Source: Candidatus Bathyarchaeota archaeon
Lineage (GTDB): Archaea; Thermoproteota; Bathyarchaeia; Bathyarchaeales; Bathycorpusculaceae
Direction: 5' to 3'
Assembly: GCA_963733095.1 (NCBI GenBank)
Contig: CAVTBV010000016.1
Coordinates: forward strand, 96,001-160,000
DNA: 64,000 nt
The notes under the pieces were generated by a model, which did not search any database, was not told where the DNA came from, and worked only from the letters and a program-made list of their open reading frames with translations. Made by a program: the position numbers and the translations under genes. Positions within the stretch are counted from its first letter, which is position 1. Each line of letters begins with the position of its first letter. Shown here piece after piece: positions 1-64,000 of this stretch.

Positions 1-264
1 AGCGTTGCCTTAGTCACTGACGGAAGATTCTCAGGCGCCACACGCGGAGGAAGCATCGGACACGTAGCCCCAGAAGCCTTCGACGGCGGACCCATCGCAG
101 TTCTCAAAAACGGCGACATCGTAACAATCGACATTCCAAACCGCACTCTAAAAGTGGAGTTATCTGACGAAGAACTCAAGGCGAGATTAACAGCTTGGAA
201 GCCAAGGGAGCCTAAAATCAAAAAGGGCATACTCTCTCGCTATAGGCCAACGCCAACAGAATAA
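1..264 (+). CDS. ilvD: Dihydroxy-acid dehydratase, C-terminal fragment (runs off window start)
   Basis: Frame 1 translates [33 protein letters not shown]...RYRPTPTE*, the conserved IlvD/Edd C-terminal signature. Confidence 0.95.
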
Positions 265-309
265 AAAATAAAACCGTAAAATGGCAAAGAAAAGTGTGGA
301 TCTGCTGGT

Positions 310-565
310 TTACCAGTAGCCTCCAGACATCATGCTCATTCCCATTCGGTATGGATAGGCGCCTTGCTGTGGATATTGAGAGTAGCCATAGCCGTTGTTG
401 GGCGACCTATTTCAATAGTTGCCGCCGTATGCTTGGGCCTGGGCTTGGGTATATAGGGTGTTTTGGTTTTGGGTTTGACATATTGTGCGAAGGCTACGCC
501 GATTGCCGCTAAGATTACTAGTGAACCTGCTATATGAGGAAGAGGATAGTTTTTGTTTTAGTCAT
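310..565 (-). pseudogene. Degraded gene for a small secreted Tyr/Gly/Gln/Met-rich protein
   Basis: GAGGTG SD then ATG; pieces read MTKTKTILFLI / IAGSLVILAAIGVAFAQYV / QNQNTLYTQAQAQAYGGNY*NRSPNNGYGYSQYPQQGAYPYRMGMSMMSGGYW*, needing two frameshifts and one in-frame TGA; 256 nt. Confidence 0.6.
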
Positions 566-615
566 TCTTTTTCACCTCAAGTATTATATTGGCTTGGGGA
601 GGTTTGAGAGTTGGC

Positions 616-639
616 TGATACAGTTTTGAAACAGTTTCA
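616..639. promoter_or_regulatory. Putative operator: tandem TGATACAGTTT/TGAAACAGTTT containing the palindrome TGAAAC-A-GTTTCA
   Basis: Read directly; lies between the divergent pseudogene and the membrane wHTH regulator. Confidence 0.45.
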
Positions 640-719
640 CGGTTTTAGATGGAGAATACGCTCATAACACTGTGATAAACCTTAAATTCCACCGTGAATA
701 CGTCTAATTTAGATATACC

Positions 720-1334
720 ATGAAAAGAGCCAACATGTTCCTAACCATACTGATTGCGTCCATAGTAGCCCTCATAGCCTCAACCGCCATAGGCTTCGCC
801 TACTTCTCGTCAACTCAGAATTCAAACAACTGGATGAGCCAAATGTGGGGAGGATCAAACAACAACAACTACGACGGAATGGGCAGTATGATGGGACAAA
901 CGGGAACAGTACAAACCGCATCTAACGCGTGGTTGCCCTATTTCGGAGTCTTATTTGCTGTCCTAATAGGCGTCACCGTCGTCGGAATCATCGGAATAGG
1001 CTATTATCTTCTGCACCCCCAGATCAGAGTCGGAAGTATCGGAGTTATTCAAGCCACTCAAAACATCTCAGCAACTCAGCCAGCTACAAACGGTACAACC
1101 GCATACGATTCAGTTACTAAAACTTTAACCGAGGAAGAACGCAAAATCATAGAGGTACTAAATACCCATGAAGGCAAATACCTTCAGAAATACATCCGAA
1201 ACGAAACAGGCTTAAGCCGACTCAAAACCCACAGGATAATTGCGCGCTTAGCCGACCGAGGAATCGTTTCACTGGAAAAAATAGGAAACACCAACCAAGT
1301 TTACCTATCCAGCTGGCTACAACAAAAAAACTAA
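720..1334 (+). CDS. Membrane-anchored winged-helix (MarR-like) transcriptional regulator with Met/Gly-rich loop
   Basis: Two hydrophobic segments flank WMSQMWGG...GMGSMMG; C-terminal LTEEERKIIEVL...Q..I...TGLSRLKTHRIIARLADRGIV wHTH. Confidence 0.8.
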   Translation: MKRANMFLTILIASIVALIASTAIGFAYFSSTQNSNNWMSQMWGGSNNNNYDGMGSMMGQTGTVQTASNAWLPYFGVLFAVLIGVTVVGIIGIGYYLLHPQIRVGSIGVIQATQNISATQPATNGTTAYDSVTKTLTEEERKIIEVLNTHEGKYLQKYIRNETGLSRLKTHRIIARLADRGIVSLEKIGNTNQVYLSSWLQQKN

Positions 1335-1514
1335 TCAACATAGCCAAATCATAAAAATAAAAAATTCGCCTTCCATTTTTTTAATTAAACAAAACTATCG
1401 CAGGCAATATCGGGTTAGAACTTAGCGGTTGTTGTTTCAACCTGTGACAACATCGCCTTATATCGTTTAGAGCCTCAATGAGATATCAAGAAGGAGAATA
1501 CTAAGAGCCAACAA

Positions 1515-1602
1515 GTTGAGCGGGTCTGGCGGCTAACAAAGGAGAAGGCGCCTGCAACATTTTTGCCTCGCCAAAGCTAGCCCATGGCTAAATCCGCCCA
1601 AC
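1515..1602 (-). ncRNA. Candidate structured non-coding RNA (~90 nt, paired ends, multibranch)
   Basis: On the minus strand GUUGGGCGGAU pairs with ACCCGCUCAAC (10/11), with internal UAGCC/GGCUA and UUUGGCG/CGCCAGA stems. A BRE/TATA-like ACAAACC-ATTAATAA lies just upstream (1637-1623). Strand uncertain. Confidence 0.4.
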
Positions 1603-1952
1603 AAACCTTTTTGCCTCCAAAATTATTAATGGTTTGTTTAGAAATGACAAAAAGGGTTGTTAGGGTAAAGAATGCCCCATAGGCGTGTCACTTTGGGAAA
1701 TAATTGCATAGTTCCAAAGGTAAAGATTTAATCAGAAACCACAAACTTTTTATTTGCACAACGGTTCCTTTTAAAGAAAGTGGAGTTTAACGAGGTATGA
1801 GCATGAGGGATCGTCACCTCAATAGCCGGGATCGTCGGGTACAAATTCTTTAACTCGTCCAGCCTACCCGCTAAACAAACCACAAAAAAATTCTCGCAAA
1901 CAACTTTTCTAGATGATAGCATAGTTGTTAATTTAAAAGACAGGAGACTGAA

Positions 1953-3665
1953 TTGAAAATGGCAAAAATGTCTGGTGCGCAAGCACTCTTAGAATCCCTT
2001 GAACGAGAAAAAGTTGATACAATCTTCGGCATATTAGGCGGAGCCATCCTTCCAGTATACGATGCGTTATGCGACCACAAGAAGATACGCCACATCCTTG
2101 CGCGACATGAACAGTGTGCAGCCCATGAAGCTGAAGGTTACGCACGTGCCAGCGGAAGAGCAGGCGTATGCATGGCAACCAGCGGACCAGGAGCCACCAA
2201 TCTAGTAACAGGCATAGCTAACGCCTACATGGACTCCTCGCCCATAATCGCATTAACAGGACAAATCCCAACCACAAGCCCTAACAGCTCCTACATGATT
2301 GGCAGAGACGCCTTCCAAGAAGCAGACATCATCGGCATCACCACCGCAATCACAAAATACAATTACCAACCAAGAACCATCGCCGAAATTCCCGTGGCAG
2401 TCAAAAGCGCATTCTACCTTGCAACCACAGGCAGACCTGGACCAGTCCTAATCGACTTGCCTAAGAACGTTCAATCAGGAATGGCAGATATCGAATTCAC
2501 AGATAAGATTGATGTTGGCGGATACAAACTGCCCCCTGAACCGGACATGGCAAAAATCAGCGAAGCCGCAGACTTACTGGCGAAAGCGGAATGCCCAATC
2601 ATCTTGGCAGGCGGTGGAGCAATAACTGCTCAAGCATCAGACGAACTGACCCAAATGTCAGACCTGCTAATGGCACCGGTTGCAACAACCTTCATGGGTA
2701 AAGGTGCATTCCCAGAAAACCACCCCTTATCCTTGGGAAGCATCGGTATGCATGGCAACCCAGCAGCAAACAAACTGATGGGCGAAGCGGATGTCTTGCT
2801 GGCTGTTGGAACAAGGTTCTCTGACCGCGCAACCGCAAATCTGGATACATTCGCGTCCCACGCTAAAAAAATTCAGTTAGACATAGACGCTGCAGAAATA
2901 AACAAAAACATCGAAGTCGACGTTTCAATAGTTGCAGACGCCAAAGTCTCAATGAAAATGCTGTACGCCGCAGTTTCCAAGAAACTACAGAAGGGCGAAG
3001 GGAAAGCATGGACAAAGCATGTCAAAGAGGCTAAGGAACAGCTGAGTCCACTGCTAAAGGATTTGCCAAGAGATTTGGTGCCTAAAGCATTGTTGGGTGA
3101 ATTGAGGAAACTGTTGCCCGAAAGCGCCATAGTCACCACAGAAGTGGGACAGAACCAGATGTGGTCAGCTCTATACTTCCAGGCGTTGAAGCCCCGGACA
3201 TTTATCAGTTCAGGCGGTTTAGGAACGATGGGTTTTGGTTTCCCAGCAGCCATAGGCGCCAAAGTTGCATGTCCAGACCGACCAGTCGTGGACGTCGCGG
3301 GCGATGGAAGCTTCATAATGAGCGAACAGGAATTAGCATGCAGTGTCACTGAAAACATTCCAGTTATCGTCATTGTACTAAACAACTCAGTGTTAGGTAT
3401 GGTGGCGCAGTGGCAACGTATGCTCTACAAACGCCGATACATGGCCATCAACTTGGGTAAAACCCCAGACTTTGTGAAGCTCGCAGAAGCATACGGAGCC
3501 CAAGGCACCCGCGCATCATCCATCGAAGAATTCCACAAAGCAGTTAAGACAGCATTGACCAGTAAAGTTACAACGGTAATCGATGTGCCTATTGGCTCAG
3601 AGACCGATGTGGTTCCCTTTGTGCCTCCAGGCTGCGGCTTACCACAACAAAAAGGTGACTACTAA
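1953..3665 (+). CDS. ilvB: Acetolactate synthase large subunit
   Basis: RHEQ, TSGPGATN, DAFQE, SGGLGTMGFG and GDGS...N ThDP motifs. Confidence 0.97.
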   Translation: MKMAKMSGAQALLESLEREKVDTIFGILGGAILPVYDALCDHKKIRHILARHEQCAAHEAEGYARASGRAGVCMATSGPGATNLVTGIANAYMDSSPIIALTGQIPTTSPNSSYMIGRDAFQEADIIGITTAITKYNYQPRTIAEIPVAVKSAFYLATTGRPGPVLIDLPKNVQSGMADIEFTDKIDVGGYKLPPEPDMAKISEAADLLAKAECPIILAGGGAITAQASDELTQMSDLLMAPVATTFMGKGAFPENHPLSLGSIGMHGNPAANKLMGEADVLLAVGTRFSDRATANLDTFASHAKKIQLDIDAAEINKNIEVDVSIVADAKVSMKMLYAAVSKKLQKGEGKAWTKHVKEAKEQLSPLLKDLPRDLVPKALLGELRKLLPESAIVTTEVGQNQMWSALYFQALKPRTFISSGGLGTMGFGFPAAIGAKVACPDRPVVDVAGDGSFIMSEQELACSVTENIPVIVIVLNNSVLGMVAQWQRMLYKRRYMAINLGKTPDFVKLAEAYGAQGTRASSIEEFHKAVKTALTSKVTTVIDVPIGSETDVVPFVPPGCGLPQQKGDY

Positions 3666-4177
3666 TGGAGACTGGAAAAACCAAAGTTATATCCGTGCTA
3701 GTTGAGAACAAACCTGGTGTCCTACAAATCATCGCCAACCTATTCAGACGCAGAAACTTTAACATAGAAAGCATCACCGTCGGTCCAACCCAGCAACACG
3801 ACATAGCCCGCATGACCATAACAGTCAACGAAGACGAAAAGACCATCGACCAAGTCATCAAACAAGTCGCAAAACAAATCGACGTCCTCAAAGTCGACGA
3901 ACTCTCTCTTGGCAACTTTGTCATGCGTGAACTCGCATTGATCAAAGTTAACGTGCCAAGCTCCAAAGAACGCAGCGACATCATCAACTGCGTAGAGGTC
4001 TTCCGCGGCAGAATCATCGATGTCTCAACCGACAGCCTAACAGTTGAAATCACAGGAACCCCAGACAAAATCGACGCATTCCTCAACCTCATGAACACCT
4101 TTGGAGTAATAGAATTGGCAAGAACAGGCATAACAGCCCTAGCTCGAGGCGCAAAATCGACAAGAATCGACGAATAA
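3665..4177 (+). CDS. ilvN: Acetolactate synthase small regulatory subunit
   Basis: ISVLVENKPGVL ACT domain, RELALIKV, ELARTG; 1-nt overlap with ilvB. Confidence 0.96.
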   Translation: METGKTKVISVLVENKPGVLQIIANLFRRRNFNIESITVGPTQQHDIARMTITVNEDEKTIDQVIKQVAKQIDVLKVDELSLGNFVMRELALIKVNVPSSKERSDIINCVEVFRGRIIDVSTDSLTVEITGTPDKIDAFLNLMNTFGVIELARTGITALARGAKSTRIDE

Positions 4178-4274
4178 ACAGCATCGATAAAGCGGAAATA
4201 CTTAATTGTCTGTTCTTTAAAATCCCCATTTGTCTTAGGTAAATTTAGGTTTAATTCAAGGTAAGCGAAAGACT

Positions 4275-5543
4275 ATGAATATTACAGAAAAAATCTTAGC
4301 TAAATCCTCAGGAAAAAAAGCCGTGCATCCAGGCGAAATCGTCGACGCAAACGTTGACATGGTTATGATACACGACTTAACTGGACCTTTAGCGGTTGAA
4401 GCCTTCAAAAAGATAGGCGTACAAAAAGTTTGGAATAACAAAAAAGTAGTCGTAATTCTGGACCATCAAGTTCCAGCAGAATCCGTCAAGGCAGCAGAAC
4501 TACACAAAACCATGCGTCAATTCGCCAAAGAACAAAACCTCACCTTTTACGATGTAGGCCGGGGCGGAATATGCCACCAAGTTATGCCAGACAAAGGCCA
4601 CGTAGTTCCAGGAACAATCATCTTAGGCGCTGACTCACACACATGCACCTATGGCGCTTTTGGCGCTTTCGCAACAGGCATAGGCTCAACAGAAGCAGCT
4701 GCAGTCATGGCAACAGGAAAAATCTGGCTAAAAGTTCCCGAAGCCATCAAAGTAAACGTCACAGGAAAATTCAAACCCAACGTTACAGCCAAAGACTTAG
4801 TCTTAACCATTACAGGCAAACTGGGCGTAGACGGAGCAATCTACAAGAGCTTAGAATTCACAGGCCCGACTATAAAAAAGATGACGGTTTCAGGCAGAAT
4901 GACATTATGCAATATGGCAGTTGAAATGGGCGCGAAAAATGGCATCGTAGAACCCGACGAAACCACATGTAAATACTTAGAGACAAAAATTAAAAAAATG
5001 CCCAACTTGGATGTACTAAAGAGCGATACAGATGCAATATACAGTCAAATCTTCGAATTTGACGTTTCCAAAATGGAGCCTCAAGTAGCTTGTCCCTCAT
5101 CGGTCGACAACGTTAAACCAATAAGTAAAGTTGGAAAAATCAAGATTGACCAAGCCTTCATCGGTTCCTGTACCAACGGCAGACTAGAAGATTTGCAATT
5201 AGCTGCTAAAATAATGAAGGGCAAAAAAGTCGCTGACGGCGTCCGCGCTCTAGTTATTCCCGCATCTCAGGAAATTTATCAGCAAGCCGACAAAGAAGGA
5301 CTGTTACAAATCTTCACGGAAGCAGGTGCAATCGTCTGTGGCTCTGCGTGTGGACCTTGTTTAGGCGGCCACATTGGTTTACTGGCAGCAGGAGAATCAT
5401 GTGTGTCAACATCTAACCGCAACTTCATAGGCAGAATGGGCAGCACCCAAGCCAACGTTTACTTGGCATCTCCTGCAACCGTTGCAGCCTCTGCTTTAAC
5501 AGGAATAATAACAGACCCAACCGTGGAGAGTAAAGCGAAATGA
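4275..5543 (+). CDS. leuC: 3-isopropylmalate dehydratase / homoaconitase large subunit
   Basis: DH, GICHQV, DSHT, IGSCTNGR, CGPCLG, STSNRNF aconitase-family motifs. Confidence 0.93.
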   Translation: MNITEKILAKSSGKKAVHPGEIVDANVDMVMIHDLTGPLAVEAFKKIGVQKVWNNKKVVVILDHQVPAESVKAAELHKTMRQFAKEQNLTFYDVGRGGICHQVMPDKGHVVPGTIILGADSHTCTYGAFGAFATGIGSTEAAAVMATGKIWLKVPEAIKVNVTGKFKPNVTAKDLVLTITGKLGVDGAIYKSLEFTGPTIKKMTVSGRMTLCNMAVEMGAKNGIVEPDETTCKYLETKIKKMPNLDVLKSDTDAIYSQIFEFDVSKMEPQVACPSSVDNVKPISKVGKIKIDQAFIGSCTNGRLEDLQLAAKIMKGKKVADGVRALVIPASQEIYQQADKEGLLQIFTEAGAIVCGSACGPCLGGHIGLLAAGESCVSTSNRNFIGRMGSTQANVYLASPATVAASALTGIITDPTVESKAK

Positions 5544-6040
5544 ACAACAAAATCAAAGCTCCAGCCATAAAATTAGGCAACAACATCGACACAGACGTCA
5601 TTCTACCAGGCAAATACCTAATCTTAGTTGACCCCTGCGAATTAGCTAAACATGCATTGGAAAGCTTAGATACAGAGTTTGTTCAAAAAGCTAAAGGCGG
5701 CGTCATATTGGTAGGCGGCAAAAACTTCGGCTGCGGCTCAAGTCGTGAGCAGGCGCCCTTGGCGTTGAAGTACTCAGGAGTGAAATGCATCATCGCAGAA
5801 TCATTCGCCAGAATATTCTTCCGCAACGCAATCAACATCGGCTTGCCCGTAATCGAATGCAAAGGCATATCAAGAGCGGTTGAAACAAGCGACGAATTAA
5901 CCGTAGACTTTGAAACGGGCAAGATAGAAAACGTATCCAATAGCAAAAAGTTTCAAGTAGACAAGCTTCCACCATTCATCTTAGAAATCTTAACAGATGG
6001 CGGATTAATAGAGAACCTACGAAGGAAAATGAAAAAATGA
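5540..6040 (+). CDS. leuD: 3-isopropylmalate dehydratase small subunit
   Basis: NIDTDVILP, NFGCGSSREQA, SFARIFFRNAIN. Confidence 0.93.
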   Translation: MNNKIKAPAIKLGNNIDTDVILPGKYLILVDPCELAKHALESLDTEFVQKAKGGVILVGGKNFGCGSSREQAPLALKYSGVKCIIAESFARIFFRNAINIGLPVIECKGISRAVETSDELTVDFETGKIENVSNSKKFQVDKLPPFILEILTDGGLIENLRRKMKK

Positions 6041-7074
6041 CAGAATACAAAATATCCCTAATTCCAGGCGACGGCATCGGACCAGAATTAACCGAAGCCA
6101 CATTAAAAGTCCTAGATGCAGTTCAGAAAGAATTCGGCGTAAAACTTCAGATTGTAGAAGCTGAAGCAGGCGACGTTGCTCTTGAGAGAGTAGGCGCCGC
6201 ATTGCCAGCGGACACTGTGGAGAAAGTTAAGAACTCCCACGCATGCCTGAAAGGTCCAGTGGGTGAATCTGCAGCCGATGTAATTGTAAAGCTCAGAGTC
6301 ATGTTTGACTTGTATGCTAACCTACGCCCTCTGAAAGCCTATCCCAACGTTCCAGTTGCTCGCCCAGACATCGACATGATGTTTGTTCGCGAAAACACCG
6401 AGGACGTTTACAAGGGCTTAGAATTCACCATCGGGACAGACACCACCCTTTGCCTACGAGTTATCACAAGAAAAGCTTGCGAACGGATAGCCAAAAAAGC
6501 CTTCGACATCGCCCGCTTACGCAACGGCAAAAAGAAAGTCACAGCCATCCACAAAGCCAACGTCATGCGCGTCACCGACGGCTTATTTGCCAGCGTCTGC
6601 CGAGAAACAGCAGAACAGTATCCAGACATAGCCTTCAACGAACTCTACGTTGACGCAGCATCCATGCGATTAATCAAAGAACCAGAAATATTCGACGTCC
6701 TCTGCACATGCAACATGTTCGGCGACATCCTAAGCGACGAAGCAGCACAACAAATAGGCGGCTTAGGTATGGCTCCGGGCGCAAACATCAGCGACAACTT
6801 TGGCCTCTTCGAACCTATCCACGGATCTGCACCAAACCGAGCAGGAAAACACACCGCCAACCCAATCTCAATGATTCTTTCAGCAAAAATGATGCTTGAG
6901 TGGCTGGGAGAAAAATACGGCGACAAGAAATGCTTACAAGCAGGCGCAGCCATAGAGAACGGAGTAGTGTACGCTTTGCGTAACCGTCAAACTGTTCCAG
7001 ACTGCGGCGGCACCACCTCAACTGTGGGCATGGCTGAAGCCATCGCTGCAGCCTTAACCGTAAAAAGTGGCTGA
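6037..7074 (+). CDS. leuB: 3-isopropylmalate (isocitrate/isopropylmalate family) dehydrogenase
   Basis: GDGIGPE, RENTE, HKANV, NMFGDILSD, EPIHGSAP. Confidence 0.92.
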   Translation: MTEYKISLIPGDGIGPELTEATLKVLDAVQKEFGVKLQIVEAEAGDVALERVGAALPADTVEKVKNSHACLKGPVGESAADVIVKLRVMFDLYANLRPLKAYPNVPVARPDIDMMFVRENTEDVYKGLEFTIGTDTTLCLRVITRKACERIAKKAFDIARLRNGKKKVTAIHKANVMRVTDGLFASVCRETAEQYPDIAFNELYVDAASMRLIKEPEIFDVLCTCNMFGDILSDEAAQQIGGLGMAPGANISDNFGLFEPIHGSAPNRAGKHTANPISMILSAKMMLEWLGEKYGDKKCLQAGAAIENGVVYALRNRQTVPDCGGTTSTVGMAEAIAAALTVKSG

Positions 7075-7078
7075 TAGC

Positions 7079-8605
7079 ATGTCAAACAAAAACCAAAAAA
7101 CCATTCGAATTTTTGATACCACTCTAAGAGACGGGGAACAAACCCCCGGAGTTTCCTTGACCGCCGACGACAAGATTGAGATTGCACACCAACTCAGCAA
7201 ACTAGGAGTCGACGTCATCGAGGCAGGTTTTCCAAGCTCATCTGAAGGCGAAAAAAAAGTCGTCAAAGACATAGCCAAATCAGGCTTAACCTCAGAAATC
7301 TGCGCCCTGTCCAGAGCAACAAGGGGCGATATCGATGCAGCCCTGGAGTGTGATGTAGACGTAGTTCATGTTTTCATCCCAACCTCACCAGTCCAAATGA
7401 AATACGCCGTTAACTTGACGCCAGAGCAAGTGCTGGCCGCTACGGCAGATTCAGTTTCTTACGTCAAGAAACATGGGATAAAATGCGAGTTTTCACCCAT
7501 GGACGCAACACGCTCCGAAATGCCTTTCCTAAAAAAAGTCTGCAAAGCCGCACAGGAAGCAGGCATGGACAGCCTAAACGTACCCGACACCGTTGGAATT
7601 ATGATTCCCAAAACAACAATCCAACTAATAGAAGACCTAAAAACCGTCGTCACAGTACCGATAAGCACTCACTGCCACGACGATTTCGGTTTAGCAGTCG
7701 CCAATTCACTTGCGGCTGTTGAAGCAGGCGCAGCCCAAGTGCACGTCGCCGTCAACGGGTTAGGCGAACGCGCAGGCAACGCCGCGTTGGAAGAAGTGGT
7801 TATGGCGCTGCATATGATTTACAAGTACAAAACAAACGTAAACAGCAGGTTGCTGTACAGTACTTCAAGAATGGTTGCCTCTTTAACAGGCATAACCGTG
7901 CAGGCTAACAAAGCCATCGTCGGCGAAAACGCATTTGCCCACGAATCAGGAATCCACACCCGCGGCGTGACCGAGAAACCGTTAACATTCGAACCTATAA
8001 ACCCCGAATTAGTCGGCAGAACAAGAAAACTGGTCGCTGGCAAACTGGCAGGAACCCGAGGTATCAAAGCTGAACTTGAAGAAATCGGTATCCACCCAAC
8101 AGAGGAACAACTAAAGGAAATCGTTGGGCGCGTCAAAGAACTAGGCAACAAGGGCAAGATGGTCACCGATGCTGATTTAGTCGCGTTGACTTCTGCTGTT
8201 ATGGGTGAAGTGCTTGGTGAAGAAAAAATCGTTGACCTCTGCGACATGGCCGTCGTCACAGGCATCAAAGTCATCCCAACCGCATCAGTCCGCTTAGTTT
8301 TGAATGGAAAAGAATACGTTGCTGCCGAAACAGGTGTTGGACCAGTTGACGCTGTGTTGAAGGCTATTCAGAAGTTGACCAGTAGCATAGAGAACATCCG
8401 CTTAAGCGAGTACAGATTGGAAGCTATTACGGGCGGTTCAAACGCGGTTGCTGAAGTTGTCATAAAAGTCGAAGACGAAAAAGGCAACATCGTTTCAGCC
8501 AGAGCCGCCAGAGAAGACATCGTCATGGCAAGCGTTGAAGCAATGATAAACGGTATAAACAAACTCTTGCTAAAGAACCATCAAAAGCAGGGAAACAAAA
8601 AGTGA
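7079..8605 (+). CDS. leuA: 2-isopropylmalate synthase (LeuA/CimA family)
   Basis: [29 protein letters not shown] and C-terminal regulatory domain (GVGPVDA). Start is ATG 7079 or GTG 7067. Citramalate synthase activity cannot be excluded. Confidence 0.88.
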
Positions 8606-9420
8606 AAACAGTAGCCTTCCAAGGCGAACCTGGAGCCTACAGCGAAAGCGCAGTCTACCAGTTCTTCGGCTCAAAAGTCCAAGTTAAACCCTGCAGGGAT
8701 TTTCGCGATGTCTTTGAAAGCGTAAAGAAGCAGGAAGTCGAAGCGGGCGTAGTGCCAGTTGAGAACTCCCTTGAAGGCAGCATCAACCAAAACTACGACT
8801 TATTCTTCAGCTATAATCTGAGAGTCTGCGGAGAAGTTATCGTCAAAATCGCCCACTGCCTAATCGTAAACCCAGGAACAAGCAAAGACCAAATCAAATC
8901 AGTTTACTCCCATCCGCAAGCCTTGGCGCAATGCAGAAGCTACCTTGAAAAGTCAAAATGGGAAATAATCCCAACCTACGACACCGCGGGTAGCGTCAAA
9001 ATCATCAAAGAACAAAACCTCAAAAACGCCGCGGCCATCGCCAGTGAAAGAGCGGCAGAACTCTACAGCATGCAAATCTTGGCAAGAGATATAGCAGATA
9101 ACAAAGAAAACTATACACGCTTCTTTGTTCTATCCAACGAAGATTCGCCAGTTACAGGCAAAGACAAAACCAGCATAATCTTCTCAGCTAAACATGAACC
9201 AGGCTCACTCTACAACGCATTGGGAGAATTCGCCAAACGCAACATCAACCTAACACGCATCGAATCCAGACCCACCAAAAAAACAGCTTGGGAATACAAC
9301 TTTTACCTTGACTTTGAGGGACATCGAACCGAACAAAAATGCGCCGAAGCCCTAAAAGCACTGGAAAAGTACGCGACGTTTATTAAAGTCTTGGGCTCTT
9401 ACCCCAAGGCTACTTACTGA
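8602..9420 (+). CDS. pheA: Prephenate dehydratase
   Basis: QGEPGAYS, PVENSLEG, SHPQALAQC, NYTRF and ACT domain with ESRP. Confidence 0.96.
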   Translation: MKTVAFQGEPGAYSESAVYQFFGSKVQVKPCRDFRDVFESVKKQEVEAGVVPVENSLEGSINQNYDLFFSYNLRVCGEVIVKIAHCLIVNPGTSKDQIKSVYSHPQALAQCRSYLEKSKWEIIPTYDTAGSVKIIKEQNLKNAAAIASERAAELYSMQILARDIADNKENYTRFFVLSNEDSPVTGKDKTSIIFSAKHEPGSLYNALGEFAKRNINLTRIESRPTKKTAWEYNFYLDFEGHRTEQKCAEALKALEKYATFIKVLGSYPKATY

Positions 9421-9778
9421 GTTTTTTCTTTCCTTCTTTTTTAGGTGGCAACGATGAAACATAATTTATTGATTTGTCTAAATATTCAGCGAAAAGTTTG
9501 TCGTCCGAATAGATAGTTTTTGGAAGAATAATGTAGCCTTTCATCGCTCTTCCCGGCATGGGCTCAAAAGCAGCAACATCCTTGCAATCACTCATTACTT
9601 CCACCATGTCAGCCTCCGATAGCCTCATGAACAGTTTGTCGCCGTGAACCCCCACAAACATGTTGCCGTTAAAAAAGTAAGCTGGGTACCCGAACATCTT
9701 TTTGTAATCGCAGTTTTTATCTTTCATTTTATCATTTATGAAGTCAACAAGTTCAGCTGGCGCTTTTTTCCATTCCAT
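9410..9778 (-). CDS. TfoX/Sxy N-terminal domain protein
   Basis: KKMFGYPAYFFNGNMF...LFMRL...FEPMPGRAMKGY...LPPK pattern. Confidence 0.8.
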   Translation of the reverse strand: MEWKKAPAELVDFINDKMKDKNCDYKKMFGYPAYFFNGNMFVGVHGDKLFMRLSEADMVEVMSDCKDVAAFEPMPGRAMKGYIILPKTIYSDDKLFAEYLDKSINYVSSLPPKKEGKKKLSK

Positions 9779-9835
9779 AAAAACAGCTCAAATAGTAAAA
9801 ACAAGAATGGTTACTTGAGTTTTTCTGTTTTGCGC

Positions 9836-10708
9836 TTATTTTTCTGTGGATTCGAGCATTTTGTACATAACATCGTAGGATTCTGCGAAGTCGCTGTCAG
9901 CGGCGGTTAGCTTCTTTTTGATTTGTTCCATTTTCTCGACTATTGCTTTTTGGTCTTTGTTTTTGATGAGGGTTAGCAGTTCTTGGGCTTTAGCCATAAA
10001 GAGGTCTTCGATTTCTCCAAGCCCCGACAGGTTTGTCTGTACGGCTGCATAGAGGTCGGGGGTTTCCAGTGCGGTTGCTTCTGCTAGGGTGAATAGCATT
10101 CGGTAGGTTGTGCCTGCGACTTTTTTTGTTTCAGGCAGGTTCTTTTGTTCCAGCAAGGTTTCGCATGCGACTAAGCCTAGAAAATGCGGCAACCCCAAAA
10201 CAACTGACATGAGTTCATCGTGTTTTTTGGGTGTCATGATGAAAACGTGGGCTTTTTCCTGTTCGAGCCATTGTTTGTATTTTTCCGCAAACTCCTGTTC
10301 CTTGCCGTTTGTCGGTGTTAGAACGTAGGCTTTGTGTTTGACGCCGTTGCTTCCTGGACCAAAAACTGGGTGTGTACCCAACACAGTGGCTTTTTTGATG
10401 TATTGGTGCATGGTGTTAACTGGTGTTTCCTTGATTGATGCAATGTCTATGACAAACTGTCCTTCATGCAATACTGGACTTATTTTTTTAACGACTTCTT
10501 CGATGGCGTTTATGGATACGCATAGGTAGATTTGGTCAGCGTCTTGGGCTGCTTCTTGGAAGTTTGTGGTTAAGTCCACCAGTAGATCTTTTAGATTTTC
10601 AAGTTTCTCTTTTTTTCTATCTGCTAAAACTACATCGTAATCTTTGGAGAGAAAAAATTTGGCGAACCAAACGCCCATTTTCCCCGCGCCGATTACGGCA
10701 ATTCTCAT
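9836..10708 (-). CDS. tyrA: Prephenate dehydrogenase
   Basis: GAGKMG Rossmann motif, DIASIK, HPVFGP, HDELMS. Confidence 0.93.
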   Translation of the reverse strand: MRIAVIGAGKMGVWFAKFFLSKDYDVVLADRKKEKLENLKDLLVDLTTNFQEAAQDADQIYLCVSINAIEEVVKKISPVLHEGQFVIDIASIKETPVNTMHQYIKKATVLGTHPVFGPGSNGVKHKAYVLTPTNGKEQEFAEKYKQWLEQEKAHVFIMTPKKHDELMSVVLGLPHFLGLVACETLLEQKNLPETKKVAGTTYRMLFTLAEATALETPDLYAAVQTNLSGLGEIEDLFMAKAQELLTLIKNKDQKAIVEKMEQIKKKLTAADSDFAESYDVMYKMLESTEK

Positions 10709-11787
10709 TGAGTTGCTGCCTCGCAGATTTTATTGAGCCCAACCTCGATTTGGTCGTCTGGCGCAGTTAGGGATATGCGGAAGTGCTCGTGGTAGTCGCC
10801 AAAAGCTGATCCTGGAGCAACAGCAACGCCCTTGTCAAGCAGGTTTAAGGTGAATTTCTCGCCGTCTAATCCGTCGAGTTTAGGAAACACGTAGAAGGGT
10901 GCGTCGGGTTTGGTGAATTTGAAGCCTGCCGCTGCGAGTTTGGTGCTTGCGAGGTCTGCGCGTTGTTTGTATTTTGTTTTGATGGCGGAGGCGATTTGTT
11001 TGTGCAGTTCTAAGCCTTTTAATGCGGCGTCTTGGATGAAGACGGGCACGTTGTTGATGGTTATTTGGTTGAGTTTGGTTACGTTGTCGATGAGCATTTT
11101 GTTTGCTATCAAGTAGCCTATGCGCCACCCAGTCATTGTGAATGTTTTGGAGAAGCCGTTTGAAAGGATATGCTTGCAGTCGCAGTCGTAGTCAAGGATG
11201 CTTTTGGTTTTCACGAAGCTGATTGCGCCGTACACTTCGTCGGAGAGGATGGTGACGCCTTTTTTGTTAGCTAACTCCACTATGCCATCGAGGGTTTTGT
11301 CGTCTATGGCTTTGCTTGTGGGGTTGTTTGGGTTGTTGAGGATAATCATTTTTGTTTCGCTGTCAATCAAGCCCTCAAGCTTGTCAAGGTGAATTTTCCA
11401 GCCGTCTTCCATTTCCGTCCGCAAAAGCTTGGTTTTCGCGCCAAAACTCTTCGCGATTAAATCGTAAGCTGTCCAGTATGGAGTAGGAATGATTACGTTG
11501 CCGCCGTTTTTGAGCATCAGAAACATCGTTGAGAATATCGCCCATTTTGAACCCGGCGTAATAACCACGTTCTCAGTTTTGACGCCGTGGACCTCTGCAA
11601 TTTTCTGCCTTAGCTTCAGCTCGCCATAAGAGGAGGAATACTTGGTTTTGCCAGCCTTCAAAGAAGCATACGCAGCTTCCACTATTTCGGGCGGCGTAGC
11701 TAAGTCTGGGTCACCCAGGTTTAGACGAATTATCTTTTTTCCTTCACTTTCAAGCTTGAGTGCTTTCTCGTTTATCTCGTAGAGCAT
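10705..11787 (-). CDS. Class I/II PLP aminotransferase (aromatic/aspartate)
   Basis: NNPNNPT, DEVY, SKTFTMTGWRIG; start placed at ATG 11787 behind a GGAGA SD. Confidence 0.9.
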   Translation of the reverse strand: MLYEINEKALKLESEGKKIIRLNLGDPDLATPPEIVEAAYASLKAGKTKYSSSYGELKLRQKIAEVHGVKTENVVITPGSKWAIFSTMFLMLKNGGNVIIPTPYWTAYDLIAKSFGAKTKLLRTEMEDGWKIHLDKLEGLIDSETKMIILNNPNNPTSKAIDDKTLDGIVELANKKGVTILSDEVYGAISFVKTKSILDYDCDCKHILSNGFSKTFTMTGWRIGYLIANKMLIDNVTKLNQITINNVPVFIQDAALKGLELHKQIASAIKTKYKQRADLASTKLAAAGFKFTKPDAPFYVFPKLDGLDGEKFTLNLLDKGVAVAPGSAFGDYHEHFRISLTAPDDQIEVGLNKICEAATQ

Positions 11788-11813
11788 TTCATCGAAATCT
11801 CCATTAAGAGCTT

Positions 11814-12074
11814 TTATTCTTGAACCGCACTGCACATATTAACTATTTCGCGGTAAACTGCTTCAATTTGACCAGCATCAAGACCGAATTCGGTTCCTTT
11901 TGATCTAATCCGCGTGTAGACATCATTTTCCCTTGACGTGTCTCGAACGGGTTTTCCTTGCTTCTTCTTTGCAGCCCCGATGGTTTTGCATATGTTAACC
12001 CGTTGGCATAAGGCGCTTAGGATTTGGTCGTCGATTTCGTCGATTTTTTTTCTGAGACTTGAAAGTTCATCCAT
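11814..12074 (-). CDS. aroQ: Chorismate mutase (AroQ type)
   Basis: LRKKIDEIDDQIL...R...IG..K......D..RE signature. Confidence 0.92.
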   Translation of the reverse strand: MDELSSLRKKIDEIDDQILSALCQRVNICKTIGAAKKKQGKPVRDTSRENDVYTRIRSKGTEFGLDAGQIEAVYREIVNMCSAVQE

Positions 12075-12076
12075 GT

Positions 12077-13180
12077 TTAATGCTCCTTGAGGATTTGGGG
12101 AATGTAGCCTTTGCGGATCAGGTGGTCAGCTAAGGTTATGGCAACCGCTGCTTCGATGGCGGGCACTGCTTTTGGAACCACACAAGGGTCATGTCTACCT
12201 TTAACATTCAAAGAGGCATTCTCCATCTTGTACATGTCAACGGTCGTCTGTTCCTTAGCGATTGAGGGCGTGGGCTTTATTGCTGCTCGAATCAAAATCG
12301 GCATGCCGCTTGACAAACCGCCCAGAATGCCACCTGCATTCTCCGTTGCAGTAACAACCTTGCCGTTTTTCACAAGATAAGCATCGTTGTTCTCTGAGCC
12401 CCGCAAACGTGCAGCCCCAAAGCCAACACCGAATTCAACCCCTTTTACAGCGGGAACAGCAAACACTGCCTTCGCTAAATCAGCATCCAACGCATCAAAC
12501 AGCGGCTCACCAACCCCGACAGGCATGTTTAGCACGACACATTCAACTATGCCGCCCAGGCTGTCGCCTTCTTTTTTAGCTTCGACGATGGTTTCTTCCA
12601 TCTTTTCTGCGCAGGCTAAGTCGGGGCAACGGGTCGCGGCTGCGTAGCGGTTTTTGCGGATTTCGGAGAAACTAAACTGCCGTTGGCTTTTAACGTTGCC
12701 AATGGCTAAGGTGTAAGCTAAAACATCAACATTGTACCTGCTGAGCAGTTTTTTGGCTATGGTGCCAGCCATTATGAGGGCAACTGTGACTCTGCCTGAG
12801 AAGCGTCCGCCGCCTCGGTAATCGTTAAAGCCGCCATATCTGACGCGCGCCGGGTAATCTGAGTGTCCAGGTCGTGGCAGGTCTTTTATGGCTTCGTAAT
12901 CGCTGGATTGGGTCTCTTTGTTCTCAACCATCAGAGCGATTGGAGCACCAGTCGTTAACCTGTTAAAGACGCCTGAGAGAATTTGGGCTTTGTCTTTTTC
13001 GACCCGAGCAGAAACAATTTTGGGCTCAGCTGGAATTCTGAGGTCAAGTTCCTCCTGAAAATCAGCTTCCGAGAGCGGCAAGCCAGCTGGGCAACCATCC
13101 ACAACGACGCCGACGACTTTGCCGTGGCTCTCCCCAAACGTTGTAACAATGAATTCTTTACCTATCGAATTTCCCGCCAA
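12077..13180 (-). CDS. aroC: Chorismate synthase
   Basis: TTFGESHG, RPGH, GGGRFSGR, KPTPSI, GRHDPC. Confidence 0.97.
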   Translation of the reverse strand: MAGNSIGKEFIVTTFGESHGKVVGVVVDGCPAGLPLSEADFQEELDLRIPAEPKIVSARVEKDKAQILSGVFNRLTTGAPIALMVENKETQSSDYEAIKDLPRPGHSDYPARVRYGGFNDYRGGGRFSGRVTVALIMAGTIAKKLLSRYNVDVLAYTLAIGNVKSQRQFSFSEIRKNRYAAATRCPDLACAEKMEETIVEAKKEGDSLGGIVECVVLNMPVGVGEPLFDALDADLAKAVFAVPAVKGVEFGVGFGAARLRGSENNDAYLVKNGKVVTATENAGGILGGLSSGMPILIRAAIKPTPSIAKEQTTVDMYKMENASLNVKGRHDPCVVPKAVPAIEAAVAITLADHLIRKGYIPQILKEH

Positions 13181-14456
13181 CTAAGTTAGCTCCTAGTTGT
13201 TTTAGATGAGTAAAGAACTGCGGATAAGACTTTCTGACGCACTCGGCGTTTTGGATTGTTGTTTCTCCTTCTGCGCCTAAAGCGGCGACTGCGCATGCCA
13301 TCGCAATCCGGTGGTCGTTATGGGAATTTATGACCGCACCATGTAGAGGCGAACCACCCTCTATGATTAAACCGTCATTGCTGATTGTGATTTGTGCCCC
13401 CATCTTTGTTAGTTCAAGGTAGAGTGATTCAAGTCGGTCGGATTCCTTGAGGCGAAGCCTGTGGGCGCCAAAAATGTGGGAGAGCCCTTTTGAGTAGCAT
13501 GCAAGAACCGCTATTGCTGGGACAAGGTCAAGAATGTTCTTGGCGTCTATCTCTAAAGGTCTAAGAGCTGAACCTGTGCCTTCGATCTCAACATTATCCT
13601 CGCAGACTTTCCCGTTAACACCCATGTGTTTTAGGATGCCCATGATGGCCTTGTCACCCTGAACACTGCTATAACTAAGGTTGTTTATTTGGACTTTAGA
13701 AGTGGTTATGGCTGCGGCGGCGAGGAGAAAAGCGGCTGAGGAAAAATCGCCCGGAACTCTGCCGTCTTGAGGTGTGTAGGTTTGGTTTGCTGGGATATGA
13801 ATGTGGTTTTCATGGGCAGGCACCTTAATTCCATGGTTAACAAGGACCACTTCGGTCATTTTTACGTAGTCCGCGGACTCCAACGGCGAAGTCAGCATTA
13901 TTTCCGTGTCCACCTTAGCCATTGGACAGGCAAACATCAAGCCAGAAATAAACTGTGAGCTAACATCGCCCGCAATGAAGGTTTCACCCCCGACAATTCC
14001 GTCACCTTCAACGAAAACTGCGTCTTTGCCTTCGAGTTTTCCAATTTCGGCGTTAGCCCCGAGTTCTTTGAGGCTTGCCAACAAAGGAGCCACAGGACGT
14101 TTCTCAATGGAACCCTTAAACACCAAGGTCGAAGGACCATTCGCAAGTGCAGACACAGGAATCATGAAACGCAAAGTCGCACCTGATTCACCACAGTCGA
14201 TTGGCTCCTTTGCGCATTTAAGCGGCAACGCTCCTTTAATTGTCCAGCAGCCCTCTGCAACCGTCACTTTTGCACCCAAAGCTGTAACAGCTCGAAGTGT
14301 GGCTTCTGTGTCGTCGGATAAGAGTGGATTTGATACCTTGGATGTGCCGTGGGAGAGGGCAGCGGCGATTACCATTCTCTGTGTGTAGGACTTTGAGGGT
14401 GGCGCACAAACTTGGCCGCTTAACTTTTCGGTTTTTTTAATTTTTACATCAGTCAT
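13158..14456 (-). CDS. aroA: EPSP synthase
   Basis: PPSKS, GESGATLR, SSQF, LRLKESDR, DHRIAM, KSYP; start placed at ATG 14456. Confidence 0.96.
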   Translation of the reverse strand: MTDVKIKKTEKLSGQVCAPPSKSYTQRMVIAAALSHGTSKVSNPLLSDDTEATLRAVTALGAKVTVAEGCWTIKGALPLKCAKEPIDCGESGATLRFMIPVSALANGPSTLVFKGSIEKRPVAPLLASLKELGANAEIGKLEGKDAVFVEGDGIVGGETFIAGDVSSQFISGLMFACPMAKVDTEIMLTSPLESADYVKMTEVVLVNHGIKVPAHENHIHIPANQTYTPQDGRVPGDFSSAAFLLAAAAITTSKVQINNLSYSSVQGDKAIMGILKHMGVNGKVCEDNVEIEGTGSALRPLEIDAKNILDLVPAIAVLACYSKGLSHIFGAHRLRLKESDRLESLYLELTKMGAQITISNDGLIIEGGSPLHGAVINSHNDHRIAMACAVAALGAEGETTIQNAECVRKSYPQFFTHLKQLGANLVGGKFDR

Positions 14457-15327
14457 TAAAATACACCTTGGCTTTTTCACAGTTCAATTTTGTCTGCAAG
14501 ATTTCGCCTTCATACTTTTGCAGAGCGGCTTTAACTGAATCAGCCTTGTCTTTGGGAACTACAGCGGTTACCGCTGGTCCTTTGCCGCACAACCCAGCCG
14601 CCACTGCCCCAGCCGCCAATGCATCGATGGCGATTGCGGGGTTGAAGTTGCATGCTGAAGAGTAAATCAGGCCATTTAGAGTGAGGGCTTCCCAAACCTT
14701 GCCTTCCAAAGCCTTCTCAAACGCTATTTCGACAAGGGGCTTGACAGTTTTGAGCCTGTTAACGTTTGAGTCTGCGGTGTAGGCTTTTTCTGGCGGCACA
14801 TGAAAGAGCACACTTAAGTCTTCTTGCAACGGCATCTGTTTGATTATTTCCCGTTTCAGGTTATCAGTAACCACTATGCCGCCGAAGTATGAAGCGCAAG
14901 CATCATCGAACGCGCCTGTCACAGTGACTTTTGCGTCAAAAGCTGCTTCAACACCTATCTTGACGATTTCTAAGTCATCGAGTTTTTTGCCAAGCGCCGT
15001 CGTGGTTGCTAGGGCAGTTGCGTTTGCGGCGGCGCTACTGCTTTTGAGTCCCTTGGCGATGGGGATGCTTGAGCGGGTTTTAATTTTTACGCCAAAACTC
15101 TTTTCTAAACTGAATCTTTGCAGGACACGTGCCGCTGTTTTTTCGATGAGAAGTGTGCTTTCTTTTGGGTCAGATACAATTTCTGCGTTGATAACGCCTG
15201 GTTCGTCGGTTAGTTTGACTTCTGCTTTAGTCCACAAATCCACACCAAACGCTGCACCCTTCCCAAGTGCAATCGCGTTAACGATTGTGGCAGCTCCATG
15301 GGTAATTGCAGTTGCTTTCCCAGTCAA
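14449..15327 (-). CDS. aroK: Archaeal (GHMP-family) shikimate kinase
   Basis: HGAATIVNAIA, PIAKGLKSSSA, TGAFDDA. Confidence 0.95.
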   Translation of the reverse strand: MTGKATAITHGAATIVNAIALGKGAAFGVDLWTKAEVKLTDEPGVINAEIVSDPKESTLLIEKTAARVLQRFSLEKSFGVKIKTRSSIPIAKGLKSSSAAANATALATTTALGKKLDDLEIVKIGVEAAFDAKVTVTGAFDDACASYFGGIVVTDNLKREIIKQMPLQEDLSVLFHVPPEKAYTADSNVNRLKTVKPLVEIAFEKALEGKVWEALTLNGLIYSSACNFNPAIAIDALAAGAVAAGLCGKGPAVTAVVPKDKADSVKAALQKYEGEILQTKLNCEKAKVYFND

Positions 15328-15329
15328 TT

Positions 15330-16187
15330 TTACACCTTCTGCAAATGATTAAGCGCCGCCTGCCTCATAACTTCAACCGGAGCAGACTTACCCGTCCAAA
15401 GCTCAAAGGATGCGGCACCCTGATAAATCAACATCTCAACCCCACTTACCACCTTAGCTCCTGCAGCTTTCGCCTCCTTAGCAAGTTTGGTCTCAAGCGG
15501 GTTGTAGACTATATCCATTACCGACAAATCGGGTCTTAAGAGTTTAGGACTCACAAGGCTTTCGTCTGCTTTGGGTTTCATACCGATTGAAGTGGCATTT
15601 ATGAGAATATCTGAGTCTTGGAGGTTCTGCTGTATTTCTTTTGGTGAAATTGAGCCTGCAACTATTTTTTTGTTCACAGTCTTTTCAAGCAGTTTTGCTA
15701 ATGCTTGGGCTTGTTTTATGGTTCGGTTAAGAACTGCTAGTTCATCGGCTTCTTTAGCCATCGTGTACGCTATAGCTCTTGCAGCGCCGCCTGCACCAAG
15801 TAAAAGAACTTTTCTGCCCTTTGGCTCCACGCCGTTTTCTCTTAGAGCTTTTAGGGCACCTACGCCGTCTGTGTTGAACCCGAAAAGTTTGCTATCTTTG
15901 TTTAGGATTGTGTTGACCGAATTTACGATTTGAGCAGATAGGTCTGTTCGGTCTAAATACTTCAACACTGTGCTTTTATGGGGCATGGTTACGTTTAAGC
16001 CCCGCACATTTAGGGCACGCATGCCATTTACAGCGTTTTCTACTGCTTTTGGCTTTACTTTGAAAGCTAAAAATGCGTAGTCGAGGCTGAGAGCATTAAA
16101 TGCGGCATTGTGCATGATGGGGCTTAATGTGTGCTCTATAGGGTCACCGATGACTCCGCAAACCCTTGTTTTCCCCGTAATGTTCAT
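15330..16187 (-). CDS. aroE: Shikimate dehydrogenase
   Basis: SPIMHN, NVTMPHK, NTD, GAGGAARA, DIVY. Confidence 0.96.
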   Translation of the reverse strand: MNITGKTRVCGVIGDPIEHTLSPIMHNAAFNALSLDYAFLAFKVKPKAVENAVNGMRALNVRGLNVTMPHKSTVLKYLDRTDLSAQIVNSVNTILNKDSKLFGFNTDGVGALKALRENGVEPKGRKVLLLGAGGAARAIAYTMAKEADELAVLNRTIKQAQALAKLLEKTVNKKIVAGSISPKEIQQNLQDSDILINATSIGMKPKADESLVSPKLLRPDLSVMDIVYNPLETKLAKEAKAAGAKVVSGVEMLIYQGAASFELWTGKSAPVEVMRQAALNHLQKV

Positions 16188-16870
16188 TGTTTTATCCCCA
16201 AAAGACCATAAACAGTGTGCATTTCATTTATGCTCATCTGCCCAACCGCGGTTTCACTGCCTTGCTCGAGTGAGGCGAAGGTAAAAAGGGAACCGAACAC
16301 AGGGGAGAGCAACCTTGAGATTTTACCGTGTTCGCCCATGCAGAAGCAGACGAGTTGTGCCTTACATGAAGCAAAAGAAACAAAGCTCAAAACGGGCAGG
16401 TTGTCTTCGACCTGTTTAGCCGTTGTCACAATCTTGCAGATGCTGGCTCCGCTGGCAATCTCATCATCAAGAACTTTCTCCATAGCGGAAACACTAAGTA
16501 CGCCGTTGAATTTGTGGTAGGAAACGATTGTTTTTGTCCCCAACTGCTTGAGTTGGCTGATTGTGTCTTTATGCTTTGGGCTTGTTAGGTTAACGTCAAT
16601 GTATTCAAAACCGCTCTTGGCGGCAAATAGCAGAGTTTGTTGCCACTCGGATTCTGTTCCTTGGAAGTATCCTTTTTCGCTTTGAAGTTTGTTTGCGGCG
16701 ATTAAGGGGATTTTTGTACTTGCTGAAAGGTCAGATAGATTTCTGGAGACTTCAAGGCAGTCGAGTCTTACTTCAATAAGGTCTGCTTCGGCTTGCTCTG
16801 CCTTCTCAATTAGATTTAACGCTTCAAGGTTGTTTTTTGGGAGAATCGAAACGCAGATTCTCGGAGTCAC
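16184..16870 (-). CDS. aroD: Type I 3-dehydroquinate dehydratase
   Basis: ADLIEVRLD, SYH, CKIV, MGEHGKISR, AVGQ. Confidence 0.92.
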   Translation of the reverse strand: MTPRICVSILPKNNLEALNLIEKAEQAEADLIEVRLDCLEVSRNLSDLSASTKIPLIAANKLQSEKGYFQGTESEWQQTLLFAAKSGFEYIDVNLTSPKHKDTISQLKQLGTKTIVSYHKFNGVLSVSAMEKVLDDEIASGASICKIVTTAKQVEDNLPVLSFVSFASCKAQLVCFCMGEHGKISRLLSPVFGSLFTFASLEQGSETAVGQMSINEMHTVYGLLGIKQ

Positions 16871-17889
16871 TTTTCAATCACCGTTTCTTCAGGCACAGAT
16901 ATCCCGAAGTGTCTTCCTCCCTTCGCCGCTAAATACACAAGGACTTCGTCGTTGGGTCTGAGTTCGGTTACGGGTTTAGAGGCTTTGGTGGTAACTAGGC
17001 GGATGGTTTCTGCGTTTTGAAGAATCGTCTTTATCACTTTGCTGTCTACCTGGGCTTCTACTAAGATAAGAGGTCTGATTTCAATTTTTATGCGACCCAC
17101 GTTTCCAGTTCGTGTCTTGCCTTCACGGTTGACGATTACAACTTCGTCGCCCGCCTTGAATTCTTGCAGGTAACGGGTTGTTTGCAAGTTGCCTAAAGTG
17201 TACATGGATAATGACCCAGCGTTTACTCTGAAGGGTCGTGAGGCAACATAGGGGTTCTCACTTACTTCCGCTTCGATTAAGAATAATCCGGCACTTTGGC
17301 TTCCGACAAGAATGCCTTCGCCCTGCTTCATCAATTCACAAGTATCCACGCAGACCCTTGCACCTGTGCCGATTGGCTTTGTGGAAACGATTTTGGCAAT
17401 TGCCATTTCCAGTTTTAGTGCTTCAGGTTTAACGATGGCGACGGTTTTTAGGATTTCATCTTGGTCTGAAGTCTTTAGCAAGACGCCGTCGGTTCCCAAT
17501 TCAAGGGTTTCAAGCGCCACTTTTGCTTCTTCTGCGTTGGTGACTTCGGCGATTAGTTTGCTTTTACCTTTTATTCGGGCAATCAGGTTTTCTAAGGGGA
17601 TAACTCGCCAGTTTGCACAACTGACGACTAAGTAATTTGCTCCCAGTTGGGCTACTTTGACTGTCAGGTTCTCGGTTTCTTTGTCGCTTATGCATATTCT
17701 TAAAACCTTTTGACCCTTGAGCCCATTTAGGGTATCTTCAACTTTGGGTACTATAATGTTAAGGGTTTCTTTGGTAGCCAAAAAAGTGGCAGTATTTCCC
17801 TCAACGACTGCGTCGGCGTATTGAGAGACAAGCGGATTTAGGGCTTCTTTTCCGTCGCTTTCTGACTCTATCCAAAGTTCCTTCAACAT
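16867..17889 (-). CDS. aroB': 3-dehydroquinate synthase II (archaeal, MJ1249-type)
   Basis: WRVIPLENLIA, RVCVDTC, RPFRVNAG, GRIKIEIRPL, LQNAETIRLV, GRHFG. Confidence 0.94.
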   Translation of the reverse strand: MLKELWIESESDGKEALNPLVSQYADAVVEGNTATFLATKETLNIIVPKVEDTLNGLKGQKVLRICISDKETENLTVKVAQLGANYLVVSCANWRVIPLENLIARIKGKSKLIAEVTNAEEAKVALETLELGTDGVLLKTSDQDEILKTVAIVKPEALKLEMAIAKIVSTKPIGTGARVCVDTCELMKQGEGILVGSQSAGLFLIEAEVSENPYVASRPFRVNAGSLSMYTLGNLQTTRYLQEFKAGDEVVIVNREGKTRTGNVGRIKIEIRPLILVEAQVDSKVIKTILQNAETIRLVTTKASKPVTELRPNDEVLVYLAAKGGRHFGISVPEETVIEK

Positions 17890-18674
17890 TTCTCACCGAG
17901 AATCTTTAGTGCTTGTTCAACCGTTGCGTTTTGGTGGACGATGGCTGATAGTGCTTTTGCTATTTGGGTTGGTTTTTCGCATTGGAACACGTTTCGTCCG
18001 ATGGAGAGTCCTGCGGCTCCAGCTTTCATCGAATCGCTTGTGGTTTGGAGGACTTCCTCTAAGGATTTGCATTTTGGTCCACCCGCGATGACTACTGGAA
18101 CTGGGCAGCTTTCAACTACTGCTTTGAATGTTTCTATGTTGCCTGTGTAGTTAGTTTTGATTATGTCTGCGCCGAGTTCTGCGCCTATTCTTGCTGCGTG
18201 GGCAACGACGTCTGGTGCATGTTCATTTTGGATCCTTGGTCCCCGTGGATACATCATGGCTAAGAGGGGAATTCCGTAAATGTCGCATTCCTCTGAGACT
18301 TTGCCCAGGTTCTGGAGCATTTTGTCCTCATCTTGTGCGCCGACGTTAACGTGCACAGAGACGGCGTCTGCTCCGATGCGGATGGCTTCTTGGACGCTAC
18401 AGACTTGGACTTTTGCGTTTAAGTTGGGGCTAAGATTCGACATGCCCGACAACATCACGATTAAGCCTGCACCGTCAACTTCGATGCTTTTTGCTATGCC
18501 CTTGTGGACAAGGATAGCGTCTACTTTGCCCTCTACAAGTTTGTTAGTTATCTGTTGCATGTTGGTTATGCCCTGTATGGGTCCAATAGTTACGCCATGG
18601 TCCATAGGAACGATTATTGTGTGGTTGTCTTTCTGCATGATTTTTCTTAGTCTGCGGGTTTTTCCTGTATTCAT
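17883..18674 (-). CDS. aroA': 2-amino-3,7-dideoxy-D-threo-hept-6-ulosonate synthase (MJ0400-type class I aldolase)
   Basis: PMDHG, HKG, AMMYPRG, GADIIKT, AGGPK, GRNVFQ; adjacent to aroB'. Confidence 0.92.
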   Translation of the reverse strand: MNTGKTRRLRKIMQKDNHTIIVPMDHGVTIGPIQGITNMQQITNKLVEGKVDAILVHKGIAKSIEVDGAGLIVMLSGMSNLSPNLNAKVQVCSVQEAIRIGADAVSVHVNVGAQDEDKMLQNLGKVSEECDIYGIPLLAMMYPRGPRIQNEHAPDVVAHAARIGAELGADIIKTNYTGNIETFKAVVESCPVPVVIAGGPKCKSLEEVLQTTSDSMKAGAAGLSIGRNVFQCEKPTQIAKALSAIVHQNATVEQALKILGEKC

Positions 18675-18684
18675 TTTCTTCCAC

Positions 18685-19920
18685 CTAGTGTGTTTTCAGT
18701 GAGTTTTTAATTAACTTTAATGCTTTTTCTTTATCATTCCAATCTACAAAAAGTAGAATACTCGAAGTAATGGTCAGTATGCCTGAGATGTTTATGCCTG
18801 CTAAGCGGAGGTCTTCGCTGATTTTGCCGATTATGCCGTGTGTTTCTTCTAAGCCGACTCCGCTGGTTTTGAGGAAGACAAGGTCTTTTTTAACTGCCAT
18901 GGCTATGGTTTCTTTGTTGCTTATTGTTATTTTGTGGATTTGGTTGAAGAGCACATCGATGTTTTTTTCTTGGGGAACATAGAGAATTATAGAGTTTGTG
19001 TTCATCGACATACCCAATAACATGGAGTATTCTTTTACTTTCTCAATCATTTCGTTAATGACTACTGGGTTAGCGGATATGCCGTTTCCAATCACCGTTA
19101 TCTCTGCAACAGGGGTTTGGTGAGAGATTTCTGCATCTAACTCTGTAGCTAAGCCTCCTTTGATTAAGGTGCCTTCGCTACTTAAGTCGCAATGTGCATT
19201 GCTGATTACTTTAACATCGATGTCTTTGGGTTTGTACTTGAGCGCTTTGCTATGGATGAATTTGGCGCCTGAATCTGCCAAGCCAACTAGGGTTGTAACG
19301 TTGATTTCTGGAAGCAGTTTGGGGGACGAGATGATTTTGGGGTCACTTGACATTATGCCATCTGCATCAGTCACCAAGACAACTTGGTCTGCATTAATAC
19401 CCTGTGCCAATATAAACGCGGTTGTGTCACTTCCGCCTCTGCCCAAAGTGGTGATTTTGCCGTTTTTAGTTTTTCCGACAAACCCTGCAATGACAGGAAT
19501 GATTCCTGATTCGACAAACGGAAGGATACATTCTTTGATGTTTTTCTCGCATTCCCGAACGATTGGATTGGCGTTTTGGAATGAGTCATCGGTGATTATT
19601 GGCCATTTGTTATCCATGGGGTCAAAGTAGCATGCGTCTACACCATTGCTCTTCAGTGCGGCGGCGAATATTCGTACGCTTGTACGTTCGCCCATCGATA
19701 GGATATCATCTAATTCATGTTTTTGCAGTTTCCCATTTGAAGTATTCTTAGCCGTGGTCATCAGGACATCGGTTGTTTTGCCCATAGCGGAAACTACTAC
19801 AGCGATTTTGGTGCCTTTTTTGGCTTCGTTTACGACGGCGACGACGGCTTTGAGGAGCCTTTCATGGTCGGCAAGGCTAGAGCCACCGAATTTTACAACT
19901 ATCTTTTTGTTACTCTGCAT
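18685..19920 (-). CDS. Aspartate kinase (first gene of the aromatic operon)
   Basis: VVKFGGSS, VVSAMG, TLGRGGSDTTA, GAK; C-terminal ACT-like region. Confidence 0.9.
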   Translation of the reverse strand: MQSNKKIVVKFGGSSLADHERLLKAVVAVVNEAKKGTKIAVVVSAMGKTTDVLMTTAKNTSNGKLQKHELDDILSMGERTSVRIFAAALKSNGVDACYFDPMDNKWPIITDDSFQNANPIVRECEKNIKECILPFVESGIIPVIAGFVGKTKNGKITTLGRGGSDTTAFILAQGINADQVVLVTDADGIMSSDPKIISSPKLLPEINVTTLVGLADSGAKFIHSKALKYKPKDIDVKVISNAHCDLSSEGTLIKGGLATELDAEISHQTPVAEITVIGNGISANPVVINEMIEKVKEYSMLLGMSMNTNSIILYVPQEKNIDVLFNQIHKITISNKETIAMAVKKDLVFLKTSGVGLEETHGIIGKISEDLRLAGINISGILTITSSILLFVDWNDKEKALKLIKNSLKTH

Positions 19921-19977
19921 GTTGGTGCCCCCGTGTTTCGCCCAGAACCGCTACCAAAAAATTTTTCAGCTCTGGGC
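19921..19977 (-). promoter_or_regulatory. Attenuator-like RNA switch between leader peptide and aspartokinase
   Basis: 11-bp stem GCCCAGAGCUG/CGGUUCUGGGC starts right after the leader stop, with an A5U6-containing loop. An alternative UUGGU-A-GC-GG-UUCUG/CGGGG-GC-ACCAA stem would cover the GGGGG SD. Confidence 0.7.
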
Positions 19978-20064
19978 CTAATGAAAATGGTAATAATAAA
20001 AGTAGTAGTCGAAGCTGGGAAACTGTAACGCAATGAGTCCATTTTTGTTTTCAGCATTAGACAT
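19978..20064 (-). CDS. Putative Phe/Tyr-sensing leader peptide, 28 aa (MSNAENKNGLIALQFPSFDYYFYYYHFH)
   Basis: 9 of the last 14 codons are Phe/Tyr; lies between a BRE/TATA and the aromatic operon. Confidence 0.8.
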   Translation of the reverse strand: MSNAENKNGLIALQFPSFDYYFYYYHFH

Positions 20065-20097
20065 TGCTTCGAACCTGTCCAAACAGTCATCTGCCAA

Positions 20098-20115
20098 AAA
20101 ATATAAGCGTTTCGG
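20098..20115 (-). promoter_or_regulatory. BRE/TATA promoter of the leader-aro operon
   Basis: Minus strand CCGAAACG-CTTATATTTT; implied TSS near 20075-20080, just upstream of leader ATG 20064. Confidence 0.6.
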
Positions 20116-20539
20116 AATAAGACTAACCAAAAGTGAGGCATCTGCAGAAAGTCGTTTTGTAATTCTAATCTTGAAAGATGCGACAGTTAGCGGCCCATTC
20201 AAACCCTCATATTTCACAATGAAATGCTACCAAAATCCAAGTGTACACATTATAGTTCGGTTGTAACTTTGAAGAGTTAGTCCTGCCAGATGCTCTGGTT
20301 CCAATCGCCATACTCCAAATCAATTATGTGTCATTTTAGCCGATTAACTGACCTTGACTTTTTTGTTCCTTTACAGTTTGGAGGCCATGATTTTGCCAGA
20401 ACAAACCTGCTGCAATTTCTATTATGATCCTGACGCAGGGCTTCGCCATTTTATTATTCGTTGTTAATTTAGGTCTTTTTAAACGAAACACGGAAATTTG
20501 AGTTGCAGTTAGAGAACGCAAATCCGAAGTCGAAGCAAA

Positions 20540-21445
20540 TCATTTTCTGTAGAGCAAATAAACTCCAAAAACCATAGCTATCCCAGCAAAAATCTGCACG
20601 AAAGTGAACCCTTCTCTGAGAATAACGAAAGCGAAAACTGCTCCGAAAAGAGACGCTGTTGAAAAGATAATGCCAGTCCGCATAGAGCCAATTTCTTTAA
20701 GACCTACCATAAAAAACAGAATTGAGAACCCTATGCTAAATGCCCCTACAGTGATTAGGTAAGGGAAAGCTGAAAGCGGGACGTAGAAGTCTAATTTTAA
20801 TGCATACACAACAAGCAGAAGGCTTACTCCACCTATTAGACATTTTAGGGCAGCTACAAGAAGCAGGTCTTCCTTTACGCATAGAAACTTGCTCAGGTTG
20901 TTGTCTATCCCCCAAAACAAACATCCGGTCAATATTAGGAGGTTACCAATAACCCATGTTTCTAATGACAACTGGTAAAATTGTCCATTGGTTGACAGAA
21001 ATACGGCACCAATGACCAGCAGTGTAATTGCACCTATTTCTTTTTTATTGCACCGTTCCCTTAGAAATGAAATAGCTATTAAAACTGTAAAGAGAGCTTC
21101 GGCGTTTTGAAGCAAAGATGCATTTAATGCAGTGGTCTGGTTAAGACCGTTAAGAAACAATACTGGAGCAATAATAGAGCCACAGAGCACCACCAAACCA
21201 AGTGTAGCTACGTCTTTTTTGCAGAATTTGGGCTCGGTCTTTGTTGGAGTTTTCAGTAGCCGCATGACATGTTTGCGAATTGGAGAGAAGCGAACTGCCG
21301 ATAAAACGATTCCTGCAAAAAGATAGATTAGCCCGGCCACTACGGTTGGATTAACATTGGCTAACGCAATCTTGTTGAGTGTGGTTCCAACACCGAAAAG
21401 GAGGGCAGACCCAACAGCACTTACATAACCCCAGTGATGCGTCAT
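20540..21445 (-). CDS. DMT/EamA family transporter
   Basis: About 10 TM segments in two repeats; SALLFG, NASLLQNAEALFT, WGIDNN. Confidence 0.88.
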   Translation of the reverse strand: MTHHWGYVSAVGSALLFGVGTTLNKIALANVNPTVVAGLIYLFAGIVLSAVRFSPIRKHVMRLLKTPTKTEPKFCKKDVATLGLVVLCGSIIAPVLFLNGLNQTTALNASLLQNAEALFTVLIAISFLRERCNKKEIGAITLLVIGAVFLSTNGQFYQLSLETWVIGNLLILTGCLFWGIDNNLSKFLCVKEDLLLVAALKCLIGGVSLLLVVYALKLDFYVPLSAFPYLITVGAFSIGFSILFFMVGLKEIGSMRTGIIFSTASLFGAVFAFVILREGFTFVQIFAGIAMVFGVYLLYRK

Positions 21446-21450
21446 AACAA

Positions 21451-22341
21451 CTACTGCGTATCGGCGGTTTTTCGCTTTTCTCCGTCAGGAATTGAGTTAT
21501 TTCTTGAATTTAGAAGTTCCAGAATTTCTTTTCTGGCTTCTCCTATAGTGAGAGGAAGTAGTTCGCCTATTGGCAGATTGTTTTCTTTTTTTAGCACTTC
21601 AAAAAGATGCGCTATTCGTGGTGAACGCAAGTTTACCTTTCTTATTAGCTCAGTATTTGAAAAGCTTGTTTTGGGGGTACCTTCGGAAACTATTTTTCCT
21701 TTGTCTAAGATGTAGATTTTATTTGCAAACAGAGGAACCATATCTACGTCGTGTGTAGCTAATAATAATGTAATTCCGTTTTCTTTGTTGAGTCGAAGGA
21801 GTAAATGCAAGATGTCGCTTGTAGCGATGGGGTCAAGGCTTGAGGTGGGCTCGTCCATTATGATAACTTCAGGCTGCATAGCAAGAACGCCTGCTAGCGC
21901 AACCCGCTTCTTCTGGCCACCACTGAGAAAATGAGGTGGTTTATCCGCGAATTCGGTCATACCAACAGTTATTAGTGCGTCATCGACGAGTTGCTTGACA
22001 TGCTCAGGAGTATACCCTAGATTTAAAGGTCCAAAAGCTACATCTTGTTTTACTGAAGAAGCAAAAAGCTGATCATTCGGATCTTGAAAGACGAAGCCAA
22101 CTCTCTTTCGCAGATTGAGAAGAGATTTAGCATCGTATGCCAAAGGTTTGTCTTCAAAGTATATGTTGCCGGAAGTGGGTTTTAGGATACCGTTTAAATG
22201 GTTAAGTAGAGTGGTTTTTCCAGAACCATTTGTGCCTAAGAAAGCAACTCGTTCGCCTCGAGTAAAGTTCAAAGAAACCTCATTTAGCGCCAATGTTCCG
22301 TCCGAGTATCGATGAGATAATTTGTCTAATCTAAAAATCAT
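21451..22341 (-). CDS. cbiO: ECF transporter ATPase
   Basis: GTNGSGKTT, FQDPNDQLF, LSGGQKKR, DEPT. Confidence 0.92.
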   Translation of the reverse strand: MIFRLDKLSHRYSDGTLALNEVSLNFTRGERVAFLGTNGSGKTTLLNHLNGILKPTSGNIYFEDKPLAYDAKSLLNLRKRVGFVFQDPNDQLFASSVKQDVAFGPLNLGYTPEHVKQLVDDALITVGMTEFADKPPHFLSGGQKKRVALAGVLAMQPEVIIMDEPTSSLDPIATSDILHLLLRLNKENGITLLLATHDVDMVPLFANKIYILDKGKIVSEGTPKTSFSNTELIRKVNLRSPRIAHLFEVLKKENNLPIGELLPLTIGEARKEILELLNSRNNSIPDGEKRKTADTQ

Positions 22342-22344
22342 TGA

Positions 22345-23142
22345 TTATACAACTCCAACATTTATCGTTAAAAAAAGTAAGATAAAGAGTAGGACATCAA
22401 AGAGAACTATACTCCCGAGCATTATTTTTCTCGGAGAAGGAAAGTCCTCGAGAATACGAATTTCACCATCGTAACCTCGTGCATTCATCGCTACGAGAGT
22501 TCGCTCACCCTGGTCCAGCGTTCGTATGAAAAGGCTTCCAATAAGCATAGCTAAAGATCGAATGCGACTTAGCCAACCTGAACGTCTCAGTCTTAGCTTT
22601 TGGGCGAGACTCATTTTCTCAGAGACTTCTAAAAATAAGAAGATATAACGGTATATCATCATAGACATTTCAACCATAACCTGAGGCATATGAATGCGGC
22701 GGAGCAGAACACAGAGATCAGTTATTGAAGTCGTGAGAACAAGGAAGAAAAGGCAAGAAAGGGCACCCTCGACTCTGAGAAACGTGTTTACACTAATAGA
22801 GATTCCACTTTTAAATATTGACCATGTAAACCAAGGGAGCGGGATTTCTATTAGGGGGGCTCCAGATCCAAAGAATAAAGCTAAGAAAATGCAACTAATC
22901 GTAAGCATGTAGGTTGGATAAACAAACAAATCAAGGTAAAGATGTGCCTTAACTTTTGCAAGACCTAATATCAAAATTGTACAGATCGTGAACACTACGA
23001 TAGGCACAACAAATGTTGGTGCGGAAACACTTATTGCAAGCGCGGAAAGTGCAAAAAAAGTTTTAGTTATGGGACTGCTTTTTGCTAATGCGCTGGTATA
23101 GGCAGACCTATCTATTTCAGCGTAGAGTTCAGAATGGCTCAA
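22345..23142 (-). CDS. cbiQ: ECF transporter T component
   Basis: LTTSITDL, YRYIFL, AQKLR, AMNARGY motifs. Confidence 0.9.
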   Translation of the reverse strand: MSHSELYAEIDRSAYTSALAKSSPITKTFFALSALAISVSAPTFVVPIVVFTICTILILGLAKVKAHLYLDLFVYPTYMLTISCIFLALFFGSGAPLIEIPLPWFTWSIFKSGISISVNTFLRVEGALSCLFFLVLTTSITDLCVLLRRIHMPQVMVEMSMMIYRYIFLFLEVSEKMSLAQKLRLRRSGWLSRIRSLAMLIGSLFIRTLDQGERTLVAMNARGYDGEIRILEDFPSPRKIMLGSIVLFDVLLFILLFLTINVGVV

Positions 23143-23341
23143 TAGGTGCTTCTCCTCTCTTTAGCAACTTTTCCAAGTCCGCGGACTTTATTTTTCTTTC
23201 TGACTAAGCAGCCAAACATACGTCTTATCTTCTTTTGCGCTGTATCTATACTTATGTCTATACGCTCGAATAATTCCCTCAAAAAAGAGGGTTAGGTAAA
23301 CCCACTTATGTTGTCGTGGATGTTTCATTTCATGTTGCAGT

Positions 23342-23854
23342 TTATTGAGGTTTTGCCCTCAAATACCCAACGAAGTAACCGATTATTACGGCGCCAATGG
23401 CTACCTGTAATGAGAATATTACTATCTCGCCCGTGGCATCTGGTACATATCCTAGTGGTTGAATCCATGGAGTGTAGCCACTTGATGTAATTTGGTCAGG
23501 ACCTTGACCATCTGTTCCGCTGAAACTTCCGCCGGAGTTAATCACGAAAGGCAGTATGAAGATAGCTAACACAAGTCCAATGATTATTATATACAGATAC
23601 TTCTTCTTGACTTGATGTTTCGGAATGATCGCTTTGCCTGCAGCGCGGACTGATTTTAAACCCTTTCTAGTTCCAATGAAGTGCCCTATTGTTGCAGCCA
23701 TGATCCCCGCTTGCACTGAGAATAACAATACCTCAGTTTCATGTGGAAGTGAAATAATTGCCCCAGACAAGGAAGTATACCCTAAAGCTATTATGTATGC
23801 GATTAGTGCGAGCGGTGACGCAATGCCCAACGTTAAGTAATATTTATACTCCAT
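23342..23854 (-). CDS. cbiN: CbiN-family protein with duplicated module
   Basis: C-half FSGTDGQ...GYTPWIQP...IFSLQVAIGAVIIGYFVG; N-half repeats EVLLFSVQAGIMAATIGHFIG. Confidence 0.8.
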   Translation of the reverse strand: MEYKYYLTLGIASPLALIAYIIALGYTSLSGAIISLPHETEVLLFSVQAGIMAATIGHFIGTRKGLKSVRAAGKAIIPKHQVKKKYLYIIIIGLVLAIFILPFVINSGGSFSGTDGQGPDQITSSGYTPWIQPLGYVPDATGEIVIFSLQVAIGAVIIGYFVGYLRAKPQ

Positions 23855-23855
23855 T

Positions 23856-24548
23856 TTATGGTTTCACCTCTTGCTCTGTGTTTGTAATAGGGATTTTTAG
23901 TACTCCTAATCTTTGTAGGATACTATCTTTGTATTTTGACAGGAAGTTGAATATCAGAACAGCGAGAAGACCTTCAGCTATGGCTAATGGAATCTGTGTG
24001 ATGGCATATATGGCAAAGAATGTTGCAAATGAAGTAAGGACGCTTCCATTAGTTGGGAATGCAAGGGCAAGTTGGAAAGCAGTAGTAACATAGGTTGCTA
24101 AGTCGGCCACGGCACAAGCGGCAAAAACGCCTATCGATGGGTTAAGTCGTGTCCTTTTAAGTAACTTCCATATGGCGAAGCCTATTACGGGTCCGGCAAT
24201 ACCCATGGAAAAAACATTAGCTCCAAGAGTAGTTATGCCTCCGTGAGCCAGCAATAATGCTTGGAATACCAGAACTATCACCGAAATAGCACTTGTTATT
24301 GCAGGTCCGAAAAGAATAGCGGCAAATCCAGTGCCCGTTGGGTGCGAGCTGCTTCCGGTTACTGACGGAAGCTTAAGTGCAGAGATTACAAAGATGAATG
24401 CGCCAACTAACGCCAAAAGCGGCTTGATTTCAGGCATCTTTTTTGTTACTTTAGTAAGCTTATAAACTCCATAAGCTACTATTGGAATTGCTATTACCCA
24501 CCATATTTGCCACCATGGGGATGGCAGAAAACCTTCCATTATGTGCAT
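23856..24548 (-). CDS. cbiM: Co/Ni ECF transporter S component
   Basis: N-terminal MHIMEGFLP, GSSSHPTG, AHGGITTLGAN, TQIPLAIAEG. Confidence 0.95.
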   Translation of the reverse strand: MHIMEGFLPSPWWQIWWVIAIPIVAYGVYKLTKVTKKMPEIKPLLALVGAFIFVISALKLPSVTGSSSHPTGTGFAAILFGPAITSAISVIVLVFQALLLAHGGITTLGANVFSMGIAGPVIGFAIWKLLKRTRLNPSIGVFAACAVADLATYVTTAFQLALAFPTNGSVLTSFATFFAIYAITQIPLAIAEGLLAVLIFNFLSKYKDSILQRLGVLKIPITNTEQEVKP

Positions 24549-24582
24549 TTTTTTTCTCCGTGTGCGTTTATCAACGTTTTGA

Positions 24583-24609
24583 TTTATAAACTTTGGTTTA
24601 ACTAAAGTT
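24583..24609 (-). promoter_or_regulatory. cbiM TATA box (TTTATAAA) overlapped by a 21-bp inverted repeat AACTTTGGTT-T-AACTAAAGTT
   Basis: Read directly; 9/10 palindromic arms, resembling DtxR-family operators. Confidence 0.55.
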
Positions 24610-25576
24610 AATATGAGGTTGATTAACTGTGGTTGGCAACTTGCTTTGAGATAGAGACACTTTGCTACTCGAGCATTGATTATTCTTCAGACCGGGTTTT
24701 TTAGTTTAAAAACGATTTACCTAATCCATTAAGAAAAACCAAGCAACGCCAATTCTCAAGAAGCGTATTGTCCGAAAAACATAAAATTCGTCACCTGTTA
24801 ATTTTCAAACATTTTTAAACCCGTTTTGAGCGTAGCTTGGTAGCTTCAAACATAGGCTAACATTTACGAAAATACTACTTAGAGATGTTATGACATTGGG
24901 TTAGAGCGTTTCAGGGGCAGGCTTTGTTCGGATTACATTCACCAACGATGGGAGAACAGCACCTTTTTTCAAAATATTTCATGTGGAATTTAAGCTCGGG
25001 TTTAAATCTAACGTCCCACACCATTTCCAAATTCAGCCAACTATTATCGTTAATTTTAGAAGCTGGGCCTGAATTTTGTCCGAAATAATGCTTTGCCCCT
25101 TATGAGCGGAGGTTTAAACCCACGCTAAACTTAATCAGAGCTTTGTAGGTTCCGATCCAGCTGACGTTTGTATTGGTAAATTGGGGGTCAGGATTCCCCT
25201 TCCGATGCCTTTTTACCAGTCAGTGTTATTTTGGCCTTAAGCAAAGGTCGCTGGCATTCGCAACACGAAGGGATGAACAGGATCATTAGGTAGTTTCTAA
25301 CAGTTGTCTTGCCCCAATTCAATATGAATCCCCGCCTATATTTTTTAGCCTATTTTCTGGTAAAGGGATGCGCCTACTGCATTAAACGAATGCCATTTTC
25401 AATGGATAAAATACAAACGGACCCGCTGGATTTGAATCCAGAAATCACACAGGACAGCAACTATATTCAACTTGAAAGAAGAAGGGTGGAAAATTTGCGC
25501 TTCTTCTTCTTTCAAAAGTGATCTGGGTTTCTAAAAAGTTACTTTCTCAATTCACCAGTGTTTAAGATCGAATTTG

Positions 25577-26281
25577 TTATGGCGCAATCTTGACCATTTG
25601 TGGAATTTTCCCAGCCGTTCCAACCTGCCCCTGATAGATTATGAGTACTCCTTCAACGCCTTCAATCGACAAACCCTTGCTGATACCCGCTTGAATCCCG
25701 GCTTTCGGGTCCTCACTTTTTACAACATTGCCAACCGCTGTAGCTGCCGCATCTGCCAAAGCAGCGTTTTTGCAGAAAACAATGGCGGCCTCGGCATCCC
25801 CAAAACTCAACGCATGACTAAAACGTCCTGAGCTTGTTGCGACGCCAATTGGGAACTCGGTGAGCCGAAAGCCGAAGCGTCTTGAGAGGGGTTCTTCGCC
25901 TGCAGCAACTGCCACGTCGATAGGTCGGTCTGACGTTGCCGATATTTCGCCGCCGTCCTCAACCACCGCCACCTCGCAACCCACACGCCTCATGTCTTCT
26001 ACGACTAAATCAGCTATGGCCCCCGCAACCGCCGCAATTGGACCAATACCTGCCTTCTCCGCAGCCAGCGCCATTAAATTTGCAATCAAGGGTTTTTCTG
26101 GCGCTGGAATCGGAGTTAAAGTGTACAAGAACTTGGGATTAGCCCTTACGTAGAGTTCCAATTCTTGGTAGTTGCGTTTGATTGATTCTATTGCGGTGCG
26201 GACAGCTTGCTGCTTATCAGAAATGATTGTGCACTGGGACTCTTTATAGGTAAAGTGTTCTTTGAAAAGCTGACTGGTCAA
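25577..26281 (-). CDS. UPF0280 / ApbE-like protein (COG2122, MA1715-type)
   Basis: GPIAAVAGAIAD, EDGGEI, ATSSG..SHALSFG.A, ADAAATAVGN. Confidence 0.88.
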   Translation of the reverse strand: MTSQLFKEHFTYKESQCTIISDKQQAVRTAIESIKRNYQELELYVRANPKFLYTLTPIPAPEKPLIANLMALAAEKAGIGPIAAVAGAIADLVVEDMRRVGCEVAVVEDGGEISATSDRPIDVAVAAGEEPLSRRFGFRLTEFPIGVATSSGRFSHALSFGDAEAAIVFCKNAALADAAATAVGNVVKSEDPKAGIQAGISKGLSIEGVEGVLIIYQGQVGTAGKIPQMVKIAP

Positions 26282-26712
26282 CGTTTCTTTTCCCTGTTAG
26301 CTGAGGTCCCGTTGTTGTTTGGCTTTATCGATTTGATGGCTCGGGCTGGGCATGCGTCAACGCAGATGCTACAGGTGCTGCCAACGCACTTCTCTTTGTC
26401 AAACTGAACCGTGAAGTCTTTAGCTAAACTGATGGCTTCAACAGGGCAAAGCGCAATGCAGCTTCCGCAGCTGAAGCATTTGTCGCTGTCGACCTCGATT
26501 AATTTGGGCACGGTTACCGAGACGCCTCTTTGTCGGAAGGCTTTCACGACCTTTTCCAGTATGTCGTCAGGTACTTCAGCGAGGATTTCGCCGCCCTTTG
26601 AATTAATGTGGGCTGACAAAATAGCCATTGGTACCTTGTATTCGATGATGATTTGGGATGCTATGGGCTCTGAAACTTGGTCTTCGTCAAATCTGATGAG
26701 AATTCTCGCCAT
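26278..26712 (-). CDS. NIL domain + 2[4Fe-4S] ferredoxin (MA1822-type)
   Basis: N-terminal EP..S....IL.A.I....GEIL NIL domain; CFSCGSCIALCP and CVGSTCSICVDACP. Confidence 0.9.
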   Translation of the reverse strand: MARILIRFDEDQVSEPIASQIIIEYKVPMAILSAHINSKGGEILAEVPDDILEKVVKAFRQRGVSVTVPKLIEVDSDKCFSCGSCIALCPVEAISLAKDFTVQFDKEKCVGSTCSICVDACPARAIKSIKPNNNGTSANREKKR

Positions 26713-26716
26713 AACT

Positions 26717-28219
26717 TTACCGTCCTAACAGTTTAGATACATCTTCCGAAGTCACTATCCCAAGCACCTTCTTCTCGATGTCAATGACAGGCAACGCGGA
26801 GATGTTGTTCTGTGCCATGCGTTTAGAAGCGATCTCCAGAGGCTCATCGGGTTTAGCGGTGACGACATTGTGGGTTTCTATTTCGGCTAATGCTGTTTTG
26901 CCTTCAGCCATAGCTCTGGTAACGTCCCAAGAGGTGACAATGCCACGCAGCTTGCCAGCTTCATCCACTACGACGATGTGGTTGACGGATTTGGTGACGA
27001 TGCGTTTTGCGATCGCTTGAATCTCTTCATCTTCAGTGCAGGTTACTGCTGGGTGCATAACGCTGACGACAAACGGGATTTCCTCTGTCTGCCGCATGGG
27101 CTTGAAAACCGTGTTTGTTGGTAGCCGTTCAACGGGTGTCGTTAAGAAAAACCTGCCCTCGTCAATCCATGACTTTAGGGTTTGAGAAACCTTCTTTGCC
27201 ATCTTAAGGCTTGAGAGGGAGCTGACGCGAACTTTTTTTCCGTTGACAGTTATGGAGCCTGATTTTAGTTCTTTGTAGCTGACTTGCCCGAATTTGGGGC
27301 GGTCTCGTCGGGGGACGCTGTAGTCGACGATGTCGGTTAGGATGTCTTTGTCTTGGATTGCGGTTTTCTTGGCTAAACCCTCGTTTAGAATCGGAATCGG
27401 AACACCCAAGCCCACATACATTGTTGTGCCATAGCCAGTGAATGCGGCGCCCTGCAGAAATTCAGGAGACATCTTCTTTGCATCACCCTTAACCATCAGC
27501 GTCCCATTGAGGTTCTTGGGGCTATGCTGTGTGCCCTCTCCGATAATGTAGCCTTGAGCGCCGCCAAGGAAGATGCGGGTCCCCATACCCATCGTTTCGT
27601 AGTCTGGGTCATTCATGAGCGGATTGAGTTCCCCTGCACCCGAAAATGTAGCGTTTCGGAATCTGGGCAGCAGTTTGCTCATGTAGGTGTAGATGACTTC
27701 GTCGCTACTGTTTACGGCGCAGTTGTAGCGCTGGTAGCAGTTGCGGAAGTTTAAAAGGTAAAACTGATTCAAATCATCCTTTGTGAGGGTAGTTTTGACT
27801 GATGTTCTTGGATAACAATCTGTTCCATACGAGGTTGCTCGGAGTTCAACTTCATTTCCCGCGATAAGGTCTTGGATTACGTGTCCGCCGCCGTACTCAA
27901 AAGGCAAATTCTCAGACATGTGTGTCGCTCCGATAAACAAATCCACCGCCGCGCCGGGATGACAAACTTCCACGCCATTAAGCCATGCCTTCTCAATCTT
28001 AATCGGCGGATCAGAATGACCAACGTTAACGACCGCACCAGAACTGCACATGGCTCCAAAGGTGCCAGTAGTAACGACATCAACCTCTTTGAAGGCAACT
28101 TCGACGCCGCTGCTTTCAACCAGCTTCTTCATCTCTTCCGCCGTCAAAACTTGAGCGTCGCCCTTACGGATTTTTTCATTGATCTCTTCTATAGTACGAG
28201 TCTTAGTAAGTTTGGACAA
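26717..28219 (-). CDS. L-aspartate semialdehyde sulfurtransferase / homocysteine biosynthesis protein (DUF39 + 2 CBS, MA1821-type)
   Basis: RTIEEINEKI, VDVVTTGTFGAMCSSG, YGGGHVI, TDCYPR, GTQH; C-terminal CBS pair. Confidence 0.92.
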   Translation of the reverse strand: MSKLTKTRTIEEINEKIRKGDAQVLTAEEMKKLVESSGVEVAFKEVDVVTTGTFGAMCSSGAVVNVGHSDPPIKIEKAWLNGVEVCHPGAAVDLFIGATHMSENLPFEYGGGHVIQDLIAGNEVELRATSYGTDCYPRTSVKTTLTKDDLNQFYLLNFRNCYQRYNCAVNSSDEVIYTYMSKLLPRFRNATFSGAGELNPLMNDPDYETMGMGTRIFLGGAQGYIIGEGTQHSPKNLNGTLMVKGDAKKMSPEFLQGAAFTGYGTTMYVGLGVPIPILNEGLAKKTAIQDKDILTDIVDYSVPRRDRPKFGQVSYKELKSGSITVNGKKVRVSSLSSLKMAKKVSQTLKSWIDEGRFFLTTPVERLPTNTVFKPMRQTEEIPFVVSVMHPAVTCTEDEEIQAIAKRIVTKSVNHIVVVDEAGKLRGIVTSWDVTRAMAEGKTALAEIETHNVVTAKPDEPLEIASKRMAQNNISALPVIDIEKKVLGIVTSEDVSKLLGR

Positions 28220-28258
28220 AGAGCCTTACCTTGATGCAATCGAGAAGGCGTTCCGCAG

Positions 28259-29407
28259 TTAATATTTTTTGTGTAAATAACATCTAGTTCCGAAGGCGAG
28301 GGTAATCTGGGGGTTTAGCCGATGTTTAGATTTCATATGAACCAAATTTACCGTAATAAACACCGCTGCAGTCGCCACCAAGATGAATACTAGAACGGTG
28401 AATTCCGGTAAAGTCTTCTCCTGTGGCAGGGAGGAGGAATCGGCTATCACTGAGACTTTGTTGCTCTCCGAATAGGTCACGAACACCTCACCTTTGCCAG
28501 AATCAAACGTCATGCCTTGAGGCTGTTTTGGCAAGGACAGATTCTCAATTACAGTGTTGTTGCTGTCTGACACTACTGAGAGCGAGGTTGAATTATATTT
28601 CGACACGAATATTCTGCCATTTCCAGAATCATACGCTAGGCAGTTAGGGCTAGTGCCAACTGTCACAGTTCCAACAATAAGGTATGTTTCGTCTGAGACA
28701 ATTGAGACCGTACTGGAATTATAGTTGGCTACAAATATTTCGCCCCTACCAGAATCATAGGCTAAGCTTAAGGGTTGATTTTCCACCGTTATGTTGGCAA
28801 CCACGGCGTTAGTTGTGTCAGATATCACCGCAACCTGATTGCAGCCAGCATGGCCAACAAATATCTCGCCTCTACCCGAATCGTAGGCTAAGGCACAAGG
28901 TTGACTTCCTACCTCTATGTTGGCGACAACTGTGTTGTTAACATCCGAGACCACAGAGACAGAACTTGAATTATAGTTGGCTACGAAAACCTCACTTTTG
29001 CCCGAGTCATAAGCAACTGCAGAAGGAGCACTTCCAACCATAATGGTAGCAACTACGGTGTTGTTGCTGTCAGAAATCACTGAAACCGAGTTGCCGCCAT
29101 GGTTTGCAACAAAAATTTCGCCCTTCCCCGAATCATACGCTACGCCGTACGGCACACTCCCCACGGGCACGGTTGCTACTACAGTATTGGTACTGTCTGA
29201 GATTACATAGACCGAGTCGGTATCCCCATTAGCTACGAATACTTCGCCCATTTGGGAATCGTAAGCTAAACCATAACAACCGCCTGAATGCCCAAGAGAA
29301 ATCGTTGCAACCACTGCAAGAGCGTGGACCTCGCTGGTTACTATTGGCAGTACAAGAACCGTATTGATTAAAAGCAAGATGGAAACGATTTTTCTTAGTT
29401 GCTTCAC
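28259..29407 (-). CDS. YVTN/YncE beta-propeller surface protein with PEF-like C-terminal sorting signal
   Basis: Signal peptide; about 7 repeats of P.G.AYDSGKGEIFVAN..S.SVSVISD..NTVVATI; PEF followed by TM and basic tail. Confidence 0.85.
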   Translation of the reverse strand: MKQLRKIVSILLLINTVLVLPIVTSEVHALAVVATISLGHSGGCYGLAYDSQMGEVFVANGDTDSVYVISDSTNTVVATVPVGSVPYGVAYDSGKGEIFVANHGGNSVSVISDSNNTVVATIMVGSAPSAVAYDSGKSEVFVANYNSSSVSVVSDVNNTVVANIEVGSQPCALAYDSGRGEIFVGHAGCNQVAVISDTTNAVVANITVENQPLSLAYDSGRGEIFVANYNSSTVSIVSDETYLIVGTVTVGTSPNCLAYDSGNGRIFVSKYNSTSLSVVSDSNNTVIENLSLPKQPQGMTFDSGKGEVFVTYSESNKVSVIADSSSLPQEKTLPEFTVLVFILVATAAVFITVNLVHMKSKHRLNPQITLAFGTRCYLHKKY

Positions 29408-29420
29408 AGGTTGTTTCTCC

Positions 29421-30713
29421 TTAAGTACCCAGTCTTTGTTTGCTGCGTTGGTCTTTCGTACTCTTTCTTGTCTTTACTGCAACTATAAGCGTAACTGCTA
29501 CAACAAGAACCAAAGCTGCGTCCACAAACGGTAACAGTTGAGACAAAACTGCCCCGCCTTGCTGAATGTCAAATTTTGCAAGCCACACATGACCATCCTT
29601 CGAGCCCACTATGATGTAGCCGCCGTCTTTGGCGTTTATGAGGGAGTTGAAGCTTGCCTCCAACCCCACAGGCAACTTTACATCTGAAAGAGCAGTATAC
29701 GAAACTTGGTTGCCTACTGGGTCAGTTAGGATTAATTGAACATCAGTCATGTTTGAAATCGACAAAAACAAGTATCCACCGTTTGGGGTTTCGACCGCAG
29801 AGGTTATGGAGCTGTGCGCGACACCGTAGGTTTGATTCCACTGCATGTTCCAATCCGCATCGGTTTTGACCACCCACGCGTTCTTCTGCCAAAGGTAACC
29901 CGCCAACAAGTACCCGCCGTCGCTGGTTGCTATGGCAAAGTTGCATTCAGGTTGATAGTAGTAGCCTTCGCCGCCGTAAAGTGTGGACGCCACCACATTT
30001 CCGTGGGAATCCAACTTTATGAGTCTAAAGAACGCGTGGTTTGGGTCGAATATGTAACTGACATCAGAAAGAACATAGCCGCCATCTGAGGTTTGGAAGA
30101 CACTTGAGGGGCAATCCGCTAAAGGCCCAGAAATTGTTCTGTTCCACAGCATGTTTCCTGAGGAGTTGGTTTTGACAAACCAAATCCAGCCTAAGCCTTC
30201 ATCGACTAATTGTCCGAAGCCTGCAATAGCGTATCCGCCGTCGCTAGTTTGGATTATAGATTGGAGGTAGTTAATGGGAGCTCCCGAACTGTAGGTTTTG
30301 TTCCACTCGATGTTACCAGCTGAATCGGTTTTGACTACCGTGTAGAGGTGATCCATGATTCCCGCCACGACAAAGCCGCCGTCAGCAGTAGGGTGAAGAC
30401 GGGGCAAGGTAGTGTTTGCTGGATCAAGTATGATTGGGTGTGACCATACTCCCTGGTTTGAGGAGTCAAGTTTTGTGAGGAAAGTGCAGGTTCCGTTGAC
30501 AGTGTTGAGGACTAAGCTGCCGTCGCTTAGCTGGTACACGGAGTAGCCTACCGTGCCAGGCAAATCTGTCTGCAACTCTATGGGCGAAGACACTGAAGAT
30601 GAAACCTTTGCTGAACTAGTCGCAAATGAAAGCCAAACAACACTTAACGCTAAGAACACTAAAACAACAACTGCAGACAGAACGATTGCTTTCCGCAACA
30701 TCACACCCACCAA
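29421..30713 (-). CDS. Membrane-anchored repeat (beta-propeller-like) surface protein
   Basis: N-terminal signal; repeats of QTSDGGY..AG...W.VKTDS.GN..WN.TY; C-terminal TM plus basic tail. Confidence 0.8.
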   Translation of the reverse strand: MVGVMLRKAIVLSAVVVLVFLALSVVWLSFATSSAKVSSSVSSPIELQTDLPGTVGYSVYQLSDGSLVLNTVNGTCTFLTKLDSSNQGVWSHPIILDPANTTLPRLHPTADGGFVVAGIMDHLYTVVKTDSAGNIEWNKTYSSGAPINYLQSIIQTSDGGYAIAGFGQLVDEGLGWIWFVKTNSSGNMLWNRTISGPLADCPSSVFQTSDGGYVLSDVSYIFDPNHAFFRLIKLDSHGNVVASTLYGGEGYYYQPECNFAIATSDGGYLLAGYLWQKNAWVVKTDADWNMQWNQTYGVAHSSITSAVETPNGGYLFLSISNMTDVQLILTDPVGNQVSYTALSDVKLPVGLEASFNSLINAKDGGYIIVGSKDGHVWLAKFDIQQGGAVLSQLLPFVDAALVLVVAVTLIVAVKTRKSTKDQRSKQRLGT

Positions 30714-30918
30714 TCAATAGATAAAAGGGACATTTAATTCTACTCAAAGAACACTTTGTTCCAGCTCTGGAACACCTATCTGCAGCCCAATATCCAAGTA
30801 TTGTAGAAATGATAGAGGGGTAGAAGTCCCTAAGAGGGGTAGGCCGTATTTGGTTTTCAGCTACCATTAAATGTTGAAAATCAGTAATTTAGAAAAGAAA
30901 AAGATGCAGAGAGCAGTC

Positions 30919-33900
30919 TTACCATTTTTTCCATGGTAACTCGTCCATGTACTCGTTTAAGCTGCGGATGCTGTTACCGTTTTGTCCTTTCTGCTTGAGC
31001 ACTTCCACAAGAGCCGCGGCAAGTTGCAGGTTGGTGATGACGGGTATGTTGAATTCTACTGCTTGGCGCCGGATTATGTAGCCGTCGGTTAAGATATCAG
31101 AGAAACTGGAGCGCCGGTTTGCCATTGGCACGTTGATTACTAGGTCGATTTTGCGTTCCTGTAGGTAATCCATTATGTTTGGGCTGACTTGTGCTTCCTT
31201 GACTTTGTAGAGTACTGTGGCAGATACGCAGTGGTCATTGAGTACGTCGGCTGTGTGTTGGGTTGCGTAGATTTTGAAGCCCATCTCAGCCAGCGCTTTA
31301 GCAATCGGCACAACACGAGCTTTGCGTTCTTGGTCGCCGCCGACGCTGATGAAGACTTTGCCGTCTTTTGGCGGTATCGTAAATTCAGCCGACTGCAAGG
31401 CTTTGCTGAAGGCGTCTGAGAAGTTTTCGCCTAAACAAGCGACTTCACCTGTGCTGAGCATTTCCACGCCCAAAACTGGGTCGGCACCGCTAAGGCGCAT
31501 GAAACTGAACTGTGGAACCTTCACACCAACATGAGGCGCAACCTGCATTGGAGAGAGCTTGACGCCGTCGATTTTTTTGCCAAGCATCGCCAAAGTGGCG
31601 AGATCTATCATGTTTATGCCGCGTGTTTTACTTACAAAGGGCATGGAGCGGGAGGCGCGTAGGTTGCATTCGATGACGTTGACGACGTCGTCTTTGACTA
31701 GGTACTGTATGTTGTAGGGTCCATGTATATTGAGGGCTTTAACGATGCTGATTGTGCATTCTTCGACTTTCTTTTGAACCTCAATCTTAAGTGCTTGAGG
31801 CGGAATAGTCATGGTTGCATCGCCACTGTGGACACCAGCGTTCTCAACATGCTCCATTATGGCGCCGATGAACACATTTTCGCCGTCCGAAACACCGTCC
31901 ACTTCGACCTCTTTGGCGCGGTTAATGAACTTGCTAATGACAACTGGGTGGTCGCGTCCAACCTTAGCGGCCAAGTTAAGGAAGTTCTCAAGCGAAGCCT
32001 CGTTGTAGGCAACGCGCATAGCTGAACCCGACAGCACATAACTTGGTCGGACGATGACGGGGTAACCGATTTTGTCTGCAAAACGCTTTGCCTCGGCGAT
32101 GGATTGCAGTTTACTCCAGCCAGGTTGGCTGATGCCGAGTTGGTCGAGGAGGGCACTGAATTTTGATCGGTCTTCGGCTAAATCGACGTCTTCCGCGGAG
32201 GTGCCGAGCAGTTTTATGCCTGCTTTGGAGAGCGGCATGGCTAAGTTGTTGGGGATTTGTCCGCCTACACTTGTAATGACGCCTAAGGGGTTTTCTTTTT
32301 CGTAAATGTCCAAAATGCGCTCGATGGTAAGTTCTTCAAAGTAGAGTTTGTCGGAGACATCATAGTCTGTGGAGACGGTTTCAGGGTTATAGTTAACCAT
32401 GATGGCTTCTTGTATGCCGTTCTTCTTTAGTGCCCAAATCGTGTTGACACCACACCAATCGAACTCAACACTTGAACCAATTCGGAAGACACCAGCGCCC
32501 AAAACGATAACTTTGCTTGGAGTTGTTGAAAGTTCTATATCGTCTTCGTCTCCACCGTAGGTGAGATAGAGGTAATTAGTTTTGGCGGGCCACTCCGCTG
32601 CCAAAGTATCTATTTGTTTGATTGATGGAATAATGTTGGCATTTTTCCGAAATGCCCTGATTGTAAATTCGTCTGTTTTTTGGCATTCAGCTATTTGCTC
32701 GTCTGAGAACCCGATGCGTTTAGCTTCGCGGATAGTCTCTATAGATGACGCTTCTGCAATGTTTAGAGTACGCAGTTTGGCTTCCATACCAATTATGTTT
32801 TGGATTTTGTAGAGGAAGAAGGGGTCTACACCGCTTAAACGGTAGATCTCCATTATTGGGATACCGATTTTGAGGGCTTTGGCAATCTTGTAGAGGCGCT
32901 CGTCTGTTGGGTGTGCCATTTCGTCCCTGAGGAACTCTTCTGTCTCAGGCTCCGAATCTTCAGGGTTACAGACGAGTCCAATCTTGCCTATGTCAAGCAT
33001 GCGGACAGCTTTCTGAAGCGCTTCTTCAAAACATCGGCCAATCGCCATAACCTCGCCCACTGAACGCATCTGGGGACCAACATGACGGTCTGCATTCTTG
33101 AACTTCTGCAAATCCCAACGTGGAATCTTTACAGTTATGTAATCCAAGGCTGGTTCGAAGCATGCGGTTGTGACTTCGGTGACTTTGTTTATGAGTTCGG
33201 GCAAAGTGTAGCCCAAGGTAAGTTTTGTTGCGATGTAGGCAAGGGGATAGCCTGTAACTTTACTGGCGAGTGCAGAACTGCGAGACATGCGGGAGTTAAC
33301 TTCGATAACGCGGCATTCTTCGGATTTGGAGTGGAGCGCCCACTGGATGTTGCATTCGCCCACGATTCCTAAGCTGCGGATCGCGTTTATGGAGATTGAG
33401 CGGATCTGGTGGTATTCGCGGTTAGTCATGGTTTGTGACGGCGCAACAACGATGCTATCGCCTGTATGGATGCCCATGGGGTCAAAGTTTTCCATGTTGC
33501 AAACCGTTAAGCAGTTGTCGGCGTAGTCACGCATGACTTCGTACTCTACTTCTTTCCAGTGCCCCACGTACTCTTCTACAAGAACCTGATTAATTCGGCT
33601 TTGGGCAATGCCCACGGTTACGATTTCTTTGAGTTCCTTTTCGTTGTGTGCCACACCTGCACCTTTCCCGCCCAAAGTGTAAGCAACACGGATCATAACC
33701 GGGTATTTGATTTCTTCAGCAATCGCTAAAGCTTGCTTCACACTGGTGGCCGCTCGACTTTTTAGGTAGGGAACTCCAGCTTTTTGCATGGCTTGGCGGA
33801 AGCGTTCACGATCACCAGTATCTTCGATGGCCTGGACAGGGGTACCTAAAACTTTGACGTTGTACTTTTGAAGAATCCCTGTTTTTTCAAGTTCTAAGCC

Positions 33901-34194
33901 GCAGTTTAGGGCCGTTTGTCCGCCGAAGCCCAGCAGGATACCGTCGGGACGTTCTTTTTCGATGACTTTTTCGACGAATTCGGGTGTAACTGGCAAAAGA
34001 TAGACTTTCCCAGACAACCGTGGGTCAGTCTGTATGGTGGCGATGTTTGGGTTAATTAGGACCGTCTCGATGCCTTCCTCGCGGAGAGCCTTTAGACATT
34101 GGCTGCCCGAATAGTCGAATTCGGCGGCTTCCCCGATTTTAATGGCGCCGCTGCCCAAAACAAGAACCTTCTTTATCCAATCAAACTTGGGCAT
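30919..34194 (-). CDS. carB: Carbamoyl-phosphate synthase large subunit
   Basis: GSGAIKIGEAAEFDYSG, duplicated ATP-grasp halves, NPETVSTDYD, MGS domain. Confidence 0.97.
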   Translation of the reverse strand: MPKFDWIKKVLVLGSGAIKIGEAAEFDYSGSQCLKALREEGIETVLINPNIATIQTDPRLSGKVYLLPVTPEFVEKVIEKERPDGILLGFGGQTALNCGLELEKTGILQKYNVKVLGTPVQAIEDTGDRERFRQAMQKAGVPYLKSRAATSVKQALAIAEEIKYPVMIRVAYTLGGKGAGVAHNEKELKEIVTVGIAQSRINQVLVEEYVGHWKEVEYEVMRDYADNCLTVCNMENFDPMGIHTGDSIVVAPSQTMTNREYHQIRSISINAIRSLGIVGECNIQWALHSKSEECRVIEVNSRMSRSSALASKVTGYPLAYIATKLTLGYTLPELINKVTEVTTACFEPALDYITVKIPRWDLQKFKNADRHVGPQMRSVGEVMAIGRCFEEALQKAVRMLDIGKIGLVCNPEDSEPETEEFLRDEMAHPTDERLYKIAKALKIGIPIMEIYRLSGVDPFFLYKIQNIIGMEAKLRTLNIAEASSIETIREAKRIGFSDEQIAECQKTDEFTIRAFRKNANIIPSIKQIDTLAAEWPAKTNYLYLTYGGDEDDIELSTTPSKVIVLGAGVFRIGSSVEFDWCGVNTIWALKKNGIQEAIMVNYNPETVSTDYDVSDKLYFEELTIERILDIYEKENPLGVITSVGGQIPNNLAMPLSKAGIKLLGTSAEDVDLAEDRSKFSALLDQLGISQPGWSKLQSIAEAKRFADKIGYPVIVRPSYVLSGSAMRVAYNEASLENFLNLAAKVGRDHPVVISKFINRAKEVEVDGVSDGENVFIGAIMEHVENAGVHSGDATMTIPPQALKIEVQKKVEECTISIVKALNIHGPYNIQYLVKDDVVNVIECNLRASRSMPFVSKTRGINMIDLATLAMLGKKIDGVKLSPMQVAPHVGVKVPQFSFMRLSGADPVLGVEMLSTGEVACLGENFSDAFSKALQSAEFTIPPKDGKVFISVGGDQERKARVVPIAKALAEMGFKIYATQHTADVLNDHCVSATVLYKVKEAQVSPNIMDYLQERKIDLVINVPMANRRSSFSDILTDGYIIRRQAVEFNIPVITNLQLAAALVEVLKQKGQNGNSIRSLNEYMDELPWKKW

Positions 34195-35358
34195 TTACTT
34201 GACCTCCAAGGTTTTAGCAAACTTGTCAAACAGCATTTCAGTGTCGTATGGTCCCGGTGATGCTTCAGGATGCCATTGAACTGCGAAAACTGGCTTGTTT
34301 TTATGTTTAACACCCTCGGTGGTTTTGTCGTTGGGGTTGATGAACCAGGGTTCAAGCGACGTATTATTGAGTGACTCCATGTTTACTGCGTAACCGTGAT
34401 TTTGCGTCGTAATGTAGCATCGCTTATTATACATGTCGAGTGCGGGTTGGTTTTGAGCGCGGTGACCAAACTTTAACTTGTAGGTGTCTCCGCCCAATGC
34501 CAAGGTGAGAATTTGTGCACCAAGACAGATGCCCATTAAGGGAAGCTTATCGGATAACTCGCGTATTGCTTCAATGGTTTTGGTGCATTTCTTGGGGTCG
34601 CCTGGACCGTTGCTTACGAAAATGCCGTCTGGGTTGTAAGAGAGGACTTCACAGGCTGAGGTGTCGTATGGTACGCGTGTTACGTTTATGCCTCGTTTGA
34701 GGAGGTTGCGGATTATGCTGTACTTGACGCCGCAGTCGATTAAGACCACACTCTTTTTTGCATCTTCAACTGTGTAGGTACAGGGTTTTTTCACCGAGAC
34801 TTCCTTAACAAGGTCTGTTTGGTTTGGATCGACAATGCTTTTGCCGTTCTTTAGCAGTGCATTCAAGTTGGGTTCTTCGCCTGCTTCAAAAACCTGCAAA
34901 ATCCCCAGCATGACACCGTGGGTACGAAGCTTCTTGGTTAAGCGTCTTGTGTCAACACCATAGATTCCAGGAACCCCTTCGTCTGCTAGCCACTTATCGA
35001 GAGTCCTTGTGGATGCCCAATGGAACGGCTCAAGGCAAAGCTCATGGATAACTAAGCCTTGGACTTGAATGTGGTCACTCTCGAAGTAAAGAGGCAAGCC
35101 AAGGTTTTGTTCGTTGGATGGAACGCCGTAGTTTCCAACCATCGGATAAGTGAACGTTAAAACCTGCCCCTTATACGACGGGTCCGTAAGCGCTTCGGGG
35201 TAACCAACCATCTGAGTTGAAAAAACAACTTCCCCAGAGATTTTTCCTGTTGCACCAAAACCTTTACCGATAAAGGACGTTCCGTCTTCAAGAAGCAGTA
35301 TCGCTTTTTTATCTTTGTTTTCGGATGTTCTATTTTGTGGGAACAAAGCCCTATTCAA
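34195..35358 (-). CDS. carA: Carbamoyl-phosphate synthase small subunit
   Basis: TDPSY.GQ, SNGPGDP, GICLG, QNHGY, HPEASPGP. Confidence 0.97.
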   Translation of the reverse strand: MNRALFPQNRTSENKDKKAILLLEDGTSFIGKGFGATGKISGEVVFSTQMVGYPEALTDPSYKGQVLTFTYPMVGNYGVPSNEQNLGLPLYFESDHIQVQGLVIHELCLEPFHWASTRTLDKWLADEGVPGIYGVDTRRLTKKLRTHGVMLGILQVFEAGEEPNLNALLKNGKSIVDPNQTDLVKEVSVKKPCTYTVEDAKKSVVLIDCGVKYSIIRNLLKRGINVTRVPYDTSACEVLSYNPDGIFVSNGPGDPKKCTKTIEAIRELSDKLPLMGICLGAQILTLALGGDTYKLKFGHRAQNQPALDMYNKRCYITTQNHGYAVNMESLNNTSLEPWFINPNDKTTEGVKHKNKPVFAVQWHPEASPGPYDTEMLFDKFAKTLEVK

Positions 35359-35359
35359 C

Positions 35360-36862
35360 CTATAACTTTGAATTTTTAAGTCTTCCGTTTTTGGAAGAAA
35401 TTGATTGAGAATGTGATTTCACGGTCGAGTTGAGGGTGTTTTCTGCGTTTGCAAGGTTTGTTTGGAGTTTAATTATGTTTGTTTTTGTCTGTGTCAGGGT
35501 TTTACTTGTGGATATGATTGCTCTTTCGACCTCTGCGGGTGATGGACCACCTTGAACTTTATAGGTTTCGACTAGTTCGCGGGGATTTATGCATTCAACT
35601 ATGTCTAATCTTTTCACAGTTAATTTGATTCCAGACGATTCTTGAGCTACTTTTGCTAATAATTCAGGGGTTGCCTCGAGTAAAGTCTGTTTTGAATCGA
35701 CAAGTACCTTCACTAAAGCGCCAACTATCTTGTGGGAGGTTCGGAAAGCCACATTGTACTTTCGTACGAGCATGTTGGCAAGTTCTGTAGCGCCCACAAA
35801 GCCTGCGGCGGCTTTGCCTTCGACGTTTGAGGATACTTTCAGGTTAGGAATGAGTTGTGCGAATATGTTCAATGCAGCGTGCAGGTTATCAGTTGATGCC
35901 CAGAGCTTGGGCGTTATCTCTTGGAAGTCAAGGTTGTAGGTTGTCGGCAAGCTCTTGAGGGCAGCGGCTGAAGCAACAAAATCGCCCAGTGCATAGCTGG
36001 CTCTTGCACGGATAACTTCGAGAACTTCAGGGTTCTTCTTCTGGGGCATTATGCTGCTGGTTGATGTGAACTCGTCGGGCAACTCAACGGTTCCAAACTC
36101 TGGCGAACTCCAGATAATCAGATCTTCCGCTAAGCGGCTTAAATTCACTGCAAGCAACGTAAGTGCTGATTGGGTTTCGAGGATGAAGTCTCGGCTGCCA
36201 ACTGCATCGATCGAGTTTTCTAGCACTGTGTCGAAGCCTAAGAGTTCAGCCGTTGTTTTTCGGTTTATCGGAAAACTTGTTGTTGCGAGTGCTCCAGCGC
36301 CTAGAGGGCAAAGGTTAACGCGCGTGTAAACGCTTTGCAATCTTTGCAGGTCGCGTCCTAATCCATCGACGTACGAGAGGAGGTAGTGGGCAAAGGTGAC
36401 TGGTTGGGCTGGCTGCAGGTGAGTGTAAGCTAAGATGATTGTTTCTGTGTGTTTACCTGCAGTTGCCAGAAAACTCTCCTGCGTGTCTAGCACCTGTTGC
36501 ATAATTCCCAATAGTTCCTTACGCAAGGCCATGCGGATGGCAGTTGTAACCTGGTCGTTTCTGCTCTTGGCAATGTGCAGGTTTCCGCCAACTTCAGGTC
36601 CCGTCTCGGCTAAAACCGCTTCCTCCACTGCCATGTGGATGTCTTCGGCGTCAGGGTCGAGTTTTTGGCTGTTTTGTTTGGCGAGGGCTGAGAGGATTTT
36701 TGCGCCATCCTGCCACTGAATGATTTTCTGCGTCATAAGCATAATGACGTGTGCCTTGTTTATGGATAAAACAGCGTCAGCTAAGCGTGCATCATCCTTG
36801 CGTGAAGAGGTAAACTTTGCAACATCTTCTCGGACATTGCCCAAGCGTCCCCCATGCAGCAT
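35360..36862 (-). CDS. argH: Argininosuccinate lyase
   Basis: SRNDQV, YTHLQPAQP, SSIMPQKKNP; start may be ACG at 36871. Confidence 0.96.
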   Translation of the reverse strand: MLHGGRLGNVREDVAKFTSSRKDDARLADAVLSINKAHVIMLMTQKIIQWQDGAKILSALAKQNSQKLDPDAEDIHMAVEEAVLAETGPEVGGNLHIAKSRNDQVTTAIRMALRKELLGIMQQVLDTQESFLATAGKHTETIILAYTHLQPAQPVTFAHYLLSYVDGLGRDLQRLQSVYTRVNLCPLGAGALATTSFPINRKTTAELLGFDTVLENSIDAVGSRDFILETQSALTLLAVNLSRLAEDLIIWSSPEFGTVELPDEFTSTSSIMPQKKNPEVLEVIRARASYALGDFVASAAALKSLPTTYNLDFQEITPKLWASTDNLHAALNIFAQLIPNLKVSSNVEGKAAAGFVGATELANMLVRKYNVAFRTSHKIVGALVKVLVDSKQTLLEATPELLAKVAQESSGIKLTVKRLDIVECINPRELVETYKVQGGPSPAEVERAIISTSKTLTQTKTNIIKLQTNLANAENTLNSTVKSHSQSISSKNGRLKNSKL

Positions 36863-36910
36863 CTTCGACGTTTTTTCTGCCCTCCTGCCAATTTATTTTC
36901 GTTAAAAAAA

Positions 36911-38128
36911 TTAAGCCTTCTTTGCCGTGGGCTTCTTGTTGGCTTTCTTTAGAGAGTTGTACATTCTTGTTTGCAACCCCCAGAGTTCGATGAAGCCTTT
37001 GCTGTAGGATTGGTTGAAGCTGGTTTTGATGTTGTAGTTGGCTAGGTTTTTGTCGTAGAGTGAGTTTGGTGAGCTACGTCCAATGACGATGAGGCTGCCC
37101 TTGTAGAGTTTGAGTTTGACTTCGCCTGTTACATTTTCTTGCGAGTGATTTATGTAGGCGTCTAAATCATCTTTTAAGGGGTCAACCCACAAGCCAGCGT
37201 ATGCTAAGAATACCCATTGAGCATCGATTTGTTGTTTGAAGAGGACCTGATGACGGGTCATGACCATTTTTTCGAGGTCTTTATGCGCTTCCAATATGAC
37301 AACGGCTGCGGGGCACTCATAGACTTCGCGTGATTTCAAACCGACAATACGGTCTTCTATATGATCGATGCGTCCGACGCCGTTTCTGCCAGCTATCTTG
37401 TTAACTTCCTCTATCAGTGGGAGAGGCGCCATTTTTTTGCCGTTAACCGCGACTGGGACTCCAAGGTCAAAGGTGATCGTGACTATTTCTGGTTTGTCAG
37501 GGGCTTTTTCAGGAGCAACAGTCCATTCGTACGCATCGTCTGGTGGAACTTGGCTTGCGTCTTCGAGGAGTCCACATTCGATGGCTCGTCCCCAAACGCT
37601 TGCGTCGATGCTGTATTTTTTTGCTGCTTCAGAGACATGGATGCCTTTTGTTTTGGCGTAAGCTATTTCTTCTTCTCGGGTTAGACCCCATTCGCGTATT
37701 GGAGCAAGAATCTGTTTTCCAGGTGCTAAGGCTCCAAGTGTTATGTCAAAACGAACTTGGTCGTTTCCTCTGCCGGTGCAGCCATGAACTAAGCCTGTTG
37801 CACCTTCTTTTTCGGCGATTTCAACCATCTTTTTGGCGATTAATGGTCGGGATAGGCTTGTGCTTATGGGGTATTTGCCTTCGTAGAGGGCGTTAGCTTT
37901 TATGGCTGGGAAGATGTAGTCTTTGGCAAACTCGTCTTTGGCGTCGATTGAGAAATGTTTGACGACACCGAGTTTTTTAGCTTTTTCCTCAGCCCCTTTG
38001 ATGTCTTCTTGTTGACCAACGTCAACGGTTACTGTTATTACTTGTGCGTTACATTTTTCTTGGAGGTACTTGATTAACACGGATGTGTCTAATCCGCCGG
38101 AGTATGCTAGGATAAATTTTTCGGTAAT
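36911..38128 (-). CDS. argG: Argininosuccinate synthase (probable ATT start)
   Basis: Frame extends upstream of the track start to ITEKFILAYSGGLDTSV; HGCTGRGNDQVRF, KSREVYE. Confidence 0.95.
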   Translation of the reverse strand: MTEKFILAYSGGLDTSVLIKYLQEKCNAQVITVTVDVGQQEDIKGAEEKAKKLGVVKHFSIDAKDEFAKDYIFPAIKANALYEGKYPISTSLSRPLIAKKMVEIAEKEGATGLVHGCTGRGNDQVRFDITLGALAPGKQILAPIREWGLTREEEIAYAKTKGIHVSEAAKKYSIDASVWGRAIECGLLEDASQVPPDDAYEWTVAPEKAPDKPEIVTITFDLGVPVAVNGKKMAPLPLIEEVNKIAGRNGVGRIDHIEDRIVGLKSREVYECPAAVVILEAHKDLEKMVMTRHQVLFKQQIDAQWVFLAYAGLWVDPLKDDLDAYINHSQENVTGEVKLKLYKGSLIVIGRSSPNSLYDKNLANYNIKTSFNQSYSKGFIELWGLQTRMYNSLKKANKKPTAKKA

Positions 38129-38224
38129 GTGATTGCTCCCCCATTTTTTGTTTTAAATTGTTTCCCTTACCTTGAGGGCTGTATTTTTAAACCTTGTGAC
38201 TTTTTTGTTACTTAACAAGCTTTA

Positions 38225-38244
38225 AATGTACCATTTGATACATT
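38225..38244. promoter_or_regulatory. Inverted repeat AATGTACCA-TT-TGATACATT between TATA and start of the ACT-domain gene
   Basis: Read directly; 8/9 palindromic arms; overlaps the end of CTTTAAAT (38220-38227). Confidence 0.5.
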
Positions 38245-38254
38245 CACAGACATC

Positions 38255-38833
38255 ATGACAGTAGCTCAAAATGTGAGAAGCCATCTGCGAAACAAACCCT
38301 ATCTACTCGAAGCCCTAGAAAAAGGAATAGTCAACCTAAGCGAGCTCTCACGACAAATCCAAAAAGAACTAAAAACCGACGACACCAGCGCCATAAAAGC
38401 CGCCCTACGCCGCTACTCAGAAGAACTGCAAAAACACAAACAGAAAAGAGAAGAAAAAGTGCTGGCACTTCTCAAACGCAGCAACATAGCTGTTTACGAC
38501 CGAAAAGCCGTCATGATAACAGGCAAAGAACTACAGACAAAGACAGGCATGAAAGTTGATTTACTGGACAAATTCGTTTACCTGCTGGACCGTAGCGATA
38601 TGCCTGAGCGAATAAGCACGCTTGTAAAACATGAAAACTGCACGATGATTGTTGTACACTCACCTGAGGAATTGGAAGCTACGCCGGGAGTTGTTGCGTT
38701 TTTAGCAACCTTACTTGCGGAACAAAATGTGAACATTGTGGAGTTCATCTCCTGCTGGACTGAGACCATTATGGTGGTTGAGAAAAAAGACAGCTTGAAA
38801 ACCTACGAGGTTTTGTCGAATCTGGTGGGCTAA
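38255..38833 (+). CDS. ACT-domain protein with N-terminal helical (putative DNA-binding) domain, probable amino-acid-responsive regulator
   Basis: GIVNLSELSRQI...AIKAALRRY N-domain; TPGVVAFLATLLAEQNVNIVEFISCWTE ACT domain. Confidence 0.75.
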   Translation: MTVAQNVRSHLRNKPYLLEALEKGIVNLSELSRQIQKELKTDDTSAIKAALRRYSEELQKHKQKREEKVLALLKRSNIAVYDRKAVMITGKELQTKTGMKVDLLDKFVYLLDRSDMPERISTLVKHENCTMIVVHSPEELEATPGVVAFLATLLAEQNVNIVEFISCWTETIMVVEKKDSLKTYEVLSNLVG

Positions 38834-38919
38834 GTTTGGCAAAAAGTTGTAGCAAAATTAATAATGTTTACTGCGGGAATAAAGCGCATTAGCCGCTTAA
38901 CCAATGGAGATGCAAATGA

Positions 38920-40170
38920 ATGGTTCATCAAGAATGCATAAACTGCAAAACAACCTACGGTATAGATGAGATTGTTTACTTCTGCAAAAAATGTGGAGAT
39001 ATTCTGGAGATAAAGTTTGACTTCAAAGAGTTATCGGAGACTCTCAAAGAAAGCGGTTGGCTAAGCAAGCCCCTTTCGGTTTGGCGTTACCGCGACTTTA
39101 TGCCAATCCATGAAGCCACAAAAATAGTCACCTTAAACGAAGGCGGTACAGGATTGCACCGTTCGGAACGGTTAGGTTCAGAGTTAGGACTCAAAAACCT
39201 CTACGTCAAAAACGAGGGTGAAAACCCCACCGGCAGCTTCAAAGACAGAGGCATGACTGTTGGCGTAACAAAAGCAGTGGAACTCGGTGCAAGACACGTT
39301 ATCTGTGCATCAACAGGTAATACATCTGCAAGCCTGGCCGCCTACGCCGCACGTGCAGGAATAAAATGCACCGTCCTCATTCCTTCAGGCAAAATTGCTT
39401 ACGGCAAACTCTCCCAAGCCATGATTCACGGTGCTAAAGTCCTCCAAGTCAAAGGAAACTTTGATGAAGCTTTAGAGTTCGTGCTAAAGCTTGCCGAGAA
39501 ACATAAGAGCATTTACCTGTTGAACTCAATTAATCCGTTCCGTATTGAAGGACAAAAGTCTCTCGGCTTCGAAATCTGCGAGCAACTAAACAACGATGCG
39601 CCAGATCGCATAATAGTCCCAGTTGGCAACGCAGGAAACATAAGTGCCATCTGGAAAGGTCTAAGCGAATTCTACCGGCTTGGCTATATAAAAAATTTGC
39701 CCAAAATGACGGGAATACAAGCCGCAGGTTCTTCACCGATTGCCCAGATGATTAAAACTAACAGCGACAAAATCATCCCTGTAGAGCATCCTGAAACGGT
39801 GGCAACAGCGATCCGTATTGGTGCGCCTGTAAGCTGGAAAAAAGCCGTTAACGCCATCCACGAATCACACGGAACCGCCGAAACCGTTACAGACGACGAA
39901 ATCTTGGATGCTCAAAAAATCCTTGCCCGAATCGAAGGAATATTTGTTGAGCCCGCAAGTGCTTCATCCATCGCTGGCTTAAAGAAACTGGTCCAAAATG
40001 GCGTGATTAGCAAGGATGAGCGGGTTGTCTGTGTTACTACGGGTCATGGGCTCAAAGACCCCGATACTGCAGTTAAGATGAGTGAGAAGCCAGTTGAGGT
40101 TGACGCAAATATTTCAGCCATTGAAGATGCATTGGGCTTATCGAAACAAAAAGTGATTCTTGCACGGTGA
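38920..40170 (+). CDS. thrC: Threonine synthase
   Basis: N-terminal CxxC...CxxC, NPTGSFKDRG, ASTGNT, PVGNAGN, TGHGLKD. Confidence 0.96.
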   Translation: MVHQECINCKTTYGIDEIVYFCKKCGDILEIKFDFKELSETLKESGWLSKPLSVWRYRDFMPIHEATKIVTLNEGGTGLHRSERLGSELGLKNLYVKNEGENPTGSFKDRGMTVGVTKAVELGARHVICASTGNTSASLAAYAARAGIKCTVLIPSGKIAYGKLSQAMIHGAKVLQVKGNFDEALEFVLKLAEKHKSIYLLNSINPFRIEGQKSLGFEICEQLNNDAPDRIIVPVGNAGNISAIWKGLSEFYRLGYIKNLPKMTGIQAAGSSPIAQMIKTNSDKIIPVEHPETVATAIRIGAPVSWKKAVNAIHESHGTAETVTDDEILDAQKILARIEGIFVEPASASSIAGLKKLVQNGVISKDERVVCVTTGHGLKDPDTAVKMSEKPVEVDANISAIEDALGLSKQKVILAR

Positions 40171-40176
40171 TATGAA

Positions 40177-41205
40177 ATGAGGATTATTTTAGTTGGCTAC
40201 GGCGTAGTCGGAAAAGGCGTAACCACCATTCTGACCCACCGATCCGTAGAAAAAGTCAAGGATTACGGGTTTAACCCAAAGATTGTTGCAATCGCAGACA
40301 TAGACGGCGCAGTAATTAACCCTCGAGGTTTAAGCCCTGAGAAACTGGAAGCAATTAAACAGCGCGGGTATCCAATTTCTTCAGACCCCGATTTTGGGCA
40401 AAAAGGAATCTCTGCGTTAGACGTAATTGAGTCGGTTGAAGCAGAAGTGGTCGTTGAAGTCACCCCCGTCAACATCAAGAACGGTGAACCAGCCCTATCA
40501 CACATAACTAAAGCGTTCAAAACGGGCAAACATGTCGTAACAACCAACAAGGGACCATTAGCCCTAGCCATGCCAGCCCTCACAGAACTCGCTGAGTACA
40601 ACAATGTTTACTTGCGGTTCAGCGGCACAGTCGGTGGCGGAACGCCCATGCTTGAATTCGCCAAAAGATGCCTCGCAGGAGATAAAATTCTTGCGATACG
40701 CGGCATACTAAACGGCACAACTAACTATATCCTAACGGAGATGACTCAAAACCGAGTGAATTTCCAAGATGCCCTCGCAAACGCGCAGAAGCTCGGTTAC
40801 GCCGAGAGGGAACCATCTATGGATATTGATGGGTTTGATACTGCCTGCAAAGTTGTCATTTTGTCAAACTGGATAATGAACAAAAAAATAACCCTAAAAG
40901 ATGTAGATCGAACAGGAATCCGCGACGTGGCTTTGCAAGCTCTTGATGAAGCTTCAAAGAGAGGCAACACAATCAAACTCATCGGCGCGATCGACGACGA
41001 TAAAGTATCAGTGAAGCCGACGGAAATCCCCAAAAACAACCCTCTATGTGTCAGCGGAGTACTAAACGCCATAACTTTCTCAACCGAATATGCGGGAGAA
41101 CAAACACTTATCGGCAGAGGTGCAGGCGGCGTTGAGACTGCCAGTGCAGTTTTAAGGGACCTTTTAGATATAAGACGTAAACTAGCAACCAAACTACTAA
41201 ACTAA
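40177..41205 (+). CDS. hom: Homoserine dehydrogenase
   Basis: GYGVVG, TNKGP, GILNGTTNYIL, D.DG.D.A.K, GRGAGG.ETASA. Confidence 0.95.
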   Translation: MRIILVGYGVVGKGVTTILTHRSVEKVKDYGFNPKIVAIADIDGAVINPRGLSPEKLEAIKQRGYPISSDPDFGQKGISALDVIESVEAEVVVEVTPVNIKNGEPALSHITKAFKTGKHVVTTNKGPLALAMPALTELAEYNNVYLRFSGTVGGGTPMLEFAKRCLAGDKILAIRGILNGTTNYILTEMTQNRVNFQDALANAQKLGYAEREPSMDIDGFDTACKVVILSNWIMNKKITLKDVDRTGIRDVALQALDEASKRGNTIKLIGAIDDDKVSVKPTEIPKNNPLCVSGVLNAITFSTEYAGEQTLIGRGAGGVETASAVLRDLLDIRRKLATKLLN

Positions 41206-41220
41206 AAAAGGCTGAATAAA

Positions 41221-42633
41221 ATGAAAAAGATAGTGATGAAGTTCGGAGGAACCAGCGTTGGCACCGGCGAAAACATACGTCATGTAGCTGACCTTGTTTC
41301 ACAATACATCAATGACGATTGCAGAGTTGCCGTTGTTGTTTCAGCGTTGGCAGGCGTTACTAACAACTTGATCGAGGTTGCTTGCCAAGCAAAGAAAAGC
41401 GACGAAAAAAACATCGAAACCTTCACAAAAACACTACTCCAAAAGCATCAAGAAGCAATCTCAACCGCCATAAGGAATAAACAAATTCAAAAAGAAGTCG
41501 CCCAAATCACCGAAAAAACAATTTCTGAACTAGAAAAAGTACTAACAGGCATATGCTACGTCGGTGAACTTACACCAAAATCCAAAGACTACGTCTCCTC
41601 TTTTGGAGAACGCTTATCTGCACCGATCGTTTGGGGCGCCATAAAAGATCACAAACTTGAATCCCAGTGTTTAACAGGTAAAGAAGCAGGCATCGTTACG
41701 GATTCAAACTTTGGCGAAGCCAACCCACTAATGAACTTCACCACCCACCTGATCCGCGAACGAGTCATCCCTCTTCTAGAGAAGGGGACGATTCCAGTGA
41801 TCACAGGTTTCATTGCAGCCAACCAAGATGGCGTCGTCACCACTGTTGGACGCGGAGGCTCAGATTACACTGCAACCATCGTTGGCGTGGCAGTTCAAGC
41901 TGATGAAGTTTGGATATGGACAGACGTCGACGGTATAATGACCACGGACCCCAAAATTGTCCCATCCGCCCGAATGCTGCCTCAGCTTAGTTATCAAGAA
42001 GCTGCGGAAATGGCAATTTTCGGCGCAAAAGCCATGCACCCACGCGCACTCGGACCGGTAATAAAAGAAAACATCCCTGTCAGGATACGCAGCGTTTTCC
42101 ACCCAGAAAACCCAGGCACCCTGATAACCAAGGAACCTAACGCCAAAGTAAAAGAAGCAGTCAAAGCAGTTGCCATGATAAAGGACGTTGCCATGCTCAA
42201 CGTTAACGGCGCAGCAATGGTGGGAGCTCCAGGAAGCTACGCCAAAGTATTCGATGTCCTTGGCAAGAACAACATAAACGTCATGATGATTTCCACTGCG
42301 GTTTCAGAAGCCAACATCTCCATGATAATCAAGCGGGGACTCTTAGGAAGGGCAATCAGCAACCTCGAAATCGCCCTGCTTGAACGAGGCGGAGTTGTAA
42401 GCGAAATTTCAGCCGAAGACGACGTTGCGGTAATCGCAGTTATGGGCGCCAACATGAAAGGCACACTTGGTGTAGCATCAAGAATCTTTAACACAGTCGC
42501 CAAGAAAGGAATCAACATCCGCATGATTGCACAAGGCAGCTCTGAGCTAAACATATCGTTTGTCGTCAAAGAGAAGGACGGAGTAGCCGTCGTCCGAGCG
42601 ATGCATGAAGAGTTCAAATTAGACAAAAACTAA
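41221..42633 (+). CDS. lysC: Aspartate kinase with two ACT domains
   Basis: KFGGTSV, GRGGSDYTA, DVDG.MT.DP, FGAKAMHP, QGSSE. Confidence 0.95.
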   Translation: MKKIVMKFGGTSVGTGENIRHVADLVSQYINDDCRVAVVVSALAGVTNNLIEVACQAKKSDEKNIETFTKTLLQKHQEAISTAIRNKQIQKEVAQITEKTISELEKVLTGICYVGELTPKSKDYVSSFGERLSAPIVWGAIKDHKLESQCLTGKEAGIVTDSNFGEANPLMNFTTHLIRERVIPLLEKGTIPVITGFIAANQDGVVTTVGRGGSDYTATIVGVAVQADEVWIWTDVDGIMTTDPKIVPSARMLPQLSYQEAAEMAIFGAKAMHPRALGPVIKENIPVRIRSVFHPENPGTLITKEPNAKVKEAVKAVAMIKDVAMLNVNGAAMVGAPGSYAKVFDVLGKNNINVMMISTAVSEANISMIIKRGLLGRAISNLEIALLERGGVVSEISAEDDVAVIAVMGANMKGTLGVASRIFNTVAKKGINIRMIAQGSSELNISFVVKEKDGVAVVRAMHEEFKLDKN

Positions 42634-42714
42634 TTCTCTCGCTAATTTTTTCCATTCTTATTAAGATTAATTAATTATTACGTTCTAACAGAGTAATCAG
42701 AGATAAGGGATTCT

Positions 42715-43032
42715 ATGGAAACAAGATCTAAAAAATTTTATTTCCAAGAAATGGATTGGATAATCAGCTTTCCAGCCGCGGGAAATGAAGGAAGAAAATA
42801 CCTTTTCTACGCCGTGCACTTTATCGACAAAAGAAATAAGCGGAGCAACCTCCACGCAGTTCTAGCGGATATTGTGGATAGCCCAATGTTTGAAAATGGA
42901 TATCCCTACACCGTCGGTTTCTTTAGAGACCCCATCGACGAAGAAGGCAATTTTGAAGCGCGCTACCTAGAACTAAGAATTATTAGGTGTATCGAGGATT
43001 TCTGGAAGTTCCTAAACGACTTGAACATCTAA
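42715..43032 (+). CDS. Hypothetical protein
   Basis: 105-aa ORF with GGGGA SD, filling the gap between lysC and the convergent gene; no motif recognised. Confidence 0.65.
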   Translation: METRSKKFYFQEMDWIISFPAAGNEGRKYLFYAVHFIDKRNKRSNLHAVLADIVDSPMFENGYPYTVGFFRDPIDEEGNFEARYLELRIIRCIEDFWKFLNDLNI

Positions 43033-45677
43033 GGAACCAAAGTCAAAGACATAAAAATAGAATATTCATCTTCCGATTTAGCTGTGAAGCCTTTGTTACC
43101 GCATAAATTAAGCATCTTTTTATTTTCAGGACTAACATCGCTGTAAATCGATTCTAATTTCAGGTCCTTCCCAATGTCTAAGATATAGTCCATAAGTTTT
43201 GAGCCCAACCCTAACCCATGCCACGAATCACTCACCATAACAGCGAATTCACCCTTTTTTCTTTCAGCATCAAAAATCAACCTCACAACCCCAATAAGAC
43301 TCCGGTCATCGAGCTCGGCGACTATAGCGATTTCTCGGTCATAATCGAGATTGCAGTACCTAGACAAAGTATCATGCGACATTTCCTTTATGGTTTCAAA
43401 AAACCTGAATCGCACACTCTGCACAGATAAGGATTTGAAGAGGGCATCGAATCTCTTTTCGTCCTCAGGCTTTATTGGTCGAAGTGTCACTTTCACGCCG
43501 TTTTTTAGAGTTCGCTTTGTAACGTATTTTTTGGGGTAGGGTGCAATAACCAAGTTTTCGGGGTGTTCAGCTCCTGGGCGTAAAAACCTCTGCAAATCAA
43601 TAGCGATTTGCGCATCAACTACACATGCCTTGCTGTCCTTAATGATTATGGGGTTTATGTCAATCTTTCGTATCTCAGGAAAATCAACAACAAGCTGAGA
43701 GAACCTAATCATGATTTCTTCAATTGATCCAGTTTCAAGCTGATTAGCGCACGCGTCTTTGCAATACTGCAGCGCTTTAGTGTTTTCCATAATTTGGCGA
43801 GCAAGAACCTGATTTAGCGGCGGAAAACCAACGCTCAGTTCCCTGTCTTTTTCGACTAAAGCGCCTCCTGTTCCCAAACTTATAATTGAACCAAACTGAG
43901 GGTCTTTTCTTGATCCTAAAAATAGTCTGCATGGGGCGTGTAGAATTTTTGGTTGGATTGCAACTCCTTGGAATTCCGTTGTTTGCTCGCTCTCATCGAA
44001 TAACTGTTGGAAGTGGAAGCTGAGTTGGGCAGGAGAAAAAACATCGTAGACAAGGCTTTGAGTTTCGTTTTTAACGCTATATTGTGAATTTAGGGTTTTC
44101 ATAACTATTGGGTAACCGAGTTGGGAAGCGAAAGCGGTTGATTCTTCGGCGGTTTTAGCGATTAGCGTTTTTACGGTAGGTATCTTGTAGGCTGCCAAGA
44201 ATTGGAGAGACTCAGTTAAGTTTAGAGTCTCTCTACCCTCGCTGAATGCATGCCTCAAAATCCCCTTAAGATAGGTTGGTGAGGTCTGGTCTACAGGAAT
44301 TTCTTCGGGAGTTTGGTAGAGCAACTCTAAGTTTTGTGTGCGGGTGTAAATGTTCATGAATGTTCTGACGGCTTCCTGAGGGGTTCGGAAGGCTGGAACA
44401 CCGTTTCTATGCAGAGTTCTTCTTGCTTCTTGGCATTTGGGGTCTTCGCCCATAAGGCAAACGAAGATGTTTTTTCGTGTTTGCTTGGCAGAATCTATGA
44501 CTATATTGGCTAAGCTGAGCGGGTCGGTTATTCCTGTTGGAGCATAAATTACAAGAAGGTTGCTGTTTGAGTTATCGTCTATACAGGTTTGTAGTACCTT
44601 TTGATATCTTTCAGGAGGGGCTTCCTCTAAAAGGTCGATTGGATTTGTTAAGTCGCAGTAGTAGGGTAGAATGCTTCTCAGGGCTTGGGAAGTCGAATCA
44701 TTTATTTCTGCGAGCTTGCCGCCCCGCCTGTTTATCTGGTCTAAAGCCATCAAAGCTGGGCCACCCGCGTTTGTTATGATGATTAAGTCGGGAACAGTTG
44801 GGCTTGACTGCATCGATAGAGTCTTGGCGCAGTCAAAAAGACCGTTAATCGTCTCAACCCGAACGATACCGCATCTCCGAAACGCCGCATCATGCAGGGC
44901 TTCGTTTAGTTGACTCGTGTCCGAGATTGCAAGATGCCGATTTTCATCTGTCTGGTTAGGTTTTACAATGATTATGGGTTTTGTTTTTGCATAGCCCCTT
45001 GCTGCACTCATGAAACTTCTTGCATTCTTTATCGACTCAACGTAGAGCATTATGATTCGTGTTTGAGGGTCATTTCCAAAATATTCGATTAAATCGCTAA
45101 AGTTAATATCAATCGTCGAGCCAGTTGAGACAATAGCGCTGAGTCCAACTTGAGTTTCCAAGGACCAATCCAATGCTGAACCGCAAAAAGCTCCGCTCTG
45201 GGATATGAAAGCAATTTTTCCGGGGCACGCTTTCTTTTCTGCAAAGGTTGCGTACAGATTTGAATTTGGTCGTATGATGCCAAAGCTGTTTGGCCCTATT
45301 ATTCTCATGCCATAGGTGCGTTTACAATCTAAAATTCTCCGTGTAAGTTCCAGACCGTTTGTACTGCATTCATCAAAACCAGCAGAAACAATAACCGTAT
45401 TCAAAACGCCAGTTCTGGCACATTCCTCAACAAGTTGAGGAACGGTGTGGGCTGGAGTTGCTATGATTGCAAGATCTACTTTTGATGGCACACGGTCTAT
45501 GCTTGGATAGGCAACGAGTCCTTGGACGGTTTGCCTAAAAGAATTGACTGGAAAAATTTTCCCCCAATATGTCCCGATTAAGTTGCGGAGTATTCGGGTT
45601 CCTAAGGAATCAACCCGTTCACTTGCCCCAATAACAGCGATTGCTTGGGGACTGAAAAACCCTTTAAGATTTCCTAT
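43029..45677 (-). CDS. Pat-type fusion: acyl-CoA synthetase (NDP-forming)-like domains + C-terminal GNAT acetyltransferase
   Basis: AIAVIGAS (upstream extension of frame), GPNSFG, SQSGA, TNAGG, NPIDL, DINP, and GNAT WHGLGLGSKLM. Probable ATA start at 45677; track start at 45491. Confidence 0.88.
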   Translation of the reverse strand: MGNLKGFFSPQAIAVIGASERVDSLGTRILRNLIGTYWGKIFPVNSFRQTVQGLVAYPSIDRVPSKVDLAIIATPAHTVPQLVEECARTGVLNTVIVSAGFDECSTNGLELTRRILDCKRTYGMRIIGPNSFGIIRPNSNLYATFAEKKACPGKIAFISQSGAFCGSALDWSLETQVGLSAIVSTGSTIDINFSDLIEYFGNDPQTRIIMLYVESIKNARSFMSAARGYAKTKPIIIVKPNQTDENRHLAISDTSQLNEALHDAAFRRCGIVRVETINGLFDCAKTLSMQSSPTVPDLIIITNAGGPALMALDQINRRGGKLAEINDSTSQALRSILPYYCDLTNPIDLLEEAPPERYQKVLQTCIDDNSNSNLLVIYAPTGITDPLSLANIVIDSAKQTRKNIFVCLMGEDPKCQEARRTLHRNGVPAFRTPQEAVRTFMNIYTRTQNLELLYQTPEEIPVDQTSPTYLKGILRHAFSEGRETLNLTESLQFLAAYKIPTVKTLIAKTAEESTAFASQLGYPIVMKTLNSQYSVKNETQSLVYDVFSPAQLSFHFQQLFDESEQTTEFQGVAIQPKILHAPCRLFLGSRKDPQFGSIISLGTGGALVEKDRELSVGFPPLNQVLARQIMENTKALQYCKDACANQLETGSIEEIMIRFSQLVVDFPEIRKIDINPIIIKDSKACVVDAQIAIDLQRFLRPGAEHPENLVIAPYPKKYVTKRTLKNGVKVTLRPIKPEDEKRFDALFKSLSVQSVRFRFFETIKEMSHDTLSRYCNLDYDREIAIVAELDDRSLIGVVRLIFDAERKKGEFAVMVSDSWHGLGLGSKLMDYILDIGKDLKLESIYSDVSPENKKMLNLCGNKGFTAKSEDEYSIFMSLTLVP

Positions 45678-45726
45678 AAACCATCGCTCCCCGTAATTTA
45701 GTGAGTGGGATTTCGGGAAATAAGGT

Positions 45727-47040
45727 TTAGGTTAAATCGATTTTTACCACGTGTGTGGAGCAGGATATGCAGGGGTCGTAGGCGCGAACTAACATTTCTA
45801 GGGTGAGTTCGATTTCTTTTTGCGTTTTGTTGAGAACTTGAGGTAGCAGTGCTTTCATGTCCAGTGAAATGTTGCCGTGGTTTTGATTGGTTGGGATTAC
45901 ACAATTGCCTTTGGTGCAAACTCCCTTGTCGTTGTAGGTGTAATCGTGGAACAGGATTCCTCTGGGTACTTCGACTGCTCCAACGCCGCTTCCTGCCTTC
46001 ACTTTTATGGTTGGATTGTTGTAGTCTGGTTGTGTTTTAAGTCCCGCGGCTTCAAGCTCATTGATTAGGCGTATAGAGTCTTCGACGCTGTGAACCGTTT
46101 CAACCAACTGGGCAATACTATTCATGAACGGATTATAGCACAGGGGTTTGACGTCAAACATTTCTGCGACTGTTTGAGCTAGGGGTGAGAGTTTCTTGTA
46201 GTTGATGTTTAACCTAGCTAAAGCCCCCACCATGTAGGAGTCACGGGTATGCTTTGCCCATTTAGCTGTAGAGTGGGGAACGACGTATTCGTTTGTGTAT
46301 GCGAGATATTCATTGGTTGGAGCTGCACCCGTGTCAGTTGAAGCGATATCACCGTCGTAAAGTGCGTATTCATTTGGGTTTGTTAGCGCGATGAATTCTG
46401 TTTCTCTCTCAAAACTTGGGAAGTTGTCTGCTAAACTCTTAAACAGTCCAGCGACGGCTTGAAGGTTCGGAACAGCATCCTGCAGCTTTTGCCTCATAGC
46501 TACCAGTTCCCTCATTGAGGGAATTTTTGAGAAACCACCGGGGATTAGTCGCTGCGGATGAGTGGTTCTACCGCCGAGCAACTTTGACATTTCGTTTGCA
46601 GTTCGGTGAAGCTGGAGAACAATTTTTACTTCTGGCAAGTTTGTTGATGCAAGGGGAATAACTGAACCAACGCCCATTAAATCGGGAAGAACCAGAAAGC
46701 CCAGATGTAAAATGTGGCTCTGCATGTTCTCGGCGTGTAGAGCTAATTTTCGGAGTTTTAGGTCCTGTTCACTTATAGGTATGCCAAGAGCGGATTCAGT
46801 TGCTTTCAACGATGCAAGAGTGTGGCCGATGGAGCAGATACCGCAAATACGCGAAGTAATGTGGTGCAACTCATTCCAAGACCTTCCCACAACCATGGCT
46901 TCGAAGAAACGTGGCGCTTCAGGGATGCTCCATTCACATTTTTCTATCGCGCCATCTCTTATGGATACGTTGATGTTTCCGTGTCCTTCAACTCGTGTTA
47001 TGTGATGGACATTTACGTCTACATTTTTAGTTTCACTCAT
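45727..47040 (-). CDS. hydA: Group 3b [NiFe] hydrogenase large (alpha) subunit
   Basis: TRVEGHG, RICGIC, EVPRG.L.H, DPCISCSTH plus short C-terminal extension. Confidence 0.93.
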   Translation of the reverse strand: MSETKNVDVNVHHITRVEGHGNINVSIRDGAIEKCEWSIPEAPRFFEAMVVGRSWNELHHITSRICGICSIGHTLASLKATESALGIPISEQDLKLRKLALHAENMQSHILHLGFLVLPDLMGVGSVIPLASTNLPEVKIVLQLHRTANEMSKLLGGRTTHPQRLIPGGFSKIPSMRELVAMRQKLQDAVPNLQAVAGLFKSLADNFPSFERETEFIALTNPNEYALYDGDIASTDTGAAPTNEYLAYTNEYVVPHSTAKWAKHTRDSYMVGALARLNINYKKLSPLAQTVAEMFDVKPLCYNPFMNSIAQLVETVHSVEDSIRLINELEAAGLKTQPDYNNPTIKVKAGSGVGAVEVPRGILFHDYTYNDKGVCTKGNCVIPTNQNHGNISLDMKALLPQVLNKTQKEIELTLEMLVRAYDPCISCSTHVVKIDLT

Positions 47041-47774
47041 CTTTTTGCCTCCTGCCAACCAAAATAAAGCCTAAACTTAGCTATAGCATCATCAACTGTT
47101 TGACCGTACTTTATGAGAACTTCTTTTTGGGAATTCTCGTTTGGATTATCGACTAACCCGCGGCAGCCCCAACAAATTGTTCCCTCGTTAACGCAACATG
47201 AGTTGCAACCAGCCCTAGTAACTGTTCCAACGCAGTATTGACCACGTTCGAAAGCACAGACGTTTTCATTTTTTTTGCATTCAACACAGACGGGATAGGT
47301 GGGTGTTTCAGGCTTCTTTCCCATTAGTAGCGATTTGACCACTTGCAAGAAATCTTCTCTATCAATTGGGCATCCATATACGTATGCATCAACGGGGATT
47401 ACTGCGTCGATGGGTCTTGCGGCGTAGGAGTCAAAAAGTCGTGCGTTTTCTCCATAAACCGTTTTTTTAACTGCATCTAAATCCTTGTAGTTTCTCAAAG
47501 AGTTGATGCCACCAATTGCAGCACAAGACCCGATTGCCACCACGATTTTGGCGTTTTTCCGTATTTGCTTTAGCCTGTCTTCATCTTGCAATCTGGTACA
47601 TGACCCTTCTACGAACGCGATAGCGTAGTCGTCACTTTGTTCCTTCATGACTTCTCTAAAGGTCACAACTTCCACTTGACCCAAAAGAGCCAGAAGGTCT
47701 TCTTCGAGGTTTGCAACTTGGAGCTGATCTCCTTCGCAACCTGCAAAATCAAAGAATGCAACTTTAGGTTTCAT
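47037..47774 (-). CDS. hydD: Group 3b hydrogenase small (delta) subunit
   Basis: CEGD, VEGS, GSCA..GG, GCP, VC.EC, C.GCRG. Confidence 0.9.
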   Translation of the reverse strand: MKPKVAFFDFAGCEGDQLQVANLEEDLLALLGQVEVVTFREVMKEQSDDYAIAFVEGSCTRLQDEDRLKQIRKNAKIVVAIGSCAAIGGINSLRNYKDLDAVKKTVYGENARLFDSYAARPIDAVIPVDAYVYGCPIDREDFLQVVKSLLMGKKPETPTYPVCVECKKNENVCAFERGQYCVGTVTRAGCNSCCVNEGTICWGCRGLVDNPNENSQKEVLIKYGQTVDDAIAKFRLYFGWQEAKR

Positions 47775-49697
47775 CTATAGTGCCTCCGGAACACCTTTTA
47801 TTTTTGCATAATTAAACACAGGACCATCCTTGCAGACATAGATTTGGTTGATTTGGCAGTGCCCACATTTTCCTACACCGCATTTCATTCTACGTTCAAG
47901 CGACATTATTATGTGATCATCTGGAACTTTTTTGACTTTTAAGTCGGCGATTACAAATTTGTACATGACTGGCGGACCGCAGAGTATGGCAAGGGTTTGT
48001 TCTGGGTCAAAAGAAACCTGTGGAATAAGCGTCGTTATCACACCAATGCTCCCATTCCATACTTCGTTTTCGGGGCACCAGTTAACAGTTGATTTAAACT
48101 CAACATCATCTCTTGAAGCTAAGGCCATCATTTCTTCACCAAAAAGCAATTCCTTAGGTTCCTTGCATCCATATAGCAAGAAGACTTTTCCATAATCTTT
48201 CCGGTTGTCAAGCACATAATTGAATAGCGACCTTAAAGGAGCTATCCCAAGACCGCCTGCAATGAACAATAGGTCTTTGCCCATCAGTGAATCAACGTCA
48301 AAGCCGTTTCCGAAGGGTCCGCGGATGCCTAATTTGTCTCCCTCGTTTAGTTTGTGCAGTCTAGTGGTTACATTTCCTAACCTACGAACGCAGATTTCAA
48401 AAGTGTCCTTCTTTGTAGGTGAAGAAGACAAAGAAATAGGGGCTTCACCTATGCCAAATGTTGAAACCTCGACAAACTGACCCGGTTTATGATTAAGTGT
48501 TGAACCATCGTCTAATCTTATTTCAAAGAGAGTTTCAAGCGAAGTCATCGGTGTCTTTTTAACTATGGTAGCTAATTTGGGTACAAAATTTATGTTTCCT
48601 TCAGTTTGAATGTTAACGTCTGGAGCAACGGATGCCGATAGTTGGTTGCCGCTAATTTGGCTTTCATGGTACATGTCGTTGAATACGTCTACGGGGTTGG
48701 CTATGTTTGGGAGACAGTTTGAAGAGCACCTGCCACAGCCCACACATGAAACGAAACCGAAGCGGTCAAAGAGGTACTTTCCCTTCTTGAAGTAACGGTG
48801 ACGATACCTTGTCGGTCGGGTTGCACGGAAGTTTTCTCCTGAAGCAATCTTGGCAAAATCCTCAAGCAGACAACCGTCCCATGTCCGAATTCTTTCGCCT
48901 GCCTCCAAGGTGAGGTCAGGATTATCTTTAACGTCAAAACAGTAGCAGGTGGGGCACACAAGGACGCATGAGCCACAGGCTAAACATTTTTCAGAATGCT
49001 TTTCCCAGAAACCGCTTTTTTCATAGGAGTCTTTTAGCAGCTCAGGTATTAGCTCAGGGTTAAAATCAAAGTTTTGTTGGGAGAGATTCATGATTTCTCT
49101 TTTTTTCTGTCCAGCAACCTGTATGTCGCGTGCCAAGGCAGCTGTTACGTTTTTGGCGTATTTGGAGAGCAATTCTTCTCCTTTTTGTGACCCAACGTTT
49201 ACGATGTACCTGTTGCCTAAGTCAGTTAACATGAGGTCATAGCCGTAGTCAACAGAGGAAGATCCCATAGCGGAAGAGAAATTCCATTTTGAGAGTTTTT
49301 GGATGTTAACGCCTATGATTATTGATGATTCACGTTTTTTGAAGTAGTAGGGGTCGGATTTTGTTTCCCTAAAGATTTCATCCATGTGAAGCAAAGCCAC
49401 GATATCATAGGGGTGAACGCCGATTATTACCATGGGTTTTACTTCATCAGGCTGCTTAGCCGAAAATCCACCCGACAAGGCATAGGTAAATAGGGTTTCT
49501 CGCTGGGGAAAGAAGTATTTTTTCGGGGGTAGCAAAGTGACATCGTAGTCAAGTCGTAATTCCTCAGCTGTTTCTAGGGGTGCAAAAGCAAATTTGTTGC
49601 CTCGAGATTTTACCCCGACAACGTTCAATGATTCATCTTTTATCAAGTTATTTACGAAATCTTGAAAATCAGGTTTTGAAATGATCTTCATGACCAT
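47775..49697 (-). CDS. Fused sulfhydrogenase beta (AsrA-like Fe-S) and gamma (FAD/NAD(P)-binding, 2Fe-2S) subunits
   Basis: CLACGSCVLVCPTCYCF and CVGCGRCSSNC, then PGQF, GPFGNGF, AGGLG.AP, CGPP.M, CGVGKCGHC. Confidence 0.9.
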   Translation of the reverse strand: MVMKIISKPDFQDFVNNLIKDESLNVVGVKSRGNKFAFAPLETAEELRLDYDVTLLPPKKYFFPQRETLFTYALSGGFSAKQPDEVKPMVIIGVHPYDIVALLHMDEIFRETKSDPYYFKKRESSIIIGVNIQKLSKWNFSSAMGSSSVDYGYDLMLTDLGNRYIVNVGSQKGEELLSKYAKNVTAALARDIQVAGQKKREIMNLSQQNFDFNPELIPELLKDSYEKSGFWEKHSEKCLACGSCVLVCPTCYCFDVKDNPDLTLEAGERIRTWDGCLLEDFAKIASGENFRATRPTRYRHRYFKKGKYLFDRFGFVSCVGCGRCSSNCLPNIANPVDVFNDMYHESQISGNQLSASVAPDVNIQTEGNINFVPKLATIVKKTPMTSLETLFEIRLDDGSTLNHKPGQFVEVSTFGIGEAPISLSSSPTKKDTFEICVRRLGNVTTRLHKLNEGDKLGIRGPFGNGFDVDSLMGKDLLFIAGGLGIAPLRSLFNYVLDNRKDYGKVFLLYGCKEPKELLFGEEMMALASRDDVEFKSTVNWCPENEVWNGSIGVITTLIPQVSFDPEQTLAILCGPPVMYKFVIADLKVKKVPDDHIIMSLERRMKCGVGKCGHCQINQIYVCKDGPVFNYAKIKGVPEAL

Positions 49698-49878
49698 TCT
49701 CCCAAACGCTTATTCAGGAACACTAGAAACAGGGAAGCAGGCAATTTAACGTTTTTGGAAGAAACTCTAAATGGGGATGCCCAGCCAAAAAAGCAAAAGG
49801 CACGTGTTATCTTATCCAAATAGGCGCAAACAATCAAGGGCTTTTTAAAAGAAGAAGCCAGCGAATCTTTTCATTTCT

Positions 49879-50482
49879 CTACACGGTTCTTTTTGCGCCG
49901 CAGTTAGGGCAAACCGTCAGAGTTTGGTCCATGAGGCTTTGGCAGTACTTGCAAGGAATCATTACAACTGTTCGAATTACTTCCCTTTTCACTGTAGCCG
50001 CCTGAACCTGCGCGATCGGAGCTATAACTTGAATTTCGCAGGTTTCAGTTGTCCTGTCAGGTCTGCCGTCCACGGCGAGAACACCTTTTATGGTCCATGT
50101 TACCCGTCTGTCTACACCTGTATACGTTGGTCTTGCCCCAGCTGGAATGTTAATGTTGATGGGTATGCTTCGGTTTTCGCAGTTTGTAAAGTGCGAAGCA
50201 CCAGAAAGAGCTGGTTTTGCACTGTAAATAACCGCAGATTCATCCACCATTTGGGGAATTGCCCTTTTGAGACTAGCATCATAGACTTGTCTTATAACTT
50301 TAGCACGTTCAACACAAGCAATTTCGCATCGAATTTCGGTTGTTTCAAAGTCCTCTTTTGAATTTACGTTGAGTGTTCCCTGCAGGTTTTCTCCTAATGC
50401 TACCGAGTAATTTGGTAAGTCTCAATTGGACGTATGCCTCAGGGGCAGTAAGTTTGTTTGTAAATTTTTTAAGGAAACCCAT
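49879..50482 (-). pseudogene. Frameshifted arrestin/Spo0M-like + zinc-ribbon protein (paralog of 51978..52580)
   Basis: MGFLKKFTNKLTAPEAYVQL then a frame change near 50418 to LPNYSVALGENLQGTLNVNSKEDFE..., joining ORF 49879..50250; 604 nt = 3n+1. Confidence 0.75.
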
Positions 50483-50729
50483 CGTAACACCCTGTGAGTA
50501 ATGAATCGTTTATTTGGGGGTCGGGCTTTTAAGATTTGTGAATTGATTTTTAACTTTTGTTTTGTTGAAAATTGTTGCTTCTATTGACACCAGTTTTTTG
50601 GTTGAAGTTGGTTTGCGAAACTAAAAACTGAATTTTTCACTAATTTGCCTTGTTTTAAGGGTTACTTTGATATTTCACTCTAAAGGTTTATTTTCCTGAA
50701 GACACGTTTTTTGTCGAGCGATTTTCAGA

Positions 50730-51965
50730 TTGGAACCCGACATCGAAACCCAACAACAAGAAACAAAACAAAAAAGAATCGAATTCAACTTTCCAATGCT
50801 AATCATCAGAACAAAACTGTTCGCCAAAGTTTTCGACAAACTCGGTTCCCTGCGCGCCTCACGATATCTTTCGTGGATAGCTCTTTTGCTGGTTCCCTTC
50901 GTCGCTGGAATAGCACTCTACCTCATAGTTAACAGCCTAATCGGTTTAGTATCAACCCCCGCGGTTGGTCAAGCAGTTCGGGATTTGGGTCCTGGAGCAA
51001 TTCTGTTGTTGCCTGGAATCAACCCGATACTTCCAATAGTCTACGGATGGATTGCGATAGTGATTGCCATCATGGTTCATGAAGGAGCACATGGAATCAT
51101 CGCCAGAAATGTAGGGTTGAACGTCAAGTCCAGTGGGCTACTGTTTTTCCTGTTTGTTCCAATTGGCGCTTTTGTAGATGTTGATGAAGAACAAATTAAG
51201 AAAGCTAAACCCCGATCGGCACTAAAAGTGATGGCTGGCGGAGTTGGCGCAAACATCATCATTGCAATCGTCTGTCTGTTAGGGGTTTTAGTTCTTGTCG
51301 GAGGCTTGACCCCAGTAATCGATAACGGTGTATACATCAACGATGTAACAGCGGGGATGCCGGCTCAAAGCGCGGGACTACTGCCCAACGACGTTATTGT
51401 TTCAGTCGATAATGTAAAGATCAACAGCACAGCGGATTTGAGAACGATACTAGACAACAAGACTGTGGGAGATATGATGCAGGTGACGGTGGCAAGGGGC
51501 AACCAATGGACATATCACTACTCAACCACCATCAACCTAACAACCTCGGAAAACCGCACTGTCATGGGCATACTAAGCAGCGACTTGATGACCCAAGCGC
51601 GACTAGACAATTACAGAACGTTCTCTATTGACAGGTTAGCTATGTATTTGGCGCCTCCAACCTTAGCTCAGGGTCTAGTGCCCTTTTCGGATACCCTAGC
51701 GCCATTCTACACTTCATGGATAGGACCACAATGGCAAATAATAGCCAATGTCCTCTTCTGGGTCTGGTTTATCAATTTTAACCTCGCAATCTTCAATGCC
51801 TTACCGATCTATCCGCTGGATGGAGGCAGAATCCTCAACATAGCGTTGAAGAAAGTTGGGGGCAACAGAATGAGTGAAAGAGCAATCCGTGTAGCGACTC
51901 TGGCAACAACTGCGGTTTGCGTAATTCTCGTTGTGTTAGTTACGGTAGTTCCCTTTATCTTGTAA
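50730..51965 (+). CDS. Site-2 protease (M50) with PDZ domain
   Basis: HEGAH, GAFV, PDZ (PAQSAGLLPNDVIVSVD), NALPIYPLDGG. Confidence 0.93.
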   Translation: MEPDIETQQQETKQKRIEFNFPMLIIRTKLFAKVFDKLGSLRASRYLSWIALLLVPFVAGIALYLIVNSLIGLVSTPAVGQAVRDLGPGAILLLPGINPILPIVYGWIAIVIAIMVHEGAHGIIARNVGLNVKSSGLLFFLFVPIGAFVDVDEEQIKKAKPRSALKVMAGGVGANIIIAIVCLLGVLVLVGGLTPVIDNGVYINDVTAGMPAQSAGLLPNDVIVSVDNVKINSTADLRTILDNKTVGDMMQVTVARGNQWTYHYSTTINLTTSENRTVMGILSSDLMTQARLDNYRTFSIDRLAMYLAPPTLAQGLVPFSDTLAPFYTSWIGPQWQIIANVLFWVWFINFNLAIFNALPIYPLDGGRILNIALKKVGGNRMSERAIRVATLATTAVCVILVVLVTVVPFIL

Positions 51966-51977
51966 ATTATTGCCCGG

Positions 51978-52580
51978 TTAATTCTTTCTTCTGGCTCCGC
52001 AGTTTGGGCAGAAAACTGAGGTCTGAGGCATAAGTCCACTGCAGTAAGAGCACGGAATTAACACCACCTCACGTTGTACTTCTTTCACAACTGTGCTTGA
52101 AGACTGATTGACCTGCGGCCTACCTACCTGCACTTCATAACCTATCGTTTGAACTTTGGGACGACCCACGACATCCAGGACCGCGTACAAAAACCACTTC
52201 ACATAATGGTCAACACTGTAAGTGGTTTCTTTAGCCGCGCAGGAAACCACCAGAGAAAACGGGTATGAAGCCTCAAACCCGGCGGGAACCCGTGAAGACC
52301 CAAACAAAACACAGGAAGTCGTATAGATCACGCCATTGTCCCAGTACTCAACTTGTTGAGTACCATACTGGTTGCCGATAACGCGGGTTTTTTTAAGATT
52401 CTCGTTACATGATAGCCAGACAACAGCCCGGGTAACATCGAATTCTTCATCTGAAGAAATTCTTATTCCACCTGTAAGGTTTTCTCCCAGAAAAAACTGG
52501 GGCTTGTTTACGTTTAATTCAATTTTCGCTTTAGGCGGACCTGGCGGGTTAATTATGTTTGATAGCCATTTCGGGCTCAT
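51978..52580 (-). CDS. Arrestin-N/Spo0M-like protein with C-terminal zinc ribbon
   Basis: FFLGENLTGGIRISSDEEFD...YPFSL...VKWFL beta-rich domain; CSYC...CPNCG. Confidence 0.7.
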   Translation of the reverse strand: MSPKWLSNIINPPGPPKAKIELNVNKPQFFLGENLTGGIRISSDEEFDVTRAVVWLSCNENLKKTRVIGNQYGTQQVEYWDNGVIYTTSCVLFGSSRVPAGFEASYPFSLVVSCAAKETTYSVDHYVKWFLYAVLDVVGRPKVQTIGYEVQVGRPQVNQSSSTVVKEVQREVVLIPCSYCSGLMPQTSVFCPNCGARRKN

Positions 52581-52691
52581 GTAGTAATCCCTAACTTGAC
52601 TAAGTTCGCATGTTTTCTTTTATGCTTTCCTTATTTAAAGTACCTTTGAATTCATCACCTAGAATCTAAAATGTCCAACTGCACTGTAAAG

Positions 52692-53075
52692 TCAGCGTTC
52701 ACGTTGAATTGTACTTAGTCTGTCCCTCACGGTAGCAATGAGTTCTCCAGGTTTGACTGGTTTGACCAGAAAATCGTCAGCTCCATAGTCAGCAGCTTTT
52801 TTGCCAACTTTATCAGTTGAGAAGCCTGTAACAATGATTTTGACTGTTTCAGAGCCATCTGCCATATGGCGGAGAATTTCGATTCCATCCATATCAGGAA
52901 GCCTAACATCAATCAAACAGACGTTAAACTTTTCCTTTTTAATCTTTTCAAGGGCTTCTGTACCTGTCTCAGCTGTCTCAACAACGTAACCTTCTTTTTC
53001 TAAAATACTTTTGAAAACCCTCAAAACATCTACATCATCATCAACTACAAGAATGCGCTTTTTTTCCTCACTCAT
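52692..53075 (-). CDS. Stand-alone response regulator receiver
   Basis: ILVVDDD, D.RLPDMDG, TG, KP. Confidence 0.92.
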   Translation of the reverse strand: MSEEKKRILVVDDDVDVLRVFKSILEKEGYVVETAETGTEALEKIKKEKFNVCLIDVRLPDMDGIEILRHMADGSETVKIIVTGFSTDKVGKKAADYGADDFLVKPVKPGELIATVRDRLSTIQRER

Positions 53076-53186
53076 TCAACTACCGCCCATCAAAACGAAA
53101 TAGACCTAAAGAAACCTAATATTTGAAAATCAACCTTTCTTGCGAAACATCGGAACACGAAACACTACCCACACAAAAAGTTCGGT

Positions 53187-53465
53187 TTAGCCCCATTTTC
53201 GGAGAGAAGCAATCGGAATTGTCCTCATAGCTACGACCCCTTCGATAGGGCGCACAATGTCGCCAACAAAATGCAACGCATTCTCATTCGTGTCTGCCTC
53301 GAAAAGAACGGCGAAGTCCCATCTGCCAAACACTTGATAAGCTTCCACCAACATAACACCTTTCATCGGTTTTTCTTTCCACTTCATTATTTCACCATAC
53401 AACTTTCCTGACCCAGCAGAACCCAGCTTTATAAAGGCAAAATACTTCTGTTTAGATTCTTCCAA
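53187..53465 (-). CDS. Lrp/AsnC ligand-binding (or GYD-like) domain protein
   Basis: EAYQVFGRWDF...IVRPIEGV..MRT pattern, no HTH. Confidence 0.7.
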   Translation of the reverse strand: MEESKQKYFAFIKLGSAGSGKLYGEIMKWKEKPMKGVMLVEAYQVFGRWDFAVLFEADTNENALHFVGDIVRPIEGVVAMRTIPIASLRKWG

Positions 53466-53546
53466 TTAAAACACCAATCAAGAAAACTACCGTAGTTACC
53501 GCTTTAAGGGTATGTGGATGGCTTAACACAACAACAATGTGGGTTT

Positions 53547-54500
53547 TCAAAATTTAGTCAAGTCGACGCCAACTCGTTTGGATAACGAAGGCGTGTCGTT
53601 TAGAACATATACAAAGGCGTAGCCTCTCCAAGCGCCCCATCTTTTTTCCACAGTTTCTTTAAGGGTAGGTATCGTTTCCCGTGGTTTTTCAGGTATTTTA
53701 CCGTAGAACAACACGCTAAAGATTTTGGCGCTCCAAACATCCAGCGGAAAACCCGTCTTAGGCATCACCAGTTCAGCAGAGTACTCACCGATTCCCTGCA
53801 ATGTCAAAAGTTGTTTTTTGGCTTCTTCAGGCTCCAAGACGTAGAGCTCGTCCATGCTGGGGAAGCCGTGGATTAGCTGCGTTGCGATAGCTTTGAGGTT
53901 TTTGGCACGGTAGCCCAGTTTAGCCTTGTCTTTTAGCTCATCCACAGAGGTAGCAGAGAGGGTTTGGGCAGAGGGCCAGTACCTCACAGTTTTTCCATCG
54001 AAGTGGGCGTCTTCGCCATAATTCTCCATAAGCAAATCCATCATTTGATGGCTTCGCTTCATGGGCGCCATCTGCAAAGAAACAGCCAAGATTAAGGCTG
54101 GAAACAGCTCTGGCCAACCAATCGTATGCAAGCCATAGAGGTCCTTAACTACACCCTGCAGTATAGGGTCGTCTTGGCTGAGTTTGTAGAAGTCAGTCAG
54201 GTCTTCTTCGACTTTGAGGGCGCGTTTTAGCATCTGTATTATCGATTGTTAGGCAGAATCATCCTTGTTTGAATGGGAATAGACCGCGCAGTTTATCCGC
54301 GGTTTCTCAACAGTTCCTGTAGAAATCAGTTTTAGACCTAAGAGTTCCATATTAAAACGGGTAGCGCTCCAGCAAATGCCGCTTTCGTATTGTTCTTCTG
54401 GAGTCGACCAATACCAGCCTGCGGGTTTTCGGAGGGTAAGCTCAAAGCTGTAGGGTGCAACGGCGTCAAGGCCAAAATTAAATGTACTTTTAAGGTTCAA
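53547..54500 (-). pseudogene. HhH-GPD (AlkA/Ogg-like) DNA glycosylase interrupted by an in-frame TAA
   Basis: ORFs 54249..54500 and 53547..54233 are in the same frame, separated by a single TAA (54249-54251); LGYRAK, L.GIGEYSAE, PLDVW. Confidence 0.75.
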
Positions 54501-54552
54501 GATAAGCCCTGAGTATAAAGTGGCTCTTTTCAGTATTTATAGAGTCAGGGAT

Positions 54553-57500
54553 TTAGGCTTTATTATCTGATTTAACGTAAACTTCAACTTTCACAGAGGA
54601 AGCTGTCTGACCGAGAAACTCTGATAAAGCTCCTGTCCACTGCGCAGCGGAATCCGCTGTAAACCCGACCGTCTGCGAAATCCCACGCCACAGCAACGCT
54701 TTGTCGTAGTCCTTGGCGTCTTGAGGCATGAACTCAAAAATCGACCTGCTAGCTATGATGATCAGCTTTTTCTTCATACGGGAAATAGCTACGTTGATTC
54801 GGTTCAAGTTAAGCAGGAAGTCGCTTTCGCTGCGGACGTAGTCTGGGTCGCTTACGGTGGATGAGATGATGATGCAGTCTGCTTCGCCTCCTTGGTAGCG
54901 CTCAACGGTGTCGATTCGAGCGTTTTCGCAGCCCTCCGCTAACATGTTTTTGAGCAAGCCTTTCTGCGCGTTGTGAGGCGTAATTACGCCTATACCCTCA
55001 GATTTCACGTTACGCGCCAAAGCCTCAACGATTGAAGCTTCCACCAGATTCGACTGGAAACTCTCAGCTTCATCGTGGACAATCAATACGAAAACGTTCT
55101 CAGGCTCCAAAACAACCCCTAAACCATTCGTCTTAGGCGCCGAAGTTGCCAACGTTCTTTTCTGGTCGGAGCGAAAATCAATCTTGTCCTTCTCATAGAC
55201 CCATTCCCGCAAAAACTCCGCAACCACTGAGTGGCATCTGTGGCTTTCGCATAGCCGCTCAGCTGGAATATCTGCAGGGTGTTTGCAACTAATGCGTTCG
55301 ATGCCGAGGTCTTCTTGACGCAGTAAACGAAGGAAATCCATGGCTGAGAGGAAGGATGCCATTTCTTCGAGGGTTCGACGATCTTCCTTTTCCCAGTTGT
55401 GCGCTTGGATTGGGGGCAGTTGGCGATGGTCGCCGGCTACAAGAATTTGGCTGCCTTTGGTTAAGAATGAGCCTGAGAGAATGAGTTCAGGGAGGCGCAT
55501 CATGCTGGCTTCGTCGACTACGAGCAAGTCAAAGAAGCCCTCACCCCAAGGTGGCTCGGAATCTCCAATTTTCTTCATTAAACCATACAAACCTGGCGGA
55601 GTGAGACACAAAATCAATGGCTCAGAACCTGAAGCGATGGGAGTTAACGTTGATTGGTTCATCAGGCAATCTGTAAGTTCCTGAAGGGTGTCTTCGTCTT
55701 CGTTGTAGTTAACGTATGTGACTCCGTCTATGGGTTTGGCGGATGAAGTGGAACTGCTCAAGACGCGGTAGATGTTTAGGTCTTTTAGGTCGTTACATCC
55801 TTCCCTGCAGTACTCCTGCCAGCACCGTGCAAGTTTGCTTACGAACTCATGAATTGCTTTGTGGGTTGGAGCAACCATCAAAACCCTGCACCTGCCAACG
55901 GCTCGGTGGGCGGCAACATGGGCTAAAACTGTCAACTGCAACGTCTCTGTTTTTCCCGTGCCCGGTGGACCCTGAAGCATCACAATCTGCTCTTTCCCAA
56001 AAACCCGCTCGATGAAACGTTGCTGCTCAGCTTTAGGGGAAAAGCGTCTGCCTGCAACCCAGCGTAAAAACGGCAAAGCCGCATTCTTTGGCAAAGCTGT
56101 ATGTAAAGACGCCTCAGATTTGCCTGCTAAGAACCCTGCTAACAAACCGTAGAGCACATTGTTGGCATGATAATCAAGGCATTTAGCTGCTCTGTCAGAT
56201 ATGATGTCGTCTGCCAACTCATCTAAAATGTAAAGCCGCCCAACTTCAAAGAGCTGCATATACTTGCTCTTTGCTTTTTCAGAGTCAGTTGTTGGAAGAT
56301 TGTGCCAAGCACTGTATTTTCTGCCCTTGCCGCTGGGCCAACTAACGACGTTAATAACCAACTCGCCCTTTCGCACATCAACTTTTTCCACGATAGCCCG
56401 CGCGGATTTTTCCACTTCGGAGGGGGAGCGTTTCTGGGCTTCCTCAAACTGCCCCTGCTCACTGCGCTTAAGCTCAGTCACAACCATCCAGTCGCCCGAA
56501 CTCGACCCATCCGCGCCTTTAACTCTGCAAGCGTTAGCCACGCAGTCAGCCTTGGGCAAACCAATACCTTCGTAAACAAGTTTACCCCGAACCACAAAAT
56601 CTTTGTCAGATTCATCGATACCTGTGCACTCAAAAATCAGTGACCTGCCTGACGCAACTCGCTGGTAAGGAAGCAAAGCGTAATGCTGGTACATCTCTTG
56701 ACGCTTGGAGAAATACTCCAAATCCAAAAACTCTCTGCAGCCACGCTCCAACGTCGCCGCACCCAATGAGAAATTGGCAATGGTGGGAACAGCAATAGGT
56801 TTTTTGCCCAGCCGCCTATTGCGAATCGTCAATGACCTCTCGATGAGTTCCAGAGCCATACAGAGCTTTAATCCCATCAAATTTAACTCTTCATCAGTGA
56901 TTCGCCTTGTCTTCTGGACGTAATCGCACCATTTGTGTTTTTCAAGCAGAACTTTCGTGGGATAATTATCTAAACGATTCTTGGCAGCCCAAAAGTACTC
57001 GATTGGGATTTGATTTCCAAACCGAGCCCGTGCAGGGTAGTAACCATCTATGTGTCCATTGCCTCCCTCGAGAAAATGAATGGGCCCATCCGGATTTCGC
57101 CTGAAAGGAAGTAAAAAATTGAACAATCCGTCGCGAAATACCAAGCGCAAATCAACAGTTGAGCCGTCTTTGCGCTTTGCCAACCAAGCTTTATTGCTTT
57201 CAAAAAAGCACGATTGCTCAAGGATGGGTAGAAGCCCTGTGCTGTGGAACTTGAGTGCTTTTCTATGCACTACCTCGTCTTGGATGATAGAGAACATAGG
57301 TTGGTCGATGGCTTGTCGTAGACCTAAAAGGTCCCTGATTGCCATGGCGCCGAGCAAGGTTGGTTGGCGGCGGACTGCTTCCATGAGTATGTCTCTTTCG
57401 CCTCGGCTGAAAAAATATAGGTGTATTGGAACTTCGTCAGGACTGCCTATTTCGTTGGCAACTTTTGTGATTGCAACTGTAAGGTCTTTGAAAAAAGCTT

Positions 57501-58863
57501 CGAGAAGTCTGTTTTCTTCATCCAGACATTCTTTTCGGTCATCGGGAAGACGTGCAATTATATGTGATACAGCCAATGGGTCACCTTTGAGACGTGTGCA
57601 ATCCACCCTTGCACTTATCATCGAAGTAACATCCAACATATAGTCGCGTTCAACGAAAAGGTAAACGCGGATCATACTGTCTGGGCAAAACAGGAGTGCG
57701 GAGTCCACACCGTTTTGGGCGCTATCTTCGGGAAGACCGCCATACCCTGTTCCCGTCAGCCATGGCATATACTTGCTCTTACTTGCATTGGAGCTACTGG
57801 GACGGATTCCACCAAGCATATATTGAGCACGCTGAACCAACCAATCCAACTTGGCGCCAACAACTCGGTCGGTAGCCAGTAAACGCACCGTCTCAGCATC
57901 TAACGCCGGAATACTCTTGAAGTCGTAGGGACGTAAATCGTTGGAGTCCATCACAACTTTAAGCCGTGCCAAATCCTCAAGCCGCTTAACTCCATAATGC
58001 CCAAACGCCCTCTGTTCACCCCTGCTCAAGTTAAGCAACGCAATACTCTCGTTTTCAACCGAACACACAATACAATATTCATTGAATCCACAGTTGTCGC
58101 ATCTTGAACAAAGCTGATACTCAACATCTGGCAAAGGAGTTTTATGAATGCGATTCAACTCACCATTTTCCGCAAGCAGGCGTTCAACATCCTGAAGTAG
58201 GGGGCTTAGCTTGAATTTGGGCAGCTTTTCTGGGGTGAGTTTTTCTAAATTTGTCTCTCTGTTGATAACTCCGCCTTCAATGTCAATTTTAGATAATAGA
58301 GGCGCTAATTCTTTTGATAGAAGCAGCACATAGATGGCTACTTGGATTCGGTGAGCAGTCTGCTCTAGCCAAGAAGACTTGAGTTCAAAAATTCTAACTT
58401 TTCCTTTTCCGTCTTTGCTGGGCCAAAGGGCAATCAAATCAGCAATGCCTTTTACGTCCCAAACCCCGATTTTACCCATCATAGGAACCTGATAGAGCAA
58501 AACAGGTTTACTATCAACTTTTTCTTTGGAGGAAATCTGTTCCTCAATGATTGCACGCAGATTTTTGAAGGCAGCCTGGTCGTTTTCAGCATACTTGGTA
58601 AAGTCGTGGTATTCGGCGGCTTTGGCTTTGAGTTCGGATACCTTTTTTTCCTCAAGCGTTTTCCCAACACCATAGAGCAGGGGGCTGATGGGCTTAAAAG
58701 CGGGCCACTTACGGTTTTCTTCTTCGTCATCGTCTTGGAGTCTTAGTTTAAAGAATCTAGGGCAGCAGTTGAAGCGGATGTACTCGGCTATTCCTGAGGC
58801 AGTTAAGGAATCTTTGCTTCGCTTCTTTTTGTTTGAATGCTGCAAATTATCGTCGTTACTCAA
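54553..58863 (-). CDS. Large PD-(D/E)XK (Cas4/RecB-like) nuclease fused to a DNA2/NAM7-type SF1 helicase
   Basis: G.ADL...ELK....H..QV.IY nuclease motif with N-terminal CCPR and CSRCDNCGFNEYC; QGPPGTGKT, DEAS, GDHRQLPP, TVERYQGGEAD, NRINVAISR. Confidence 0.88.
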   Translation of the reverse strand: MSNDDNLQHSNKKKRSKDSLTASGIAEYIRFNCCPRFFKLRLQDDDEEENRKWPAFKPISPLLYGVGKTLEEKKVSELKAKAAEYHDFTKYAENDQAAFKNLRAIIEEQISSKEKVDSKPVLLYQVPMMGKIGVWDVKGIADLIALWPSKDGKGKVRIFELKSSWLEQTAHRIQVAIYVLLLSKELAPLLSKIDIEGGVINRETNLEKLTPEKLPKFKLSPLLQDVERLLAENGELNRIHKTPLPDVEYQLCSRCDNCGFNEYCIVCSVENESIALLNLSRGEQRAFGHYGVKRLEDLARLKVVMDSNDLRPYDFKSIPALDAETVRLLATDRVVGAKLDWLVQRAQYMLGGIRPSSSNASKSKYMPWLTGTGYGGLPEDSAQNGVDSALLFCPDSMIRVYLFVERDYMLDVTSMISARVDCTRLKGDPLAVSHIIARLPDDRKECLDEENRLLEAFFKDLTVAITKVANEIGSPDEVPIHLYFFSRGERDILMEAVRRQPTLLGAMAIRDLLGLRQAIDQPMFSIIQDEVVHRKALKFHSTGLLPILEQSCFFESNKAWLAKRKDGSTVDLRLVFRDGLFNFLLPFRRNPDGPIHFLEGGNGHIDGYYPARARFGNQIPIEYFWAAKNRLDNYPTKVLLEKHKWCDYVQKTRRITDEELNLMGLKLCMALELIERSLTIRNRRLGKKPIAVPTIANFSLGAATLERGCREFLDLEYFSKRQEMYQHYALLPYQRVASGRSLIFECTGIDESDKDFVVRGKLVYEGIGLPKADCVANACRVKGADGSSSGDWMVVTELKRSEQGQFEEAQKRSPSEVEKSARAIVEKVDVRKGELVINVVSWPSGKGRKYSAWHNLPTTDSEKAKSKYMQLFEVGRLYILDELADDIISDRAAKCLDYHANNVLYGLLAGFLAGKSEASLHTALPKNAALPFLRWVAGRRFSPKAEQQRFIERVFGKEQIVMLQGPPGTGKTETLQLTVLAHVAAHRAVGRCRVLMVAPTHKAIHEFVSKLARCWQEYCREGCNDLKDLNIYRVLSSSTSSAKPIDGVTYVNYNEDEDTLQELTDCLMNQSTLTPIASGSEPLILCLTPPGLYGLMKKIGDSEPPWGEGFFDLLVVDEASMMRLPELILSGSFLTKGSQILVAGDHRQLPPIQAHNWEKEDRRTLEEMASFLSAMDFLRLLRQEDLGIERISCKHPADIPAERLCESHRCHSVVAEFLREWVYEKDKIDFRSDQKRTLATSAPKTNGLGVVLEPENVFVLIVHDEAESFQSNLVEASIVEALARNVKSEGIGVITPHNAQKGLLKNMLAEGCENARIDTVERYQGGEADCIIISSTVSDPDYVRSESDFLLNLNRINVAISRMKKKLIIIASRSIFEFMPQDAKDYDKALLWRGISQTVGFTADSAAQWTGALSEFLGQTASSVKVEVYVKSDNKA

Positions 58864-59339
58864 CTGGTTGCCGCCTTTGCAAATGCTCGTAACCTAACTT
58901 ATCCATCGGATTATTGTATTTACCTTCACTATCGTTTAAAGACATTACCAAAAAAGCGACTTTCCACAAACTACACTTCCACAAGCAAAATAGGAACCAT
59001 CAAACTCGGCGAAGACTCATGCATTTCCGCAGGACTTGCTTTATCTTCAAACGCCATACGAAGATGGCAATTTTTCTTTAAAATACAGTATTCACAACTT
59101 ACGGTTTCTTTTTGGGTTTGACAATCCAACACTATTTGGGCAAACATACTTTCTCAACCTCGGGAAACCACCATAGAGCACAACCCGCTTATAGGCAATG
59201 TCAACTGTGAGACGGCATTTTCGGTTGGTTGCTTTTTGTTTTTTCTTGGTTGTCTTGAACATGAAAATGAGCAAGAAAACGTTTTCAAGGGGTTTAGACC
59301 CAAGGTTTGCCCTTAAATCCATCAGCGGTGCATGTTTGT

Positions 59340-59663
59340 TTATTTTGGTTTTTCGATTTCTATGAAGATTTTTCCTTTTTCAACTTTGCACAGGTAAGTC
59401 TGAAGCGGGGTCTGTTTGTTTTCGGTGTATTCGCCTGTTCTTATGTCGAATTTCCATCCGTGGCAGGGACACATTACAAGGAAGTCTGTTAAGATGCCGT
59501 GTTCAAAGGTGCAGCCCATGTGTGGACAAACATTATGCATTCCAAATATTTCGCCGCCTTGCCGAACAAGCAAGATTGGTCTGCCCTTTACCCGTATGGC
59601 CTTCATGTGGCCTTCTTTGAGTTCGCCCTCTTTTATGGATGATACAAAACCGTCTTTACTCAT
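59340..59663 (-). CDS. Rieske [2Fe-2S] ferredoxin
   Basis: CPHMG and CPCHGWKFD. Confidence 0.9.
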   Translation of the reverse strand: MSKDGFVSSIKEGELKEGHMKAIRVKGRPILLVRQGGEIFGMHNVCPHMGCTFEHGILTDFLVMCPCHGWKFDIRTGEYTENKQTPLQTYLCKVEKGKIFIEIEKPK

Positions 59664-59813
59664 GTTTTCTCATTATACACTTGCCGTTTAAGCTCAAAAA
59701 CTTGTCTACCCAACCGAAAATTAAAGATACTAATCCAGATTGGGCTAACTGTATATAATAGTGTATAACAAACTGTTTAAACACACATCCTACGTGGGTC
59801 CATGCTCTAAAGC

Positions 59814-60947
59814 TCAAGGTGCTTTTTGAGCACTGTTCTTGCTGTTGTGAAGTTCGCCCAACCGCAGCAACGTTTCCTTGTAAACCGCAATCGAAGCCAA
59901 GTATTCATTCACCTTAATGTGTTCATCTAAGGTGTGATCGAGGTGGGAGTCGCCTGGTCCGTAAGTTACGATGGGTAGGTTCATAGCTTTGCCCAGAATG
60001 TTCATGTCGCCTGTGCCTGTTTTGTGAAGAAGCTTTGCAGGCTTATTTAGAACTTTGCGAACAGACGACGATAACACATGGACTAGCGGTGAAGCTTTGT
60101 TAACTTCGAAGGGTTCAACAGTGTCAAGAACAGTTGCTTTCACTGACACTTTTGGGTTGGCAGCTTGGTACTTGGCAATTATCTTCGCTATTTGCTCATG
60201 AACTTGGGCGGTAGAGAATTGGATTGGGACTCGTATGTCAAGGTTCATCTCAGCCTCGAAGGGTACGACAGAAGTTGCTCTGCCGCCAACCAATTTAACC
60301 AAACATGCCGTGACAGCATTATATGGGCTAGCAGACGGATCAAGCGACGGATATGAAGATGCGTTTTTGATTTGTTTCCAAAGCTCAAAGGCTTTTTCCA
60401 AAGAGTTATCGTAGAACCAGGGAGTAGAGGCATGGCCTGTTTCAGTTTTGAGGAAGATTTTCAGTTGAATTTGCCCTTTGTATCCAATTGTCACGTTTTC
60501 GACCCCACTTGGTTCTCCAAAGATTGCGTAGTCAGCTGTAATTCCTTGAGTGATTAGGTGTTTGACGCCGCGACTTGTAGCTTCTTCTTCGACGACGGCG
60601 GCAACCAAGATTTTTCCTTTAAAGTTAGGCTCTTTAGCAGCCTCAACGGCAGCCATAATCATGGCGGCAAGCGGACCCTTTGCATCCACTGCACCTCGAG
60701 CATAGATTTTTCCTTCATCTATGCGAAGTGGCAGATGCCCTGCCACGGTATCCATGTGACCGCATAATAGAATAACTGGTTCGCCTTCGCCGACGACACC
60801 AATTACGTTTCCTATGGCGTCTTTGCCAACCTCAAAACCCATCTTGTTCATTTCAAGATCTAAAAAGTTAGATGCATCCTCTTCTTTCCCAGAGGGACTG
60901 TAGATACCTAAGAGGTTAGTTAGAAAACGTACCGCTTGCTCGCTCAT
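59814..60947 (-). CDS. lysK: [LysW]-lysine/ornithine hydrolase (M20)
   Basis: GHMDTV, RGAVDAKG, EEE, GEPS, YGPGDS..DH..DEH. Confidence 0.9.
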   Translation of the reverse strand: MSEQAVRFLTNLLGIYSPSGKEEDASNFLDLEMNKMGFEVGKDAIGNVIGVVGEGEPVILLCGHMDTVAGHLPLRIDEGKIYARGAVDAKGPLAAMIMAAVEAAKEPNFKGKILVAAVVEEEATSRGVKHLITQGITADYAIFGEPSGVENVTIGYKGQIQLKIFLKTETGHASTPWFYDNSLEKAFELWKQIKNASSYPSLDPSASPYNAVTACLVKLVGGRATSVVPFEAEMNLDIRVPIQFSTAQVHEQIAKIIAKYQAANPKVSVKATVLDTVEPFEVNKASPLVHVLSSSVRKVLNKPAKLLHKTGTGDMNILGKAMNLPIVTYGPGDSHLDHTLDEHIKVNEYLASIAVYKETLLRLGELHNSKNSAQKAP

Positions 60948-62127
60948 TCTCTTCCTCTCCCAAAACAGAATCTAAAACTTCGATAGCTTTATCGATTTGC
61001 TCTTTCTCGATTACAAGTGGCGGCAGTAAACGAACCACAGTTCTGCCTGCATCCAACACTAAAACGCCTCTGTCAAGCGCTTTTAGAATTACATTGTGAA
61101 CGTCATAACGGAGTTCCATTCCAAGCATTAAGCCCAAGCCGCGGACTTCTTTGATGATTTTATGCTTAGACTGCAGCCCTTCCAGCTTAGATTTGAAGTA
61201 ATTGCCATTGATAGCTGCTTTGCCAGCGAGGTCTTCTTCCAAAAGTACGTCGATAGCGGCGCATCCTGCTGCACAAACCAATGGGCTTCCGCTGAAAGTC
61301 GTTGAATGCTCGCCGATTTTGAGCGAGGACATAATGTTTTCTTTAGCTACAGTTATGCCGATAGGTAATCCCCCTGCAAAGGGCTTTGCCAAACACATAA
61401 CATCGGGTGTGACGCCCCAATTTTGACCCCCGAACAGCTTACCTGTGCGCCCAAAACTTGTTTGCACCTCATCGAACATTAGCAGAATGCCTTTTTCGTC
61501 GCAGATTTCCCGCACTGCCTGCAAGTATCCGTCAGGTGGAACACGTACACCGCCTTCACCGCGTATCGGCTCCATGAGTACCGCGGCTGTTTTGTCGGTT
61601 ATGGATTCGCGGATTTTGTCAGCATTATCAGGAGCAACGTGTTTGATATCTGGGATGAGTGGGAGGAAGGGTTCGCGATATTTTTTGTCCCATGTTACCG
61701 ATAGGGCGCCCATGGTTTTGCCGTGGAATGCCCCCATTAACGCGATGATTTCTGTTTTGCCCGTGTATTTGCGGGCGAGTTTTATGGCGCATTCGACGGA
61801 TTCGGCGCCGCTGTTAGAGAGAAATGCTTTGTCTAAGCCTTTGGGAGTTATCTTGACTAGTTTTTCTATGAATTCGGCACGTTTATCGTTAAAGTAGCAG
61901 CTGTGGCATGTGATAAGTTCTTCAGCCTGAGCCTTCACTGCCGCCACAATTTTTGGGTGACAATGACCCAATGCTGCAACGCCGTAGCTGCTGGCGCAAT
62001 CCACGTATTCTCTTTCGTTAATGTCCCATAGAAGCGCGCCCTTGCCATGAGTGATAACGACGTTTTTTTTGGAGAAGACATTCGCTAAATAGCGGTTTTC
62101 AGTTTCCATTATTTCTTTGTCATTCAC
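60916..62127 (-). CDS. lysJ: [LysW]-aminoadipate/glutamate semialdehyde aminotransferase (class III)
   Basis: SGAESVECAIK, FHGKT, DEVQT.FGRTG, AK, HSTTF. Confidence 0.9.
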   Translation of the reverse strand: MNDKEIMETENRYLANVFSKKNVVITHGKGALLWDINEREYVDCASSYGVAALGHCHPKIVAAVKAQAEELITCHSCYFNDKRAEFIEKLVKITPKGLDKAFLSNSGAESVECAIKLARKYTGKTEIIALMGAFHGKTMGALSVTWDKKYREPFLPLIPDIKHVAPDNADKIRESITDKTAAVLMEPIRGEGGVRVPPDGYLQAVREICDEKGILLMFDEVQTSFGRTGKLFGGQNWGVTPDVMCLAKPFAGGLPIGITVAKENIMSSLKIGEHSTTFSGSPLVCAAGCAAIDVLLEEDLAGKAAINGNYFKSKLEGLQSKHKIIKEVRGLGLMLGMELRYDVHNVILKALDRGVLVLDAGRTVVRLLPPLVIEKEQIDKAIEVLDSVLGEEENERASGTFSN

Positions 62128-62929
62128 TTGTTATCACTGTACCAACTTGATGATTTAGAGCGGAAGTGATGGGTTGTTTTGCCGTGCCGGAGGTAACGAG
62201 GACTTCTTTGACACCTTGGTTTAAGGCTTCCAAGCCTGCGTGGACTTTGGTGCTCATACCGCCGCCAATTTTGGAGAGGACTTCTTTTACTTCTGTAGCG
62301 GCGATTTTTGGAACCCGCTCGCCCTTGAGCATCAAACCTTCAACATCAGTAAGCAGAATTAGTTTGTCAGCTTTGAGGGCACCTGCAATTATGGCTGCAG
62401 TTCTGTCGCCATCAACGTTTAGCGGCTCAAAGTCCTGGCTCAAAGCTACAGGAGTTACGATTGGCATGTAACCATTCGCAAGCAACAAATTCAGCAGTTG
62501 AGTGTTGACCTGGGTAATTTTGCCCGTGTAGCCGCCATCCATGACCTTCTTTCTACCACGTTCGTCCACTGCAATCAGCTTGATTTTTCGTTCAGCTTTC
62601 AATATTCCAGCGTCAAGCCCACTCAAACCGACAGCAGGGATACCTTGGCTTTGCAAGGCTAATACTATTTGCTTGTTGATTTTGCCCGCCATAACCATTG
62701 TGTAGATTTCGATGGTTTCTTTGTCGGTGTAGCGACTGCGGAAACCTTCGGGTGAGATTATGAATTTTTGTTCTTTGCCCAGTTTTGAGGCGATTTCGGT
62801 GACTTCTACTCCTCCTCCGTGAACTAGGATGATTTTGTTTTCTTTGGCGACTTCTTTGAGGTCAGAGATTAGATCTGTGGATGCACCTTCTTTCAGGATG
62901 CTTCCGCCCATCTTAATGACGAGTAACAT
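62120..62929 (-). CDS. lysZ: [LysW]-aminoadipate/glutamate kinase
   Basis: VIKMGGS, VHGGG, SRYTD, NVDGDR, GGM..K; start placed at ATG 62929. Confidence 0.9.
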   Translation of the reverse strand: MLLVIKMGGSILKEGASTDLISDLKEVAKENKIILVHGGGVEVTEIASKLGKEQKFIISPEGFRSRYTDKETIEIYTMVMAGKINKQIVLALQSQGIPAVGLSGLDAGILKAERKIKLIAVDERGRKKVMDGGYTGKITQVNTQLLNLLLANGYMPIVTPVALSQDFEPLNVDGDRTAAIIAGALKADKLILLTDVEGLMLKGERVPKIAATEVKEVLSKIGGGMSTKVHAGLEALNQGVKEVLVTSGTAKQPITSALNHQVGTVITSE

Positions 62930-62934
62930 GGCAA

Positions 62935-63987
62935 TCAGACCGGATGGAACCCAGTGCTCTTGAGGCCTGTGGTCTCGTCTATTCCCATGAGTAAGTTGAG
63001 GCATTGAACGCCTTGCCCTGCGGCACCTTTGGTCATGTTGTCGATGGCTGAGAACAATATGAGGCGGTTTGCATGTTCATCGATTTCAAAGCCAACATCG
63101 CAGAAGTTTGTGCCCATGACTATTTTGGGGTCGGGCAGCTGGTAGGGTCCCTTCTGGTACTTCACTAAACGCACGAAGGGTTCGGTGCCGTACATACCAC
63201 GTAGGGCTTTCCAGAGGTCTTTACTTGTGATGGGTTGTTTGGGGAACGCGTGGATTGTTGAAAGGATGCCGCGTACCATGTTTACGGCGTGGGGTGTAAA
63301 GCCGATTTTGACTGGTTCGCTACTAAGAGCTGTCAGTTCCTGTTCGACTTCGGCAGTGTGACGGTGCCCCGCGACTTGGTAGGGGCGAACTCCACTGAAG
63401 CGTTCAGGGTGATGCGAAGCAGGGGTTGGTTTGCTGCCGCCTCCTGAGGAACCCACTTTGAGGTCAACTATAATTTTATCAGTGTATATGAGGTCTGCGT
63501 GTACTATGGGGGCTAAGCCAAGGATTGCGGATGTTGCCATGCAGCCGGGGCAAGCTACGAGTTTGGCAGCTTTGATTTCGTCTCGATGAAGCTCGGGCAA
63601 ACCGTACGCCGCTTCTTTTAGCATTTCGGGGTGAGCATGCGTCCAGCCATAGTAAGATTCGTAGTCAGCTGGGTTTTTAAGCCGAAAATCTGCGCTCATG
63701 TCGATAACTTTTAGGCCTGCTTCCAAAAGTTTAGGCACTAGGTTCACCGAGCCGCCGTGTGGGGTAGCAGTGAAGACTAAGTCGCAGTTCTTTTGGAGCT
63801 CAGCCATGTCTTGGGGTACAAATTTTAGTTGAGTTAAACCTCGAAGGTTCGGGTGCACGTTAAAGACGTATTCTCCTGCGCTTTGACGCGAAGTCACCAT
63901 GGTGACCTCTACTTCTGGGTGCATAAGCAGCAGTCGCAACAGTTCACTGCCAACGTATCCTGAACCGCCTATTATTCCAATTCGCAT
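62935..63987 (-). CDS. lysY: [LysW]-phosphate reductase (ArgC/LysY)
   Basis: GGSGYVG, SADFRL, YGLPE, PGC, HRH..E, DN..KGAAGQ. Confidence 0.92.
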   Translation of the reverse strand: MRIGIIGGSGYVGSELLRLLLMHPEVEVTMVTSRQSAGEYVFNVHPNLRGLTQLKFVPQDMAELQKNCDLVFTATPHGGSVNLVPKLLEAGLKVIDMSADFRLKNPADYESYYGWTHAHPEMLKEAAYGLPELHRDEIKAAKLVACPGCMATSAILGLAPIVHADLIYTDKIIVDLKVGSSGGGSKPTPASHHPERFSGVRPYQVAGHRHTAEVEQELTALSSEPVKIGFTPHAVNMVRGILSTIHAFPKQPITSKDLWKALRGMYGTEPFVRLVKYQKGPYQLPDPKIVMGTNFCDVGFEIDEHANRLILFSAIDNMTKGAAGQGVQCLNLLMGIDETTGLKSTGFHPV

Positions 63988-64000
63988 TTGTTTTTCCTCT

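Follow-up and report, generated by a model that had tools for sequence, protein, structure and literature searches.

A conserved Phe/Tyr-rich leader ORF as a candidate ribosome-mediated attenuator of an aromatic amino acid operon in Bathyarchaeia

The window analyzed here, a 64,000-nucleotide stretch of a Candidatus Bathyarchaeota genome (contig CAVTBV010000016.1, positions 96,001 to 160,000), carries on its minus strand a predicted operon for aromatic amino acid synthesis preceded by a short open reading frame (sORF) that ends in a run of phenylalanine and tyrosine codons. The arrangement raises the question of whether ribosomes translating the sORF could measure the supply of the operon's end products. 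Leader-peptide attenuation is a textbook bacterial mechanism relying on coupled transcription and translation, and the E. coli leaders pheL (of pheA), trpL, hisL, thrL and leuL are transcription attenuators of this kind. A search of titles and abstract openings in the literature returned no archaeal example. The features of the locus, in window coordinates, are as follows.

20096 to 20115, minus strand: BRE/TATA-like element CCGAAACGCTTATATTTTTT, read from the sequence; putative promoter
20066 to 20072, minus strand: 5′ arm of helix P1 (UCGAAGC), in the predicted 5′ UTR of about 12 nt; RNAalifold helix, 58 sequences
19978 to 20064, minus strand: leader sORF MSNAENKNGLIALQFPSFDYYFYYYHFH, 28 codons plus TAG (ATG 20064-20062, TAG 19980-19978)
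20009 to 20015, minus strand: 3′ arm of P1 (GCUUCGA), inside codons S17-F18-D19; pairs with 20066-20072
19984 to 20022, minus strand: aromatic codon cluster F15, F18, Y20, Y21, F22, Y23, Y24, Y25, F27; presumed sensing codons
19940 to 19977, minus strand: stem A hairpin, present in MFE and centroid folds
19977-19967, minus strand: stem A 5′ arm GCCCAGAGCUG, 11 bp with the 3′ arm
19966-19951, minus strand: stem A loop, 16 nt, holding A5U6
19950-19940, minus strand: stem A 3′ arm CGGUUCUGGGC
19928 to 19932, minus strand: Shine-Dalgarno (SD)-like GGGGG of the kinase gene, 7 nt past stem A
18685 to 19920, minus strand: first structural gene, aspartokinase-like (AA_kinase + ACT; Pfam E 1.3e-47)
9836 to 18674, minus strand: ten further operon genes, aroA′ through prephenate dehydrogenase

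This layout agrees with the initial annotation, which had described the BRE/TATA element, an F/Y-rich sORF opening at ATG 20064 and ending 57 nt before the operon, an 11-bp stem right after the UAG with A5U6 in its loop, and eleven downstream aromatic-pathway genes without trp genes, the last point being borne out by Pfam content. Nine Phe/Tyr residues lie among the last 14 of the sORF, reaching up to the second-last sense codon. Stem A begins at the first base after the UAG and is directly followed by GAAACAC; its 3′ end lies 19 nt from the kinase AUG, the ATG at 19920 being itself 57 nt past the sORF stop. Spacing from the TATA-like element suggests that transcription starts near 20076, some 12 nt 5′ of the sORF. 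A TTCGAA palindrome overlaps this putative start site. In the sequence read between the sORF and the kinase gene there is no second promoter-like box.

The structural genes would constitute an aspartokinase-led, 11-gene DKFP/shikimate-to-Tyr pathway. Behind the AA_kinase+ACT gene come a DeoC-type aldolase (aroA′), DHQS II (aroB′), DHquinase I (aroD), shikimate dehydrogenase (aroE), a GHMP kinase (shikimate kinase type), EPSP synthase, chorismate synthase, CM_2 (chorismate mutase), a class I/II aminotransferase and prephenate dehydrogenase. The genes overlap or are at most 10 nt apart, an arrangement that fits a single transcript with translational coupling. The sole Chorismate_bind (trpE-type) match of the genome sits on another contig. 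No cognate leader was found at trpE, nor before ilvB/leuC, of this genome. An enrichment scan of 1,601 intergenic sORFs (at least 12 aa, ATG starts only) found no general leader-peptide system, and a Pfam check of the seven candidate downstream genes from the sORF scan yielded 0 cognate biosynthetic genes.

Within the focal genome the element stands alone. At least eight F/Y in a 12-residue window occur in only 7 of 25,981 ATG-sORFs of 12-60 aa, and the leader sORF ranks first among the 1,601 intergenic sORFs lying upstream of a same-strand gene. Stem A occurs a single time in the 2.84-Mb genome. The same is true of the BRE/TATA string, which is identical in same-genus relatives. The leader element is found once per genome, always ahead of the aromatic operon. 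Both the sORF and stem A exceed chance expectation; the full 191-nt leader is no more stably folded than its shuffles (z 0.45, with 133 of 200 shuffles equal or better).

The initial annotation had made its reading depend on finding the F/Y sORF, with its frame kept, in relatives, and this is what the comparison revealed. Kinase orthologues of 77-93% identity are present in 24/24 same-genus genomes. An in-frame F/Y-rich sORF directly precedes the orthologous kinase gene at 27/27 loci with at least 52% kinase identity and at 56/59 further Bathyarchaeia-type loci, down to 48% identity; one of the three exceptions carries, by eye, an F/Y sORF with a GTG start. Among 21 homologues from Hadarchaeota, Jordarchaeia, unclassified lineages or Halobacteria, the count of F/Y-rich sORFs was 0/21. 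With the query used, four of five AK-less relatives gave no aroA′ match. The conservation set comprised 77 distinct leaders, whose phylogenetic linkage means that counts overstate the number of independent cases.

Across these 77 leaders the sORF ATG and frame are conserved, with lengths of 12-32 aa (median 27). The N-terminal two thirds are variable and accept indels in multiples of three (alignment A2). The last 12 residues contain 5-10 F/Y/W (median 8) in 77/77 leaders and are 34% Y and 28% F in composition, as against 9.1% F+Y+W in the long ORFs of the genome. The last aromatic codon is the last sense codon in 15 leaders, the second-last in 59 and the third-last in 3. The two alternative frames of the aromatic stretch read mainly I/T/A/S or L. 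Clades have their own aromatic peptides (SFDYYFYYYHFP, FYSFSYFFYN, FFKRYYYY, FFDFFYYYFYFE, GYWFAYTFTY) and their hairpin sequences diverge; frame, aromatic richness and spacing stay. A TATA-like hexamer lies 28-62 nt 5′ of the sORF ATG in 74/75 leaders (5.8% in random windows), and several clades have SD-like motifs ahead of this ATG, as read from the sequence. The conserved ATG and frame, the TATA-like box and the lack of a second promoter-like box before the kinase gene would all fit a sORF that shares the kinase transcript and may be translated.

RNAalifold, applied to 58 sequences, recovered P1 and stem A only. At each of the seven P1 positions the commonest pair is kept in 48-57 of the 58 sequences; changes are mostly to G-U, and double-sided changes number 0. 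The S-F-D/E/G codons are conserved at the nucleotide level because the 3′ arm of P1 lies there. Neither helix varies much within the focal clade, where only 2/16 pairs show a double-sided change, so that covariation support there is thin. The 58-sequence consensus held neither an RBS-sequestering helix nor a mutually exclusive second pairing (of the 2:3 versus 3:4 type). Repeating the prediction on the 58 sequences with the 5′ arm blocked gave an empty structure (0.0 kcal/mol).

The position of the hairpin is far more constant than its sequence, the stems of distant clades being unrelated. In 76/77 leaders it starts between -3 and +5 nt of the stop-codon end. Geometry and energy together single out 74/77 leaders versus 116 of 2,492 background stop codons of the genome; the genome scan, whose hits fell mostly within genes, served solely to set this background rate, and the focal leader is unlisted in it, probably owing to the farthest-start length filter. 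On the other side, an SD-like motif was found in 73 leaders and is 0-9 nt from the hairpin 3′ end in 72 of these, and the kinase start codon is 10-22 nt (mostly 18-19) from that end in 74/76. The last aromatic codon begins 9 nt from the first paired base in 44/76 leaders and 7-11 nt from it in 65/76.

Such spacing bears on what a ribosome would do to the hairpin. Constrained folding of the stop-to-RBS segment in the 77 leaders, with ribosome footprint sizes assumed from bacterial and haloarchaeal data, gave a mean MFE of -18.7 kcal/mol when ribosome-free. Placing the last aromatic codon in the A site changed the mean to -17.6 (occupied to A+8) or -10.2 kcal/mol (occupied to A+11), and a ribosome with the stop codon in its A site left -5.8 kcal/mol. 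A ribosome on any aromatic codon would then leave the hairpin folded and one at the stop codon would melt it, as befits a sensor and as the initial annotation had surmised for stem A. Models in which the stalled ribosome melts the hairpin are disfavored in most clades, because at 9 nt a paused ribosome barely touches it, leaving -17.6 to -10.2 kcal/mol.

Conservation, geometry and the dependence of hairpin state on ribosome position, all observed in silico, make it probable that the leader is a ribosome-mediated attenuator sensing Phe and Tyr. The parallel with pheL-type leaders is close: a C-terminal run of end-product codons reaches the second-last codon directly before the first gene of the cognate biosynthetic operon, and a hairpin at the stop codon, formed in the constrained folds on stalling, is prevented by the terminating ribosome. 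Many of the leaders also end in F-P-stop, as does pheL. Unlike the pheL type, the element lacks both a terminator hairpin with a U-run and a second hairpin that would exclude the first, and it is the RBS, not a terminator, that borders its hairpin. It also differs in the sensing of two amino acids (Tyr 34%, Phe 28%), in its archaeal BRE/TATA promoter and in matching no Rfam leader.

We infer that the sORF is translated and that ribosomes stall on it, and likewise the sign of the regulation and the step at which it is read. Our leading guess, held with somewhat less than even confidence, joins the sensor to a translational read-out at kinase initiation. Transcription would begin about 12 nt ahead of the 28-codon sORF, and the ribosome translating it would gauge charged tRNA-Phe and tRNA-Tyr, setting expression of the Phe/Tyr pathway operon in cis. 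When Phe or Tyr is scarce, the ribosome would dwell on the aromatic run, with the hairpin folded and the U-rich run covered; when both are plentiful, it would reach the stop, unzip the hairpin, terminate and leave the leader bare. The hairpin would serve as a clamp keeping the aromatic-codon strand beside the purine-rich RBS. A parked ribosome would take away this competitor strand and leave the RBS more open (ON); the bare leader would be OFF. The effect would spread along the overlapping operon genes by translational coupling.

Predicted RBS accessibility moves in the direction that the clamp calls for. When no ribosome is modeled, the chief partner of the SD in the ensemble is the final stretch of eight sORF codons (mean fraction 0.36; other regions at most 0.11). 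If the final ten codons are masked, the energy needed to open the RBS falls from 7.70 to 5.39 kcal/mol (mean fall 2.3). The energy drops in 60/77 leaders, by more than 1 kcal/mol in 50/77, and rises by more than 1 kcal/mol in 8/77; the gain at the focal leader is only 0.9 kcal/mol. The controls give similar values: 8.50 kcal/mol for codon-shuffled runs and 7.13 for random genomic 30-mers, against 7.70 for the native leaders. Ordinary SD-led genes of the focal genome (n=164), at 7.67, equal the native leaders, and the focal RBS, at 5.92, falls at the 27th percentile of these genes. The duplex between F/Y run and RBS is likewise no better than shuffles (mean z +0.46; 3/76 below -1.5). The predicted RBS sequestration is thus non-specific and at background level, and a basal helix between F/Y run and RBS is not established as a selected structure, given that the native values are equaled in the shuffled, random and genome-wide controls. 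The clamp also gives no reason for the conserved 9-nt spacing.

The single hairpin has no alternative pairing partner, so that the translation or transcription machinery itself would have to read its state. The paused leader ribosome might, for instance, be juxtaposed with the kinase-initiating ribosome across the hairpin base. Most leaders place the last aromatic codon 9 nt ahead of the stem and the AUG 18-19 nt past it, a spacing close to that of collided ribosomes. The broad claim that such a hairpin, read directly by either machinery, makes up a class-wide attenuator of Bathyarchaeia, the first in Archaea and one responding to two amino acids at once, is doubtful in this full form.

It is unlikely, on present evidence, that the Phe/Tyr sensor is read at the level of the transcript, through termination, FttA/aCPSF1-type polarity, endonucleolytic processing or 5′-to-3′ decay. 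In this scheme the RNA would be shielded by the folded hairpin or by a ribosome parked close to the 5′ end, and would be exposed once termination had cleared the leader. Reading by a protein or by the polymerase is plausible because the hairpin reports the translation state, separating paused from completed translation, and the freed 3′ arm has no RNA partner; that RBS sequestration does not rise above background points the same way. So does the loop U-run, of U4 or longer in 56/76 leaders (U5 or longer in 39/76), joined in some clades (L025, L073, L078, L079, L090, L091) by U4-U5 immediately past the hairpin. Oligo-U termination, FttA-dependent polarity and the stabilization of mRNA by stalled ribosomes (ermC) are known processes. 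On the other hand, loop runs of U4 or longer are missing from 20/76 leaders, including whole subclades (L023, L024, L056, L058, L059, L074-L076). The focal locus has no intrinsic terminator (hairpin plus U-run) between leader and first gene, and by the criterion used in scoring the hairpins U4 or longer occurs just 3′ of the hairpin in only 2/76 leaders. Stem A cannot gate termination at the loop U-tract, because transcription passes through the loop before it reaches the 3′ arm. Simple coupling, in which a ribosome near the polymerase suppresses termination, has the wrong sign for a biosynthetic operon, and the tight spacing from hairpin to SD and AUG is left unexplained. The nearest analogue of a transcript-level read-out is provided by Salmonella mgtL/mgtP, proline-codon leaders controlling Rho-dependent termination, where codon stalling picks the leader fold that a termination factor reads. 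Unlike there, no alternative fold was detected here, and archaea have FttA/aCPSF1, not Rho.

Distinctly less probable is that amino acids are not sensed at all, the sORF encoding a functional aromatic micropeptide or the conserved blocks being operator or RNA sites for a protein, with F/Y richness a by-product. The four focal-clade blocks GGTTCGAAGC, AGCTTCGA and GCCCAGAAC/GTTCTGGGC are indeed almost invariant in nucleotides as the kinase protein falls to 69% identity, the motif SF[DEG]Y.FYY is more conserved than a codon run alone requires, and a palindrome, TTCGAA, overlaps the putative start site. However, distant clades swap both nucleotide blocks and peptide, and what persists is richness, frame, length, hairpin and operon position. 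Free variation in the N-terminal two thirds of the sORF, and the occurrence of the element once per genome and always before the aromatic operon, likewise speak against a micropeptide or binding site. Protein-mediated control could coexist with sensing without replacing it.

The exact switch drawn in the initial annotation appears very improbable: its sensing part is supported, its OFF mechanism is not. It held that melting of stem A frees bases of the loop end and the 3′ arm for pairing with the GGGGG SD (stem B), exposes the loop U6 as a terminator, or both. The bases named for stem B can be drawn paired, and in some distant clades (L026/L086, L027, L091, L092) a pyrimidine-rich 3′ arm lies 2-4 nt from a GGAGG-type SD, making a local fold-back conceivable. 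Yet the focal duplex of 3′ arm and RBS (-7.6 kcal/mol) is worse than with shuffled arms (z +1.0), such pairing has a mean z of +0.26 in 76 leaders (4/76 below -1.5), and stem B is absent from MFE and centroid folds. The SD was predicted to be free on stalling and hidden on termination. In masked-ribosome folds SD/AUG opening energies are alike, at 6.42 kcal/mol for the terminating and 6.22 for the stalled state (higher on termination in 37/77 leaders, lower in 28/77; focal difference, terminating minus stalled, -0.21 kcal/mol). Sequestration of the SD by the 3′ arm was therefore rejected, duplex energies, opening energies and the empty blocked-arm consensus all standing against it. The loop U6 was likewise rejected as a regulated terminator at the conserved core of the element: a tract of U4 or longer is not universal among the leaders, it is transcribed too early, and its sign is wrong under simple coupling.

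Least probable of all is a positive coupling in which the near-leaderless sORF is a loading pad whose finishing ribosomes pass to the SD-led kinase gene: the folded hairpin would put the stop codon about 19 nt from the kinase AUG, and termination-reinitiation coupling is reported for archaea (PMC6728339), but by the time a ribosome terminates the hairpin is already open (leaving a real path of 57 nt), starvation for the operon's own products would lower its expression, and the choice of end-product codons goes unexplained.

A Phe/Tyr sensor with translational read-out can be set beside other leader and operon controls. TrpY of Methanothermobacter, a DNA-binding repressor sensing free Trp, similarly exerts feedback at the 5′ end of an archaeal aromatic amino acid operon. 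Unlike TrpY, the element here is a predicted translated leader, and the trpE of this genome lacks a cognate one. In ermC/cat translational attenuation, arrest depends on a drug and on the peptide, and the hairpin contains the SD. Here, by contrast, arrest by uncharged tRNA is proposed, the SD is 0-9 nt outside the hairpin and the paused ribosome leaves the hairpin largely intact. The common element, as ermC/cat control is presented in a study of mycobacteria, is a leader-arrested ribosome that remodels a hairpin beside the downstream RBS (Canestrari et al., 10.1101/834739). The leaderless poly-Cys sORFs described in that study resemble the present element in being unannotated first cistrons that carry a run of cognate codons and have little or no 5′ UTR, and in combining the lack of an intrinsic terminator with proposed RBS control through sORF ribosome occupancy. 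There, in a precedent for the translational read-out proposed here, stalled ribosomes block RBS-sequestering structures, and a stable sequestering duplex was demonstrated by mutation (10.1101/834739). In contrast to that account, no conserved or above-background RBS-sequestering helix is predicted here, and the domain of life and the amino acids differ.

If it operates as proposed, the element would supply a concrete, testable archaeal case of attenuation in about 200 nt, with clear predictions for mutations of the start codon, the choice of codons, the hairpin or either of two spacings. Without a terminator/antiterminator pair, its read-out could show how ribosomes, mRNA structure and the factors for initiation or termination communicate in archaea, and juxtaposition of ribosomes, if true, would be a principle not described for bacterial attenuators. 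The leader could also serve as a marker for aromatic amino acid prototrophy, and for how it is regulated, in a lineage that is abundant in sediments and soils and largely uncultured, and it suggests that systematic screening of unannotated sORFs in archaeal 5′ regions is worthwhile.

Two minor results concern RNA structure around the leader. An Rfam search (cmscan of 19700-20600, E up to 10) returned no leader family; its 3 matches were unrelated, with 15-18 bits versus gathering scores of 70-90. A long-range pairing between the 5′ UTR and the 5′ arm, for which no role was found, is far weaker than stem A; the underlying complementarity exceeds that of shuffles (mean z -1.26), with 30/76 leaders below -1.5.

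The leader of the aromatic operon is laid out as follows, with the prephenate dehydratase gene of a neighboring operon listed last:

20115-20096, minus strand: BRE/TATA-like element CCGAAACGCTTATATTTTTT (read in the sequence)
Between this element and the sORF ATG, minus strand: conserved box CAGGTTCGAAGC (read in the sequence)
20064-19978, minus strand: leader sORF MSNAENKNGLIALQFPSFDYYFYYYHFH, ATG at 20064, TAG at 19980-19978 (read in the sequence)
19977-19967 pairing with 19950-19940, minus strand: stem A, 11 bp, with a 16-nt loop containing A5U6 (ViennaRNA)
19932-19928, minus strand: SD-like GGGGG, preceded by GAAACAC (read in the sequence)
19920, minus strand: ATG of the kinase gene, 411 aa, amino-acid kinase and ACT domains (Pfam)
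Operon genes 2-6, minus strand: DeoC-type aldolase (aroA'), dehydroquinate synthase II (aroB'), dehydroquinase I, shikimate dehydrogenase, GHMP kinase
Operon genes 7-11, minus strand: EPSP synthase, chorismate synthase, chorismate mutase, aminotransferase, prephenate dehydrogenase
8602-9420, plus strand: prephenate dehydratase (PDT and ACT domains), last gene of operon 1953-9420

The promoter-like element, Phe/Tyr sORF, hairpin at the stop codon and eleven aromatic genes reported in the initial annotation were all found where it had placed them. Genes of the operon overlap or lie no more than 10 nt apart, and the sole Chorismate_bind (trpE-type) match in the genome is on a different contig. 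The operon at 1953-9420 (plus strand) converges on the aromatic operon, and the Phe-specific step thus falls outside control by the Phe/Tyr leader. At least 8 Phe/Tyr in a 12-residue window occur in just seven of the 25,981 ATG-initiated sORFs of 12-60 aa in the 2.84-Mb genome, and the leader sORF ranks first among the 1,601 intergenic sORFs preceding a gene on the same strand. The stem A sequence occurs once in the genome, and MFE and centroid folds of the leader (ViennaRNA) both contain the hairpin. As a whole, the 191-nt leader folds no more stably than expected (z 0.45; equaled or bettered by 133 of 200 shuffles), and the region has no match in Rfam.

Orthologues of the kinase are found in all 24 genomes of the same genus (77-93% identity), and other families of the order have more divergent ones. 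Scanning a single genome for each species added a second set of 80 loci. A sORF was counted if it was Phe/Tyr-rich and ended 44-86 nt before the kinase start. Absence of such a frame from relatives was the outcome that the initial annotation had set against its own proposal; the sORF is present in 27 of 27 first-set loci (kinase identity at least 52%) and in 56 of the 59 second-set loci of Bathyarchaeia type, a lineage with Bathy-6 and Bathycorpusculum-type names among its close matches. Inspection by eye of the three exceptions (L084, L089 and L102) revealed a GTG-initiated VIPKTELSPSLVCFAYQFFYFYQ in L089, a weaker peptide, DYIYGEGYWLYH, in L084 and an ambiguous picture in L102. None of 21 homologues from Hadarchaeota, Jordarchaeia, Halobacteria and unclassified lineages has a Phe/Tyr-rich sORF (0-3 aromatic residues, or no sORF).

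Removal of duplicates left 77 distinct leaders, with sORFs of 12-32 aa (median 27). All 77 have 5-10 aromatic residues (median 8) among the final 12, where Tyr accounts for 34% and Phe for 28% of positions, against 9.1% Phe+Tyr+Trp in the long ORFs of the genome. The other two frames over the same stretch encode chiefly I/T/A/S or L. In 59 leaders the aromatic run closes at the second-last sense codon, in 15 at the last and in 3 at the third-last. The N-terminal part is highly variable, its indels being multiples of three, and the C-terminal peptides differ by clade (SFDYYFYYYHFP, FYSFSYFFYN, FFKRYYYY, FFDFFYYYFYFE, GYWFAYTFTY). Judged from sequence comparison, the conserved trait is the aromatic codon content of an open frame and not a single nucleotide string. 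In 74 of the 75 leaders with enough flanking sequence, a TATA-like hexamer is located 28-62 nt ahead of the sORF ATG (5.8% of random windows), a position suggesting that the sORF is inside the transcript. Two loci (L064 and L067), from MAGs labeled Sulfotelmatobacter and Nanoarchaeia, carry the kinase (71% identity) and a Phe/Tyr leader like those of Bathyarchaeia; these contigs are probably mis-binned. Leader Tyr codons are chiefly UAU (213 of 315 in the 77 leaders), whereas long ORFs of the genome favor UAC (10,439 of 16,730); for Phe, the UUU share is 151 of 257 codons in the leaders versus 9,809 of 19,859 genome-wide. This bias may reflect use of rarer codons or merely the AU-rich composition of the leaders.

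The hairpin is conserved in position. In 76 of the 77 leaders its first base falls no more than 3 nt upstream or 5 nt downstream from the end of the stop codon, and in 44 of these it follows the stop directly. Its 3' end is 0-9 nt from an SD-like motif in 72 of the 73 leaders that have a recognizable one, and 10-22 nt (most commonly 18-19) from the kinase start codon in 74 of the 76. Energy and spacing combined select 74 of 77 leaders as compared to 116 of 2,492 stop codons similarly placed in the genome. Arm sequences in the focal clade, GCCCAGAAC/GUUCUGGGC, hardly vary, with substitutions mainly to G-U. Double-sided changes affect only 2 of 16 consensus pairs, which leaves covariation support thin within this clade. 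Distant clades have stems of unrelated sequence, such as GGAGAAACCG/CGGUUUCUCC and GGGGAAGGGGAGGG/CUUUCCCUUUCUCC. RNAalifold (58 sequences) identified a second helix, P1, between UCGAAGC in the 5' UTR and GCUUCGA at codons S17-D19; this pairing would account for nucleotide-level conservation of S-F-D/E/G. Between the 5' UTR and the 5' hairpin arm, complementarity also exceeds that of shuffles (mean z -1.26; 30 of 76 below -1.5), in several clades and with differing sequences. The segments involved are 20066-20080 and 19964-19977 (minus strand) and their counterparts in L012, L065, L070 and L073-L079, one example being CUGGGC with GCCCAG; the 5' UTR resembles the 3' arm as well. No role was found for this complementarity.

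In 44 of 76 leaders, the first paired base lies 9 nt from the start of the last aromatic codon, and in 65 this distance is 7-11 nt. Set ribosome positions were modeled in the 77 leaders, with footprint dimensions assumed from other organisms, giving these mean MFE values for the segment from the stop to the RBS:

Free leader: -18.7 kcal/mol
Last aromatic codon in the A site, occupied to A+8: -17.6 kcal/mol
Last aromatic codon in the A site, occupied to A+11: -10.2 kcal/mol
Stop codon in the A site: -5.8 kcal/mol

In this model, a pause anywhere in the run would keep the hairpin and completing the leader would remove it; the geometry is that of the 2:3 hairpin in bacterial attenuators, in agreement with the first half of the originally proposed mechanism (stem A folded with a stalled ribosome, melted with one at the stop). 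Conservation and geometry strongly support the identification of the leader as a Phe/Tyr sensor, which we consider probable.

As for how the signal may be read out, the SD pairs chiefly, in ribosome-free ensembles, with the last eight sORF codons (mean 0.36 versus at most 0.11 elsewhere). The hairpin would act as a clamp, holding the U-rich run beside the purine-rich RBS. With the last ten codons masked, the opening energy drops from 7.70 to 5.39 kcal/mol; 60 of 77 leaders show a decrease, which exceeds 1 kcal/mol in 50, and in 8 the energy rises by more than 1. Controls resemble the native leaders (codon-shuffled runs, 8.50; random genomic 30-mers, 7.13 kcal/mol), the run:RBS duplex does not exceed shuffles (mean z +0.46), and ordinary SD-led genes have the same opening energy as the native leaders (7.67; n = 164), with the focal RBS at their 27th percentile. 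Since shuffled, random and genome controls equal the native leaders, the clamp is compatible with the data, not demonstrated. Translational control at the kinase RBS is the leading, if tentative, candidate for the read-out. Control at the transcript level appears unlikely, though still worth serious consideration. In E. coli pheL-type attenuators, a leader-peptide sensor operates with a terminator/antiterminator pair; the sensor is alike here, but no such pair is present. It is improbable that the element is not an amino-acid sensor at all.

The output step first proposed, in which melting of stem A allows stem B to bury the SD or exposes the loop U6 tract, is unsupported, and that exact model is very improbable. 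Stem B is not predicted in folds of the focal leader. Pairing of the 3' arm with the RBS has no advantage over that of shuffled arms (z +1.0 in the focal leader; mean z +0.26; 4 of 76 below -1.5), and the consensus fold is empty once the 5' arm is blocked (58 leaders). The SD/AUG opening energy is equal with terminating and stalled ribosomes (6.42 and 6.22 kcal/mol); the terminating state has the larger value in 37 of the 77 leaders and the smaller in 28 (focal difference, -0.21). As for the U-tract, a run of four or more U is found in 56 of 76 loops and one of five or more in 39, and the tract is missing from whole subclades. Moreover, because the loop is transcribed before the 3' arm, stem A is unable to gate termination there; the A-run and U-run can alternatively be read as an apical helix. 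Positive coupling is least credible of all.

A full-text literature search found no archaeal leader-peptide attenuator in titles and abstract openings. Mycobacterial poly-Cys leaderless sORFs are reported to have an RBS-sequestering structure blocked by stalled ribosomes (10.1101/834739). These and the pheL type are the nearest analogues. In the focal genome, a Cys-rich sORF, MKLDQQTLGNRRLTQEKLCCCCCNCILHTGCNNFQI (L032:1269-1379, minus strand, contig C10 of G000), has five consecutive Cys codons 108 nt before a 190-aa ORF with no Pfam match; its likeness to poly-Cys leaders is superficial. No cognate leader was found ahead of trpE or the ilvBN-leuCDBA-pheA operon in this genome, and none of seven further amino-acid-biased sORFs (ATG starts, at least 12 aa) is ahead of a cognate biosynthetic gene. 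The latter operon (plus strand) begins with ORFs of 570 aa (1953-3665) and 170 aa (3665-4177), putatively ilvB and ilvN-like from N-terminal sequences read by eye, followed by aconitase-type large and small subunits, Iso_dh and an HMGL-like/LeuA_dimer protein (leuC, leuD, leuB, leuA) before the prephenate dehydratase. An 18-codon sORF, MSMRDRHLNSRDRRVQIL (1797-1853, plus strand), about 100 nt before the putative ilvB start, ends in V-Q-I-L. Two copies of the direct repeat GGGATCGTC lie within it, and branched-chain codons are not abundant. Four of five relatives without the kinase also gave no aroA' match to the query used. These genomes of the same order (G025, G029, G032 and G039) are small (1.2-1.6 Mb) at 91-99% completeness, and their families may be aromatic amino-acid auxotrophs.
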